Of a stretch of DNA of 64,000 nucleotides, positions 1 through 64,000 are shown in pieces; the stretch's first letter is position 1; every line of letters starts with the position of its first letter. Location of the stretch: NCBI GenBank assembly GCA_964486145.1, contig CAZAMT010000001.1, positions 27 through 64,026 of the forward strand, read 5' to 3'. Made by a program: the position numbers and the translations under genes. This DNA is from an uncultured Bacteroidales bacterium. Its GTDB lineage: Bacteria > Bacteroidota > Bacteroidia > Bacteroidales > JAAAOM01. The notes under the pieces are model-generated. The model did not search any database, had not been told where the DNA came from, and was given only the letters and a program-made list of their open reading frames with translations.

Positions 1-137
1 TTAATCAATACATTACCATGAAACAGACCATCCGCCAATTGTCGGACAAGTTATCTGAGATAATTACTGAGGCACACACTACCATAATTGAAATGAGTGC
101 CAAATTTCAGGTTTGGTCACAAATTTTAAACACATGA
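1..137 (+). CDS. 3' end of an upstream CDS (partial, product not identifiable)
   Basis: Frame 3 is open from the window edge to TGA at 135-137. This stop overlaps the ATG at 134 (ATGA junction). Only 44 codons are visible and no motif is recognisable. Confidence 0.35.
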   Translation, partial: NQYITMKQTIRQLSDKLSEIITEAHTTIIEMSAKFQVWSQILNT

Positions 138-2212
138 AACGAATAAATATATTTTATATTTTTCTGATATTACAGGTTACAGCATATGCTCAAATTGACA
201 GAACCAAGCCACCAGAACCAGATCCTGCTCCTGAAATTAAAATCGGCACATACGAAACATTTCAGCTTGAAAACGGATTGAAAGTTTTTGTTGTAGAAAA
301 CCATAAACTGCCCAGGGTTGCGTATTCCCTGATATTTGATAATGACCCCCTTTATGAGGGCGAATTTGCTGGTTACGTGGGTATTGCCGGAAGCTTGATA
401 GGAACCGCTACCGAAAACCGTACAAAAGACGAATTAAATCAGGAAGTTGATTTTATTGGAGCAACACTAAATGCAAGTTCTTCAAGCGTTTATGCAGCTT
501 CATTAAAAAAACACAATGAAAAACTGCTTGAATTGATGTCGGATGTAGTTCTAAATTCCAAATTAACCCAGGATGAACTTGAAAAGGTTAAAAAGCAAAG
601 CATTTCTTCGTTAATGGCTTCACTGAAAGATCCGGATCAAATTTCTTCCAGATTAAACCAGGTTATTCTTTATGGTAACGATCACCCCTACGGAGAAATA
701 ACCACCGAGGAATCGTTGAGCAAAATTGACCTGGAAATATGTCGCGATTATTACGAAAAATATTATAATCCGGCCAATGCTTATCTTGCAGTTATTGGTG
801 ATATTACAGTGAAAGAAGTTAAACCGATGCTTGAAAATTATTTTGAAAGCTGGAGTGCAAAAGAAGTGCAAAAGAAATCATACCATCAACCAAAAGCGCC
901 CGAATCAAGAAAAATTGTAATTCATGATCGGCCTGAATCAGTTCAATCCGTGATAAAAGTGACATATCCGATTGACTTAATGGTTGGGTCACCGGAGGTT
1001 ATGAAAGCTCAAATCATGAATATTATTCTCGGGGGCTCAACATACCGCTTGTTTCAAAATTTAAGAGAAACTCATGGTTGGACCTATGGCGCTTATTCAA
1101 GAATCAGTTCAGACAGACTGGTGGGTAAATTTGAAGCAGCTACTTCTGTCAGAAACGAGGTAACAGACAGCGCCGTTGTTGAAATTCTGTATGAAATGGA
1201 GCGTTTAAAAAATGAACCTGTCCCGGAAGAAGAACTTAGCCGGGTAAAAAACTACGTTTCGGGAAATTTTGCTTTGTCACTGGAAAAACCCGAAACCGTT
1301 GCACGATTTGCTGTAAATACTGCCCGCTATGATTTACCGGATGATTACTACAAAAATTATCTGAAGAGAGTGAGTGAAATAAACAAGGAAGATGTCAAAC
1401 AGGCTGCCAATTCTTTTCTTAAGCCTGAACAAACGTATGTTTTTGTTGTAGGTAATGCAAGTGAAATATCAAAATCCCTTGCAAATCTTCCGGGAACGGA
1501 TGAAATTCAGTTCATAGATGAAAACGGTAATTATTACCATCCTGATGAAGAAAAAACTGAATTGCCGAAAGATCTTCGCGCAAAAGATGTTATTCATAAC
1601 TTTGTTGAAGCCCAGGGAGGAAGAGAAAAACTTGAAAGCATTCAATCCATAAAAATGGAAATGTCCATGAACATGCAAGGGATGACAATGAATGTGCGAC
1701 GATTCCAGGAAACTCCTGATAAATTTGCAATGATTGTTATGATGCAGGGAAATATGGTTCAGCGACAGATTATGAACGGTAACAAAGGAATTTCTTCAGG
1801 AATGCAGGGACAACAGGAAATTACAGGTGATGATTTGGAAAAGCTTAAGCTGGAGACAACGTTAAACCCGGAATTAAAATACGAAGAAATGGGTTATGAA
1901 ATGGAACTCGCTTCTGTAGAAAATGTTAATGGCAAAAAGACATACAAAATAATTCTTACCAATCCCTTTGGAGATAAAACAGTCAATTATTATAGCATTG
2001 AATCAGGACTGAAACTAAAATCCGAACAAAAGGTTGAGAGCCAGATGGGAACCATTGAGCAAACAACTTACTTTAATGATTATAAGAATGTTGATGGTTA
2101 TGTAATGCCCCATTCACTTACCCAGGAAATCAATGGACAAGCTATTGAAATTACCGTTAAAGAGGTAAAGATAAATCCTGAAATTGATGATTCGGTATTT
2201 GAAATAAAATAG
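134..2212 (+). CDS. M16 (pitrilysin/insulinase) family protein, non-catalytic type, with an extra C-terminal domain
   Basis: The ATG at 134 gives the signal peptide MKRINIFYIFLILQVTAYAQ. The overall M16 two-lobe pattern is recognisable. No HxxEH zinc motif occurs anywhere; GYVGIAGSLIGTATENRT sits where it would be. Residues from about 470 onward are an additional domain. Confidence 0.85.
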   Translation: MKRINIFYIFLILQVTAYAQIDRTKPPEPDPAPEIKIGTYETFQLENGLKVFVVENHKLPRVAYSLIFDNDPLYEGEFAGYVGIAGSLIGTATENRTKDELNQEVDFIGATLNASSSSVYAASLKKHNEKLLELMSDVVLNSKLTQDELEKVKKQSISSLMASLKDPDQISSRLNQVILYGNDHPYGEITTEESLSKIDLEICRDYYEKYYNPANAYLAVIGDITVKEVKPMLENYFESWSAKEVQKKSYHQPKAPESRKIVIHDRPESVQSVIKVTYPIDLMVGSPEVMKAQIMNIILGGSTYRLFQNLRETHGWTYGAYSRISSDRLVGKFEAATSVRNEVTDSAVVEILYEMERLKNEPVPEEELSRVKNYVSGNFALSLEKPETVARFAVNTARYDLPDDYYKNYLKRVSEINKEDVKQAANSFLKPEQTYVFVVGNASEISKSLANLPGTDEIQFIDENGNYYHPDEEKTELPKDLRAKDVIHNFVEAQGGREKLESIQSIKMEMSMNMQGMTMNVRRFQETPDKFAMIVMMQGNMVQRQIMNGNKGISSGMQGQQEITGDDLEKLKLETTLNPELKYEEMGYEMELASVENVNGKKTYKIILTNPFGDKTVNYYSIESGLKLKSEQKVESQMGTIEQTTYFNDYKNVDGYVMPHSLTQEINGQAIEITVKEVKINPEIDDSVFEIK

Positions 2213-2241
2213 CAACCCGAGCCTGTTTACATATAGTTTTG

Positions 2242-2278
2242 ATCATCGGTAGTTTATTCAATTGCCGATGATTTTTTT
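2242..2278 (+). terminator. Rho-independent terminator after the M16 gene
   Basis: Stem ATCATCGG (2242-2249) pairs with CCGATGAT (2265-2272) and is followed by a T-run to 2278. Confidence 0.7.
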
Positions 2279-2398
2279 CGATTTTTAGCATTTCATGGTC
2301 AGAGCATGTCCCTGGTGTAATCGTGATGGAATCGCAACGATCATGCAGTGATTTTTCCGTTTTTGGAGAATCAAGCCGATGAAGGGTCTGCATAACAT

Positions 2399-4729
2399 TT
2401 AATTATCCCGGTCAACAACCGTAAACGTGGTAGAGAGTGTTGCACCGTCCTCATCCATCAGGGTGAGTACATGTTCACCACTTTTTGCAAAGAATCCTGC
2501 TTCATGAATTCCTTCCGTCATCGTCAAAAAGACATCATCCAGGTGCCAATACACTTTTTTGGATGGTTCCCGATGGGCCACCTCAAACAATAACTCACTT
2601 CTGCTGCCATTTAGATTCCTGGGAATGTACACTGTCCTAACATCCGCGGGGAAAATAATTTGCATGACATCATCGGCCATTGGTTTGCATTTCGCATGCC
2701 AGGGCGGCAATGGATGATAATCCGGCACCCTTTTTTTATAGTAATATTCCATATGCGCGGGCAGTACAAACCATGATTTCGATACAATTTCTTTGTCATA
2801 GCAATTTCGGTTTACCTGTGTTGTTAAGTTTTTATTTAGATGAACCATTTTATGATACTTACAAACAGGTAGATTATCCGATTTCGGAGAGGACCATATG
2901 GTATCCTTATCCGGACAATAAACAGAGGCAGCAAAACCACTTTGACGGCAAATGATAACTTTTTTCATATCATCATAAGGTTTTAAAAACCAAGATGTTT
3001 GAGGTAATATGTTAAACAAATCAAACATCACCGGCGCAGCAGATTTGATTCCAGTAAGTCCGGGCCTTCCTTCCCCATCGGCATTTCCAACCCATACGGC
3101 CACAACAAACTCAGGGGTAGTGCCAATGGCCCAGGCATCTTTAAAGCCAAAACTGGTGCCCGTTTTCCAGGCAATTTTTCTTGATGAATTGAAATACTGC
3201 CAGCCGGTCTCCTGCACAGGTCGGTTTACTTCCCGCAAAGCTTCAAACATCAACCACACTGCACTTCTGTGCGGTAAATATTCATTTTCAAAATGATTTT
3301 CTTCCTGCTCAATATAATGCACCTTTCTTAAACTGTTTGAATTAAGGTTATTATAGCCATTCAATTTTTGGGCACACGCTGAATATACCGATGCCAGATC
3401 CCATAATGTTGCTTCAGCACCACCCAGTATCAAAGATAATCCGTAATGACCGGGAGGATAATGAAGGGTACCAATCCCGGCATTTTCAAGAAGGTGATAG
3501 AATTTTTGTTGACCGAATTGTTTTAACATGAGTACCGATGGCACATTCAACGATCGTGCAAGCGCCTGTTTTGCTTTCACAGCACCGGAATAGTCTTTGG
3601 AAAAATTTTCGGGCATATAATCTGCAAAACGAACGGGGACATCGGGAATTATTGACTCCGGTGAAATTTTCCCTTCCTCAATCAACGCTGCAAATAAGAG
3701 AGGCTTTAAAATACTGCCTGTACTCCTCGGAGCCTGAACAATGTCAACTTCGTGGTGGTGTTGTTTGCCTGCCTCATAAACATTGCCTGCATACGATTTC
3801 ACTTTTCCGGATTTTACTTCAATTATTAATGCAGCTATGTTATTTATATGATTGTTTTTTAAATTATTATAATGTCTTACCAGTACTTTTTCTGTTTGTC
3901 GTTGAAAGTAATGACTGATGGTTGTATGTATAATTTCACCTGGTTTTTCACTATTTATTTTATCAATTAAATGCTTAGCTAACAATGGCAATGCATATGT
4001 TTTTGATGGTAAAGGTTCAAGTAACGATGCCTCATATTGAAAATTATCAATCAACCCGGCCTGGAACAACTTTTTTAAAACCCGGTTTCTTTTTTTTCTC
4101 AATGCCTCTCTGTTTCTATTTGGATGAATAAGTGACGGGGCATTTGGAAGAACGGCTAACGTTGCCGTTTCTGCCCATGACAAATTGTGAGGATCCCTGT
4201 TGTAATATTTCCAGGCAGCAGCATTTAGTCCGACCACATTGCCACCATACGGTGCGAGAGAAGCATAAATCTGCATAATGTCATTTTTTGTATACTGCAA
4301 TTCCAAACGTGCAGCGAGCAACATTTCATATAACTTACGAAATACGGTTCTTTTTTTGTTCCCTTTCAGCAAACGAATAACCTGCATTGAAATCGTACTT
4401 CCGCCACTAACTATTTCACCATGTTTTGCATTCAGATATACAGCTCTCATCAATGATACCGGGTTAATACCAGGATGTTCATAAAAAAAGCGGTCTTCAA
4501 ATATGGTAATGCATGATTTAAATTTATCAGGAATACTATCCGCGATAGGAAACCGCCATTGGCCATCAGATGCAATTCGTGCACCTAATAATTGATGATC
4601 CTCAGAAAAAACTACAGTGGAATATGGCTTCTGAAAATCGGAATTTTTAATTGAACCAAAATACCAAAGGCTTAAGATAATGCTTAGACAGGCAACAACT
4701 GCTTTATTAATCAAGAAAGGCTTTCTCAA
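2399..4729 (-). CDS. pbpC: Penicillin-binding protein 1C (GT51 transglycosylase / transpeptidase)
   Basis: GT51 motifs EDRFFYEHPGINP and GGSTISMQ are present, with transpeptidase motifs SILK (SxxK) and KTGTS. Length and C-terminal domain are typical of PBP1C. The start is TTG at 4729, or TTG at 4714. Confidence 0.9.
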   Translation of the reverse strand: MRKPFLINKAVVACLSIILSLWYFGSIKNSDFQKPYSTVVFSEDHQLLGARIASDGQWRFPIADSIPDKFKSCITIFEDRFFYEHPGINPVSLMRAVYLNAKHGEIVSGGSTISMQVIRLLKGNKKRTVFRKLYEMLLAARLELQYTKNDIMQIYASLAPYGGNVVGLNAAAWKYYNRDPHNLSWAETATLAVLPNAPSLIHPNRNREALRKKRNRVLKKLFQAGLIDNFQYEASLLEPLPSKTYALPLLAKHLIDKINSEKPGEIIHTTISHYFQRQTEKVLVRHYNNLKNNHINNIAALIIEVKSGKVKSYAGNVYEAGKQHHHEVDIVQAPRSTGSILKPLLFAALIEEGKISPESIIPDVPVRFADYMPENFSKDYSGAVKAKQALARSLNVPSVLMLKQFGQQKFYHLLENAGIGTLHYPPGHYGLSLILGGAEATLWDLASVYSACAQKLNGYNNLNSNSLRKVHYIEQEENHFENEYLPHRSAVWLMFEALREVNRPVQETGWQYFNSSRKIAWKTGTSFGFKDAWAIGTTPEFVVAVWVGNADGEGRPGLTGIKSAAPVMFDLFNILPQTSWFLKPYDDMKKVIICRQSGFAASVYCPDKDTIWSSPKSDNLPVCKYHKMVHLNKNLTTQVNRNCYDKEIVSKSWFVLPAHMEYYYKKRVPDYHPLPPWHAKCKPMADDVMQIIFPADVRTVYIPRNLNGSRSELLFEVAHREPSKKVYWHLDDVFLTMTEGIHEAGFFAKSGEHVLTLMDEDGATLSTTFTVVDRDN

Positions 4730-5411
4730 TTTCTGTTATATATTTTTCTCTAATACTTTGCAATCGTTCAGTTGTAATGTCCTGTGCGTAAATTCTTACC
4801 ACATCTTTTACACCCTGATAATATATTGAACCAAGAGCAGCATCAAAGTTTGCATTGTCCATGTTGTTCTTTAATTTTTTGGTAATGCTCTCAAACATTT
4901 CCCATTTTAATTGCCTGGGAATTTGCAGATAATACATGTACATATCTTCAAGATCTTTAAATAAGCCTTCGGAAATTGTTTCAATAACAAATGACTTTTT
5001 TAATTGAATAATGCAAGGTGCATGAATGCTTTTTTTCTTTTTAAAAGTAAATCCCAAATCAATAAACTTTACCTGCAATTCACTTATGTGATCAAAGCTC
5101 TCCAATCCCCTTATCCGAATGCAACCATACGTATTATTAAAAATACAGATTTTACCGGCTGCTGCATCAAATGGATGGTGAAAATACTTTTTGATATCCG
5201 ATGTTGCCCTGATGACCTTTTCTATGGTATGCATTTTTGAAGTGACAAAGAACAAAGCATTCGGCACTGGTTCCTGAGGCAAATTTTTACCATGATATCC
5301 GGGAAAAGGCAATTCACTTTCAAGAACCAGGGTGTTTGGCATCACATGTTCATTCAAAGTTATCAGATTTTCTCTTTTAGCAAGACCTCCAAATACCTCA
5401 ATATGTTTCAC
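4707..5411 (-). CDS. Hypothetical protein (family not recognised)
   Basis: A 234-codon ORF with an ATG start and no signal peptide or TM segment. Its stop overlaps the pbpC start by 8-23 nt, suggesting co-translation. I recognise no motif. Confidence 0.6.
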   Translation of the reverse strand: MKHIEVFGGLAKRENLITLNEHVMPNTLVLESELPFPGYHGKNLPQEPVPNALFFVTSKMHTIEKVIRATSDIKKYFHHPFDAAAGKICIFNNTYGCIRIRGLESFDHISELQVKFIDLGFTFKKKKSIHAPCIIQLKKSFVIETISEGLFKDLEDMYMYYLQIPRQLKWEMFESITKKLKNNMDNANFDAALGSIYYQGVKDVVRIYAQDITTERLQSIREKYITEIEKAFLD

Positions 5412-5606
5412 TGCAATTAGATTATGTTAAATATTTGGTTTTCATTCATTTATCATCACCGGAAATGGTTTTTGTATCTACAATTTAGCAGAACACACGA
5501 ACAAAAGGTATGGAAACGACACATTCGAATGAAATTTTATGGAAAGTTAGTGATTTTGCAAGAAATTTAAAATATTTATTTAGAAATATTTTAAATAATG
5601 GTCAGC

Positions 5607-6374
5607 TTATTTTTCCAATAAGTTACCAAGGATGGATGAACCTTCTTTTCCAGCATTTTTGCTGTAAGGAGCAATGGCCTGAATCAGTTTCCGGATGGGC
5701 ATGGATTGCAGCCATACTTTTCCTGACCCCCTGAGGGTTGCCAAAAAAATTCCTTCTCCACCAAACACCATTGACTTAAGGCTTCCTGCAGTTTCAACAT
5801 TAAAATCTATTGTCGGCTCAAAAGCAACCACACAACCAGTATCAATGCGTAAGGTATCATGATTGAGCGTTTTTTGAATAACTGTACCCCCGGCATGAAC
5901 AAATGCTTTTCCATCGCCCTGCAAGCGTTGCAAAATGAAACCTTCTCCACCCACTAAGCCGGAACCCAGCCGCCGATTAAATTCAACTGACAGTTTTGTT
6001 CCAAGAGCCGCACATAAAAACCCGTCTTTTTGAACAATGAGCTGATTATTTAATGAACTTAAATCCATTGGAATAATTGTACCCGGGTAAGGCGCTGCAA
6101 ATGCTACTTTTCTTTTGACTGTTGCTTTATTGGTAAAATGAGTGATGAATACAGATTCTCCTGTTAAAAGTCTGGACCCTGCCGAAAGCAGCTTGCCCAG
6201 GAGGCCCTGGTTGGGGTTAGAACCATCGCCCATTTTAACATCGTACTGTATGCCTTCTTCCATATATACCATAGCTCCTGCTTCTGCAATGACGGTTTCT
6301 TGCGGATCAAGCTCAACTTCTACCAGTTGAATATCATCCCCAAATATTTTATAATCAATTTCGTGTGATTGCAT
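5607..6374 (-). CDS. TIGR00266 / AIM24 (DUF124) family protein
   Basis: The N-terminus ([37 protein letters not shown]) and the glycine-rich beta pattern are typical of the AIM24/TIGR00266 family. It starts 11 nt after the stop of the upstream kinase. Confidence 0.8.
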
Positions 6375-6385
6375 AGTTATATAGT

Positions 6386-9193
6386 TTAATCAGAAAAAAA
6401 CTTTATAAGAAGATTTTTAATCGTTTTAATTTCAACTGGTTTAACAAGATAATCATTCATGCCTGCTTTGATAGCTTCTTTTTTTATCTTATTACTTGCA
6501 GTTGCCGTCATTGCAATGATGGGTTTATTATAACCATTATCTCTTAGTTCCTTTACAACTTCCCATCCGTCTTTTTCGGGCATCATAAGATCAGTAAATA
6601 TAATATCATATTCCTTTTCACTGACTTTATTCATAACTTCAACACCATCGCTGGCTATTTCAATGGTATATCCCAAATTTTTAAATATTGTTTGAGCCAC
6701 TTTCTGATTAATCAGGTTATCCTCAGCAACCAGAATTGAAATATTTTTTCGTACGTCTTCAGCCCTGTCCGTATTGATTTTTACATTCGGAAGTATGGAA
6801 TTCAAAAATTTAAATATATCCCTAAAATCAAAAGGTTCAATGAGATAATAATCAATATTTAATTTTTTACTTTGAATATAATTTCCATGCTTATCATTCC
6901 TGCTAAACATCATGAGATAATAATCATTGCTTATGTTGCTGTTATATAAATCATTGGCAACATTGAACCCGTTATGCTGAACAGTATCGATTATCAAAAT
7001 GATGTGGTAAGGTTTGCTATCTGATTTCAGTTTTTCCAGCAGACCACTGCTATAATCCAAAACATCAGGTTTGAAACCATGCCTTTTAAGTTGATTATAA
7101 AATGTATTATTTTCATTATTATCACTAACGATGAGTATTTTCACCTGCTCAGGTTTTTGCAGTTGATTCAGGTCAATGTCTTTTACAACTTTTTTATCAG
7201 CATAAGCCTCAATGGTAAAACTGAACTTTGATCCCGGGTATTTGGAACTTGTTGAAATTGAAGACGGACTTTCCACCCATATTTCACCATTCATTAAATT
7301 TACGAGTTGCTTGGATATGGTTGTTCCAAGCCCGGACCCTCCATACTTGCGAGCAACAGAGCCATCCGCCTGTATGTAGGAACCAAATATTTGACTCAAA
7401 TTTTGTTTTGGAATACCAATTCCTGTATCCTCCACAGAAAAAAGGATGTTCAGGTTACCTGAATATTCATCTTCCAGATCAACAGTAAGTTTAATTTCAC
7501 CTTCATTTGTAAATTTTATTGCGTTGCTTATCAGGTTTGAAATGACCTGTCGTAAACGATATGGATCACCCACGATGTTGTCCGGGACATTATCATTCAT
7601 TTCATGCGAAATCATAATGTTTTTGGAAACGGCCATTGGTCGGAATAATTCAAGTGCGAATTTTATTTCTTCACTTAGCTTGAATGGGATTTCCTCCAGC
7701 ATCATTTTACCTGCTTCAATTTTACTAAAATCAAGAATATCGTTAATAATGGCAAGCAATAAATTGGCTGATTTTTTAATGATTTCAACATACTCCACTT
7801 GCTCATTGGTAAGTGACTGGTTAAAAAGCGTATCGGTCATTCCAATGATACCATTCATCGGGGTCCGGATTTCATGACTCATCTTTGCAAGAAATTCCGA
7901 TTTCGCGTTGTTTGCAGCGGCCTCTTGTTTTCTTGATTTTTCAATGGATGTGATATCGATAAGAATATTGATCAATGATTCTTCTCCGGCAAGCACAATG
8001 GGAACCTCCCTGACAACAATAACAGTTTGCTGTCCATTCTTCTCGTAATAAATGAATTTATTTTCATCAAAAGCCGTGTCCGTGCGTTTTGAATTGGTAT
8101 AATCATTTGAAAGCAGATCAATGCTTTTCACATGCTTCCCTTTTAAACTTTCTTTTTCCTGGATGAGCAGTAATTCTTTTGCAGACTTATTGATGCCTTT
8201 GATGATGAGTTCTTTATTTAGTATAACTATACCAATGGGCAAAGCATCCAAAATTTTATGCAATACTGCATGGTCATCAATGAGTTCTTTTTCTGTTTTT
8301 GACTTCTTTTTTATCTCATTCAGAATGATATAAATGGTTATTATGAGTAAAAGCAAACTCAGAAATGTAATGATGATGGTTTTATTTATGACAGAATTTA
8401 AAATTACGTTTGTATTTAAATGAAATGCGATGCCATATTCCTGCTGTAAAATATGAATGGGATAGTAAACTGAAATCGCTTTGTACTGACGCCCCTTGAC
8501 CAACACATTGTGCTTTAAAAAACCTGATAACCCATTGGTGATTGCCTCGCGTATTTCCTCAATTCCGGCATATGAGATACTGTCGGATGAGTAATTATCA
8601 TAAATAACATTTCCGCTTTTATCCAACATGGTTTGCCATAAGTCATCCTCAAGCTTATAGTTTTTAAATTCAGACACTATGTAAGTCTTAAAATTCAGGC
8701 TAACAATGATGTTTCCGTAAACAGAATCATTTTGAAAAATAGGAAGATAATAATAGAAATCGTCATTGACTTTTTCAATGGTTTCCTTGCTTTTCAGGCG
8801 TTGACTTTGCTGGGATTCATAAAAATCAAAAATAAATTGGTCTTTGTCGTTTTTATAAATACTTAAAACCTGGTTATTCCTGTCGTGCACATGAATAAAA
8901 TTAATCAGTTTTTCGTATTTGTAATAAAACATTTGAAGTTTACGGGACCCACTGTTTTTTAAATCCTGGTTTTCAAAGATTTGTTTAAGGTCATCAGAAT
9001 ATAAAATATAATTAATCTCACTTTCAAAGCTGTACCCGGTCTGTTCAATTTTTGATCCGCATATTTCAGCCTGACTGGTAAGTAAACTTCGCTGGAAGGC
9101 AATTTGCTTTTTATGGGTATTGCCATAATAATAAATATTAACAGCAATAATAACCAGCACAATGGTGGTAATTAAATAGTATGTCTTTCTCAT
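6386..9193 (-). CDS. Hybrid sensor histidine kinase / response regulator
   Basis: Two TM segments flank a roughly 250-aa extracytoplasmic domain, followed by a PAS-like region. H-box [13 protein letters not shown] and ATPase boxes DTGIGIP and [10 protein letters not shown] are present. A degenerate receiver (LIEPF where KP is expected) precedes an intact one ([13 protein letters not shown]). Confidence 0.9.
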
Positions 9194-9283
9194 TTACAAA
9201 TTTATTTAATGCCAGGTTTCAGGTATTCCAATTCTTCTTTCCCGATATACGGGAACTTATTTTAAAGGTTGATTAAAAATCAA

Positions 9284-10225
9284 TCAACTTGTTCTATATT
9301 TTGACTGATCTTCTAAAAGCATATTTAAATAGCTTTTGTAGCGTTGTTCACTGATTTGTCCAAATTCTATCTGCTTTTTAACATTGCACCCGGGTTCATT
9401 TACATGCAGGCAATTATTGTATTTGCACTCATATGAAGCTTCGAATATCTCCGGGAAAAAGTGGTACAGTTCTTCCTTCTCAATATCAATGAGCCCAAAA
9501 GCCCGTATACCGGGGGTATCTATCACGTAGCCACCTGTTGGTAATTCATGCATTTCGGCAAATGTTGTTGTATGTTTCCCGGTTTTGTGCAACCCGGATA
9601 TTTCTTTTGTTTTTAAATTTAAATCCGGATGAATCTTATTGAGCAATGAAGATTTACCAACCCCGGAATTTCCGGCAATAACTGAAATCTTATTTTTCAA
9701 TAAATGTTTCACTTCATCAAAGTGATCTCCTGTAACAAGGGAAAGTCCGAAACACTGATACCCAATTCTTGTGTAGGTGCTTTCGATGGAATGCTGAATG
9801 TTTTTTTCTACATCCCCGTAAATGTCTGTTTTGTTTATCAGGATAGCAGAAGTTATGTTGTACGCCTCCGCGCTTACAAGAAACCTGTCAACAAATTCCA
9901 TCGGTGTTTTCGGATTTTTCAAAGTTATCATTAATACCGCCAAATCAATATTTGCAGCAATCAGATGATATTGTTTCGATAAATTTGAAGATCGCCGGAT
10001 GATATAGTTTTTTCTCGGTTCAACATCTTCGATTACACCTTCTTGTTTTGATTTTTCGCTAACATACCTGAAATATACAGTATCACCTGTTGCCACCGGG
10101 TTCGTGCTTCTCAAGCCTTTCAATCGCAGTTTACCTTTAACAGTGCAGTTTATTAGACGTCCATTCTCCAGGCCTTTCACAATATACCATCTGCCTGTTG
10201 ATTTTATCACTAATCCCTTATTCAA
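9284..10225 (-). CDS. rsgA: Ribosome small-subunit-dependent GTPase A
   Basis: GNSGVGKSSLLN, DTPGIR and the C-terminal zinc knuckle CKYNNCLHVNEPGC are present. The ORF extends to ATG 10300, but as I recall family members begin near KGLVIKSTGRWY, so I favour TTG at 10225. The start is uncertain. Confidence 0.85.
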   Translation of the reverse strand: MNKGLVIKSTGRWYIVKGLENGRLINCTVKGKLRLKGLRSTNPVATGDTVYFRYVSEKSKQEGVIEDVEPRKNYIIRRSSNLSKQYHLIAANIDLAVLMITLKNPKTPMEFVDRFLVSAEAYNITSAILINKTDIYGDVEKNIQHSIESTYTRIGYQCFGLSLVTGDHFDEVKHLLKNKISVIAGNSGVGKSSLLNKIHPDLNLKTKEISGLHKTGKHTTTFAEMHELPTGGYVIDTPGIRAFGLIDIEKEELYHFFPEIFEASYECKYNNCLHVNEPGCNVKKQIEFGQISEQRYKSYLNMLLEDQSKYRTS

Positions 10226-10467
10226 AATATATTTTTTGGTAAATATAAAATGATTATGTATTCGTATGAAACATTCGTTATTTTTTTGTTTTATTTTCAC
10301 AAAACAAATGATTAAAATTCATTCGTTCACTACCAGAATAAATTATATGTTTTATCGGAATGTTTATGACATGCATCAAAAAAACATTGGTCAGGAAGTG
10401 CAATATTAAGCCAAAACCAACGTTGATAGGGTTTCAGGGATAGCAATAAACACCGCGTTTTCATAAA

Positions 10468-13143
10468 ATGGAACATAAAAAGGTAATTAAAGGTTCAGTG
10501 ATTTTATTTATTTCCATGGTATCGCTTTTATGCATTACCATATTGTTGTCCGTTTTGTATAAAGATAAAATCATTGGCCTGGTAACTTCAAATGTCAATC
10601 AACACCTGGCAACAGAAATCAATGTTGGCAAAATTAATTTCTCCATTATTAAAACATTTCCGTTTGCATCCGTGAATTTTCATAATGCCTATGCACTTTC
10701 TACCGATAATTTAAATTCCGGACACTTTCAATCAAACACCGATACACTGTTTTACATCGACCGGATTAGCTTTAAATTTAATCCCATTCACCTCTTACAA
10801 AAAAAATATAAAGTCAATAACATCGATATTGCGAATGGCAACATACATTTATACGCGGATAAAAATGGCGAGGTAAATTACATTTTTTGGAAAAAGAATC
10901 CTGATCAACCACCAAAGCAATCATTGGATCTGCGAATGGATAACGTGAATCTGAAAGATGTGCATATTTCCTATGTGAATGCTGCCAAATCATTTAAGCT
11001 CACCGTTTTTTCCGATCGCGGAAAAATCAGAGGTGCGTATGACGGTGGAATACTCAACCTCCAGACGGATATCAATTTGCTTTTACATGACCTGCAAGTA
11101 AAAGATCTCGACTATCAAATAAATGAAAAGATAAATGTCCTCTCAACACTTGTGATTGATAAGAAAAAAATTTCTGTTGCAGATGGATGGGTACGTGCAA
11201 ATGACATGAAATTCAAGGTTGATGGAAACATTGAAACACTGGAAGAAACCCGGCTTGACCTTACCATAAATGCTGAACATATTGACATCGTTCGGTTTAT
11301 TTCTTTTCTTCCTCTATCGTTCAAAGAAAAATTGAAAAATTACAACAGCAGTGGTGATTTCGATTTTACCACCCGAATTTATGGTGTCATCAGTCATCGC
11401 CAGCAACCAACGCTGAAGGCAGATTTCGCCATTCGCAATGGACAAATCCAGAAAAAACGTTCACGTGCTGAACTAAATAACATTTACCTCAAAGGTTCTT
11501 TTAGCAATGGCAGCAAACAACAACTGAGAACTTCTGAACTAAATATACCATCATTTAAAGGTACTTTTCAAGGAAATGAGTTAACCGGGTCATTGCATTT
11601 GAAAAACCTATTAAGCCCAACGGTTCGCGGAAATATGAAAGGTTCTGTGGATATCCATGAGCTTCACCGGTTTATTGAAACAGCACTTTTGCAGGAAGCT
11701 TCCGGTCTTGCAACATTATCATTGTCCTTCACCGGAGCAATTGAGAAAACGGGAATGTTTACGAAATCCGATGCTGCCCAATGGAAATTAACCGGAGATG
11801 TTCACTTCACTGACGCAGCAATAAAACCAAAAAAAGGGCCATACGAATACAAAAACCTAAATGGAACTATATCACTGGACGGACACCACATTCATTTCCG
11901 GAAATTAAGTGTTATGGCGGATAAAAATGATCTGCTCATCAATGGTAGCTTTTCCAATGGTATACCGTACCTGCTTGGATCAAATACGAAAGCATCTATC
12001 CGGGCTGATGTTCAGTCAAATTACATGAATTTAACTTCTCTCGCCATGAAACAGGAGAATACGAAGGGCGAAAAAAGCTTAAATAGCGCAGAAAAGAATG
12101 AAAACTCTGTGGTTAAATTTCCTGAAAACCTGAGTTTTACAGGTGACTTTATGGTGAAAGATTTTATTTTTAAAGAATTTCAGGCACGCAATGCAAGGGG
12201 AAAACTAAACTACCGTCCGCGAACGATAATTCTGAATTCGGTTTATTTTGATGCACTTAATGGCAGTATTTCAGGAGGAGGTGTTATTGCACAACGGTAC
12301 AACAATGACTTTACTGTGCGTGCCCAAACCAAACTGAACAACATAAATATCAAAAAGCTTTTCTCATCATTCAATAATTTCGGACAACAGGTATTACTGG
12401 CTGATCATCTGAACGGTACGTTAAACGGATTCATTAATTTTTCTGCGAACTGGAATGTGAATTTGAAGGTTTACCGGCCGTCCATTGCCTGTGAAAGTGA
12501 CGTGAAAATACGTAATGGTGAATTGATTGATTTCACTCCGCTTCTTGGATTATCTAAATTTATTAAGGTGTCTGAGCTCAAACACATTAAATTCTCAACG
12601 CTCGAAAATAAGGTAAAAATTCAGGACGAATCGATCATCATTCCGCAAATGGACATTCAGTCTTCTGCTTTCAATATTGCCTGTTCGGGAGTTCACAACT
12701 TTGATAACAGCTACGATTATAAAGTTCAACTGTTGCTATCAGAAGTGATAAGTTCAAGACGGGATACACGTGAAAAAATCGTTACTGAATTCGGTGAAGT
12801 AAAAAAAGATAATCTGGGGCGAACAAAACTTTACCTGTCCATTTCGGGAAAAGGTGCTGATTACAATGTTGGTTACGACCTGGCCGGATCAAAAGATGCC
12901 ATGAAACAAAATATCAAAGATGAAAAACAGGAATTAAAATCAATTTTGAACGAAGAATTCGGCTGGTTTAAAAAAGACAGTCTGGAAAATATAAAACAAA
13001 ATAATAAAGAATCTCCAGCATTTATTTGGGGAGAGGAAGATCAGGACAGTACCGGAATAAATCCATTGCAAGAAAAAAAACAACAATCAAAGAAGAAAAA
13101 ATCAAAGGATTATAAAATAACCTGGGATGAAGAAGATAACTGA
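10468..13143 (+). CDS. AsmA-family (outer-membrane biogenesis) protein
   Basis: 891 aa with a single N-terminal TM anchor, long beta-rich repetitive body and a K/E-rich tail. The architecture is typical of Bacteroidota AsmA-like proteins. The assignment rests on overall pattern, not on a diagnostic motif. Confidence 0.65.
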   Translation: MEHKKVIKGSVILFISMVSLLCITILLSVLYKDKIIGLVTSNVNQHLATEINVGKINFSIIKTFPFASVNFHNAYALSTDNLNSGHFQSNTDTLFYIDRISFKFNPIHLLQKKYKVNNIDIANGNIHLYADKNGEVNYIFWKKNPDQPPKQSLDLRMDNVNLKDVHISYVNAAKSFKLTVFSDRGKIRGAYDGGILNLQTDINLLLHDLQVKDLDYQINEKINVLSTLVIDKKKISVADGWVRANDMKFKVDGNIETLEETRLDLTINAEHIDIVRFISFLPLSFKEKLKNYNSSGDFDFTTRIYGVISHRQQPTLKADFAIRNGQIQKKRSRAELNNIYLKGSFSNGSKQQLRTSELNIPSFKGTFQGNELTGSLHLKNLLSPTVRGNMKGSVDIHELHRFIETALLQEASGLATLSLSFTGAIEKTGMFTKSDAAQWKLTGDVHFTDAAIKPKKGPYEYKNLNGTISLDGHHIHFRKLSVMADKNDLLINGSFSNGIPYLLGSNTKASIRADVQSNYMNLTSLAMKQENTKGEKSLNSAEKNENSVVKFPENLSFTGDFMVKDFIFKEFQARNARGKLNYRPRTIILNSVYFDALNGSISGGGVIAQRYNNDFTVRAQTKLNNINIKKLFSSFNNFGQQVLLADHLNGTLNGFINFSANWNVNLKVYRPSIACESDVKIRNGELIDFTPLLGLSKFIKVSELKHIKFSTLENKVKIQDESIIIPQMDIQSSAFNIACSGVHNFDNSYDYKVQLLLSEVISSRRDTREKIVTEFGEVKKDNLGRTKLYLSISGKGADYNVGYDLAGSKDAMKQNIKDEKQELKSILNEEFGWFKKDSLENIKQNNKESPAFIWGEEDQDSTGINPLQEKKQQSKKKKSKDYKITWDEEDN

Positions 13144-13276
13144 TCTTTCCACTTACATCCAAATTGAGCGATTCTATCTTATTTTTTTTAAGGAAATTTT
13201 ACATATGTGATGAATAATAGCTGCTGATTTATTGAATTTTACTATATTGGTTGCGAATTAAAATGTAAGAACTGCT

Positions 13277-14434
13277 TTGAATATTTACCAAAGAAAAGTC
13301 CGCTGGAAGTTTTTCCTTTTTATAATAGCCGCGCTCATTGGCATTTCGTCCCTGATGTACACCAACAAGTTGGTGAATGAATTATCGGTTGAAGAACGGA
13401 AAAAGGTTGAAAACTGGGCTGAAGCGACACGTCGTATCGGACTCCCTGAAACAGAAAACAATGAACTCGTATTTCTTTTGAAAATATTACAGGGAAATAC
13501 AACTGTGCCTGTGATAGTAACCAGCTCCGAAGGCCAGATACTTCATCATCGAAATCTTGATTCAATACGTGCCACGGATTCCATATTCCTGTATCGCCAG
13601 CTTGAAAAAATGAAGGAAGGCTATGACCCCATACGAATAAGCCTTGAACCTCACGGGGATTATCAAATGATATATTACGACAAATCAACCTTGCTTACAA
13701 GGTTAACCTATTATCCTTATGTACAACTCGTAGTAATCATGCTGTTCATTGTTGTTGCTTACCTGGCATTTAGTTCTTCCAGGAAAGCTGAACAAAATCA
13801 GGTTTGGGTTGGATTGTCCAAAGAAACAGCGCATCAACTTGGAACGCCCATCTCCTCATTGATGGCCTGGCACGAAATGTTAAAACTGAAAAATACAGAT
13901 AAGGATCTTCAGGAAGAATTTGAAAAAGACCTCACTCGTCTTGAAAAAATTGCCGAACGTTTTTCAAAAATCGGTTCCAAACCTAAACTGAAGCAGGAAA
14001 ACATCATCCAGGTTTTACAAAACAGCCTGAATTATATAAAATCCAGATCCTCCGAGAGAATTAAAGTAGAATTTAACCCACCGGAAGATAAAATATTTCT
14101 TCCGTTGAATGCAGAATTGTTTGAATGGGTGGTTGAAAACATTTGCAAAAACGGTATTGATGCCATGAACGGCAGCGGTAAAATAGTATTGTCTTTACGC
14201 GATAATACCCAGGTATTGTATGTTGATATTGCTGATACCGGAAAAGGCATTCCTAAAAACAAATTCAAAACCATTTTCAAACCAGGGTATACCACAAAAG
14301 AAAGGGGATGGGGTCTTGGACTTTCACTAACCAAACGCATTGTTGAAGAATACCACGATGGGAAAGTCTTTGTGCATTACTCCGAAATCGGAAAAGGAAC
14401 AAAAATTCGTATTGTTTTAAAAAAATATCTGTAA
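13277..14434 (+). CDS. Sensor histidine kinase (two TM segments)
   Basis: H-box ETAHQLGTPISSL, N-box VVENICKNGIDAM, and G-boxes DTGKGIP and GWGLGLS are present. A TTG start at 13277 is needed to keep TM1. Confidence 0.85.
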   Translation: MNIYQRKVRWKFFLFIIAALIGISSLMYTNKLVNELSVEERKKVENWAEATRRIGLPETENNELVFLLKILQGNTTVPVIVTSSEGQILHHRNLDSIRATDSIFLYRQLEKMKEGYDPIRISLEPHGDYQMIYYDKSTLLTRLTYYPYVQLVVIMLFIVVAYLAFSSSRKAEQNQVWVGLSKETAHQLGTPISSLMAWHEMLKLKNTDKDLQEEFEKDLTRLEKIAERFSKIGSKPKLKQENIIQVLQNSLNYIKSRSSERIKVEFNPPEDKIFLPLNAELFEWVVENICKNGIDAMNGSGKIVLSLRDNTQVLYVDIADTGKGIPKNKFKTIFKPGYTTKERGWGLGLSLTKRIVEEYHDGKVFVHYSEIGKGTKIRIVLKKYL

Positions 14435-14467
14435 TTTAAAGCAAATATTTTACACCAGATTATTGCT

Positions 14468-14881
14468 GTGCCTTATACTTTTAGAAAGGAAGAACGTCTT
14501 TGCAGTAAAAAGCTGATTGAAGAGCTATTCAGCAAGGGTAAATCATTTTCCTATTATCCGTTTATCATTTATTACAGAAAAAACCAAATCCCGGGCAGAT
14601 ATCCTGTGCAAGTGCTCGTGACCGTTTCAAAAAAAAAGCTCCGGAAAGCTGTTGACAGAAATCTAATGAAACGCAGAATCAGGGAAGCATACCGTTTGCT
14701 AAAACCCCAATTATATTCAAACTTGCCAGTATCCGGTTCGAATTATTCCATTGCCATTATTTATGTTGCTGCCAAACGTACTCCGTCAACGGATATTCAC
14801 GACAAACTTGGTGGTGCAATTCAAAAACTGATGTTAAAAATTGTAAAAAATAACAAAATCCCTCCCCATGAAAATAATTAA
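14468..14881 (+). CDS. rnpA: Ribonuclease P protein component
   Basis: The N-terminus FRKEERLCSKKLIEELF, the basic RNR-like region KKKLRKAVDRNLMKRRIREAYR and the size of about 137 aa fit RnpA. The start is GTG. Confidence 0.85.
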   Translation: MPYTFRKEERLCSKKLIEELFSKGKSFSYYPFIIYYRKNQIPGRYPVQVLVTVSKKKLRKAVDRNLMKRRIREAYRLLKPQLYSNLPVSGSNYSIAIIYVAAKRTPSTDIHDKLGGAIQKLMLKIVKNNKIPPHENN

Positions 14882-17800
14882 ACTATTTATTTACTTGAGT
14901 ATTTTTATCTTGTTGTATTCCTGTGCAAATAAATCAAATCAGCAAATTACTCCGGATGCCGAAATATTCAAGCCATACATTGCCGCTTTTCCTTCCGAAT
15001 ATGTGTCACGTGCATCTGCTATCAGGATCATCCTTGCAAAAGAACTTTCAGAAATTCCTTCCACGGGTGAACCATTCTCTATAAAGCTGTTTGATATATC
15101 TCCTGAAATAAAAGGAAAAACATATGTTATTGATTCACGAACCATTGAATTTCAGCCAGAAAAAAAACTTGTTTCCGGGGAAATGTACCATGTGAAATTC
15201 CATTTATCAAAATTGTTTGATGTTCCTAAAGAAGCAAAGACTGCGGAATTTACCTTCAATACCGTTGAATTGAATTGCACCGCTCATTTTAGTACATACC
15301 GCCCTTATGATAAAAAAGATTTGACATGGAATAAAATCTCGGGGACATTTCATTCCTCAGATTATTTAGAACAACGGGAAGTTGAAGAAATAATCAAAGC
15401 AAAACAGGACAATCAGAATAAACCCATGACTATTTTAACCTCGGGAAACAATAATCGCAGTTTTGATTTTGAAATTGACAGCGTTCGCAGGCGTGAGGAA
15501 AAAGCAAGTGTCAACCTTTCATGGAATGGCACATCCCTTGGATACAAATTAAAAGGATCAGAAAATTATGAAATCCCGGCTCTCGGAGATTTTCATATCA
15601 ATAAAACCCATGTCATTCATCACCCTCAACAGGTACTGCAGATAATATTCTCCGATCCATTAGATGATAACCAGTTATTGGATGGATTTGTGCAACTTGG
15701 TGAAAACAATTCATTACATTATGAGATAGACTATAATATCCTAAACATTTATCCGGCGGTGCGTCAATCCGGAACACAAACCGTCACTATTTTTCCGGGC
15801 ATAAAAAATATTCTGGGCTATAAAATTTCAGAAGAACAAAAGGTTGAGGTAATCTTTGAAGCTGTTAAACCAGCCTTGAGACTAATAAATAAAGGTGTTA
15901 TTGTTCCGCAATCCGATGATATATTATTCCCTTTTGAATCTGTGAACCTCAATGCAATAGATGTGAGGATAATTCAGATTTACGAAGAAAACATTTTGCA
16001 ATTTCTTCAGGTCAACCAGTTGGATCAACAATACCAGCTCCGACGAGTAGGACGATTAATACATAAAGAAAGCATTAACTTAATAAGTGATAACCCATTG
16101 GATTACGGGAAGTGGAATTCTTTCTCACTCGACCTGTCCGAACTCATATCACCTGAACCAGGTGCTATATATCGGATTGAACTGAGTTTTAAACCTCAAT
16201 ACAGCATGTATCCCTGTGATGAGCCACTGACTGAAAATGACATACATGCCGATAAGAACTTTGAACAGGAGCTTGCGTATTGGGATAATCCCAACGCATA
16301 TAACTATGATTATGAACATTATAACTGGAATGAAAGAAACAATCCATGCAATAAAGCATATTTTGGTAAACGCAGGAATGTATCCAGAAACATATTTGCA
16401 TCCAACCTTGGAATTATTGCCAAGGCCACTTCCGGCGGTAACTATCACGTAGTAGTAAATGACATTCGAACATCAGACCCGATATCCAATGCTTTTATTG
16501 AGCTTTACAATTATCAGCAACAATTGATAGGCTCAGGATCAACCGATGGTAACGGATTTATTAACATAACTCCTGATGGCGTACCGTACAGTTTGGTTGC
16601 AAACCATAACAATAACAAAGGCTATTTGCGCCTTGCGGATGGCCATTCCCTGTCTGTGAGCAAATTTGATGTTAGCGGCTCCGATGTTCAGAAAGGAATG
16701 AAAGGATTCATATATGCAGAACGCGGGGTTTGGCGTCCAGGTGATTCGATTTATCTTAACTTTATACTTGAAGATAAATTAAACAACTTGCCAGATAATC
16801 ATCCGGTTATATTTGAATTAAAAAATCCCCAAAATCAATTAACCGATCGGCAGGTGCAGGCAAAAAGCCTGAAAGGTTTTTACAATTTTTCTACCAAAAC
16901 ACCCGATGACGGCATGACAGGTACGTGGTCTGCTAACGTAAGGATAGGAAATACTCACTTTCATAAAAGCCTTAATATTCAAACAATAAAGCCCAATCGA
17001 TTAAAAATAAACTTGAAGATTGATGAGGATTATTTATTGAAAGGCAAACCTGTATCTGCAACATTGCATTCTGAATGGCTTCATGGTGCGCCCGCGCGAA
17101 ACCTGAAAGCAGATATGACCGTTGCATTTTCCAATAAAGCATTTTCTCCGGAAGGTTATAACGAATATACCTTCTCAGATCCTTCAAGAAAATTTTACAC
17201 GGAGGAATCAACTGTTTTTGATGGTAAACTCAATGAAAATGGTAATCGCGAAGTGTCTGTCTCAACAGCCCCATCAGGAAATCCACCATCTGCTTTACTT
17301 GCAAACTTTACAACCCGGGTATTTGAAGAAGGAGGCGAATTTAGCATTGACCGGTATTCGATCCCGTATTATTCGTATCCCTCTTTCACTGGAATCGATG
17401 TTCCGGAAGGAAACAAATGGGGATGGTTGTTAACTGATACCTCGCATACAGTGAAGGTGGTTACCCTGAATCCAAACGGGATACCGGTTTCAAGAAACCG
17501 ACTGGATATAAAAATATATAAAATCAACTGGCGCTGGTGGTGGGATTCCTCCGATGATAATCTTGCCTCTTATGTCCAAGGCTCCTATCGGTCGGTTGTA
17601 TACCAGGATGAAATCAGCACAGTTAATGGCAAAGGAAGTTTTTCTTTTAAAATAAACAAACCTGAATGGGGTCGTTATTTTATTCGTGTGTACGATCCTG
17701 TTTCAGGGCATTCATCAGGAAAAGTTATATATGTTGACTGGCCTTACGGAAGTAATCGTGACAGAAATAATCCCGAAGCTGCAAGCATGTTGACATTTTC

Positions 17801-20402
17801 ATCGGACAAAGAAAAATACCAGCCTGGTGAAACAGCCATCATCACAATTCCAAAAGCTGCCAACGGAAGGGCGCTCATATCCATTGAAAATGGCAGTGAT
17901 ATTCTTGAAAAATTTTGGTATGATGTTCAATCCGGGGAACAAAAAATACCCATTGACATTACGCCGAAAATGGCACCAAACATATATGTGCACATCACAT
18001 TCATCCAACCTCATCATCAGACATCCAATGATTTACCCATTCGACTTTATGGTGTAAAACCCGTTTTTGTGGAGGATCCGGCAACTGTTTTGCACCCTGA
18101 ACTAACCACTGATAAAACTTTCCGGCCAGAAACCCCTGCCATAATTTCCGTTAATGAAAAAACAGGCAAAGAAATGGCTTACACACTTGCTATTGTTGAT
18201 GAAGGACTTCTCGATTTAACCCGATTCCAAACACCGAATCCGCACCAGGTGTTTTATGCCAGAGAAGCCCTGGGTATAAAAACATGGGATTTATATGATC
18301 ACGTACTGGGTGCTTATGGCGGTAAGATTGAGCAAATATTCAGCGTAGGAGGTGATGGTGATTTTGAATTTGAAACAGAACCAAAAAAAGCAAACCGTTT
18401 TAAACCCATGGTTAAATTTATCGGTCCTGTTTTACTAAAACCAGGTAAAACCAACACGCATACCATCCATATTCCACGGTATATCGGCTCTGTGCGGGTA
18501 ATGTTGATTGCAGGGAATGAAAACGCGTACGGAAGCACAGACAAAACGGTACCCGTAAAAAATGAATTAATGGTACTGGCTACCCTGCCAAGAGTGGTTG
18601 GCCCCGGAGAACAGGTTCAAATGCCCGCAACTGTATTTGCAATGGATGAAAATTTAAACCAGGTAACCGTGAAAGCACATACAAATGATTTATTTACTAT
18701 TGAAGGTGCCGCTACTAAAAAGCTTATGTTTTCTCAGTCGGGTGACCAACTGGTAAATTTCAAACTAAAAGTTGCAGATAAATCGGGAATTGGAAAAGCT
18801 GGTGTAAACGTTTCTTCCGGAAGTTATAATTCAACTGATGACATTGAAATAGAAGTACGAAATCCAAATCCACCGATATTTCAATTTCATGATAAAATTC
18901 TCCAACCTGGTGAAATGTGGAAGTATCAATACACGTTACCGGGAATGGAAGGAACCAATGCCGCCGTGCTTGAATTATCAACCATACCCTCGGTTGATTT
19001 TGGTAGAAGGTTAAAATACCTCCTGCAATATCCGCACGGATGCCTTGAACAAATTGTTTCCGGAGCGTTCCCTCAATTGTTTCTCCCTCTAATTATGAAT
19101 GCCGATGAAAACATGCTCGGGGTTATTGATCGCAATGTCAGGGAAGGTATTCGCAGCGTACAAAAATTTGTTCATCCGGATGGTGGTTTTGCTTACTGGC
19201 CTAACAGTAATGAATCAAATAGCTGGGTTACATCATATACCGGACATTTTTTAATTGAAGCTGAAAAGCAGGGTTATGTTTTACCGCACAACATGTTAAA
19301 AAACTGGACCAACTTTCAGAAACGCATGGCCCGAAACTGGTCTGCCGGTGGTAAAAGATATAGATACGAACGTTATTTTGAGAGTGATTTGCAGCAGGCG
19401 TATCGATTATACACCCTCGCTCTTGCGAATAAAGCAGAAACAGGTTCGATGAACCGGTTAAGGGAAAAAGATGATCTGGCTGTTCAGGCTCGTTGGCTAC
19501 TGGCCTCTTCGTATGCATTGATTAACAAAAATGATATTGCTAACGACCTTGTACGAAACCTTGGAACAGAAGTACCGGAATATCAGGGATCATCTTTCAC
19601 CTATGGATCCACCCTTCGCGACAGGGCCATTGTTTTGCTAAGCCTTCAACTGTTGGATAGACAAGATGAAGCTATAAACCTTATGAAAAATATTGCAGAA
19701 GTAATGTCTTCAGGACGCTGGCTCAGCACCCAATCAGTTGCATTCGGGCTGATGTCGGTTGCTCAAATGGCAGGTGATGCCTTTGTTTCGGATGAGATGA
19801 AATTTGAATACCAGGTAAATAATGGCAAAACCATTCGTGGACACACAGAAATGCCGGTTCATCAGATTGATTTGAACACCAGTTCACAAAGAGAAACCAT
19901 CAACGTTACCAATAATGGGGAAAGTGTCATGTTTGCACAATTATCAATGTCTGGTATACCCTTCATTGACTCAACCGGAAGCATTCAAAGCAATTTGCGA
20001 ATGAACGTAGAATATAATTCTCTTTCCAATAAATTTCTAAATGTTGATCAACTGGAACAGGGTACTGATTTTAAAGCAGTTATAACCATTGAAAATCCAA
20101 CCAACGAACGGTATCATGATATGGCACTAACCCACATTGTTCCCAGTGGATGGGAAATTGTAAACATGCGACTAAACACCGATGGATCCGTTCATTATGC
20201 CGATATACCCCAGTATCAGGATATCAGAGATGATCGGGTTTACATGTATTTTGATCTTGGTCCGGGAAAGTCAAAACAATTTGTGATTTTGCTCAATGCA
20301 TCGTACAAAGGAAAATTTTTTCTTCCTGCTGTTTCATGCGAAGCCATGTACAATAACAGGATTCGTGCAAAAACAACCGGAAAATGGGTAGAGGTGAAAT
20401 AA
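14868..20402 (+). CDS. Alpha-2-macroglobulin family lipoprotein with intact thioester
   Basis: 1844 aa. Lipobox LLYSC places Cys19. The thioester motif GCLEQ has its CLEQ codons at 19041-19052. Long MG-domain-like repeats are present. The ATG lies 14 nt inside the end of rnpA. Confidence 0.92.
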   Translation: MKIIKLFIYLSIFILLYSCANKSNQQITPDAEIFKPYIAAFPSEYVSRASAIRIILAKELSEIPSTGEPFSIKLFDISPEIKGKTYVIDSRTIEFQPEKKLVSGEMYHVKFHLSKLFDVPKEAKTAEFTFNTVELNCTAHFSTYRPYDKKDLTWNKISGTFHSSDYLEQREVEEIIKAKQDNQNKPMTILTSGNNNRSFDFEIDSVRRREEKASVNLSWNGTSLGYKLKGSENYEIPALGDFHINKTHVIHHPQQVLQIIFSDPLDDNQLLDGFVQLGENNSLHYEIDYNILNIYPAVRQSGTQTVTIFPGIKNILGYKISEEQKVEVIFEAVKPALRLINKGVIVPQSDDILFPFESVNLNAIDVRIIQIYEENILQFLQVNQLDQQYQLRRVGRLIHKESINLISDNPLDYGKWNSFSLDLSELISPEPGAIYRIELSFKPQYSMYPCDEPLTENDIHADKNFEQELAYWDNPNAYNYDYEHYNWNERNNPCNKAYFGKRRNVSRNIFASNLGIIAKATSGGNYHVVVNDIRTSDPISNAFIELYNYQQQLIGSGSTDGNGFINITPDGVPYSLVANHNNNKGYLRLADGHSLSVSKFDVSGSDVQKGMKGFIYAERGVWRPGDSIYLNFILEDKLNNLPDNHPVIFELKNPQNQLTDRQVQAKSLKGFYNFSTKTPDDGMTGTWSANVRIGNTHFHKSLNIQTIKPNRLKINLKIDEDYLLKGKPVSATLHSEWLHGAPARNLKADMTVAFSNKAFSPEGYNEYTFSDPSRKFYTEESTVFDGKLNENGNREVSVSTAPSGNPPSALLANFTTRVFEEGGEFSIDRYSIPYYSYPSFTGIDVPEGNKWGWLLTDTSHTVKVVTLNPNGIPVSRNRLDIKIYKINWRWWWDSSDDNLASYVQGSYRSVVYQDEISTVNGKGSFSFKINKPEWGRYFIRVYDPVSGHSSGKVIYVDWPYGSNRDRNNPEAASMLTFSSDKEKYQPGETAIITIPKAANGRALISIENGSDILEKFWYDVQSGEQKIPIDITPKMAPNIYVHITFIQPHHQTSNDLPIRLYGVKPVFVEDPATVLHPELTTDKTFRPETPAIISVNEKTGKEMAYTLAIVDEGLLDLTRFQTPNPHQVFYAREALGIKTWDLYDHVLGAYGGKIEQIFSVGGDGDFEFETEPKKANRFKPMVKFIGPVLLKPGKTNTHTIHIPRYIGSVRVMLIAGNENAYGSTDKTVPVKNELMVLATLPRVVGPGEQVQMPATVFAMDENLNQVTVKAHTNDLFTIEGAATKKLMFSQSGDQLVNFKLKVADKSGIGKAGVNVSSGSYNSTDDIEIEVRNPNPPIFQFHDKILQPGEMWKYQYTLPGMEGTNAAVLELSTIPSVDFGRRLKYLLQYPHGCLEQIVSGAFPQLFLPLIMNADENMLGVIDRNVREGIRSVQKFVHPDGGFAYWPNSNESNSWVTSYTGHFLIEAEKQGYVLPHNMLKNWTNFQKRMARNWSAGGKRYRYERYFESDLQQAYRLYTLALANKAETGSMNRLREKDDLAVQARWLLASSYALINKNDIANDLVRNLGTEVPEYQGSSFTYGSTLRDRAIVLLSLQLLDRQDEAINLMKNIAEVMSSGRWLSTQSVAFGLMSVAQMAGDAFVSDEMKFEYQVNNGKTIRGHTEMPVHQIDLNTSSQRETINVTNNGESVMFAQLSMSGIPFIDSTGSIQSNLRMNVEYNSLSNKFLNVDQLEQGTDFKAVITIENPTNERYHDMALTHIVPSGWEIVNMRLNTDGSVHYADIPQYQDIRDDRVYMYFDLGPGKSKQFVILLNASYKGKFFLPAVSCEAMYNNRIRAKTTGKWVEVK

Positions 20403-20405
20403 ATA

Positions 20406-22271
20406 TTACCAATCGGAAAGTTTTGTGACCTCTACTGATTTGGTTTTTCTTTTTTGTTTACTATCCAGCGGTGTAAAAGCAACAGTAATTGTTTCACCTG
20501 TTGTTTCCGGTATATAAATAATCAGCCGTTGGATTCCGATGTTGGCTTTTTCGGGTACCTCTTGCTCAGCACTTTCAACAATAAATACTGCATGTGCTGG
20601 TGATAAAATAGTAGCTTCCAGTTGTTTATCATCTATTTGAAGAACGGCTGATTGGTGATTGACCTGGATTTCGGCTTCCGTGGTCATTCCCCAGGTAACA
20701 GCAGCGGTATCTTTTAAAACAACTTCATCCTGGAGTAATATGGTTGTTCCCTGATTCATAAGTTTAACACCCCTGTGCAATGACTCAGAAATGTCAGGAA
20801 AGGTAGAAGTTAAATCGATAATTCCGTACGGTTCATCTTTGTTAAGGTTGTATTCAAGAAAATGTGCTTCAGCCAATGCATGTTGATTCTTATCATTAAT
20901 GGTAATCACGTTATGACTTTTCGATCCCAGGCGATAAATTTCCCATCGCTTTCCACCGGGGAGATTGTCCCAATATCCGGGAAGATTATAATTGTCGCTT
21001 CCTAAATCAATGGCCCAACGCTTTCCAAGAGCATCAAATTCAAAATTTCCAAGATCCAGATGGCCATGGTTAACCTGGTTATATCCGGCTTTAATGCCAA
21101 TAAAACAGGCCTCTGTATCCCAGCCGGTGCGCAACGTAAGCAATTGTACTTCACTTTCAAAAAATTTATGCAATGGAAGTTCACTGGATTTTTTTCGCGG
21201 AGGAACATACCAAATTACATGTTCGGGATCAGCATTGTAATTATTAAGCAAGCGATGTTCATCATTGGAGAAATCAAAATTGTTGTATGTTGATGCTAAC
21301 CAAAACATAGAAGCCATTGGCTTTCTGGTGCTTTTAAAATGGCTATCTGCAAAATTCAGGTAATATCCTGTTGGTCCGGTTGTATAAATCGGAAAATATC
21401 CGGCTTCTGACAGACCCTTTATTTCGGTTAATCCATAGGTTCGGCCAGACAATGCTGTATGCAGTGAACTCAATCCATAAGCTGTGTAACGTGTGGCATA
21501 GCCCCAGTATCCAGGACCTTCCATCCAGGCACCATCAGGGTTATATTCATTTATTGCAATGGGAAGACTGGAAACAGCATGATTGATGATTCGTTTGGCA
21601 GTATCAGGCACCGTTTCGTAAATGGCAAGCGCCCCAGCCATCAAACCACCATTACAAACCTGGTTCCAATTATGACTTACCTCTTTCCACCAGCCATAAT
21701 CCGTATTATCATTTTCGTATGCATTTATTCCCGGAGTTAGTCCGTGTTTAATTAAACATTCTGCCAGTTTTTGCCTGCTACCAACATTCAAGTATTGGTA
21801 CAACCAATCGTAAGTAAGTGCAACAGCAAAAGTCATTTCTGCAACATCGAGAAAATGCGAGGGGTTCCAGTCCGGGAAATTACATGCATCTGTAACTATA
21901 CGCAACAATTCTTCGGCATATTTCTCATTCCTGGTCCAACGATACGCCAATCCAAGATTTAAAGCTCTGTTTTTTACATCTCGACTAACAGATAGCAATC
22001 TGGGGCCGTTGAGTTTATATTCAACGGAACGTGTACCAATTAAATTATCTGCTCTAAAAAGCACATCATTTACATACCTGTTTAAAACTGTGTCAGTATG
22101 TGCCCGCGATTTAAGGTATTCCAGTCTTTCATTGGTTAAAAGAATTCGTGGATGGCCATTACGCACAAAATTATCGATGGTTGAAAGAATATCCTGGCCA
22201 TGCACACGGAGTATGAACAGGGTGAGAAACGAGAGAATCAATTTTAATTTCACAGACGTAATTCCTGACAT
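20406..22271 (-). CDS. Heparinase II/III family protein (secreted)
   Basis: It has a signal peptide and the C-terminal signature NHGHLDLGNFEFDALGKRWAIDLG typical of heparinase II/III-like proteins, with an alginate-lyase-like N-terminal half. Confidence 0.8.
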   Translation of the reverse strand: MSGITSVKLKLILSFLTLFILRVHGQDILSTIDNFVRNGHPRILLTNERLEYLKSRAHTDTVLNRYVNDVLFRADNLIGTRSVEYKLNGPRLLSVSRDVKNRALNLGLAYRWTRNEKYAEELLRIVTDACNFPDWNPSHFLDVAEMTFAVALTYDWLYQYLNVGSRQKLAECLIKHGLTPGINAYENDNTDYGWWKEVSHNWNQVCNGGLMAGALAIYETVPDTAKRIINHAVSSLPIAINEYNPDGAWMEGPGYWGYATRYTAYGLSSLHTALSGRTYGLTEIKGLSEAGYFPIYTTGPTGYYLNFADSHFKSTRKPMASMFWLASTYNNFDFSNDEHRLLNNYNADPEHVIWYVPPRKKSSELPLHKFFESEVQLLTLRTGWDTEACFIGIKAGYNQVNHGHLDLGNFEFDALGKRWAIDLGSDNYNLPGYWDNLPGGKRWEIYRLGSKSHNVITINDKNQHALAEAHFLEYNLNKDEPYGIIDLTSTFPDISESLHRGVKLMNQGTTILLQDEVVLKDTAAVTWGMTTEAEIQVNHQSAVLQIDDKQLEATILSPAHAVFIVESAEQEVPEKANIGIQRLIIYIPETTGETITVAFTPLDSKQKRKTKSVEVTKLSDW

Positions 22272-22440
22272 TTACAATAATGGTTATGTAAGCAACACAA
22301 TGGTCAATACCGTCTCACAACTTTTCTCCCGTAACTTTAAGGAAACTTTACTCTACACAGGAATGGTTTGTATGCTGCGAATCTGAGCAAACTTTTAATC
22401 TTCAATCCCTCCAAGCATCCAAAACCTCTTAAACTTGAGT

Positions 22441-23199
22441 TTATTTTCCCTTGTTATGTTGTTTAATAAACTGATCCAATGCCATTGTCATAGAAGGTGC
22501 CTGTGGTTGAGGTGCTTCAATGTCTACACGAAGCCCGGCTTCTTTGACAGCATTGGTTGTATTTAACCCAAACGATGCAATTTTTGTATCATTTTGCTCA
22601 AAATCAGGAAAGTTTTTTAGCAATGACTTTATTCCCGACGGACTGTAAAATACCAGTACATCATAATTTAAATTTGATAAATCGGATAAGTCACTGCTTA
22701 CAGTTCGATACAGAATAGCCTTGGTGTACTTAAATTTCTGTTTATCGAGCACTTCGGATATTTCCTTTTTATGATGATCGGAAACGGGAATTAATAGCTT
22801 TTCATCCTTGTGCTTTTGCATAATTTCAATCATATCAGCAAAGCGTTTCTTTCCGTAAAAAATCTTCCGCTTTCTGTACACGATGTATTTTTGAAGATAA
22901 AAAGCAATTGATTCCGTTTGACAAAAGTACTTCATGGAATCAGGGACGGTCATTCGCATTTCTTCACAAACTCTAAAGAAATGATCAATGGCAGTTTTAC
23001 TTGTAAATACCACCGCCGTATGTTTTGAAATATCAACCTTATCCTTACGAAAATCTTTCGCAGATATTCCTTCAACATGAATAAACGGTCTGAAATCAAT
23101 CTTCACATTATTTTTTTCCGCCAGTTCAAAGTAAGGTGATCTCTCTGATTGCGGTTTCGGCTGTGATACTAAAATCTTTTTGATTTTCAATGTTGCCAA
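22441..23199 (-). CDS. hemD: Uroporphyrinogen-III synthase family protein
   Basis: KIKKILVSQPKPQSERSPYFELAEKNNVKIDFRPFIHVE matches the N-terminus I recall for the Bacteroidota HemD-family form. The start is TTG at 23199 or, more likely, TTG at 23190. Confidence 0.8.
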   Translation of the reverse strand: MATLKIKKILVSQPKPQSERSPYFELAEKNNVKIDFRPFIHVEGISAKDFRKDKVDISKHTAVVFTSKTAIDHFFRVCEEMRMTVPDSMKYFCQTESIAFYLQKYIVYRKRKIFYGKKRFADMIEIMQKHKDEKLLIPVSDHHKKEISEVLDKQKFKYTKAILYRTVSSDLSDLSNLNYDVLVFYSPSGIKSLLKNFPDFEQNDTKIASFGLNTTNAVKEAGLRVDIEAPQPQAPSMTMALDQFIKQHNKGK

Positions 23200-23232
23200 A
23201 ATTTTAATTAATACTAGCCCAATTAAATACCT

Positions 23233-24279
23233 CTAAATGAACGATATAATTAATTTTACCATCATTAATACAGGTAAAATTTCAAGTGTACAAAAATACA
23301 AAATCCAATAAAATTTTAAAACATGATTTCTATTTAAAATGGTAATTCCTCTCTGAATTCTTTTAAAATAAAATAATACAATGACAACACTTCCCAGGTA
23401 CACAAAGTAAACTCTCATATAATCAGGAAGATACGCTATGCATAGAGTAATGGGTATAAAAACAAGGCCCATAATTTTATTTAACATAAAAGCGTGGTGC
23501 AGGTATTCCTTTCCAGCATTTCTTCTTAACGTTAGATTGCCAATAAAGCTGAAAACGATGTACTGCAAAATGTAAATTCCGATGAGAATTACCGGAATTA
23601 CCAGTAACAATGAAAATCCGCTAAACCCTAAAAATGTTTCTGTTTTAGAATATTTAATTAATTGATAAAAATACAGTCCTGTGACAATGGCTGAATTCAG
23701 GTTAAGAATATAAGAAAGCTGTGTGTAAAGAGCACTTTGGTCTTTAAAAAGCTTGAATGAAAACTGATAATTATGGATTGACTTAAACACAATATTTAAA
23801 TACTTGTCATAATATATACGAATTAAAATAATTATGAAACTAGATAATAACATTATCCCGAAAATCCAGTCCGGAGTAAAAGATTTATAGGTTAAGGGCA
23901 TTTTTTGTTCAACATTTGCTACAGTTTCAGTAGCATAAAAGTTTGAATCAATGTTATGTTTTATGGTATTTCTGGATTGAAAATCTACGAAACCTCCTTC
24001 AAGATCCTGTAATTCCTTCTTATAAACAGAGTCAACTTTTTCATTCCATTGCAATTTTTTCAATCTTGCTGTTTCCAATGGCTCCACTTTCTGTATGGAT
24101 TGAACAGCCTTTTCTTTCGGCTTTGCCACCTTACGTTCTTCAGGAAAAGGAAGCGGCTTTACCCGCAAGGAAGTATCCATGAGATTTATCGAAGGCCGAA
24201 CAGTATCAGGCTGTGGATCTTCCTGAATGATATTTATCACCGTATCTGGTTGCATCGAATATACCGGAATTTTTTTCAT
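23233..24279 (-). CDS. DUF4271-like multi-pass membrane protein
   Basis: The N-terminal half is soluble and P/K/E-rich. The C-terminal roughly 200 aa has at least five hydrophobic helices. Position directly upstream of hemD is the usual Bacteroidota arrangement for DUF4271; the family call is from memory. Confidence 0.7.
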   Translation of the reverse strand: MKKIPVYSMQPDTVINIIQEDPQPDTVRPSINLMDTSLRVKPLPFPEERKVAKPKEKAVQSIQKVEPLETARLKKLQWNEKVDSVYKKELQDLEGGFVDFQSRNTIKHNIDSNFYATETVANVEQKMPLTYKSFTPDWIFGIMLLSSFIIILIRIYYDKYLNIVFKSIHNYQFSFKLFKDQSALYTQLSYILNLNSAIVTGLYFYQLIKYSKTETFLGFSGFSLLLVIPVILIGIYILQYIVFSFIGNLTLRRNAGKEYLHHAFMLNKIMGLVFIPITLCIAYLPDYMRVYFVYLGSVVIVLFYFKRIQRGITILNRNHVLKFYWILYFCTLEILPVLMMVKLIISFI

Positions 24280-24420
24280 GTTCTTTCAGTGTTCTTTGCC
24301 TTCATGATTTCATTGACCCACAAAACATCAATACTTTTTTCGTTCTTTACGCCAATCATGATTTATTGTTGTCTTTTACTATATGGGTTTCTGCCAATAA
24401 ACGAAGTTTCGATAAAATAT

Positions 24421-24750
24421 TTAGTCATTACGAAGTTTTTGGTTTTGGAGGTGACGTGTAGCATCCCGACTGGATTTTTTATTCAGATTTTTCCTCATGG
24501 CATCTGTCAGGTCAATACCGGTTTGATTTGCAATGCAAATTAGTACAAAAAGTACATCGGCAAGTTCATCGGACAGGTTGGATTTGTCGCTTTCCTTTTT
24601 CGACTGTTCACCATATTCTCTGGAAATGATCCGGGCCACCTCTCCTACTTCCTCGGTAAGAATAGCCATGTTGGTTAATTCATTGAAATACCTGACTCCA
24701 TGTTTTTTAATCCAATCATCAACGAGATGTTGCGCTTCCTCAATTGTCAT
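24421..24750 (-). CDS. MazG-like nucleotide pyrophosphohydrolase
   Basis: EEVGEVAR and ELADVLFVLICIAN (EExxE/ExxD helices) are present in a 109-aa protein. Its ATG overlaps the dtd stop (TAATG). Confidence 0.85.
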   Translation of the reverse strand: MTIEEAQHLVDDWIKKHGVRYFNELTNMAILTEEVGEVARIISREYGEQSKKESDKSNLSDELADVLFVLICIANQTGIDLTDAMRKNLNKKSSRDATRHLQNQKLRND

Positions 24751-25202
24751 TATTCCTTATTTTTTGAATCGATAATAATAGTAACAGGCCCGTCATTTTC
24801 AAGCCGGATGTTCATATGTGCTCCAAACTCTCCCGTTACAACACTGTTATTTAGAAGCTTATCGACTTCAGCAATAAAATTTTCATATAACGGAATGGCT
24901 GTTTCCGGTTTTGCGGCTCTGATATACGATGGACGGTTACCTTTTTTGGTCTGTGCATGCAGGGTAAACTGGCTTATGATCATAATTTCAGCACCAATGT
25001 CATTGACATTTAAATTCATAACACCAGCAGCATCATCAAAAACGCGTAATTGCACAAGTTTTTTAGCCAACCAGGTTACATCCTGTTCATTGTCGTTACA
25101 TTCAATACCAATCAGAACCAGGATTCCTTTCCCAATGGTGCGTTCCTCGGTTTGATTTATCAATACTTTCGATTGGTTCACCCGCTGAATAATCATTCGC
25201 AT
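24750..25202 (-). CDS. dtd: D-aminoacyl-tRNA deacylase
   Basis: MRMIIQRV, GILVLIGIE, ISQFTLHA and a GNRPSY-type motif are present in a 150-aa protein. Confidence 0.9.
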   Translation of the reverse strand: MRMIIQRVNQSKVLINQTEERTIGKGILVLIGIECNDNEQDVTWLAKKLVQLRVFDDAAGVMNLNVNDIGAEIMIISQFTLHAQTKKGNRPSYIRAAKPETAIPLYENFIAEVDKLLNNSVVTGEFGAHMNIRLENDGPVTIIIDSKNKE

Positions 25203-25383
25203 CGTTTTGACTTTTTCATTACATATTGTACAACAAATTCAATCTCAATAAATAAAACCTTTTTACAGCGTTTTATGTATACTATAACACCTAAATCTTT
25301 CCAGATATTTTTAACCCTGTATTTATTGTGTCCAAAATTACTATTTTTAATTTTACGGATGTTGGAATATAAAGTGTTGAGTT

Positions 25384-26097
25384 ATGTGGAGAATGATTTT
25401 CAAAATTTTTTGCCTTTCTTTAATTTTTCCGGCTCTTATTAAAGGCCAGAAAAATCCCGTTCGATATCAGTTTTCAAAGCCCCCGGTAGATTCAAGTACA
25501 ACAGGATTAAAAAAGCCATATGCAGAAAATACGTTTATTTACATGCAGGAAGCAGCATTTGCATATTATCCTGAATTGAAATCTGTTGATATTCGGTTCA
25601 AAGAAAAAAAATTGAAAACAACCATGGCTGCCAGACCTGGTTTGTTTTCCATATTTGGAATGAAAAAGAACAGGGTATATTACATTTTTATAAATAATGA
25701 TAAAAAAAATCCTAATTCTGTATTACTAAATGAATTACCCACCAATGCACAAGTGGGTGTCATTGGTCATGAATATGCCCATATTCTTGATTATCAATCA
25801 AAGGGAAATTTACAGCTCGTTGGATATGGGCTCAAATACATCTTTAGCAAAAAATTTAAAAAAAACCTGGAAAACAGTATTGATGAAATCACAATTTCCA
25901 GAGGCCTGGGTTGGCAGGTTTATGATTTTTCCTCCTATGTTTTTAACGATTCATCAGTAACGAGTGAATACAAAGCTTATAAAAAGAAATTTTATTATAC
26001 TCCTTCCGAAATTCTAAAACAAATGGTTGAAAATAGCGAGGTATATAAAAACCTGGCTTTCTTTTTGCAAAAAAGCCATTACATCAGCAGTTTTTAA
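25384..26097 (+). CDS. Secreted hypothetical protein with HExxH motif (putative metallopeptidase)
   Basis: It has the signal peptide MWRMIFKIFCLSLIFPALIKGQ and a single HEYAH (HExxH) within VIGHEYAHILDY. No further family assignment is possible. Confidence 0.6.
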   Translation: MWRMIFKIFCLSLIFPALIKGQKNPVRYQFSKPPVDSSTTGLKKPYAENTFIYMQEAAFAYYPELKSVDIRFKEKKLKTTMAARPGLFSIFGMKKNRVYYIFINNDKKNPNSVLLNELPTNAQVGVIGHEYAHILDYQSKGNLQLVGYGLKYIFSKKFKKNLENSIDEITISRGLGWQVYDFSSYVFNDSSVTSEYKAYKKKFYYTPSEILKQMVENSEVYKNLAFFLQKSHYISSF

Positions 26098-26353
26098 ACG
26101 TATCTTTACAAAGAAATTTCTTGGAATTTTTCAATTTTTACGGTTGGTTTGCGTTCGTATTACTGACTTTAAAACAAAATGTGTGCATTGGTCATATGAA
26201 AATAATTTTCGCCCAAATTGTGTCTAAGTAAAGCGCTTTTTTCATTTTACTCAAGCCGCTTAACTTATGTTTCATTATCATGATATGTCCGGGTGCTTTA
26301 TTTGCTTGATTAAACACGTGAACAAACTTTTATAAAAATTAAAACACAGGATT

Positions 26354-28087
26354 ATGCGAAATAAAAAAATGATAAAGTTAATGAAAGGAAAAAAAATACT
26401 GGTAATTAGCCTGACCATGGTCATTATGTCGGTTGGTCTGCTATCATTTAACAATAACAATGATTTTAAAATTGTTAAGAACCTGGATATTTTTTATACG
26501 TTGTTTCGTGAACTCAATTTATTTTATGTGGATGAAACTGATCCGGAAAATTTAATCAAAGAAGGAATTGATGGGATGCTAAAATCACTGGATCCTTATA
26601 CCACTTATATTCCCGAATCGGAAATGGACGATTTCAAGTTTATGACCACCGGACAATACGGAGGAATTGGGGCATTGATAAGGAAAGATGGAGATTACAC
26701 GGTTATTTCGGATCCTTACCAGGGTTTCCCGGCAGACAAAGCAGGCTTAAAAGCCGGTGACATCATTCTTGAAATTGATGGAACATCCACTGAAGGAAAA
26801 AAGGTTCAGGAAGTAAGTGAATTATTGAAAGGTACACCGAATACAAAACTTCATTTGGTAATTGAACGCCCCGGTTTGGATGATCAATTGAAAAAAGAGG
26901 TGATTCGCGAAAAAATTACCATTAGCGGTGTACCATATTTTGGGATGCTGGATAGCCAAACCGGTTATATACGTATGACCAGTTTTACACAGAATATTAG
27001 TGAAGATGTCAAGGAAGCACTTATTACGCTAAAAAAAGAGCATGGAGCTGAGAAGTTGATCCTTGATTTACGCAGCAATCCGGGAGGGCTTCTCATTGAA
27101 GCTGTGAACACGGCCAATCTTTTTGTTGACAAGGGACAGGAAATTGTGAGTACCAGGGGTAAAGTAAAACACTGGGACAATAAGTACAAAACACAGCATG
27201 AGCCGATAGATACAAAAATTCCTCTCGCGGTGCTGGTTAACAGGAGTTCTGCCTCGGCTGCTGAAATTGTGGCCGGTGCCCTGCAGGATTTGGATCGGGC
27301 GGTAGTTATTGGTCAGCGTACCTTTGGTAAAGGCCTTGTGCAAACCACAAGGCCGCTGAGTTACAATACCCAGTTAAAAGTAACAACTGCAAAATATTAT
27401 ATTCCAAGTGGCAGATGTATCCAGGCTCTTGATTATAAACACCGTAATGAAGACGGTAGCGTGGGTCACATTCCGGATTCATTAATTTCAGAATTTACAA
27501 CCAGAAATGGCCGTAAAGTTTATGATGGCGGAGGTATCAGGCCGGATATTGACGTAGAGCCTGAACAATTGAGTAAAATTGCCATCAGCCTTTATACGAA
27601 AAACCTGATATTTGATTATGCTACCCTGTACGCTGTGGAGCATGACAGCATCGAAAAACCTGCTTCTTATGAATTTACCTCGCAGGAGTACGAAGCATTT
27701 ACTGATTTCCTGAAAACAAAGAAATATGATTACGAAACACGAAGCGATGAAAACCTGAAAGCACTAATCAAATCAGCAAAAGCAGAGAAGTATTATTCAA
27801 AAGCAGAAGCAGAATTTGAAGCCCTGGAAAAAAAGCTTGCACACGATAAAGAAAAAGATTTGCAAACATTCAGTGAAGAAATTAAGGATTTGCTGGAAGA
27901 AGAAATTGTAGGCAGGTATTACTACCAGAAAGGGAAAGTTCAGGCAGCCATTGATGATGATCCGCAGGTTTTAAAAGCTATTGAAATTCTACGAAACAAC
28001 CAAAAATATCAGTCGATCTTAGATGGCATCAATGATACTGAACAAACAGCACTTCAGGTTAAGATGGATGCAAATGAAATAGAATGA
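26354..28087 (+). CDS. S41 family C-terminal processing peptidase
   Basis: The PDZ segment GLKAGDIILEIDG, catalytic region NRSSASAAEIVAGALQD and TFGKGLVQ are present. The C-terminal region is an extended coiled-coil-like segment. Confidence 0.9.
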   Translation: MRNKKMIKLMKGKKILVISLTMVIMSVGLLSFNNNNDFKIVKNLDIFYTLFRELNLFYVDETDPENLIKEGIDGMLKSLDPYTTYIPESEMDDFKFMTTGQYGGIGALIRKDGDYTVISDPYQGFPADKAGLKAGDIILEIDGTSTEGKKVQEVSELLKGTPNTKLHLVIERPGLDDQLKKEVIREKITISGVPYFGMLDSQTGYIRMTSFTQNISEDVKEALITLKKEHGAEKLILDLRSNPGGLLIEAVNTANLFVDKGQEIVSTRGKVKHWDNKYKTQHEPIDTKIPLAVLVNRSSASAAEIVAGALQDLDRAVVIGQRTFGKGLVQTTRPLSYNTQLKVTTAKYYIPSGRCIQALDYKHRNEDGSVGHIPDSLISEFTTRNGRKVYDGGGIRPDIDVEPEQLSKIAISLYTKNLIFDYATLYAVEHDSIEKPASYEFTSQEYEAFTDFLKTKKYDYETRSDENLKALIKSAKAEKYYSKAEAEFEALEKKLAHDKEKDLQTFSEEIKDLLEEEIVGRYYYQKGKVQAAIDDDPQVLKAIEILRNNQKYQSILDGINDTEQTALQVKMDANEIE

Positions 28088-28119
28088 AACAGGCCATACA
28101 CCCAGTTTGCTGAGGCAAT

Positions 28120-28155
28120 TACCGGGGGGACACACTGCGCTGATTTACCCCGGTA
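28120..28155 (+). terminator. Possible terminator hairpin after the S41 peptidase gene
   Basis: TACCGGGG (28120-28127) pairs with CCCCGGTA (28148-28155) around a 20-nt loop. No clean T-run follows, so the call is weak. Confidence 0.3.
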
Positions 28156-28264
28156 GTTATTAACGATTTTACTGACGTAGTTCACTTTAGACAAGCTTTT
28201 TAATTCGTATTGGCAACTGTAGACTTGTGAAAACATCTACTTTAATTAAATATGGCGGTTGTCA

Positions 28265-28349
28265 TTTTCGTGAATCTTTGTGTTTTCGTGACTTCGTGGC
28301 GGTTTTCTTTTCTGCCACCAAGACACCAAATCTCAAAGTAACACCAAGG
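28265..28349. repeat. Long imperfect hairpin built from CACGAAG/CACCAAG-type units
   Basis: By hand pairing, the arm 28265-28300 (..TTTTCGTGAATCTTTGTGTTTTCGTGACTTCGTGGC) folds onto 28314-28349 (GCCACCAAGACACCAAATCTCAAAGTAACACCAAGG). This gives about 25 Watson-Crick pairs with regularly spaced mismatches and a 13-nt loop. Confidence 0.5.
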
Positions 28350-28469
28350 CCGTCGGAATTCATTTTATATTAAATAACTTACATCTTAAGTCACTAAAGT
28401 TAATATATCTGAAAAAAACGCTGATAGTTATCGGGGTGTACCAACTTTCAGGTGTGCTTAAAAAGCCAT

Positions 28470-28560
28470 CAAACTGCTGGTTTTTATCGTTTTTACCCCT
28501 ACCCTCCTGATTTTCATCGGGACAGGCTCTAAAGGGGAATCGCTTAAAATCAGCAGTTTG
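28470..28560. repeat. 91-nt imperfect hairpin downstream of the lipoprotein gene
   Basis: CAAACTGCTG (28470-28479) pairs perfectly with CAGCAGTTTG (28551-28560). The stem continues with bulges (TTTT/AAAA, CG/CG, CCCCT/AGGGG) to about 25 pairs. On the minus strand it is followed by ATGGCTTTTT. Confidence 0.55.
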
Positions 28561-28612
28561 TAGAAGTTCCCTACAGGTGATTTAGGAATAAACCTTTTTA
28601 GACCGGACTCAC

Positions 28613-29110
28613 TTATTTTTTAAACAAATAAATGGTATCATTCGCCGCCGGAATTATGAAATTCAGGTTTTTACCATCAATGTTGTAGGTAGCGTCAAAC
28701 TTTTCAGGAATAGTGGTAGATACTAATCCAATGAACCTATTGTATGAGACGGTATCTTCCGGCACATCTTTTGAGTACCATGTCAGTCGGTCCTCCGTAG
28801 CATTTATTCCTACTTTCATTAATTCAACACTCATTTCAGAATCCGTTTTGGAAAGTATATTTCCTTTAACCCCAATAGCAAGCTCCAAACTATCAGCACT
28901 TACACCATTGTACACATCGGCCTGAAAAGAAGCCTCCTGAAAATCAAACTCTATTTTTTGAACAATTTCCTGTTGCGACATTGGATCAATCGCAGGGTAT
29001 ACAACTGTTTCCCAAAGACCCACATAAGCAGCACCGTCTTCTTCTTTTTCACATGCGTTAAATACAACAAAAAATGCAGCCAGCGCTGATATAAAAAATA
29101 CTTTTTTCAT
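28613..29110 (-). CDS. Hypothetical lipoprotein
   Basis: It has a signal peptide with lipobox VFNAC and is 165 aa long. It lies 28 nt downstream of the TonB-dependent receptor gene on the same strand. Confidence 0.65.
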   Translation of the reverse strand: MKKVFFISALAAFFVVFNACEKEEDGAAYVGLWETVVYPAIDPMSQQEIVQKIEFDFQEASFQADVYNGVSADSLELAIGVKGNILSKTDSEMSVELMKVGINATEDRLTWYSKDVPEDTVSYNRFIGLVSTTIPEKFDATYNIDGKNLNFIIPAANDTIYLFKK

Positions 29111-29138
29111 TTTGTAAAAATTTAAATTACTAATTATT

Positions 29139-31484
29139 CTAATTTATTTGATAGGTAATACCTCCCAGAAAAATAGGTTCGGTTTTGTCCATGTATGGAA
29201 ATTGAACCGAATTTCCGATTAAATTTCTTGCATTAACATAGACATTCAGATTATTTACTATGGCATACGAAAGTTTAATATTTTGAATTATCTGTGCATC
29301 AATCCGTGTATCTCCATACTTATCGGAAAATTTTTGTTCCGTCACATAATAGGTTGAACTAAAAATGCTCGCTTTTTCATTTAAAAATGTATAATTAACC
29401 GTCAAGCCGCCAAACGCTGAAGGGGTCCACTCATGCACTTTTTCATCCACTTCATCCGGACCAAAATTATCATACGTAAAATTGGCGGGATCACTTGTAA
29501 ATGACATATACGCTTTTACTAACATATCTTCAATAGTGGCATCTTGTTTTAATACAATTTCGTTGTAAATATCTGTTCTCTGGATTGTGGAAAATGCCTT
29601 AACTACAAGATTTTCATTTGCAACCCAGCTAAGCGAAAGCGATGCACCCTGTTGAACAGCTTCAAGATTAATGTTTTGATATGACATGCGTACAAACGTT
29701 CTGTCTCCTAAATTCAAACTGGCTGAATCCGGATAGAGTGCCCCAAAATTTTGTGATGTGGTTTGAAATAATTCAAGATCCAACTGGAGATTCATAAGCG
29801 GTTTCCACCGGAATCCAAATTCGAGCATGTCCATCGTTAATAAATCAAGGTTTTTCGTCCCCTGAAAATAAATATATCCGGGATCTGGCCTTCCTTCGCG
29901 ATCCCACAAGAAATTTGAATAAGAATCAATGAGAAATGGGCCACGATTGGCTTTGGAGTAGACACCACGCAGCAATGCATTTTCGGTTATGTTATATAAT
30001 CCCGCGAACTGGTATGATAAATAAGGATCATCATGTGTGTTGTATTTTTCACCCCGAACCGCGGCAATCAAGCGAATTTTTTCCATGGGCCGGTAGTCTG
30101 CCCGTAAACTTAATGCCTGCGATGTTAAATCTTTATTTCCATTCAAAAATCCCTGCCCTTCTGTACTTAAATAAGGCCGATCATTATAGTCTGCCTTTTG
30201 AAAGAAAAAGCCCGGTGTCACCTCCAATTTCCCTAATTTTAAATTGTATTCAGCCGATGCATTAAAGTTGGAAATATCAATTTTAAACCCTGTGTCCTGT
30301 CTGATAATATCCTGCCATCCGTTCAGTCCATTGACTTTAATTTGCAGGTTTTTAATCTTTCCGTTAAAATCAAAATAACCGGTATTTGAAATTCTGCCAA
30401 CACATGCCGCGGGATTATCACCCATCGTAGAAGACAAAACTTCAGAACTTTGATATCCAAATTTCAAACCGGTCGAAATATTATCGTTGACATCATAAAA
30501 CACATAAGCATTTCCTCCCATGGTTTGCCTTGATAAATCAGGATTGGGATACATATCATCCACATCATCGGCAGGATCAAACACTTTGTAAGAAGTGTCA
30601 TTCGGATTTTTCAGTTCAGCCAGTTCTTCCTTTGAAATAAAGCCACCTTCCCCACCATTGGCTAAATGCACATACAGTAATTCGCTATTTCGTTTATACT
30701 GATCGAAATTTCCGGTCACACGAATGCCAAATTTATCAGTAAACTTTTTTCCTATTCCCAAATTTGTTTTTAGAATACCATGTGAACCACTTTCTACATT
30801 ACCTGTTGCCTGTAATTTCTGATTATCAACTGTTTTTGTAATTATGTTAACTACACCCGATACAGCGTTCGGCCCGTACAAAGCGCTGGAAGGGCCCCTT
30901 ACCACTTCAATTCTGTCGATATCCTGTAATCCCACTGGTAACGTTTCCCAAAATGTTCCTCCATGTGCATAATTATAAACAGGCCTTCCGTCAATCATCA
31001 CAAGCGTAATTGAATTTTCAGAGTATAATATCATATGATTGCCTGGCAGGTTATCGTTACCCCGGATGTGAACATCAAAATTACCATTGGTCTTTTCCCT
31101 GACAATTACGCCGGGAATCAGTCGTAATGCTTCCTCAATGGTTCGAACACCTGATTTTACGATTTCGTTATAAGAAATGACCGAAGTTGAAAGTGGTGCT
31201 TCGAAACTTTGTTCCACTTTTTTCGATGCAGATACGATATCTTTATTTAGAATCATTTCATATAATTCTTCCAACGATACACCTACAATATCCGCAAGCT
31301 GCAATAATTGATCGAGAGGCATTTCAATGAGTTGCTCGTATGGAATATTCAAAACCTCTTCCCTTGTCATTTCAGTAACATCCCTGGTTACTGTTTCCTG
31401 TGCCTTTGTATTCTGCAGTGATACCAGTAAACCGATAAGAATAAACAGAAATGATAATATCTTTATAAATTTTATTGTTTTCAT
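29139..31484 (-). CDS. TonB-dependent receptor
   Basis: It has a signal peptide and a plug region (IEEALRLIPGVIVREKTNGNFDVHIRGNDN, IEVVRGPSSALYGPNAVSGVVNIITK). A long beta-barrel follows with alternating aromatic/glycine strands. Confidence 0.9.
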   Translation of the reverse strand: MKTIKFIKILSFLFILIGLLVSLQNTKAQETVTRDVTEMTREEVLNIPYEQLIEMPLDQLLQLADIVGVSLEELYEMILNKDIVSASKKVEQSFEAPLSTSVISYNEIVKSGVRTIEEALRLIPGVIVREKTNGNFDVHIRGNDNLPGNHMILYSENSITLVMIDGRPVYNYAHGGTFWETLPVGLQDIDRIEVVRGPSSALYGPNAVSGVVNIITKTVDNQKLQATGNVESGSHGILKTNLGIGKKFTDKFGIRVTGNFDQYKRNSELLYVHLANGGEGGFISKEELAELKNPNDTSYKVFDPADDVDDMYPNPDLSRQTMGGNAYVFYDVNDNISTGLKFGYQSSEVLSSTMGDNPAACVGRISNTGYFDFNGKIKNLQIKVNGLNGWQDIIRQDTGFKIDISNFNASAEYNLKLGKLEVTPGFFFQKADYNDRPYLSTEGQGFLNGNKDLTSQALSLRADYRPMEKIRLIAAVRGEKYNTHDDPYLSYQFAGLYNITENALLRGVYSKANRGPFLIDSYSNFLWDREGRPDPGYIYFQGTKNLDLLTMDMLEFGFRWKPLMNLQLDLELFQTTSQNFGALYPDSASLNLGDRTFVRMSYQNINLEAVQQGASLSLSWVANENLVVKAFSTIQRTDIYNEIVLKQDATIEDMLVKAYMSFTSDPANFTYDNFGPDEVDEKVHEWTPSAFGGLTVNYTFLNEKASIFSSTYYVTEQKFSDKYGDTRIDAQIIQNIKLSYAIVNNLNVYVNARNLIGNSVQFPYMDKTEPIFLGGITYQIN

Positions 31485-31502
31485 TTTTTTGCCAATTTTA
31501 GA

Positions 31503-32009
31503 TTATTCAACTACAATTCCCAATGATGTTAGAAATGAATTAAGCTTTAAGCCGCTACCTTTTATTTTTGATGGATTGATTTCAAACTTTTGTTTCCCAT
31601 CAATTTTCACATAATTAATCCCTGATCCCTGCTTTGCTAATCCGGGTTTATCAGAAATGAGGAGCACCGGTTTGTTTTGCAGCTTTGACACCACCTCATT
31701 CAGTTGCGAACTCTTTGAAGGAACAATGTATACGATGTGGGCATGACCAATTTCATTGGCATTGTTAACACTTTTTACCTTAATCATCTGATTGCCCACT
31801 TTCTTTTTCGCAGCAAGTTTTTTCAGTTCTTCAATAATTGGTGAATTACCGAGGACGGTGATAACAAAGTCTCCACTTTTATCAGGCCATTCAATGTCTT
31901 TGGTGAAATTGTACATGAACAGAGCCTTGAACATGTCTTCCTGGGCTTTAAGTTCACCCTGACTAATCATGTAAAAAAGCACGAAAAATGCAAAAACAAA
32001 CTTTTTCAT
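31503..32009 (-). CDS. YfiR / DUF4154 family periplasmic protein
   Basis: It has a signal peptide. KALFMYNFTKDIEWP and PVLLISDKPGLAKQGSGINYVKIDGKQKFEINPSKIKGSGLKLNSFL match the DUF4154 pattern as I recall it. Confidence 0.8.
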   Translation of the reverse strand: MKKFVFAFFVLFYMISQGELKAQEDMFKALFMYNFTKDIEWPDKSGDFVITVLGNSPIIEELKKLAAKKKVGNQMIKVKSVNNANEIGHAHIVYIVPSKSSQLNEVVSKLQNKPVLLISDKPGLAKQGSGINYVKIDGKQKFEINPSKIKGSGLKLNSFLTSLGIVVE

Positions 32010-32311
32010 ATTTTAATGTGGTTTGTGAATAATAAAACTTAATAAGCCAGGGTTTGCCGTTGATTCCAGGGTTGCGAGAAAAATAATAACGTTTAATTAT
32101 GAGACTTATACAAAAACCAGCAAAAAAGGTTATAGAAAATTAAAAAAGTTAATGAATTTTTAATAGTGAACGGTCAGAGTGCCTTCACCGCGATAGATAG
32201 GTGGGGGAACTTTCCGTTCGCAAATAACTTAACGAAGTGAACTCACGAAGCAACGCGAGTAAACATGTTCCACGATTGTTGGGGGCTGGCTGTGTGTGAG
32301 TTAATGATTAT

Positions 32312-35095
32312 TTAATGAGCTTCCAGCCAATGATTTCCGGTGCCATAATCTACCACCAAAGGAACCTTCAGTTGAATGACATTTTGCATAGCATCTACAA
32401 CTAAGTCTTTAGTTGGTTCAATTTCATTTTGTGGTACTTCAAGAACCAGTTCATCATGCACCTGTAATATCATTTTGGCTCCGAGATTTTGCTTTTCAAT
32501 TTCCCGGAATACCTTAATCATTGCTAACTTAATTATGTCAGCAGCAGAGCCCTGGATGGGTGCATTAATAGCATTCCTTTCAGCAATGCCGCGTACGACA
32601 CCATTTCTGGAATTAATATCTTTGAGATACCTTTTCCTTCCCATTATTGTTTCAACATATCCTTTATCACGGGCAATTTTAATACTGTCTGACATGTATT
32701 TATGCACTCCTGGATATGAATGAAAATAGCCGTCAATCAGTGCTTTTGCATCGGTTCGCGGTATGTACAACCGTTGTGCCAGACCAAAGGCTGATATTCC
32801 GTAAATAATTCCAAAATTTGCAGTTTTGGCACGACTTCGTTGTTCCTTTGAAACCTCATTTACAGGTATTTTGTAAATTTTAGCTGCTGTTGCAGCGTGA
32901 ATGTCTTCGTTTTGATTAAATGCTTCTATCATTGCCTTGTCATCACTCATGTGTGCCATCAATCGAAGTTCAATTTGCGAATAATCTGCTGAAAGCAAAA
33001 TATATCTATCGTCCGGGATAAAAGATTTTCGGATTTCCCGTCCCTCCTCTTCTCTTACAGGAATGTTTTGCAGGTTTGGGTTGTTTGAACTCAATCGACC
33101 TGTTGCAGCGATGGCCTGATTAAACGAGGTATGTACCCTACCCGTATTTGGATTTATAAGTTTCGGCAATGCATCCACGTATGTAGAAAGCAATTTTGTG
33201 AGTGACCTGTATTTTAAAATTTTATGGATAATGGGATGATTTTCCCGTATGGCCAACAGCGTTTCCTCGCTGGTTGAATACTGTTTTGATTTGGTCTTTT
33301 TTGGATTATCAACGATTTTTAACTTGTCAAAAAGAACTTCTCCCAACTGTTTGGGAGAAGCAATGTTAAAATCAACTCCTGCCAGTTGAATAATTTCTTC
33401 GCGAATGCTGATAATATCTTTTGTTAATTTTTCTGAATATGTTTTTAAGGCGTCCCTATCCAATTTCACACCTGATGTTTCCATCCAGGTAAGAACGTGA
33501 ATCAACGGCATTTCCATGTCATACGCCAATTTGTCAAGATCTTGTTTTTGCAATTCTTTTTTTAGAATTTTCGCAAGCTGCAATGTAATATCTGCATCCT
33601 CGGAAGCATATTCCTTCAGCTTGTCAATTTCAACATCTTTCATATTTAATTGGCCTTTGCCTTTGGAACCAATCAATGTTTCTATTGAAACAGGTGAATA
33701 GGAAAGATATGTTTCTGCCAAATAATCAAGATTATGTTTAAGTTCAGGCTGCAGGATATAATGGGCAATCATTGTATCAAACAATTCTCCCTTGACGGAT
33801 ATTCCGGCATGGCCCAATACTTCCATATCAAATTTGATGTTCTGTCCGATTTTTTTAATGTTGGCATCTTCAAATACTTCTTTCAACATTTGAATGTAAT
33901 CCAACTTGTTTTCTGACTCGAACAAATGAATATAATATGCTTTTGATTTCTCAAGGGAAACGGATATGCCAATAATTTCTGAATTAAACGGGTTGAGGCC
34001 CGTGGTTTCGGTATCGAAACATAACTCTTTATTTGCTTTAATTTCATTACATAGATTCTGAACGTCACTTATTCCTGTTATCAGTTTATATTCATGATCA
34101 ACATCCTCGATTGTTTTATAATTCGTGGGTTCCGTTTTAAACATATCTGGTTCCGGAGCATCGAACAATTCCTTTTGTATGACATTTGCATTACCGCCAT
34201 TATTCGTTTTTGATACATCATTATTGAATAGACGTCTGGCAATAGAATTAAATTCCAGTTCATTAAAAAGCGGAAGCAGTTTACTTTGATCCGGTTTATC
34301 ATAAACAAGTTTAGAGGGTTCAAATGTAACCGGCACATCAGTGATAATGGTTGCCAACTTTTTCGAGAGCATGATTTGCTCTTTGCTATTTAAGACATTT
34401 TCTTTTTGTTTGCCTTTTAATTTTTCAACATTATCTATAAGATTTTCTACAGAATGAAACTGAGCAATAAGTTTTTTGGAGGTCTTCTCTCCGATTCCCG
34501 GCACACCGGGAATATTATCGGATGCATCACCCCATAAAGCAAGGATATCAATAACCTGTTTTGGATCAGATATCATAAACTTCTCACAAATTTCTTTTAC
34601 TCCCCAAATTTCAATGTCACCACCGGATCTTCTGGGTTTATACATTTTAATGTTTTCGGAAACCAGTTGTCCGAAATCCTTATCAGGTGTTACCATGAAT
34701 GTTGTATAACCCTGTTCGTTTGCATGATTTGCAAGTGTTCCAATAACATCATCAGCTTCATATCCGGGTATTTCGATAACCGGTATTGAAAAAGCATCTA
34801 AAAGTTGTTTTATGTAAGGAACTGAACTTTTAATTCCCTCCGGTGTTTCTTCGCGATTCGCCTTATACTCCGGATAAATTTCGGATCTGAATGTTGGTGT
34901 TGTAGGATCGAAAACAACACCAATGTGCGTTGGTTTTTCTTTATTGATTAGATCCAGCAGTGTATTGGTAAATCCATATGCAGCAGATGTATCCAATCCT
35001 TTTGAATTTACAATGGGCCGGTTGATAAACGCGTAATATGATCGAAAGATCAATGCATAAGCATCCAGTAAAAATAATCGATTATCATTTTCCAT
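32312..35095 (-). CDS. polA: DNA polymerase I
   Basis: 927 aa with a 5'-nuclease N-terminus, a 3'-5' exonuclease domain (CFDTETTGL), and polymerase motifs DYSQIELR and QVHDELV. Confidence 0.97.
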   Translation of the reverse strand: MENDNRLFLLDAYALIFRSYYAFINRPIVNSKGLDTSAAYGFTNTLLDLINKEKPTHIGVVFDPTTPTFRSEIYPEYKANREETPEGIKSSVPYIKQLLDAFSIPVIEIPGYEADDVIGTLANHANEQGYTTFMVTPDKDFGQLVSENIKMYKPRRSGGDIEIWGVKEICEKFMISDPKQVIDILALWGDASDNIPGVPGIGEKTSKKLIAQFHSVENLIDNVEKLKGKQKENVLNSKEQIMLSKKLATIITDVPVTFEPSKLVYDKPDQSKLLPLFNELEFNSIARRLFNNDVSKTNNGGNANVIQKELFDAPEPDMFKTEPTNYKTIEDVDHEYKLITGISDVQNLCNEIKANKELCFDTETTGLNPFNSEIIGISVSLEKSKAYYIHLFESENKLDYIQMLKEVFEDANIKKIGQNIKFDMEVLGHAGISVKGELFDTMIAHYILQPELKHNLDYLAETYLSYSPVSIETLIGSKGKGQLNMKDVEIDKLKEYASEDADITLQLAKILKKELQKQDLDKLAYDMEMPLIHVLTWMETSGVKLDRDALKTYSEKLTKDIISIREEIIQLAGVDFNIASPKQLGEVLFDKLKIVDNPKKTKSKQYSTSEETLLAIRENHPIIHKILKYRSLTKLLSTYVDALPKLINPNTGRVHTSFNQAIAATGRLSSNNPNLQNIPVREEEGREIRKSFIPDDRYILLSADYSQIELRLMAHMSDDKAMIEAFNQNEDIHAATAAKIYKIPVNEVSKEQRSRAKTANFGIIYGISAFGLAQRLYIPRTDAKALIDGYFHSYPGVHKYMSDSIKIARDKGYVETIMGRKRYLKDINSRNGVVRGIAERNAINAPIQGSAADIIKLAMIKVFREIEKQNLGAKMILQVHDELVLEVPQNEIEPTKDLVVDAMQNVIQLKVPLVVDYGTGNHWLEAH

Positions 35096-35107
35096 AATTA
35101 ACTGTAT

Positions 35108-35136
35108 AAAAAAATCCCTTCAGAAAAGGGATTTTT
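35108..35136 (-). terminator. Rho-independent terminator after the ArsR-family gene (bidirectional-looking)
   Basis: ATCCCTT (35114-35120) pairs with AAGGGAT (35126-35132) around a 5-nt loop. It is flanked by A7 on the plus strand (T7 on the minus strand) and by T4 on the other side. Confidence 0.6.
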
Positions 35137-35159
35137 GTAATTATTTTGTGTTGTTCAAT

Positions 35160-35459
35160 TTAATAACATGCACATTTACTAATACATTCTACAATGTTGC
35201 TTAAATTATCATGCTTCAAAAAATAGTATGTATTTTTTCCTTCCCGCTTGGAGGTTAGTACACCCTTATCTTTTAAAATCCCCAAATGATGTGAAGTAGT
35301 TGACTGTTCAATACCAAGTAATTCATGTATTTCTGTTACTGTTAAATGCTTTCCGTCTTCTAAGTGATTGAGAATTGCTATTCTCATTGGGTGTGCAATT
35401 GCCTTTAACATGTTAGCTGCGCGCTCCAGTTGTTCCGGAGTTAAGGTGCTAAATTTCAT
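35160..35459 (-). CDS. ArsR/SmtB family transcriptional regulator
   Basis: The winged-HTH sequence LKAIAHPMRIAILNHLEDGKHLTVTEIHELLGIEQSTTSHHLGILKDKGVL is present. ATG at 35459 is preferred over the TTG at 35486. The C-terminal tail is CISKCACY. Confidence 0.85.
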   Translation of the reverse strand: MKFSTLTPEQLERAANMLKAIAHPMRIAILNHLEDGKHLTVTEIHELLGIEQSTTSHHLGILKDKGVLTSKREGKNTYYFLKHDNLSNIVECISKCACY

Positions 35460-35519
35460 TGTATTTATTTCTTTAAATAATTCCAAGCAGGATTGATTTA
35501 GGTTTTCTTTCTACAAATA

Positions 35520-35527
35520 CAAATATA
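35520..35527 (-). promoter_or_regulatory. Candidate Bacteroidota -7 promoter box (TATATTTG) for the ArsR-family gene
   Basis: The minus strand reads TATATTTG, matching the TAnnTTTG consensus, 61 nt upstream of ATG 35459. No well-spaced -33 TTTG was found. Confidence 0.3.
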
Positions 35528-35655
35528 TAAATATATTATAAAGGTAAACATATTAAAAAGAAATATATTGAATTTACACACGTAAATAATTTATATAATG
35601 ATTAATTTTAGCGCCTGTTTTTGATGAATGCAAAATTTGAATTAAATGTATATAA

Positions 35656-36630
35656 ATGGCTACTTTAAATGAAATAAAAAAACCTGTTGAATTTGAAATA
35701 TCAGAATTTGAAAAATATTTTCAGTCTTCACTTGAAAGCAAAATTCCTTTATTGAAAATTGTCCTCAATTACATTTTGCGAAGAAAGGGAAAACAAATGC
35801 GTCCCTTGTTTGTACTTCTTTCTGCAAAAACCCTCGGAAATATAACTCCTTCGTCGTACGTAGCAGCATCATTAATTGAATTGCTACATACTTCCAGCCT
35901 TATTCATGATGATGTTGTTGACGAATCGTATGAACGGCGGGGAGCATTTTCGGTGAATGCATTATGGAAGTCAAAAATATCCGTTCTGGTTGGAGATTTT
36001 CTTCTGGCGCAGGGATTACTGCTTTCTGTAAAAAATAAAACTTATGATTTACTGGAAATTGTTTCAGACGCTGTTAAAGAAATGAGCGAAGGTGAACTTT
36101 TGCAAATTCAGAAATCCAGAAAATTAGATATCACCGAATCTCAGTATTATGAAATTATCGAGAAAAAGACGGCCTCACTCATCGCGGCTTGCACTGCTTG
36201 TGGAGCAAAATCAGTTACAGATGATTTGGAAATTGTTGACCAAATGAAATCCTTTGGAAAACTTACGGGAATTGCATTTCAAATTAAGGATGATTTGCTT
36301 GATTACGAACCCAAAGGCATGATTGGAAAACCTACCGGAAACGACATTAAAGAGAAAAAATTAACGCTCCCGCTTATTTATGCACTTGGGCAAACAACAA
36401 CGTCCAGCAAAAAATCCATTTTGCGTATAATTAATAAACCAAATAAAAATCAGGCCAGGGTAAACGAGGTCATCGAATTTGTAAAGTCCAATAACGGCAT
36501 TGGTTATGCCATTGAAAAAATGCATGATTATAAAAATCAGGCCCTGGAAATTTTGAATGCATTTGATCCATCATCATCGCGTCAGTCTCTTATTGACCTG
36601 GTCAACTTTACGGTAGAACGGAAAAAATAA
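35656..36630 (+). CDS. Polyprenyl diphosphate synthase (long-chain, IspB-like)
   Basis: The first Asp-rich motif LIHDDVVDES and the second FQIKDDLLD are present in a 324-aa protein. Product chain length cannot be read from sequence. Confidence 0.9.
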   Translation: MATLNEIKKPVEFEISEFEKYFQSSLESKIPLLKIVLNYILRRKGKQMRPLFVLLSAKTLGNITPSSYVAASLIELLHTSSLIHDDVVDESYERRGAFSVNALWKSKISVLVGDFLLAQGLLLSVKNKTYDLLEIVSDAVKEMSEGELLQIQKSRKLDITESQYYEIIEKKTASLIAACTACGAKSVTDDLEIVDQMKSFGKLTGIAFQIKDDLLDYEPKGMIGKPTGNDIKEKKLTLPLIYALGQTTTSSKKSILRIINKPNKNQARVNEVIEFVKSNNGIGYAIEKMHDYKNQALEILNAFDPSSSRQSLIDLVNFTVERKK

Positions 36631-36660
36631 AAATGGGGAGGGTTCATGTTATGTTTACCA

Positions 36661-38448
36661 CTACGTATGAAAATAATTGTACACGATTTTTGCCTTTGCC
36701 TTTCCAACCATTTTTGTAAGGCTCTCCAAATTGGTTTCTTTAATATTTTTTACTGACCCGAGTTGTTTTAGCAGAATTTCTTTGGTTTTGTCGCCAACCC
36801 CTTTAATTTTTTCCAATTCGGATGAAATGGCTGTTGATGATCGTTTATTACGATGAAATGAAATTGCAAACCGGTGTGCTTCATTTCTTAATTGCTGTAT
36901 AACTTTTAGTGAGGGCGAATTTTTATCAAGATACAATGGTACGCTGTCGCCGTAAAAAAATATCTCCTCCAGTTTTTTCGCAATACCAATCAGAGCAATT
37001 TCCTTATCCAGTTCCAAATTTTTTATACTTTCCATGGCAGCATTCAGTTGTCCTTTACCCCCGTCGATAACAACAAGTTGTGGCAGAGGGCTCCCCTCTT
37101 CCCGCAATCGATTGTATCTTCTGTAAACGACTTCCTGCATGGATGCAAAATCATTTGCACCTACTACGGATTTGATATTATAATGCCGGTAATGACTTTT
37201 TGCTGGTTTACCATTCTTAAAAACAACGCATGATGCTACCGGATGAGAACCCTGAATATTTGAATTGTCAAAACATTCGATATGTACCGGCAATTTTTGC
37301 AATTTTAAATCTTCTTTGATTGCATTGAGTATTACGTTTGATTTTGATTTTACTTTTGATAATTCGACCTGTTTCTTTTTTTCATATAAATGGTACCTTG
37401 CATTTCGCTCCGACAAATCAATCAGCTTTTTCTTATCACCTATTTTTGGTATGGTTACTTTAATGTTATCAAACGGAAACTCGATATTAAATGGCACCAG
37501 TATTTCTTTTAAATTTGACCGTGTCTTGCTTCTGATATCTAAAATGGCTAATGGCAAAATTTGCTCTATATTTTCGTTGAGTTTTTTAATTATTTCAATG
37601 GTATGTGCTTGAATAATGGCTCCATTTATAATTTTTAGGAAATTTACGAATACAGTTTTTTGATCCTCCGCGGCAGCATAAACCTCCAATTCCTTAATGG
37701 CAGGATTGACAATCGTGGATTTGCTTTTATACCTTTCCAGAATTTCAATACGTTCTTTTAATCGTTGAGCTTCTTCAAATTTAAGTTCAGCAGAAAACTT
37801 TCTCATTGTTTCCTGTAAATAGTGAATTACTTCCTGTAAATTTCCTTTAATGATATTCCTAACATTTTTAATCGCTTCATTGTAATCAGGTTCTGACTGC
37901 AAATTTTCACATGGGCCTTTACAATTGCCTATGTGGTATTCTAAACAAACCTTAAATTTTTGTGCTATAATGTTTTCCTTCGTTAAATTGTAATTGCATG
38001 TTCGCAACTGGTATAATTGCTTAATGAGTGAGAGTAAGGTGCGAACCATCTTAGCAGAAGTATACGGTCCAAAATATTCTGAACCATCATTCATTATGTT
38101 ACGGGTTGAAAACACTCTCGGAAAATGTTCATTTTTAATGCAAATCCAGGGAAATGATTTATCATCTTTTAATTGAACGTTGTATTTGGGTTGGTACTTT
38201 TTAATTAAGTTGTTTTCCAGCAACAGGGCATCCGATTCAGATTCGACAACAATGTGCTTTATATCTGAAATTTTTGATACCAATAATTTCAGTTTATATG
38301 TGTCGGCTTTTGATTGATTAAAATATGAAGCAACTCGCTTTTTTAAATCTTTTGCTTTTCCAATGTAAATAACATTGCCATTGTCATCAAAATATTGATA
38401 GACTCCTGGTTTGTTTGGTAATGCGAGTATTTTTGATTTAATATCCAT
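36661..38448 (-). CDS. uvrC: Excinuclease ABC subunit C
   Basis: The GIY-YIG N-terminus (PGVYQYFDDNGNVIYIGKAKDLKKRV), a UVR domain and a C-terminal HhH are present. I place the start at MDIKSKIL (38448). The 22 upstream codons of the ORF are the translation of two parS palindromes. Confidence 0.93.
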   Translation of the reverse strand: MDIKSKILALPNKPGVYQYFDDNGNVIYIGKAKDLKKRVASYFNQSKADTYKLKLLVSKISDIKHIVVESESDALLLENNLIKKYQPKYNVQLKDDKSFPWICIKNEHFPRVFSTRNIMNDGSEYFGPYTSAKMVRTLLSLIKQLYQLRTCNYNLTKENIIAQKFKVCLEYHIGNCKGPCENLQSEPDYNEAIKNVRNIIKGNLQEVIHYLQETMRKFSAELKFEEAQRLKERIEILERYKSKSTIVNPAIKELEVYAAAEDQKTVFVNFLKIINGAIIQAHTIEIIKKLNENIEQILPLAILDIRSKTRSNLKEILVPFNIEFPFDNIKVTIPKIGDKKKLIDLSERNARYHLYEKKKQVELSKVKSKSNVILNAIKEDLKLQKLPVHIECFDNSNIQGSHPVASCVVFKNGKPAKSHYRHYNIKSVVGANDFASMQEVVYRRYNRLREEGSPLPQLVVIDGGKGQLNAAMESIKNLELDKEIALIGIAKKLEEIFFYGDSVPLYLDKNSPSLKVIQQLRNEAHRFAISFHRNKRSSTAISSELEKIKGVGDKTKEILLKQLGSVKNIKETNLESLTKMVGKAKAKIVYNYFHT

Positions 38449-38461
38449 AAAAATAAAAAAG

Positions 38462-38477
38462 TGTTCCACGTGGAACA
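38462..38477. other. parS centromere-like site (TGTTCCACGTGGAACA, perfect palindrome)
   Basis: It matches the chromosomal parS consensus TGTTNCACGTGAAACA at 15 of 16 positions, differing only at G38474. The palindrome extends to 18 bp (38461-38478, GTGTTCCACGTGGAACAC). Confidence 0.85.
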
Positions 38478-38497
38478 CTTCAATTGAAATTTTCATT

Positions 38498-38513
38498 TGT
38501 TCCACGTGGAACA
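38498..38513. other. parS centromere-like site (TGTTCCACGTGGAACA, perfect palindrome)
   Basis: The 16-mer is identical to the site at 38462-38477, 36 bp away centre to centre, and abuts the mnmG stop codon. Confidence 0.85.
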
Positions 38514-40391
38514 TTATCTTCCTAAATGCAAAAGTAATATATTTACGTCATTTGGCGATACTCCGCTAATCCGAGAAGCTTGTCCAATCGTTTTTGGCTT
38601 TATCCTGTTGAGTTTTTGTCTGGCTTCAGTTGATATTGATTTAAAATGATCATAATTGATTTCTTTGTTCAATTTAACTCCTTCAAGTCTTCCCAACTTA
38701 TCCGCAACCATTCTTTCTCTTTCAATGTATCCTTTATACTTTATCTCTATTTCAGCGGATTCCACAATTTCCTTGGACATCGAGGCTTCTAATTGCTCCA
38801 GTTTTGTTTTCAGTTTTTCGGTCGCCCCCGCTATTTCTGCCAGTTTAACTTCCGGTCGTAAAATCAGATTTATTATTTTTGTTTTCTGATTAATTTCTGT
38901 GCTGCTTTTGCTTTTCAGAAAACCATTTATCTGATCAGGGCCTGTACTTTCCTTCTCACATATATCAATTATCTCATTCACTTCTTTATATTTATCAACA
39001 ACCCTTCTTTTTCTTTCCTCACTTGCCAATCCGATTTTGTGTGATTTTTCTGTTAATCTTAAATCTGCATTATCCTGCCTTAGCAATATTCTATACTCTG
39101 CTCTCGAAGTGAACATTCGATAGGGTTCATCAACACCTTTTGTAACCAAATCGTCAATCAATACTCCAATATATGCCTCGTCTCTTTTCAATACAAACTC
39201 GTTCTTTACACCCAAAGCCTTCAATGCCGCATTCATTCCCGCTATTATTCCTTGTGCGCCTGCTTCCTCATATCCTGTAGTTCCGTTCACCTGACCAGCA
39301 AAAAATAAATTCTTTACCAATTTTGTTTCAAGTGTATGTAACAGTTGTGTAGGATCGTAATAATCATATTCGATAGCATAACCAGGACGGAATATTTTTA
39401 CATTCTCCAATCCCTTTATTTGCTTTAATGCCTTTAACTGCACCTCCCATGGCAACGAAGAACTAAACCCATTGATGTAATATTCCACATTATCGATACC
39501 CTCTGGTTCTAAAAATAACAAATGCCGCTCTTTTTCGGCAAAAGTTATAATTTTGTCTTCTATGCTTGGACAATATCTTGGTCCAATTCCCTGTATAACG
39601 CCACCAAAAAGCGGCGAATCATTGAATCCTTCTTTTAGTACCTCGTGAGTATCATCATTGGTGTATGTAATAAAACAACTTTTCCTATCCTTTATTTTTG
39701 GTTCTTCTGATAAGTATGTGAATTTTCCATCATTTTCACCTATTTGCTCCTGAAGTTCAGAAAAATCAATTGACCGTCCATCAATTCTTGCAGGTGTGCC
39801 TGTTTTCATTCGATACGTTCCAAACCCAAAATCTTTTAGCTGATCAGATAATCCAACTGACGCAGGTTCAGACACTCTACCTCCTTTGATATTAAATTTT
39901 CCAATGTGTATGAGACCATTTTGAAACGTCCCTGCAGTAAGAATTACTGTTTTTCCATAAAACTCAACTCCCATTCTTGTTTTAACACCAACAACTCTGC
40001 TATTTTTGAACAATAGGCCTTTCACTGTATCCTGCCAAAAATCTACATTTTTGATCTTTTCCAATTGTTTTCTCCATTCCGATGTAAATAAAAAGCGATC
40101 ACATTGTGCCCTCGGACTCCACATAGCAGGTCCCTTGCTTTTATTTAGCATTCGAAATTGAATGGAACTTCTATCTGTTATCAATCCCGAATATCCACCC
40201 AGCGCATCAATTTCCCGAACGATTTGACCTTTTGCAATACCACCCATCGCCGGATTGCATGACATTTGTGCAATTTTTGTCATGTCCATTGTAATAAGCA
40301 AAGTTTTTGCGCCCAGATTCCCAGCTACAGCCGCAGCTTCCGATCCGGCATGACCCGCCCCGATAACTATTACATCATACTTCCCTTCCAT
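38514..40391 (-). CDS. mnmG: tRNA uridine 5-carboxymethylaminomethyl modification enzyme MnmG (GidA)
   Basis: The FAD-binding N-terminus YDVIVIGAGHAGSEAA, a length of 625 aa and strong similarity throughout to the family pattern (GPRYCPSIEDK, QINGTTGYEEAAAQG-like) support the call. Confidence 0.97.
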   Translation of the reverse strand: MEGKYDVIVIGAGHAGSEAAAVAGNLGAKTLLITMDMTKIAQMSCNPAMGGIAKGQIVREIDALGGYSGLITDRSSIQFRMLNKSKGPAMWSPRAQCDRFLFTSEWRKQLEKIKNVDFWQDTVKGLLFKNSRVVGVKTRMGVEFYGKTVILTAGTFQNGLIHIGKFNIKGGRVSEPASVGLSDQLKDFGFGTYRMKTGTPARIDGRSIDFSELQEQIGENDGKFTYLSEEPKIKDRKSCFITYTNDDTHEVLKEGFNDSPLFGGVIQGIGPRYCPSIEDKIITFAEKERHLLFLEPEGIDNVEYYINGFSSSLPWEVQLKALKQIKGLENVKIFRPGYAIEYDYYDPTQLLHTLETKLVKNLFFAGQVNGTTGYEEAGAQGIIAGMNAALKALGVKNEFVLKRDEAYIGVLIDDLVTKGVDEPYRMFTSRAEYRILLRQDNADLRLTEKSHKIGLASEERKRRVVDKYKEVNEIIDICEKESTGPDQINGFLKSKSSTEINQKTKIINLILRPEVKLAEIAGATEKLKTKLEQLEASMSKEIVESAEIEIKYKGYIERERMVADKLGRLEGVKLNKEINYDHFKSISTEARQKLNRIKPKTIGQASRISGVSPNDVNILLLHLGR

Positions 40392-40445
40392 TTTGCAAAA
40401 TTTTATACAAAAATAGCCAATTTGTATCTAATGGGTTGGTTTTGA

Positions 40446-40862
40446 TTAGCTAAAAATTTCTTCTAAATAGTAGTCCTCTTTCTCCCTCATCACTCTTTTA
40501 TCTTCTTCCGTTAAGTCATTATAGCCGGCTAAATGAAGCACTCCATGTATGACAACGCGATATAACTCATTCTTAACGCTTACATTATGTAAAATAGAAT
40601 TTTTAACTACCGTTTCTATGCCAATATACACGCTTCCAGAAAGTGAGTTCTTTTTTTCTTGTGTAAATGTTATTACGTCGGTGGGATAATGATGTCCGAG
40701 AAATTCAATATTTACTTTAGTAATATCTTCGTCGGAAAGAAGAATAATTTCTATGATGCCTGTATTGAATCCTTCCTTTTCTAAGTTTGAGGTAACCCAG
40801 GATTCAATCTCGACTTCGTTATAGTCTATATCATGTTCTGTTTCATTGTATAAACTAACCAA
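40446..40862 (-). CDS. ybeY: rRNA maturation RNase YbeY
   Basis: The zinc motif HGVLHLAGYND (HGxLHLxGYD) is present in a 138-aa protein with a TTG start. Confidence 0.85.
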   Translation of the reverse strand: MVSLYNETEHDIDYNEVEIESWVTSNLEKEGFNTGIIEIILLSDEDITKVNIEFLGHHYPTDVITFTQEKKNSLSGSVYIGIETVVKNSILHNVSVKNELYRVVIHGVLHLAGYNDLTEEDKRVMREKEDYYLEEIFS

Positions 40863-40868
40863 TGATTA

Positions 40869-41264
40869 TTAAATTTTAAACCCAAGTTCCACTGTACTTC
40901 CATTGTCGCGAAATTCCATTTCATCAGACAGTTTTTCCATTAAAAACACTCCTCTCCCGTTAATATTTTCAATATTTTCAGGTGCAGTTGGATCCGGAAT
41001 GTTCTCATAATCGAAACCAGGACCTTTATCTTTTACGATGATTTGTAACTTATTCTTTTCTATACTCATTTCCACATTTACCTCTTTTGACTCATCCAAC
41101 TTATTACCGTGCAAAATAGCATTGTTCGCTGCTTCCAAAGTAGCAATCAGGATATTCCCATAAGCATCCGAGTTGATTTCAAACTCAGCAGATAACTCAT
41201 CGATCATCTTTTCAACAATCCTTAAACTCTCTATCTTAGATGGAAAACTTATTTTACGTTCCAT
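40869..41264 (-). CDS. RsbW/SpoIIAB-like anti-sigma-factor-type ATPase/serine kinase
   Basis: 131 aa with HATPase_c_2-like boxes EAANNAILHGN (N-box), DKGPGFD (G1) and GRGVFLM (G2). Confidence 0.75.
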   Translation of the reverse strand: MERKISFPSKIESLRIVEKMIDELSAEFEINSDAYGNILIATLEAANNAILHGNKLDESKEVNVEMSIEKNKLQIIVKDKGPGFDYENIPDPTAPENIENINGRGVFLMEKLSDEMEFRDNGSTVELGFKI

Positions 41265-41341
41265 TATTTCATCAATTTTTACTCAAATATATAACGAAAT
41301 TACTAATTTATAGAATTTTTGTCTTTTCTAATTACTTTTTT

Positions 41342-42532
41342 TCAATTACTTGCATTAAAGCTTGACAGCCACATCTCCGGGTTATGTTTTTCAAATTCTT
41401 CCCATATTTCGAGGTGTAAGATGGATGATTTTTCATTTACATCGGTATATACTTTACCAATTACCTGCTTTATATTTATATTATCACCAGCCTCTACATA
41501 AACCTCTTTCAAATTTTGGTAAACTGTAAGGAAACTACCATGCCTAATAATCACAGTGTAATTCGCTCCCAGATATGAAAAAACCCTGGATACCTTACCC
41601 TCAAAAAGCGCAAGAACCTCAGCATTTTGTGTCGTTGAAATGTCGATGCCATTATTTCGAACAACATTACCTTTTAATACCGGATGTTCATGTTCACCAA
41701 AACCACGAATTACAAACCCTCTCCGAGTTGGCCAGGGAAGGCTCCCTCTGTTATTTTTAAAATTACTATCAATAATTTTCTCAGCCGGAGTTAATCTTTC
41801 CGCCAAACTTGTAGTTTTACTTTCCTCTTCTATCAATTTTAATATTTCATTTTCCAATCTCTCAGCAATCTTTCTTTGGTTTATTAGTTTTCTTTTCAAT
41901 TCCTCTTCCTTTGTTGACAATTTAGATAAAATTCGCTCCTTTTCAAGCTTTTCCCTTGCAAGACTTTTTGTCTCCTCATTTTTTTCAACAAACAGTAATT
42001 CTTTTTCTTCAATTTCCTCCTGGATACTCAGTATCTGATTATAGAGCGTTTTTTGAACAGCACTGATTAATCGCACCTGCTTTTTCCTAAAATCGCTATA
42101 TTGCTGTAGGTATTTAATTCTTTTATAAGCCTGGCTAAACGATGAAGAAGCCAAAACATACATTAAACGATTGCTTAATTCTCTGTTTTTGTAATGGTAA
42201 TAAATCATTCTTGCATATTCATCCTTTATCTTTTTCAAATCCTTTTCTAAAGACGATATTACATCTTTATTATCATCAATTTTATTCTCTAAATACTGCA
42301 TCTCCGAGTTTATCTCTTCGATAAGCTTTTCCCTAAGTTTAATTCTTCGTTGAATAATAAGCATGTCATTGTACGAGGATTTACGATTATTCCTTGTTTC
42401 TTCAAGTAGTTTATTGGTATAGGCGATTTCCTCCTGGGTTTTTTTTCTTCTATTTTCAAGTTCAACCCTCCCCTGCCCATACAATTGCGATGAGTATATC
42501 AATATACAAACTATCACATACCACTTACTCAT
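41342..42532 (-). CDS. EnvC-like murein hydrolase activator (coiled coil plus degenerate M23/LytM domain)
   Basis: A signal peptide and about 250 aa of coiled coil precede a C-terminal LytM domain. The metal ligands are replaced (NNGIDIS for HxxxD, YQNL for the HxH region), as in non-catalytic EnvC-type proteins. Confidence 0.85.
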   Translation of the reverse strand: MSKWYVIVCILIYSSQLYGQGRVELENRRKKTQEEIAYTNKLLEETRNNRKSSYNDMLIIQRRIKLREKLIEEINSEMQYLENKIDDNKDVISSLEKDLKKIKDEYARMIYYHYKNRELSNRLMYVLASSSFSQAYKRIKYLQQYSDFRKKQVRLISAVQKTLYNQILSIQEEIEEKELLFVEKNEETKSLAREKLEKERILSKLSTKEEELKRKLINQRKIAERLENEILKLIEEESKTTSLAERLTPAEKIIDSNFKNNRGSLPWPTRRGFVIRGFGEHEHPVLKGNVVRNNGIDISTTQNAEVLALFEGKVSRVFSYLGANYTVIIRHGSFLTVYQNLKEVYVEAGDNINIKQVIGKVYTDVNEKSSILHLEIWEEFEKHNPEMWLSSFNASN

Positions 42533-42547
42533 GCCATTTATCCAGCT

Positions 42548-44263
42548 TTATTCGTTACTTCTTATTTTATTTATTAACCCTTTGTTATCCGCATCTAGTA
42601 TAGACGCGGCCTTCCAGTATAACAAAGCATCTTCTACTTTTCCCAGTGCAAGTAAGATATCACCGTAGTGTTCCAGTATTTCAGGATTCTTACTTCCTCC
42701 TTTTTCATATGCTCTTTTAATATATTTTAAAGCTTTCTCATAATCACCTTTATTGTATAAAATCCATGCATACGTATCAAGGTAAGTAGGATTATCCGGT
42801 TCGCGTTCAATGGTCATCCTGCTATATTCCTCAGCCTTATCCAACCGCTCTTTTCTTATAGATAAATAGTAACTGTAATTATTCAACACAATCATATTTG
42901 TAGGATCCATTCGTAATACTTTTTCAAACGCTTCATCCGAGTACTCGTTCTTTCCAAGATCTCTGTACACATCACCAAGAAACGTAAGAAATTGAATTTT
43001 CAATTCCCTGTTTTCACCGCTCTTTTTAAGACCCGTATTAAACGATTGTACTGCTTCCCCATTTCTATCTAAACTCATTTCCGCCAATCCTTTAAACATA
43101 TACACCGTTGGCTGATCCGGAAATAACTTTTTTGCTTCGTTTGCATACGATAGTAATGATTCAAATTTTTGCAGTGCGTTTTTTATATATAGAATTTGCT
43201 CCCAGATAACAAAATTGCGTTTTTCTTTTTCTATAACTTTTTCTAAATCCTTTTCGCCTTTTTCCAATTGATTTGTGCGTACAAAAAAATCTGCCCGCAG
43301 CGTTAAAACACGAACATTATCCTTATTTTCTTCAACCAATTGGTTAATTATATCCAGCACTTCACTGCTTCTTTCTTTCATTAAATTAGCATTTGTGATA
43401 ATGCCAATAATAGTTTTCAGTTTCTCATCAGTGCTCAGACTTTCATTATTCAAACCTTTCCTGTAAAATTCAAACGCCTTATCCAATTCCCCTTTTTTAA
43501 CATAATGCTCAGCCGTGGAAAAATAAACAAACGCGTTGCTATCATCAAATTCAAGTATTTTCTTGTATTCCTGTTCCGCTTTCTCATTCTCCCCAATTTC
43601 CGAATAAAATTCCGCTAACATTCCATGATACATTATATTGTCAGGATCATATTCAATCAATTCTCTTATTTCCTCTTCCGCCTTACGATAATTGCCAGTT
43701 TCACCATATATTTGATGTTTTGCAATACTCACCTGTTCTGTAATACCATAAGCTTTTTCTATTCCCTCCAATACATCCAGAGCTGACTTAAATTCCCTGT
43801 TTTCAGCAAAAAGATTTGCTAACGTAAATTGATAATCCAGGTTTTCATCATTTTCTTCCACAAGATTTTCAAAAATCATTTGCGCACTATCACTTTTCCC
43901 TCCCGATTTATACAGATTGGCCAGATTCAATTTATACCAAATTTGCTCCTTATTTAATTCAACCGATTTTTTTGCATATGTTATAGCTCTGTCAATTTCA
44001 CCAACATTTGTGAAAATCAGCGACATTTGATAATAGGATGCTGCACTTTTCGGATTAACTTCTATGCATTTTTGATATAACACAAGGGCTTGCTTAATAT
44101 TTCCAAACACAAACTGTTTGGTTGCTTCTGTAAATGCATACGTATATTCCAAATTTTCATCCGATGTTCTATTTTCTTTGGAGTGCGTTACTTTCACATT
44201 TTTATTACACCCGGCAATGAAAATTATAAATAGTACTATCAGCAATAAAATTTTATTCTTCAT
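42548..44263 (-). CDS. Tetratricopeptide-repeat lipoprotein
   Basis: Lipobox IAGC is followed by repeated 34-aa TPR-like units across 571 aa. Confidence 0.85.
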   Translation of the reverse strand: MKNKILLLIVLFIIFIAGCNKNVKVTHSKENRTSDENLEYTYAFTEATKQFVFGNIKQALVLYQKCIEVNPKSAASYYQMSLIFTNVGEIDRAITYAKKSVELNKEQIWYKLNLANLYKSGGKSDSAQMIFENLVEENDENLDYQFTLANLFAENREFKSALDVLEGIEKAYGITEQVSIAKHQIYGETGNYRKAEEEIRELIEYDPDNIMYHGMLAEFYSEIGENEKAEQEYKKILEFDDSNAFVYFSTAEHYVKKGELDKAFEFYRKGLNNESLSTDEKLKTIIGIITNANLMKERSSEVLDIINQLVEENKDNVRVLTLRADFFVRTNQLEKGEKDLEKVIEKEKRNFVIWEQILYIKNALQKFESLLSYANEAKKLFPDQPTVYMFKGLAEMSLDRNGEAVQSFNTGLKKSGENRELKIQFLTFLGDVYRDLGKNEYSDEAFEKVLRMDPTNMIVLNNYSYYLSIRKERLDKAEEYSRMTIEREPDNPTYLDTYAWILYNKGDYEKALKYIKRAYEKGGSKNPEILEHYGDILLALGKVEDALLYWKAASILDADNKGLINKIRSNE

Positions 44264-44268
44264 TTATT

Positions 44269-44709
44269 TTAACTTTTTCCGGTATGTCCAAATCCACCTT
44301 CCCCACGCCCACTTTCATTAAGTGCATCAACCACATCCCAAGTTACTTCCTCGTGTTTTGATATAACCATTTGACAAATTCTTTCACCTGGTTTAATAAC
44401 ATAACTTTCATTTGACATGTTTACCAAGATGACTTTTATTTCACCCCTGTAATCCGCATCAATGGTACCTGGTGTGTTTAAAACTGATATGCCATGTTTT
44501 ATTGCCATTCCGCTTCTTGGACGAATCTGCGCCTCATATCCTTTTGGTAATTCGATAAATAAACCAGTAGGCAGGAGCTTACGTTCCAATGGCTGCATAA
44601 CAATATCCTCGTCGATGTTAGCTCTTAAGTCCATTCCAGCACTATACGCTGTTGAATAAACCGGTAAATCGTTCTTTGAATTATTGACAATTCTAACTTT
44701 TAAACTCAT
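44269..44709 (-). CDS. dut: dUTP diphosphatase
   Basis: [20 protein letters not shown] and the C-terminal GGFGHTG motif are present in a 146-aa protein. Confidence 0.95.
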
Positions 44710-44710
44710 T

Positions 44711-46177
44711 TTATCTCCAAAATATTTTTATTAAACCCTCTTTCTTTTCGAAAAATACAATAATACCTAACAATATTAATGTATTTACACCATATTTTAT
44801 TGCCATGTTTTGATAATCAATGTTTTTTACAATTAGAAATGCTGTCATTGCAATCAAGAAATATATACCTATTTTACTTAGACTGTAATTTATTTTGTAA
44901 TGCTTTAAACTAAGCATATACGAGAGAACTACCATAGATGCATAGCAAATAAGATGTGCCCACGCGCACCCCTCATAACCCATTAAAGGAATTAGTATTA
45001 AATTAGCCCCTATGGTTATCACCGCACCCGTAATAGAAATCAAAGCGCCATATTTTGTTAAATCATTTATTTTATACCAAACTGAGAGGTTATAAAATAT
45101 TCCTAAAAACAAGTTTGCCATCAACACGATAGGAACAATAAACAATCCTTCATGAAATTTTTTATCAATAAAATGTTTAAACAGATCGATATAAAAAATA
45201 ATTCCCAAAAAAATAATTAATCCAAAAATTATAAAATAACGCATAACATCCGCATATACCTGTTTTGCATCTATCTCACCAGCCTTTGAAAAGAAAAAAG
45301 GTTCAGCCGCGTATTTAAACATCTGAATAAATAGGGTCATAAACACTGCCAGTTTATAATTTGCCCCATAAATACCCAGTTGAATCAATGCCTCTTGCTG
45401 TCCCTCAATAAAATGTTTTAAAATAATTCTATCAATCGCTTCATTGATGGATCCGGCCAACCCTGCAATTAATAAAGGAAAGCTATATACAACAACTTTC
45501 CTTATAACTTCTTTTTTAAATTTAAATTTAAATTCGTTTACAATTTCAGGTATTAACATTAATAAAGTAATCGTGCTTGCTAATGCATTGATTATAAAAA
45601 CATATCCAACACCGATAGATTCTTTATACAGACCGCTCATCCACCCCACCGTATTATGATTTTTCTTAAAAACAACCAAAATTAACACCGATAAAATTAT
45701 AATTACTCCAACGTTGATAAATTTAATCAATGCAAACTTAAATGCTTTGTTCTGTGCACGTAATTTTGCAAATGGCACGCTTACAAATGCATCTAAGCCC
45801 ACAATATATGCAAATAATAAAATATAATATTGATTGTTCTGATATTCAAGAAAAGAAGCAATGGGATGAATAAAAACATGAACAAACAGAATAAACAAAC
45901 TTGATGTTATAAGCAAACTTGAAGTAAGTGTCGAAAAAAGTTCTTTTTTATTCTCTGAAGATTTATAAAACCTGAAAAATCCGGTTTCCATACCATAGGT
46001 CAAAATAATCAGAAGAACAATCATATACGAATACAGTTCGGTTATGACTCCATATTCTGCCCTACTAAATATACGAGTATAAAAAGGTGTTAAAACAACA
46101 AAATTGAGAAGTCTTGGAACAATGGTTCCCAAACCGTAAATCAATGTTTGACCTGCCAGACTTTTATATTGATTCAA
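44711..46177 (-). CDS. MOP-superfamily oligosaccharide/polysaccharide flippase
   Basis: 488 aa with about 12-14 hydrophobic helices. The N-terminus ([31 protein letters not shown]) is typical of Bacteroidota polysaccharide biosynthesis (Wzx-like) proteins. The TTG start overlaps the upstream stop (TTGA). Confidence 0.8.
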
Positions 46178-47034
46178 CTACTTGTTCTTTTAATTTGTTC
46201 TATTATTGATTGCAGGTTGCTATATCTGCATACAAATCCAGCTTCTTTCAAATGCTTGGGTTGAACGCATTGTCCTTCCGTAAAAAGTACCTTTTGTTGA
46301 CCAATAAATAAACCAATCAGCCATTCCGGGATGTGAACACCAATCCATCCCCGATACATTTTTGCAAGCTGATCATTTACATTTTTAACTTTTAACTTTT
46401 CGGGACTCGTTAGGTTAAACGTACCATCGAGCTGATTTTCAATAATATATTTAAACGCATTTACCAAATCATCAATATATATATAGCTAAAGTACTGTTC
46501 ACCTGATCCCAATGTGACTTTAAAACCCATCTTAAAGCCTGGTAACACTTTTTGAAGGTATCCTTCCTTTCCCATTACAATACCAATACGTGTAATCGCA
46601 AATTTATGATTTTTATTGAGATTCTTAACTTCCTTCTCCCAATCCAGTATCACTTTCGAAAGGAAATTCTCAGAATATTTTGCACTATCTTCATCGTAAC
46701 ATTCATCCTGAGCATATACCCCAATTGCTGACGCATTTATTAATTGCACCTGTTTTGTTTTGATTTCATTAAGTACATTCACAATATTTCGTGAAGGAAT
46801 AATCCTGCTTTCATAAATTTTCTTCTTATTCTTTTTAGTCCATAATTTGTAAACAGGAACTCCTGCAACGTTAATGATTACATCTACATTTTTTATAATA
46901 TCCCTTAGTTTACCCTTATCATATAATGCCTGACGAGGAATTTTCAATATTTCATTTTCTTTATCTAATTCCTTCACTAAATTTGAACCAATAAATCCAT
47001 GGCTACCTGCAATAGCAATTATCCTTTTTTCCAT
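46174..47034 (-). CDS. TIGR01777-family SDR epimerase-like protein (YfcH-like)
   Basis: The Rossmann N-terminus IAIAGSHGFIGSNL is present. Length and the C-terminal DUF1731-like segment (FTEGQCVQPKHLKEAGFVCRYSNL) fit the family. Confidence 0.8.
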   Translation of the reverse strand: MEKRIIAIAGSHGFIGSNLVKELDKENEILKIPRQALYDKGKLRDIIKNVDVIINVAGVPVYKLWTKKNKKKIYESRIIPSRNIVNVLNEIKTKQVQLINASAIGVYAQDECYDEDSAKYSENFLSKVILDWEKEVKNLNKNHKFAITRIGIVMGKEGYLQKVLPGFKMGFKVTLGSGEQYFSYIYIDDLVNAFKYIIENQLDGTFNLTSPEKLKVKNVNDQLAKMYRGWIGVHIPEWLIGLFIGQQKVLFTEGQCVQPKHLKEAGFVCRYSNLQSIIEQIKRTSS

Positions 47035-47159
47035 TATTTTTTTTTTTGCGTTTCAACAATCCAACTAAAAACCTGTATGCTTTATCTTCATCTGATAAAA
47101 TTCTACACCAGCAAATTCGAACATGATATTTGGTGATTTTATAATAACCAATTATGTTC

Positions 47160-47167
47160 TACATTTG
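47160..47167 (+). promoter_or_regulatory. Candidate Bacteroidota -7 promoter box (TACATTTG)
   Basis: It matches TAnnTTTG and lies 17 nt upstream of the cyclophilin ATG at 47184. The nearest TTTG (47129-47132) is spaced too far to be a canonical -33 element. Confidence 0.35.
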
Positions 47168-47183
47168 CAAAAAGTTTTTTATT

Positions 47184-47840
47184 ATGAAAACAATTTTGAA
47201 AGCATTTTTGCTTATTTTTTTTATAATTCCATTAGTTGTGCAATCTCAAACCCGTATTGAAATTGTAACATCCTTAGGAACTATGGAAGGAATACTGTAC
47301 GATCAAACACCTATACATAAAGAAAATTTTATTGAACTTGTTTCTAAAAATCATTATGATGGTATGCTGTTTCACCGGGTTATTCAAGACTTCATGATTC
47401 AAACTGGTGATCCTGAATCAAAAACAGCGAAACCCGGTCAGTCGTTGGGGCACGGTGATGTTGGTTATAAACTACCGCCTGAATTTGATCCATCCTTGTA
47501 TCATAAAAAAGGTGCAATTGCAGCAGCACGTCAATCAGATAATCGCAATCCGCAAAAAAAATCCTCAGGATCACAGTTTTACATTGTCCAGGGAACTGTT
47601 TTTACCCCCGAACAACTCGAGATTTTTGTTGAAAAAGATTTGCATATACCTTTCACTCCTGAGCAGATAAAAGCCTATACAACAAAGGGTGGTACGCCAC
47701 ATTTAGACTATTCTTATACTGTTTTTGGCCAAATTACCAGTGGTTTTGACGTTCTTGATAAAATCACCAATGCTGAAACAGACCCACGCGATCGTCCATT
47801 AAATGATATTAAAGTGATAAATATTAACTTATTAAAATAA
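47184..47840 (+). CDS. Peptidylprolyl isomerase (cyclophilin type), secreted
   Basis: The start at MKTILKAFLLIFFIIPLVVQSQ gives a signal peptide. Cyclophilin motifs FHRVIQDFMIQTGDP and SQFYIV are present. Confidence 0.9.
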   Translation: MKTILKAFLLIFFIIPLVVQSQTRIEIVTSLGTMEGILYDQTPIHKENFIELVSKNHYDGMLFHRVIQDFMIQTGDPESKTAKPGQSLGHGDVGYKLPPEFDPSLYHKKGAIAAARQSDNRNPQKKSSGSQFYIVQGTVFTPEQLEIFVEKDLHIPFTPEQIKAYTTKGGTPHLDYSYTVFGQITSGFDVLDKITNAETDPRDRPLNDIKVININLLK

Positions 47841-47854
47841 TTACCATATTAAAT

Positions 47855-48874
47855 ATGATTGATAAAATTAACCAGTTGCTTGATGAAATTACTTCGTTTA
47901 CATCAACCAAACCAGACGATATAGAAAACTTCCGTATTCGTTATTTATCTAAAAAGGGTATTATCCCTCAGCTATTCAATGAATTTAAATTCATACCCAA
48001 TGATAAAAAACGTGAAGTAGGTCAAAAGATCAACACATTAAAACAAGCTGTTTCTGATAAAATAGAAACTCTTAAAAATCAATCATCTCAAACAACCGGG
48101 GTCAACAAGCATCATGATCTTACTTTACCACCGGAATATATTCGATTGGGCTCCCGCCACCCCATTTCCATCATGCGTCGTGAAATTATTGACATATTTG
48201 CCCGAATTGGTTTTACTGTTTCAGAAGGGCCAGAGATTGAAGATGACTGGCATGTATTTTCCGCTTTAAACTTTCCTCCTAATCATCCTGCCAGGGACAT
48301 GCAGGACACATTTTTTATAGAGAAGGAACCAGACATTTTATTACGAACACATACATCTTCTGTTCAGATTCGCGAAATGAATATTCAAAAGCCTCCAATC
48401 CGCATTATTATGCCTGGTCGGGTTTTTCGAAATGAAGCCATTTCGGCGCGAGCACATTGCATTTTTCACCAGGTTGAAGGATTGTACATTGATACCGACG
48501 TTTCCTTTGCAGACCTGAAACAAACTTTATTATACTTTGCTAAAGAAATGTTTGGCGAGAATACCGATATCCGACTGCGCCCATCGTTTTTTCCTTTCAC
48601 CGAACCTTCCGCAGAACTGGATATCAGTTGTAATCTATGTGGAGGTACAGGATGCAATGTTTGTAAATATTCCGGATGGGTTGAAATACTTGGTTGCGGA
48701 ATGGTTGATCCCAACGTTCTCGAAGCATGCAACATTGACAGCACCAAATACACCGGCTTTGCCTTCGGAATGGGCATCGAACGCTCTGCTATGCTTAAAT
48801 TTCAGGTAAATGATTTACGTCTTTACTTCGAAAATGATATTCGTTTTTTATCTCAGTTCAGCACATCATCCTGA
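47855..48874 (+). CDS. pheS: Phenylalanine--tRNA ligase alpha subunit
   Basis: Class II motifs are present (HPARDMQDTFF, GRVFRNEAISARAH, GFAFGMGIERSAML) in a 339-aa protein. Confidence 0.97.
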   Translation: MIDKINQLLDEITSFTSTKPDDIENFRIRYLSKKGIIPQLFNEFKFIPNDKKREVGQKINTLKQAVSDKIETLKNQSSQTTGVNKHHDLTLPPEYIRLGSRHPISIMRREIIDIFARIGFTVSEGPEIEDDWHVFSALNFPPNHPARDMQDTFFIEKEPDILLRTHTSSVQIREMNIQKPPIRIIMPGRVFRNEAISARAHCIFHQVEGLYIDTDVSFADLKQTLLYFAKEMFGENTDIRLRPSFFPFTEPSAELDISCNLCGGTGCNVCKYSGWVEILGCGMVDPNVLEACNIDSTKYTGFAFGMGIERSAMLKFQVNDLRLYFENDIRFLSQFSTSS

Positions 48875-48885
48875 TATCGAGTGAT

Positions 48886-49056
48886 TCATGCAACGTACTT
48901 GTTCGTGATAATGTATGTAAACAGGCCACCAACAACCAAAACCATACTCACCAGTAACCACGTATTGGTTGTTAAGTTGTTTAATACACTGATTGCCAAT
49001 AAAATAAAACCACAAAGCACCAATATGATACCAATATTTTTTACGAATTCTTTCAT
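48886..49056 (-). CDS. Small two-TM membrane protein (hypothetical)
   Basis: It encodes 56 aa from MKEFVKN, or 65 aa from the upstream alternative start, with two clear hydrophobic helices. No homology was recognised, so coding status is uncertain. Confidence 0.4.
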   Translation of the reverse strand: MKEFVKNIGIILVLCGFILLAISVLNNLTTNTWLLVSMVLVVGGLFTYIITNKYVA

Positions 49057-49098
49057 TTTATATTGAGTTTGATTTTTTTCCAAAGTAAATAAATATCC

Positions 49099-50121
49099 TT
49101 AAAAAAGCAATCCGCTATCCCTCAATTTATCAATTCCGAGATGTTTGTAAGCCATATCCGTTGCCATTCTTCCTCTTGAGGTACGTTTAATCAATCCTTC
49201 TTTTATTAAAAATGGCTCATACACTTCTTCAATGGTTCCGCTATCTTCTCCAACAGCAGTTGCTATTGTATTTAAACCAACGGGGCCACCGTTAAACTTT
49301 TTTACAACTACATTTAAAATCCTGTTATCCATCTCATCCAGGCCCATTTCATCAATATTCAACGCGTTCAGGCCAAATCTCGTAATTTCCATATTGATGT
49401 ATCCTTTACCTTTAATTTGTGCAAAATCCCTAACCCTTCGTAGCAATGCATTTGCAATTCTCGGTGTTCCTCTACTCCTTCGTGCAATTTCCATTGATGC
49501 ATCCTCATCGATACCAATTTTTAATATTTTACTTGAACGTTTAACGATATTTTTTAGTGTATCCTGATTGTAATATTCCAGATGTGATTGTATACCAAAC
49601 CTTGCCCTTAAAGGACTCGTTAGCAGACCAGACCGGGTAGTTGCCCCTATCAATGTAAACTTGTTCAAATTTAACTGAATTGAACGCGCTGAAGGTCCCT
49701 TATCGATAATAATGTCAATAACGAAATCTTCCATTGCAGAGTACAGGTACTCTTCAACAACTGGGTTCAATCTGTGAATTTCATCAATGAAAAGTATATC
49801 CCTCAATTCCAAATTCGTAAGCAAACCAGCCAGATCACCCGGTTTTTCAAGCACCGGTCCTGAAGTAATCTTCATGTTCACGCCCATTTCATTGGTGATG
49901 ATACCTGCCAACGTTGTTTTTCCCAGTCCCGGAGGACCATTTAAAAGAACATGATCCAATGCTTCTTCCCTAAGTTTAGCTGCTGCAACAAAAACTTTTA
50001 AGTTTTCAACAATGCTCCCCTGGCCTTTAAAATCATCAAAATTTTCAGGCCTTAGCTTTTGTTCAATTTCTGTATCAACTGACTGATTCTTTTCGTTCCG
50101 AATATCGAATTCTTCTGACAT
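49099..50121 (-). CDS. ruvB: Holliday junction branch migration helicase RuvB
   Basis: Walker [10 protein letters not shown], Walker B LFIDEIHR and the sensor/arginine-finger regions are present in a 340-aa protein. Confidence 0.97.
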
Positions 50122-50122
50122 A

Positions 50123-51694
50123 TTATCTGATTAAAGTCGGATCATCTGTTTCAAATCTAATTTTAACACCATTGATCCGAATTTCCTTATCATCTTCATA
50201 AGTGACTGTTAAAAGCAAATTTCCTTCCTCATCGTACTTTCTCCAGTTTTTTTCTTTGAAACCCATCACATAAAATCTTTCCTCTTTTAATGATTCATCC
50301 GGATAATACAATTTATGTTTTCCATCAGGGTTTCCCTGCACGTAATCTCCTTCAAAATTAAGATTTCCGTTATCATAAAAGTATTTCCATGTTCCGTCAC
50401 GCAATCCTGTAACAAATTTTCCTTCTTCCCGGTGATCACCTACATCATAAAACCACTCTCCTTCCTTTTCACCATCAAAGTATTCACCTTTTGCAATTAC
50501 CTCGCCTTCTTCATTATATTCGGTATATAACCCTTCCAAACGGCCATTTAAATATTCCTCTTCACGCCATAACATGCCATTTTCAAAATACCACGTCCAA
50601 ACACCACTCAACTTCCCGTTAATGTAATTTCCTGTTTGTTCAATGCTTCCATTCTCGAAGAAATACTTCCAATTACCGGTTTTCATGTTATTGCTATATT
50701 TCCCCACTGCTTTCACCTTACCTGACATATAATAATCTTTCCAGTCCCCCTGGCGTTTTCCTTCTGCATCCACGATACCTTCTGATAGCAATATTCCTTT
50801 GTCATTGTATATTTTTCCATCGACAATATTGCCATCCTCATCATAAAACCTGTGTGTGCCTACTGGAGTATCATCCTGATAGGGCCCCTCCGATACCACC
50901 CTTCCCGATTCATTCCTCATTTCCCTTATTACAATGGGATTCTCTTCCTCTTCATCACTGGCAATCAACTCGCCTTCACTATACCTTAAACTTGTGATGA
51001 GTGTTCCCTTTTTATTAAACTCTTTATACAATCCATGCATTCGTCCATCTTTATAGTAAACCTCAGTTGCAACCTTTCCATCTTCGAAGAACGTTTTCCA
51101 AACACCATCCTTTTGACCATTATCATTATACCTGTTTATTCTTTCACGCTCTGTTAAATATCCTTTTCTGTATGTTTTTAAGGTTATAATTGTGCTATCC
51201 TTATCAAATTCTTTTGCTAATCCGTTTCTCTGTCCCTTTGAGTACATTGCCACTTCCTTAATATTACCATTTTCATCAAAATAGTAAGACATTCCTTCTT
51301 TTTGGTCATTCACATACAGCTCTTTAGAAATCAAAATCGGAGTTTTTAACGGGTCATCTTTTATGTATGCATATTTACGATGATACCCGCTTTTAACACC
51401 ATTCTTATAATCAATCTTCTCCACAACATCCCCTACATTGTTATAGAAGTTCCATGTACTGTCAAGCCTGAAGTTTTTTCTATTACCTTCTGATTTAATA
51501 ACGCCTGATACATAATAAGTTATCCAGTAACCATCCGGTTTACCATCCTTCATAAAACCTTCTGAAGAAATTTGACCATTTGGATAATAGAATTTTGTAT
51601 ATCCGTCTTCTACCTTATCTGTTTGGGCAATGATGAATTGAGAAAACAGAACCAGCAAAGTGAATATTGAAATATGATATATTTTCATCTTCAT
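50123..51694 (-). CDS. MORN-variant repeat (YwqK-family) protein, secreted
   Basis: The start at [24 protein letters not shown] gives a signal peptide. There are about 18 repeats of the G-x-W-x-x-Y-Y-x-N-G...EG-x-Y-x-x-G-x-x-x-G pattern. Confidence 0.8.
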
Positions 51695-51740
51695 TGCAAA
51701 TTTTTCATCTTTAATAATAACCGCCAATTTATATGATATT

Positions 51741-52742
51741 TTACAATTTCAATTTTTCAGAAATTTCCAACATCCTTCTTATGGGTTTTTCTGCTTTTAA
51801 TCTAACATCTTCTTCAATAACGATTTCCGGAATTTCATATTTCAGTGTATTGTATATTTTTTTCAATGAAATCAACTTCATAAAATTGCAGTCGTTACAT
51901 GCACATGTTGAATCTTTAGGAGGTGCAGGAATAAAATGCTTATTTGGGCTTTCTTTCATCATTTGATGAATAATTCCGGATTCTGTTGCTACAATAAATT
52001 TTTCTGCACTATCCTTTTTTGAATATTTAAGTAAACTTGATGTTGAACCAATATGGTCAGCTACAATTAAAATTGGTTTCTCACATTCCGGATGAGCAAT
52101 AATTTTTGCATCCGGATGTTTCTTTTTAAGCTCCAGTATTTTTTCCAGTGAAAACTCTTCATGTACGTGGCATGCACCGTCCCAAACAAGCATGTTTTCT
52201 CTTCCTGTCAGGCTTTTTATGTAATTCCCCAGATTTCTGTCGGGTCCAAATATAATCTTTTCTTCTTTGGGTAAACTATTAACAATCTCAACAGCATTTG
52301 AAGATGTACATACAATATCTGTTAAAGCTTTTATTTCCGCTGTTGTGTTTACATATGAAATTACCGTATGATCAGGATGTTTATGAACAAACTCAGCGAA
52401 CGCATCCGGAGGACAACTATCTGCCAGCGAACAACCTGCCATTAAGTCGGGAATCAACACTTTTTTATCAGGACTTAGTATTTTTGCCGTTTCGGCCATA
52501 AAATGAACACCTGCAAACAAAATAATATCTGCTTTGGTTTTAGCAGCTTGCTGCGACAATGCCAGGCTATCGCCTACAATATCAGCAATATCCTGAATTT
52601 CGCCTTCCTGGTAGAAATGGGCTAATATTACTGCATTTTTCTGTTTTCGTAATATATCTATTTCATCAATAACGTTAATGTCTTCTCTTACCTCTGCATT
52701 TACAAAACCATCCTTCAATAATCCATTTTTATCAACAACCAT
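51741..52742 (-). CDS. nadA: Quinolinate synthase
   Basis: 333 aa with a family-typical sequence throughout ([30 protein letters not shown]). Confidence 0.95.
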
Positions 52743-52869
52743 ATCTTATATTATATTATTTTTTAAAATTAATTTAAGATCTATATATGATAATAATATC
52801 CTGTTAAAACTGTTTATATTTTCCTTTCACTAAACTTGAATTTTATCCAATTAAATATGTAAAAACAAT

Positions 52870-53122
52870 TAATTAACAAAAGTAATTTTTATGTTTCATT
52901 CAAAATCAATGAATTAATCATTTAATTAACAACATGTGAATAGCGAAATTATGTAAAAAAAATAACTCTCTGTCTGCCTGGTTTATGTTAAATATTTATT
53001 TCATTTTTTATTAGCATTTTTGGAAAAATAGAGTTTTTACAAAAACTGAAAATTTTTATATAGTACATATTGATCAACAGATCAAGTGATTTTTATAAAA
53101 AGAATTGAGTTGTAATTAACAA
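52870..53122 (+). repeat. Three direct copies of TAATTAACAA in the nadA/rpiB divergent spacer
   Basis: Exact 10-mers occur at 52870-52879, 52923-52932 and 53113-53122, all on the plus strand, within a 481-bp very AT-rich spacer. The core TTAATTAA is palindromic. Confidence 0.4.
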
Positions 53123-53223
53123 TAATTTAACATGCTATTAAATACCTTGTTTTAGGAAAAATAAATAAATGTGTTTTTAAGTAAAATTATTTGTTATACT
53201 TTTATTACTTTATTTTATAAACA

Positions 53224-53664
53224 ATGAAGATTGAATCAATAGGAATTGCAGCGGATCATGCAGGATTTGAATTAAAGAAAATCATTAAAGACCTTTTGGT
53301 GGCAGAAGGTTACAACATAAATGATTACGGAACGGAATTTGCTGATAGTGTTGATTATCCTGATTATGGGCATGTTTTAGCTGATGCTGTTGAACAGGGT
53401 AAAAATACCATTGGTATTTCGTTATGTGGAAGCGGCAATGGTATTAACATGACGGCCAATAAACACCAGGGAATACGATCTGCCATTTGCTGGAACAGGG
53501 AGATCGCGACTTATGCCCGTAAACACAATGATGCAAATATTTGTGCTTTGCCGGCACGATTTATTTCCCCGGAGGAAGCCAGGCAGGTAGTTTTAATGTT
53601 TTTAAAAACTGATTTTGATGGTGGACGACATAAAAGAAGGGTAGATAAAATACCTTATTGTTAA
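53224..53664 (+). CDS. rpiB: Ribose 5-phosphate isomerase B
   Basis: IGIAADHAGFELK, LCGSGNGINMTANK and ARKHNDANICALPARF are present in a 146-aa protein. Confidence 0.93.
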   Translation: MKIESIGIAADHAGFELKKIIKDLLVAEGYNINDYGTEFADSVDYPDYGHVLADAVEQGKNTIGISLCGSGNGINMTANKHQGIRSAICWNREIATYARKHNDANICALPARFISPEEARQVVLMFLKTDFDGGRHKRRVDKIPYC

Positions 53665-53676
53665 AAATAGATACAT

Positions 53677-54108
53677 ATGTTATCAAATACGAGTAAATAT
53701 GCTGTCAGGGCTGTTATATACCTGGCCTTACATGCGGGCGAAGAGAAAAAAATCGGCATTAAGAAAATTTCTGAAGATTTAAAAATTCCTTCACCTTTCC
53801 TGGGAAAAATTCTTCAATCATTGGCAAAACACAAATTGTTGTCATCAACAAAAGGACCCAGTGGTGGATTTGGATTGGGCAGACCGGCCAGGGAAATTAC
53901 ATTATTTCATATTGTTGATATCATTGATGGGGGGGATCTGTTTGAAAATTGTTTGATTACGATGAATAAATGTACCGATGAAGATCGCCATTGTCCTATG
54001 CATAATAAATATGTTGAAATAAGGAAGGAACTCAAAAAACTGTTTGAATCTCAAACCATTGATGAACTTGCAGAGGATGCAAAAAACGACAATAAAATCC
54101 AGATTTAA
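53677..54108 (+). CDS. Rrf2 family transcriptional regulator (Cys3-His cluster-ligand pattern)
   Basis: The N-terminal wHTH YAVRAVIYLA...ISEDLKIPSPFLGKILQSLAKHKLL is present. The putative ligands read C-x6-C-x6-C-x2-H (CLITMNKCTDEDRHCPMH). Confidence 0.9.
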   Translation: MLSNTSKYAVRAVIYLALHAGEEKKIGIKKISEDLKIPSPFLGKILQSLAKHKLLSSTKGPSGGFGLGRPAREITLFHIVDIIDGGDLFENCLITMNKCTDEDRHCPMHNKYVEIRKELKKLFESQTIDELAEDAKNDNKIQI

Positions 54109-54515
54109 ATTGTTGAAACCAATTGCTTACATTTGGATATAATCAAAAGCTGGAAACGGTAGATATATCGAAAGAGCAAAATTCCAGTTAAAATTCCCAA
54201 CGTATTCGCAAAAAAATCATAAGGATCGCCCTCCCGGGTTAATGTCAGTGATTGTTGCATCATTTCAGTTGCAAACCCAACAGCAAATGGCAATAGAAAT
54301 GCAATTGATATGGCAGTACGTTTTGAACCTTTCCGGGATTGGAGATGACCTTCCAGAATGAAGTAGCTAAAAATAAAGTACATGATAAAATGTGCTATCT
54401 TATCTGTGTGTTCAAAATTCATTTGCACATCCGGGAGTTTATCTGATGACAGTATACTCAGTATAATTACAATGATAAACCAGACCGCAGCTTTCCAGTA
54501 GTATACAATGATCAT
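54105..54515 (-). CDS. VanZ family membrane protein
   Basis: 136 aa with four hydrophobic helices. DKIAHFIMYF and EMMQ...R...D..AN..G are typical of VanZ-like proteins. Its stop overlaps the Rrf2 stop by 3 nt (54105-54107 versus 54106-54108; the two CDS spans share 4 nt). Confidence 0.75.
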   Translation of the reverse strand: MIIVYYWKAAVWFIIVIILSILSSDKLPDVQMNFEHTDKIAHFIMYFIFSYFILEGHLQSRKGSKRTAISIAFLLPFAVGFATEMMQQSLTLTREGDPYDFFANTLGILTGILLFRYIYRFQLLIISKCKQLVSTI

Positions 54516-54600
54516 ATTTGTTAATTATCTGATGTTTAGCATATTAATGATGGGTTTTATCTTTTATAATTGGTTTATAAACCTGTTCATATCTTGTTAA

Positions 54601-54616
54601 TGTTTCACGTGGAACA
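54601..54616. other. parS centromere-like site (TGTTTCACGTGGAACA)
   Basis: It is the exact reverse complement of the Bacillus subtilis parS sequence TGTTCCACGTGAAACA and lies in the vanZ/hemW divergent spacer. Confidence 0.8.
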
Positions 54617-54726
54617 TTGGTTTTCAAATTCCTATGAATGAAAAATTGTTTATAAACTCCTTGTTAAAATCATTATGAGTTTGCAAATATAACCAGGTTT
54701 TTATACAACCTAACCAAATCCTGTGT

Positions 54727-54734
54727 TACATTTG
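54727..54734 (+). promoter_or_regulatory. Candidate Bacteroidota -7 promoter box (TACATTTG) for hemW
   Basis: It matches TAnnTTTG and lies 19 nt upstream of ATG 54753. This is the same octamer and similar geometry as the box at 47160. Confidence 0.35.
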
Positions 54735-54752
54735 TGTTTATCTAATGGATTC

Positions 54753-55880
54753 ATGGCAGGTATTTATTTACATATCCCGTTTTGCAGACAAAATTGTCAT
54801 TATTGTGATTTCTATTACAGTGTATCTTTGCATTACAAGTCACAAATGGTAGAAGCATTGATAAATGAAATTGATCTTAGAAAAAATTATTTAGAAAATG
54901 AATTAATTGATTCCATCTATTTTGGAGGAGGTACACCTTCAATTTTATCCCTGAATGATATAGAAAATATATTGAAAACCATTTTTAAATATTTCAGGAT
55001 AAGTAAATCCATTGAAATAACATTGGAGGCAAATCCCGATGATATAACCATTGTCTATGTAATTGGATTAAAACAAATGGGAATAAACAGGATTAGCCTG
55101 GGTGTTCAATCATTTGATAATACCGATTTGACTTTGATGAACCGACGGCATGACTCAATAAAAGCAGAAGAGGCAATTCGCATTCTTAAAACAATACCCA
55201 TAGAAAATTTTTCTACTGATTTAATATATGCTGTTCCCGGCTCATCCGAAAAAACATTAAAAAATAATTTGCATAAAATGGTAGATGCCGGTACACCTCA
55301 TGTGTCGGTGTATCATTTAACTTATGAGGATGGAACCATTTTTAAACATAAAATAAAAAAACAGCGCTTATCTGAAATAGGGGAGGAGGAGAGCAATCAA
55401 CAATACGATATCATTAAAAAATACATGGTATCAAACGGATATCAGCATTATGAAATATCAAATTTTGCAAAAGATGGATTTATTTCCAAACATAACAGTG
55501 CATACTGGTTTGGTAAAAAATATTTGGGTTTGGGTCCATCGGCACATTCCTTCAACGGGAAATCAAGACAATGGAATATCGCTGCTCTTCAAAAATACAT
55601 CAATGGAATCAATCATCGAAAACCCGTCATTGAAAAGGAAACATTGCAGAAATCAGTTCAATACAATGAATTTGTTATGGTAAGACTTCGAACCATGTGG
55701 GGAATTAATCATAAAGAGCTAGAGAAAAAATTTGGAATGCATGCCATAAAAAGGTTTTTAAAAGAAACTGATCCTTTCATTGCTGAGGGTTCTTTAATCC
55801 GAAGCGAAAATGAAACTGTTATGAATCCAAAGAAATACTTGCAAAGCGATCATATAATTTCACAATTGTTTATAACGTAA
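54753..55880 (+). CDS. hemW: Radical SAM heme chaperone HemW (coproporphyrinogen III oxidase-like)
   Basis: The start at MAGIYLHIPFC is followed by the CxxxCxxC motif CRQNCHYCDF. A length of about 375 aa fits the family. Confidence 0.9.
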   Translation: MAGIYLHIPFCRQNCHYCDFYYSVSLHYKSQMVEALINEIDLRKNYLENELIDSIYFGGGTPSILSLNDIENILKTIFKYFRISKSIEITLEANPDDITIVYVIGLKQMGINRISLGVQSFDNTDLTLMNRRHDSIKAEEAIRILKTIPIENFSTDLIYAVPGSSEKTLKNNLHKMVDAGTPHVSVYHLTYEDGTIFKHKIKKQRLSEIGEEESNQQYDIIKKYMVSNGYQHYEISNFAKDGFISKHNSAYWFGKKYLGLGPSAHSFNGKSRQWNIAALQKYINGINHRKPVIEKETLQKSVQYNEFVMVRLRTMWGINHKELEKKFGMHAIKRFLKETDPFIAEGSLIRSENETVMNPKKYLQSDHIISQLFIT

Positions 55881-55912
55881 AAATCCTGTGGAAATGTTTT
55901 CACAGGATTTTT
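55881..55912. terminator. Bidirectional rho-independent terminator between hemW and the MCP gene
   Basis: AAATCCTGTG (55881-55890) pairs with CACAGGATTT (55901-55910) around a 10-nt loop. A-runs and T-runs on both sides allow termination of both convergent genes. Confidence 0.7.
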
Positions 55913-55934
55913 ACGGGAACAGGAAAGAACAACA

Positions 55935-57974
55935 TTAGAAATTTTCGTACTGCTCTTCGGTTTTTTCTCCTTCTAAATCTAAAGCATAACCTTTGCCATT
56001 ATTTTTAGATATTTCTGTTGATTTATTAGCTACAGGTTTAGGTGTTGCTTTTTTAATGGAGTTTTTCTTAAGACTGCTTTTGAAAGCTTCTTCTCCTATT
56101 TTAAAATAAGATACATAATCTTTTAACTGATCAGCCTGTGAAGATAATTCTTCAGCGCTGGTGGCCATTTCCTCAGAAGCTGCAGCATTTTGCTGTGTTA
56201 CCTGGTTTAATTGTTGTATGGCATTGTTTACTTGCTCGGCGCCTGAGGTTTGCTCCAGGCTGGCTGCTGTGATTTCCTGAACAAGTTTTGCTGTTTTTTC
56301 AATTTCAGGAACAATTTCACCAAGTTGTTTTCCGGCTTTCTCTGATATCGAAACACCAGATTGTGATAATTCATCAATTTCATCAGCCGCAACTTTACTT
56401 CTTTCCGCAAGTTTTCTGACCTCGGCAGCTACCACAGCAAAACCTTTCCCGTGTTCACCTGCACGCGCTGCTTCCACAGCAGCATTCAATGCGAGAATAT
56501 TGGTTTGAAATGCAATGTCGTTAATGATTTTAATTTTTTCGGCAATGTTTTTCATCGAACTAACCGATATTTCGGTTGACTTATATCCTTCCCGGATACC
56601 TTCAACTGCACTAAGAGCAATTTTTTCTGTTTGTTGGGCATTCTCGGTATTTTGCTGGATATTCGATGCCATCTCTTCCATAGATGATGAAACTTCCTCT
56701 GCTGAAGATGCCTGTTCAGAAGCTCCTTGTGACATTTCCTGCGATGTAGAACTCATTTCATTACTGGCAATGGCAATCGAATCGGCTCCTGTGGTTATAC
56801 TGGTGACAATTTCACGGAGCTTTTCAACCATTGAAACAAGGGATGCAGCAAGTATTCCGATTTCATCTTTTTGATCAATATCAATGCTCGCTGTTAAGTC
56901 TCCTTTGGCAACATCCTGTGCAAACCGAACGCCTTTGTTGATTGGCTTTACAATACCAATAGTAATGACATAGGCCAGTACAATTGCAAAAAGAATTGCG
57001 ATAATACTAAATATAATAACTCCTCCCCTGGTTTTATTCGCCTCACCAAGCATTGCTTCATCTGTCATTATGTAACCTTTGGATTGTTCAATAATATCTT
57101 CAAATTTGGTACCTACCTTTTCCAGATTCGTCATTGTTTCATCATGATAAATGACCATTGCCTGGTCCATACTTTTAAGTTTTTTGTCATTCCAGTGTAT
57201 CATCTCATCAATAACATCAAGCACCTCATACGTGGTTGGTTTCAGTACCGACATATAATGGTTTTTACCAGCGCCTGTGTTTCCAGTCTTGTAATAATTT
57301 TCCATTTGCACAACTTCCTGGTGCAGTTTATTGTGAGGTTTTTCAATTTCATTGCAAATGGCGGCAAATTCAGGGAATCGTTTTTTTAATTGTTTTGTTT
57401 CCTCCGAGTTTAACCATTTTCCAAAATTACACTGCGTAGGATCTTTTTGTACATCAATAGTATTTACCTGAACTGCATTAACGGCAACATCTTTAACCCG
57501 GTGTGCAAAAATCAGGTGATCAGATTTGGCCTCGCGTAAGCTGGAACTTAAGCTCCTGTCAGCCTGTTCAAATGTGTTTTTTATTTTTTTGGCAGATTCA
57601 TGCAAATGTTTATGGGGTTCTTCCATTTCTGCAAACAGGGTGGCTAATTCCGGTGCAAGTTCTTCAGCATGTTTACGACCTTCACCAAAATACCATTTCC
57701 CGAATGCACATTGGGTGTGATCGGTTTCGACATTCAGTTCAGTTACTTCATCATTGGTAATTAATTCGTTTACATTTTGAGCCCAATGTAAATGTTGAAC
57801 ATATTTATGTTCAAGTTCTGTGCGCAATTTGTTGCCATCAATAACCTCCTCGGCGTTGCCAACAATGCCGTTAATACCGGATATCGACCAGAAAGCTACA
57901 ATGCCAAGCACCACAACGATAGCGCCAAAAGCAATAAAAAATTTTCGACCAAGTTTAATATCTTTCCATTTCAT
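55935..57974 (-). CDS. Methyl-accepting chemotaxis protein with two tandem CZB-type motifs in the predicted periplasmic domain
   Basis: TM1 spans residues about 12-32 and TM2 about 316-341, followed by a HAMP domain ([36 protein letters not shown]). The MCP signalling hairpin is [40 protein letters not shown]. Residues 61-125 and 153-218 each match the CZB motif. Confidence 0.92.
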
Positions 57975-58004
57975 GATGTAATAAATTAAGTTAAGTGATT
58001 TTAA

Positions 58005-58370
58005 TTATTTTGTTGTTAATGCTTCCTTTATTTTTGATTTGAATTTTTCTACATTGAATGGTTTGACAAAATATTCGCTGGCACCCATTGAAAAAGCTTT
58101 TTCTACCAAATGTACTTCTGAACTTGCAGAAACAAAATACACTGGTGCTGCTAATGAATGCATGGATGAAAGGATGTCAAACCCGTTCAAATGGGGCATG
58201 TTAATATCAATAATATACAGATCGGCTTTGAGCCGTTTAAGATTTTGAACAGCAACCAGCGAACTTACATACAGGTGAATCAGAACATTCGGAAATTCTT
58301 CTTTAATAATCGATTTCATTAGCTGTAAGCTTGTTCTTGAATCATCAATGATCATTATGCTTTTTTTCAT
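58005..58370 (-). CDS. Single-domain response regulator (CheY-like)
   Basis: 121 aa with all receiver residues intact: IIDDS, the phospho-acceptor in YIIDINMPHLNG, FVSAS and VKPF. It lies 30 nt upstream of the MCP gene on the same strand. Confidence 0.9.
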   Translation of the reverse strand: MKKSIMIIDDSRTSLQLMKSIIKEEFPNVLIHLYVSSLVAVQNLKRLKADLYIIDINMPHLNGFDILSSMHSLAAPVYFVSASSEVHLVEKAFSMGASEYFVKPFNVEKFKSKIKEALTTK

Positions 58371-58549
58371 TATCTTTTTATCCTTAATTAAACCGATTCA
58401 TTGCAATGAATTTATTCTACGTTTCTATAAATTAGTGTTTTAGAAATAAGGGTGAAATACATCACCTCCATTTGGGACATTTGTCCTGTTTTCAAACTAC
58501 TTCATTCAAAATAATTAGTATATTTAAGAGTTTAGTCAGAAAAGCATCA

Positions 58550-59224
58550 ATGAAGTGCAGGTTTTGTGAATATAAATCAGTACCGTTTCAACAATTGGAT
58601 GAAAAGGATTTAATTGCTATCTCCTCGCATTGCTTTGCCAAAGAGTATAGTAAGGGGGAGCAAATTTTTTCAGAAGGACACCCCATTGGTGATATAACCT
58701 ACCTCAGGAAGGGGTTATTGAAAATTCAAAAAAAAATAGATGGTGGTAAAAATGTAATTTTCCAGATTTTACAGGCGCCAGGTTATTTTGGTTTACCCTC
58801 TGTTTTTGCAGATAAATTCTATCACACCAGCGCCGAGGCTTTGACCCCGTCGGAAGTATGCTTTTTGGCAAAAGAAGCATTTTTTGATTTAATTAAAGAA
58901 AATGGAAATTTTGGTTTAAACTTATTAAAATGCAATTGTAAATCTGAACTTCAATACATCGATCATACGGTTACACTGGTACGTCAGCAGGTTCCCGGAC
59001 GTTTAGCTGATGTATTGATGTTGTTCTATAAAACAATGGCATATCAAAACAGTTTTACTTTACCACTGACCAGGTCTGAAATGGCCGAATTTATGGGGGT
59101 TTCCACAAAAAGCCTTACCCGCATCATGACAGAATTTAAGAATGATGGGATTATAAAAACTGAAAATAGTAAAATTGAAATATTACGGCCCGATCTTTTG
59201 AATAGACTGGTAAGACTCGGATAA
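58550..59224 (+). CDS. Crp/Fnr family transcriptional regulator
   Basis: The start is at MKCRFCEYKSVPF. A cNMP-binding-like beta-roll is followed by the C-terminal HTH TRSEMAEFMGVSTKSLTRIMTEFKNDGII. Cysteines lie at 3, 6, 28, 104, 128 and 130. Confidence 0.88.
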   Translation: MKCRFCEYKSVPFQQLDEKDLIAISSHCFAKEYSKGEQIFSEGHPIGDITYLRKGLLKIQKKIDGGKNVIFQILQAPGYFGLPSVFADKFYHTSAEALTPSEVCFLAKEAFFDLIKENGNFGLNLLKCNCKSELQYIDHTVTLVRQQVPGRLADVLMLFYKTMAYQNSFTLPLTRSEMAEFMGVSTKSLTRIMTEFKNDGIIKTENSKIEILRPDLLNRLVRLG

Positions 59225-59427
59225 GAATAAATAATTCAGAAGTTCAATAATCTTGTTACACCTATGTTGAGCGATACGAACACAGTGAAGTATAGCTTTA
59301 CTTACTTTTTCTTCGTCGATTGAGCTTAATCGCTCAATTTGGGTTACATATTATCATTCATGAACTCCGAACCGCTCGCAAGCCAATAGGGCAGGTAAGG
59401 TTGTTCCTGCTTTCGGGCCGTTAAAAG

Positions 59428-60390
59428 CTATTTATAAGTAATTTTAATAAAATCTTTGATGGTATCTGTTAAAAAAACGGGTAATGGAAGGTCGGGGTTT
59501 GAGTAGGCATTGAAATTTACACCTGGATCATCACCTGTAATTTTCAAAACGTGATTCATGCTGTCAATAAATACAGGCTGCGTACCGGGTTTTACTGAAG
59601 TTAGTTTTAAAGCGTTTTTTTCATATACCTGCAAATCGCTCCTGCCTTGAATAATGAGCACAGGAATATCTAGTTTGGCCAGTTCTGTTTGAGGATGATA
59701 CTGTAACCATGAAATCAGGTAAGGTTGTACGGTGGGGCGAAACAATGAAGTAAGTGTTGCAGGTATGGAATCTACAGTTTCTCCCTCGGTCAGGTGACCA
59801 AGTATTTCAGATACCTGTTTTTGTATTTTCCCGGGTTGATTTTTAAGCTGATCCATGATAACGCTGTCGGCTCGCATGCCTGCCCCGTTTAGTGAGATGA
59901 AGAAATCAGTCCGGCTGCGCGCAGCGGCAATCATACCTATCAATGAGCCTTCGCTATGCCCAATAATTCCGAGGCTTTTAATGCTGTCATTGCTTGCCAG
60001 TAGGTTGATCCATTCAATGGCATCGTACACATAATCTTCAAAACGGATGGTTGTTTCAGTAAAACGCTGAGAACGGCTTTGGCCAACCCCCCGTTTATCA
60101 TATCTTAAACTGGCAACACCTTGAATAGCGAGAGACTCAGCCAGCATCTTCAGCGAGTTGTTATTGCCGGATATCATGTGGCTGTTTCCATCCCTGTCTG
60201 TAGGACCTGAACCTGCAATGATCAGGACGCACGGAAATGATTTTTGATTATCCGGATACAAATATGTTCCGTAAATACTCGAAAGTGGTGAGGTTAATAC
60301 CAACTCCTTTTCCTTAAAAGAACAGTTTTGTGCTTGAGTGGTTGCAATTATTAAAATAGAAAACAGCAAAATGGTGCTTAAAAAACGCAT
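59428..60390 (-). CDS. Secreted alpha/beta hydrolase
   Basis: The start at MRFLSTILLFSILIIATTQAQ gives a signal peptide. The nucleophile elbow GHSEGS (GxSxG) is present, with later D and H candidates (GRSDLQV, MNHVL). Confidence 0.8.
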   Translation of the reverse strand: MRFLSTILLFSILIIATTQAQNCSFKEKELVLTSPLSSIYGTYLYPDNQKSFPCVLIIAGSGPTDRDGNSHMISGNNNSLKMLAESLAIQGVASLRYDKRGVGQSRSQRFTETTIRFEDYVYDAIEWINLLASNDSIKSLGIIGHSEGSLIGMIAAARSRTDFFISLNGAGMRADSVIMDQLKNQPGKIQKQVSEILGHLTEGETVDSIPATLTSLFRPTVQPYLISWLQYHPQTELAKLDIPVLIIQGRSDLQVYEKNALKLTSVKPGTQPVFIDSMNHVLKITGDDPGVNFNAYSNPDLPLPVFLTDTIKDFIKITYK

Positions 60391-60394
60391 ATTA

Positions 60395-61525
60395 TTATTT
60401 TGGCAATTCAAAAAAGAACGTTGTTCCTTGGTCTTGAGAAGACTGAAAATAAACTTTACCTTTAAGATAGCGTTCACCCAGTAATTTCATGCTATATGTT
60501 CCAAGTCCGCGATTTGCTGCCTTTGTGGAAAATGAACGTTGAAAAATCTGCAATTGTGTTGATCTGGGGATGTGCGATTCATTATGAACCCAAAACCTTG
60601 TGAAATCATTCGTATTATCAAACCCGATGGTTACTACACCATTATCTGATGTAGCTTCCAAAGCATTTTTTAGCATATTTAAAAGAATTCGTTTTAGTAT
60701 GATAACATCGGTTAATATAATAACAGAAACCATGTTATTGTCAATTTGAACTTTTCGGTTTTTGGCAACTTCATGTTTTTGTATTTGGGCTGAAATGCTT
60801 TGGATGATATCATTGCTTGAAGATTCGGAAATTTTTACTTTTAATTCGCCATTTTCTGCATGCATTAATTCCCTTTGGGACATTATTTCCTGAGTAAGTT
60901 CACTGGCAATCTCATTCATGATGTCAATCATTTCCTTCATCTTTTTTTCATCCCTGGCATTTTTAGCCAACTCAATAAAACCATGCAAAGTTCCGGCTTT
61001 ATTTATCACATCATGAAAGAATATTTTTTCAAGTGCTATTTTTCGTTTTTCCGCAGAAATATCCAACAAGGTGAGAATGATAAATTGTTGGTCTTTTAAT
61101 CTCAGAGGTGAAGATGTAACTTTATAGTCATGGGCTTCAATGTAACCATTGTTATTCGAAACAATCCGGCATTCGTCTGTGTAAACCGATGATTCCGTCT
61201 GGCATTTTAAAATGGTTTTTACCGCGCCACAATACCTGCAATTCTCTGATGTACCGCAACCTCCAATTTCCTTTTTTGAATTTACACAATGCAGAATTTC
61301 ACCGGGCCTGTCACCAAGCAGTTGATCCAATACCTGGAGATTCAGCCTTTGAAGCAACGCGTTGTTTGCAAATACCACTTGTCGGTGCTGGTTTAAAATA
61401 GCTGCGATGTATGGAAGACCATTTAAAATGGTAGTCACATAATCGGTATCAATAATTTTTTGAAGTTCTCTTGTTATAACATTCTTTGTTACCCTGTATG
61501 CCGGGGCGAACCTTGATTCCTCCAT
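60395..61525 (-). CDS. Cytoplasmic sensor histidine kinase with Cys-rich PAS-like sensor
   Basis: No TM segment is present. The H-box is FFHDVINKAGTLHG, the N-box LLNMLKNALEAT and the G2 region FSTKAANRGLGTYSMKLL. The sensor region carries C-x9-C-x5-C-x2-C-x8-C. ATG at 61525 is preferred over TTG at 61558. Confidence 0.85.
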   Translation of the reverse strand: MEESRFAPAYRVTKNVITRELQKIIDTDYVTTILNGLPYIAAILNQHRQVVFANNALLQRLNLQVLDQLLGDRPGEILHCVNSKKEIGGCGTSENCRYCGAVKTILKCQTESSVYTDECRIVSNNNGYIEAHDYKVTSSPLRLKDQQFIILTLLDISAEKRKIALEKIFFHDVINKAGTLHGFIELAKNARDEKKMKEMIDIMNEIASELTQEIMSQRELMHAENGELKVKISESSSNDIIQSISAQIQKHEVAKNRKVQIDNNMVSVIILTDVIILKRILLNMLKNALEATSDNGVVTIGFDNTNDFTRFWVHNESHIPRSTQLQIFQRSFSTKAANRGLGTYSMKLLGERYLKGKVYFQSSQDQGTTFFFELPK

Positions 61526-61807
61526 TTCCTGCCCTTTCCAATGACTTTTGTTTTGCAATTTATCTATCCTTAACGCGGTTCAGCAATATGTGTCGGGTTA
61601 TGTCCGTTGATGTTTAAATTTATAAAATTAATTTAAATAACTGTAATTATTTATCTGAAACCTGATTATTGCTTATTAACAGAGTTATACGGCCTGATAT
61701 TGCAAGGTTTCAACGTTTAGGGTTACGAATCATATGTTCAAGTAATTAATTTTTATTAATTTGTACACGAATAGGATCGAGATATTTTAAACACCTTAGA
61801 TTTATTT

Positions 61808-63982
61808 ATGGATTGGGACATTAACAATGAGAAGAACGAGAATGAAGGTTTATCCTCAGAAAATGAACGGCTTTTAAAGTCGTTCCTAAATGAAATGGAG
61901 AAAAAGAATCTTCCGCATCATAATGTGAACGACGATCTGACACCATATCATTATGAGGAACCTGAGCATGACCCAAACATAGATACAAAAATTCAGCATT
62001 TGCAGCAAATTACCCGTGCCATCGAAAAAAAGCCAACAGCTTCCATTGATCTGGCACAAATACAACAAAACAGTTATAAGATAAACTATCCGGAAAGTCT
62101 AAACAGGGCACAACTGGCAGCAGCCGTGTTGTTCAAAGGACCAATGCTGGTTATTGCAGGAGCGGGCAGTGGAAAAACACGCATCATTACCTACCGGGTT
62201 AGCTTCATGCTTGAAAATGGTGTTGATCCGGGAAGCATGTTATTGTTAACTTTTACCCGGAAAGCAGCGCGCGAAATGCTTGCCCGTGTTGAGAAACTTC
62301 TGCAAACCAATGTTGCCGATAAATTACCGGGAGGTACATTCCATGCATTTGCAAATTACATTTTGAGAAGGTATGCGAATTTCTTAAATATCCATCCGAA
62401 TTTTACCATTATTGATGCGGAGGACTCGGCAGACATTATTGATTTATTAAAAACAGAGTTGAAGTTAAACCGAACCGGTTCAAGGTTTCCCAAAAAAAAT
62501 CGAATTCAGGAAATCATTTCAGCTTCCCGCAACCGGATGCTGAGCATTCGTGAAATCGTTGACCGTGAATATTCAGGGCTCATTGAATTTGTTGATCAAA
62601 TTACATTGATCGCCCAGGGATATAAAAAATACAAGCAAATTAGCAATGTGTTTGATTATGATGACTTGCTGGAAATGTTGTATGAACATTTAAAAAATAA
62701 CAAATCATTCAGAAAGAAACTCCAGGAAAAATATCATTACATCCTGGTAGATGAATTTCAGGATACCAATATTGTGCAAAAAGGGATAGTTGATTTTTTA
62801 GCTGAAAAGCACCGGAACATTATGGTAGTGGGTGATGATGCTCAGAGCATTTATGCCTTTCGCGGTGCGAATTATGAAAATATTTTGAAGTTTCCTGAAA
62901 CATTTCCTGAATGCAAAGTTGTGAAGATTGAGCAAAATTATAGAAGCAACCAGGCCATATTGAATTTTACAAATGGCATTATTGATAATGCAAAACTGGG
63001 GTATAAGAAAAAACTATTTTCAAAAATTACACGAAATTCAAAACCTGTTATCCAGAAATTTTTTACACAACAGGATGAGGCTACATTTATTACCGATAAG
63101 GTACTGGAACTTCGGGAAACCGGAATTGAGCTAAACCAGATAGCGGTTTTATGCAGGGCTGCATGGCACAGCAATTACATTCAAACAGAATTGTTACGCC
63201 GAAGCATACCTTACATTACCGTTGGGGGTCTGAAGTTTAACGAACGTCGCCATATCAAAGACATGATTGCATACCTGAGGGTAATGTTGAACCCGAATGA
63301 TGCAGCCGCGTGGCACCGGTTGTTAAAATTAATTCCTGGTATTGGAAAAGTAACAGCAGGCAACATCATCAGGGGCCTTGAATCTGATAATAACAAAATT
63401 TCTTTCAATAAATTCAACAATAAAAAATTTTATGATGAGCTTGTTCTATTGGCTGAAATGCTTAACAGTGCCAACAAATCGGGAATTTCACTTACCAATC
63501 GGCTGGAAATAATTAAAGATTATTATGCACCTATTCTGGAAACAAAGGAATATGATTATTCAGTAAGAATGCTTGATATTAGTGTATTTATTGACCTGTC
63601 AGCAAAGTATGATGACATCGAAAAATTTCTTTCAGATTTTGCGCTTGATCCACCGTCAAGAAGTTTCCAGGACAAAGGTACACCGCTTGTTGATGAAGAG
63701 GAAGACAAACCTCTTACCATATCAACAGTACATTCGGCTAAGGGTTTGGAATGGTACACGGTTTTTGTGCCATTTGCACTTGACGGATTGTTTCCATCTG
63801 TTCGGGCATTGAAAAATTTTGAAGAACTGGAAGAAGAACGTCGCCTGTTTTATGTAGCGTGCAGCAGGGCAAAGGAACAGTTATACATCACAATGCCATC
63901 GCAGGTAGTTTCCTATAATGCCTTTTTTAGTTATCCGTCAAGATTTATTTCCGAACTTGATAAACAATTTTATACCAGCTAA
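61808..63982 (+). CDS. UvrD/PcrA/Rep-family ATP-dependent DNA helicase
   Basis: Walker A AGAGSGKT, motif II VDEFQDTN, motifs VGDDAQSIYAFRGA and QNYRS, and the C-terminal VHSAKGLEW are present. An acidic N-terminal extension of about 100 aa precedes them. Confidence 0.9.
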   Translation: MDWDINNEKNENEGLSSENERLLKSFLNEMEKKNLPHHNVNDDLTPYHYEEPEHDPNIDTKIQHLQQITRAIEKKPTASIDLAQIQQNSYKINYPESLNRAQLAAAVLFKGPMLVIAGAGSGKTRIITYRVSFMLENGVDPGSMLLLTFTRKAAREMLARVEKLLQTNVADKLPGGTFHAFANYILRRYANFLNIHPNFTIIDAEDSADIIDLLKTELKLNRTGSRFPKKNRIQEIISASRNRMLSIREIVDREYSGLIEFVDQITLIAQGYKKYKQISNVFDYDDLLEMLYEHLKNNKSFRKKLQEKYHYILVDEFQDTNIVQKGIVDFLAEKHRNIMVVGDDAQSIYAFRGANYENILKFPETFPECKVVKIEQNYRSNQAILNFTNGIIDNAKLGYKKKLFSKITRNSKPVIQKFFTQQDEATFITDKVLELRETGIELNQIAVLCRAAWHSNYIQTELLRRSIPYITVGGLKFNERRHIKDMIAYLRVMLNPNDAAAWHRLLKLIPGIGKVTAGNIIRGLESDNNKISFNKFNNKKFYDELVLLAEMLNSANKSGISLTNRLEIIKDYYAPILETKEYDYSVRMLDISVFIDLSAKYDDIEKFLSDFALDPPSRSFQDKGTPLVDEEEDKPLTISTVHSAKGLEWYTVFVPFALDGLFPSVRALKNFEELEEERRLFYVACSRAKEQLYITMPSQVVSYNAFFSYPSRFISELDKQFYTS

Positions 63983-64000
63983 GGAATATTGGATCAGGAG

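Follow-up and report, generated by a model that had tools for sequence, protein, structure and literature searches.

The question raised by the gap between mnmG and uvrC in the window, i.e., the whole 64-kb stretch of DNA that was analyzed here, is what two identical palindromes lying side by side in so short a space are for, and whether they are chromosomal partition sites. Sequence reading and a pattern search both find TGTTCCACGTGGAACA there twice, at 38462–38477 and 38498–38513, 36 bp apart from start to start, as a sequence-only reading of this DNA had claimed for two identical 16-mers in a gap of 65 bp. The gap (38449–38513) is real at that length because of where the mnmG stop and the uvrC start are placed, and nearly half of it is taken up by the two copies. 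Both flanking genes are on the minus strand: mnmG (gidA; 38514–40391, 625 aa; TIGR00136, 784 bits) ends with a TAA stop at 38514–38516, and uvrC (36661–38448, 595 aa; TIGR00194, 545 bits) begins at its true ATG at 38446–38448, with the profile aligning from residue 4. In a profile search, ybeY (40446–40862, minus strand) was identified as the upstream partner in a conserved block of the order ybeY-mnmG-(parS)-uvrC.

Passing from mnmG toward uvrC, the mnmG-proximal copy A (38498–38513, with no strand assigned) has its first base directly after the mnmG TAA stop, an abutting position that is shared with most Bacteroidota species. It is followed by an A/T-rich linker of 20 bp (38478–38497, unstranded), which is unconserved among relatives, by the uvrC-proximal copy B (38462–38477, unstranded), and by a T-rich tract on the minus strand (38449–38461) that lies between copy B and the uvrC ATG and whose T-richness is kept in relatives. 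One of the copies had been described as extending to an 18-bp palindrome. Such an extension does exist around copy B, but the perfect palindrome AAGTGTTCCACGTGGAACACTT measures 22 bp (38459–38480, minus strand), and it is followed on the transcribed strand by TTTTTTATTTTT.

The two sites also leave a trace in protein annotation. The public proteins P0001–P0003 record UvrC as 617 aa beginning MFHVEQMKISIEVFHVEHFFIFMDIK, from an ORF that runs from 38514, and the 22-aa N-terminal extension of this protein is the translation through both sites. The extension is spurious, since in the relative L087 the ATGGAT start is kept but the frame of the extension runs into a TAA after 11 codons, which agrees with the earlier suggestion that the sites account for a false UvrC N terminus. 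The UvrC calls of relatives do not agree on a start either, with lengths of 604, 598, and 597 aa, and that of 604 aa, in L087, begins at a GTG within copy B. The 22-residue over-extension has been propagated in public protein sets and is corrected here.

The two palindromes are very probably chromosomal parS, i.e., predicted ParB loading sites, and together with a third site in the window they would make up the parS cluster of a Bacteroidota-like bacterium. The 16-mer TGTTCCACGTGGAACA is identical to the validated parS2/parS3 of Pseudomonas aeruginosa, which belong to the oriC-proximal parS1–4 cluster of the gidAB-parAB region and are the highest-affinity ParB sites of that species (PMC4368675). 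One such site suffices for segregation in P. aeruginosa (PMC4368675, PMC5961200). Each copy differs by one mismatch from the asymmetric consensus TGTTNCACGTGAAACA, yet both have the fully symmetric form, and both are thus 16-bp palindromes of the kind that defines parS. The sites had been taken as parS in the sequence-only reading, and this identification is backed by the identity with P. aeruginosa, by purifying selection, by a low copy number, and by a position next to mnmG that is found throughout the phylum.

Purifying selection is evident from six relatives, chosen as UvrC homologues at 99, 91, 88, 83, 83, and 78% identity, whose contigs were fetched and whose spacers were aligned. A comparison of the spacer in related genomes had been put forward as a check on both copies, and both are kept in all six, with the 14-bp core GTTCCACGTGGAAC identical in the two copies and unchanged throughout, at copy A as well as at copy B. 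Three substitutions were observed in the relatives, all at position 1 or 16, one-sided, and none of them compensated. The linker is 20–24 nt long and divergent in sequence, giving center-to-center distances of 36–40 bp, and third-codon identity to the window over the first 150 uvrC codons is 77, 59, 47, 52, and 52% in the five more distant relatives. The cores have therefore remained unchanged while the linker and the synonymous sites diverged, which argues for selection on the sequence itself: the sites are kept while the neighboring non-coding DNA drifts. Judging from these alignments, 28 unchanged non-coding positions cannot be neutral. As the only substitutions are outermost and uncompensated, they fit a site where protein meets DNA better than the stem of an RNA, and what has been kept is the sequence rather than the base-pairing, as is characteristic of binding by a sequence-specific protein to DNA.

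The motif is rare in the window. Allowing up to three mismatches, only three matches were found in 64 kb, against an expectation of 0.22 from dinucleotide-preserving shuffles, and none of 100 shuffles reached three; the ParB half-site GTTCCAC, by comparison, is unenriched in the window (8 observed vs. 5.2 expected). The third match, TGTTTCACGTGGAACA (54601–54616, unstranded), has no mismatches to TGTTNCACGTGAAACA and lies 16 kb away from the pair, in a 207-bp region between a divergently oriented vanZ-like gene (minus strand) and hemW (plus strand). This is a divergent promoter region in which no transcript ends, so that the third parS is in a non-terminator context. The window thus holds a few clustered copies, three by count and all inside 16 kb, and the possibility raised beforehand that the 16-mer might be present at high copy like a REP element finds no echo within the 64 kb, where only these three sites occur.

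The position next to mnmG is not peculiar to this lineage. An MnmG-based scan with one genome per species yielded 80 Bacteroidota loci (L002–L081), including Bacteroidales, Rikenellaceae, Dysgonomonadaceae, Crocinitomicaceae, Cytophagaceae, Sphingobacteriaceae, and Chitinophaga. A parS-like site adjoins mnmG in 78 of the 80 species, if sites with no more than two mismatches to TGTTNCACGTGNAACA are counted up to 200 bp past the stop and up to 250 bp ahead of the start. With no more than one mismatch, 102 sites are found in the 44.6 kb next to mnmG vs. 28 in the other 1.47 Mb, a 120-fold enrichment, and at this threshold there is no site inside mnmG across the 80 loci. Of the 59 loci with a core downstream of mnmG, 45 have its 14 bp beginning −1 to +2 nt from the stop codon. 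The arrangement differs in Crocinitomicaceae, Cytophagaceae, and Sphingobacteriaceae, whose sites are placed not after mnmG but between it and ybeY. The gene neighborhood is widely shared as well, with ybeY upstream of mnmG in 72 of the 80 loci and uvrC downstream in 48 of them, either next to mnmG or with one gene in between.

At least two sites stand beside mnmG in 37 of the 80 loci, and in 22 loci a pair lies no more than 60 bp apart, with start-to-start distances of 16, 24, 26, 29, 31, 34–40, 48, and 53 bp. The view of such a close pair beside mnmG as a notable or unusual loading configuration is not supported, given 37 of 80 species with two or more sites there. The spacing of about 3.5 helical turns, to which meaning had also been attached, shows no fixed helical phase across a range of 16–53 bp, and a fixed 3.5-turn phasing was rejected, as spacing varies both in relatives and across the phylum. 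The pair in the window is one instance of a widespread and old arrangement, and its 36-bp spacing is without special status.

Close pairs are found beyond the Bacteroidota. Metagenome contigs were scanned for two perfect copies 4–34 nt apart, and at least 120 stretches with such pairs were found, with GC contents of 26–74%, many of them on contigs too short to classify. Among the 80 loci listed, 10 pairs abut an mnmG end and six lie inside mnmG, while four (L104, L127, L135, and L144) lie approximately 540–700 bp after mnmG, consistent with an order of mnmG-rsmG-(pair)-parAB. Another of the 80 listed has its pair 99 bp past mnmG and immediately ahead of a parB-like ORF, and in 15 the pair precedes a ParB GERRxRA motif by 1.1–1.6 kb, which places it directly in front of parA-parB (L101, L107, L112, L116, L124, L125, L130, L141, L144, L146, L147, L148, L153, L157, and L169); these are mostly of high GC content and from other phyla. 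The pairs listed suggest that close perfect pairs are a common form of bacterial centromere, typical of the gidA/parAB neighborhood.

The intragenic pairs belong to Opitutales (Verrucomicrobiota; Coraliomargarita, Puniceicoccaceae), in which the parS pair lies in frame inside mnmG, as at L095:2342–2405 within an ORF at 1558–3534, and also in L100, L138, L160, L172, and probably L111. All six metagenomic pairs of this kind are in intact mnmG ORFs of 639–718 aa, approximately 685 nt from the start. The pair encodes (L/M)FHVEQ, then about 10 residues, then (L/M)FHVE(Q/H), and the FHVE segment forms a loop insertion of approximately 25–35 aa that is absent from Bacteroidota and other MnmG proteins; L160 has three in-frame copies. 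The FHVE motif is present in all 120 of the best MnmG homologues (81–100% identity), and among these best 120 there are 111 with two FHVE copies exactly 16 residues (48 nt) apart, five with three copies, and four with one. No description of an intragenic parS in gidA/mnmG was found in the searchable literature.

A role at the level of RNA has to be weighed against parS, or beside it. A terminator scan scores copy B as terminator-like on the transcribed strand, where a 10-pair stem is followed by TTTTTTATTTTT, and the 91-nt spacer RNA has a predicted fold of −31.7 kcal/mol (z = −6.3) in which the two palindromes pair with each other. The stretch therefore has the form of an intrinsic terminator, and as in Rho-independent terminators a G+C-containing hairpin with a U-run directly follows the stop codon. 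Unlike in such terminators, it is the sequence that is conserved rather than the pairing, with no compensatory change, and most other Bacteroidota that carry this site lack the T-run, which follows the last site in only 10 of the 59 other Bacteroidota loci. In the six relatives, the AAAG...CTTT flanks of copy B and the T-run are invariant or retained in every case; as neither is needed by ParB, they point to an added constraint at the RNA level. It is possible, though doubtful, that the spacer has a dual use, as parS on the DNA and as an intrinsic terminator or attenuator on the mnmG mRNA that separates uvrC and helps to lock the sites to the stop codon, a use that would be compatible with parS. 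The stem, the strong fold, and the retained AAAG/CTTT pairs and T-run all favor it, but a T-run present in so few loci means that termination cannot explain conservation across the phylum, and if transcription were efficiently terminated 5 nt ahead of the uvrC ATG, no promoter would be visible for uvrC. An A/T-rich translation-start context, moreover, may be all that the T-richness reflects. Termination as the conserved function was rejected, given that the T-run is lineage-specific, that compensation is lacking, and that the motif is also found ahead of genes, in divergent promoter regions, and in coding sequence. It is far less probable still that the palindromes are terminator hairpins of mnmG and nothing else, with their resemblance to parS a coincidence. 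The terminator-like scan match, the predicted fold, and the position directly after the stop codon would all be accounted for, but this reading is strongly disfavored by the conservation of sequence and not structure without covariation, by a 14-bp core shared by 78 of the 80 species, which come from many orders, by the motif at 54601 outside any terminator context, by sites upstream of mnmG in some lineages and inside coding sequence in Opitutales, and by the exact match to an experimentally validated ParB site.

If the sites are bound as DNA, the protein could also be a different palindrome-specific regulator, controlling uvrC and/or mnmG, and not a partition protein. Copy B is only 13 nt upstream of the uvrC start, and ParB-family and other proteins can repress promoters near their own sites, an example being P. 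aeruginosa parS3/parS4 (PMC5521831). The motif stays constant though its neighbors differ, however, with an intervening gene before uvrC in many species and placement between ybeY and mnmG in others, and the motif has ParB as a known binding protein but no known regulator of this other kind, which is accordingly very unlikely. The least probable reading, which can hardly be credited, is that of a dispersed REP- or MITE-like repeat, of which the sites would be copies without a centromere role. They are indeed palindromic, intergenic, and duplicated, but there are three copies in 64 kb, the linker and flanks belong to no repeat unit, and sites occur at 0.019 per kb in the 1.47 Mb of Bacteroidota flanks vs. 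2.3 per kb beside mnmG, so that the distribution is not that of a dispersed palindromic repeat. Nor is the pair a plasmid-type centromere of tandem iterons (sopC/parC-like), as there are two copies and no fixed period. The sopC of the F plasmid consists of tandem repeats, each with a 16-bp inverted repeat. It resembles the present locus in that palindromes bound by the ParB family lie close together and recur every few tens of bp, but the locus differs from it in having only two copies, a variable spacing, a non-repetitive linker, and the chromosomal consensus parS.

On the preferred reading, that of parS, each 16-bp palindrome would be recognized by a ParB dimer, which on binding CTP would close as a clamp and slide onto the flanking DNA, as summarized for ParB nucleation, the CTP clamp, and sliding in other bacteria (PMC13438810, PMC5815017). 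Repeated reloading of the site would build a ParB-dense partition complex over the ybeY-mnmG-uvrC region; ParA would segregate this complex, which may also recruit condensin-type complexes, and the origin domain would thereby be organized. The two sites 36 bp apart are most likely independent, redundant, and additive loading points that raise the loading rate. A phase-dependent cooperative unit is improbable because the spacing is 36–40 bp in close relatives and 16–53 bp across the phylum, and the frequency of close pairs together with their unconstrained spacing argues for additive loading points and not for phased cooperative units. In the mnmG transcript, as a secondary and less certain effect, the hairpin and U-run may end or attenuate transcription ahead of uvrC in the lineage of the window. 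No parA or parB was found among the large ORFs of the window with NCBIfam, or at the fetched loci of relatives, and a search of six-frame translations of the window and 92 loci with a GERRxRA regular expression found no match. A cognate ParB is assumed, since neither parA nor parB is encoded in the 64-kb window.

In Bacillus subtilis, the source of TGTTNCACGTGAAACA, parS sites are mostly inside genes, unlike the tight intergenic pair seen here. The Spo0J-parS system of that species is similar in motif family and in presumed mechanism, namely ParB nucleation followed by CTP-dependent sliding. Its strongest parS sites are 5–39 kb apart (PMC5815017). In P. aeruginosa, the parS locus is linked to gidA/mnmG (PMC13438810), and the extra parS copies are redundant, as one is necessary and sufficient for segregation (PMC4368675, PMC5961200). 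The sites of P. aeruginosa lie about 10 and 20 kb from parAB, with parAB directly after gidAB, whereas those of the window are 36 bp apart, abut the mnmG stop, and are followed by uvrC and not by rsmG-parAB, with no parAB within 64 kb.

Clustering of several strong sites is shared with Caulobacter crescentus, which has five strong parS within 5 kb, including a short 'parS3+4' unit, and for which it was proposed that clustering raises the local density of ParB, as each site supports only ~2 kb of spreading (PMC5815017). The additive and redundant action considered most likely for the two sites here agrees with this argument. The Caulobacter cluster differs in being near parB and ~8 kb from ori in another phylum, and binding was shown by ChIP-seq there and is predicted here. 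Clustering of parS is also known from the same phylum-level group as the window: Hi-C of Bacteroides caecimuris found that parS clusters mark the origin domain, with several sites in one 5-kb bin at the GC-skew origin, and ParABS homologues were present in all 12 gut genomes studied (PMC10197239). That study, unlike the analysis here, reports neither a position at the mnmG stop codon nor pairs on the scale of base pairs (PMC10197239). In the gut Bacteroidales, the GC-skew origin need not coincide with dnaA (PMC10197239).

No dnaA was found among the large ORFs of the window with NCBIfam, and the window has no DnaA-box cluster, only 20 scattered single hits with at most one mismatch. Between 38 and 52 kb there is a strong negative GC skew, which levels off past 52743–53223 and does not switch at the pair, and mean GC skew across the 80 Bacteroidota loci likewise shows no switch at mnmG. 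The region 52743–53223 is a very AT-rich gap of 481 bp between the divergent genes nadA (minus strand) and rpiB (plus strand), where the negative skew ends and gene orientation changes. It sits between the parS pair and the third parS, and is a possible replication origin.

As for the organism, MnmG and UvrC have their best named relatives, at 63–65% identity, among proteins of Bacteroidales/Bacteroidota metagenome-assembled genomes, with which the window shares the ybeY-mnmG-uvrC order, and the lineage of the window is uncultured and present in several metagenomes. The window also encodes a methyl-accepting chemotaxis protein (55935–57974) and a CheY-like single-domain response regulator (58005–58370). 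Chemotaxis genes are unusual for most cultivated Bacteroidia, and their presence beside Bacteroidota-like housekeeping genes suggests a lineage that may branch deeply or be atypical. No tRNA genes or Rfam families were found in the whole 64-kb window, and two large ORFs, at 14868–20402 (1844 aa) and 10468–13143 (891 aa), matched nothing in NCBIfam at E ≤ 1e-10.

A further-reaching proposal is that a parS site or pair at the mnmG stop is the ancestral primary centromere of the Bacteroidota, held to this very nucleotide throughout the history of the phylum by a functional coupling to mnmG, and that the same coupling arose independently in Opitutales with their in-frame pair, so that the link between mnmG and parS would go beyond shared proximity to the origin. 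This seems rather unlikely, but two forms of such coupling can be envisaged: the palindrome might serve both ParB loading and the formation of the mnmG 3′ end, or transcription and translation of mnmG might shape ParB loading. The literature searched holds nothing specific on a linkage of mnmG and parS in Bacteroidota, though the tables of Livny et al. (2007) may already list the positions. What a specialist might find new is limited to the anchoring of parS at mnmG across Bacteroidota and to the pair carried in frame by Opitutales.

For the window itself, the result is a confident annotation, that of a parS cluster, the predicted chromosomal centromere, in an uncultured Bacteroidota-like lineage. 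For the Bacteroidota more generally, a parS near the mnmG stop in most sampled species offers a simple landmark for the partition site in metagenome-assembled genomes. The same landmark possibly marks the origin domain too, which would be useful because the origin of Bacteroidales does not always coincide with dnaA (PMC10197239).
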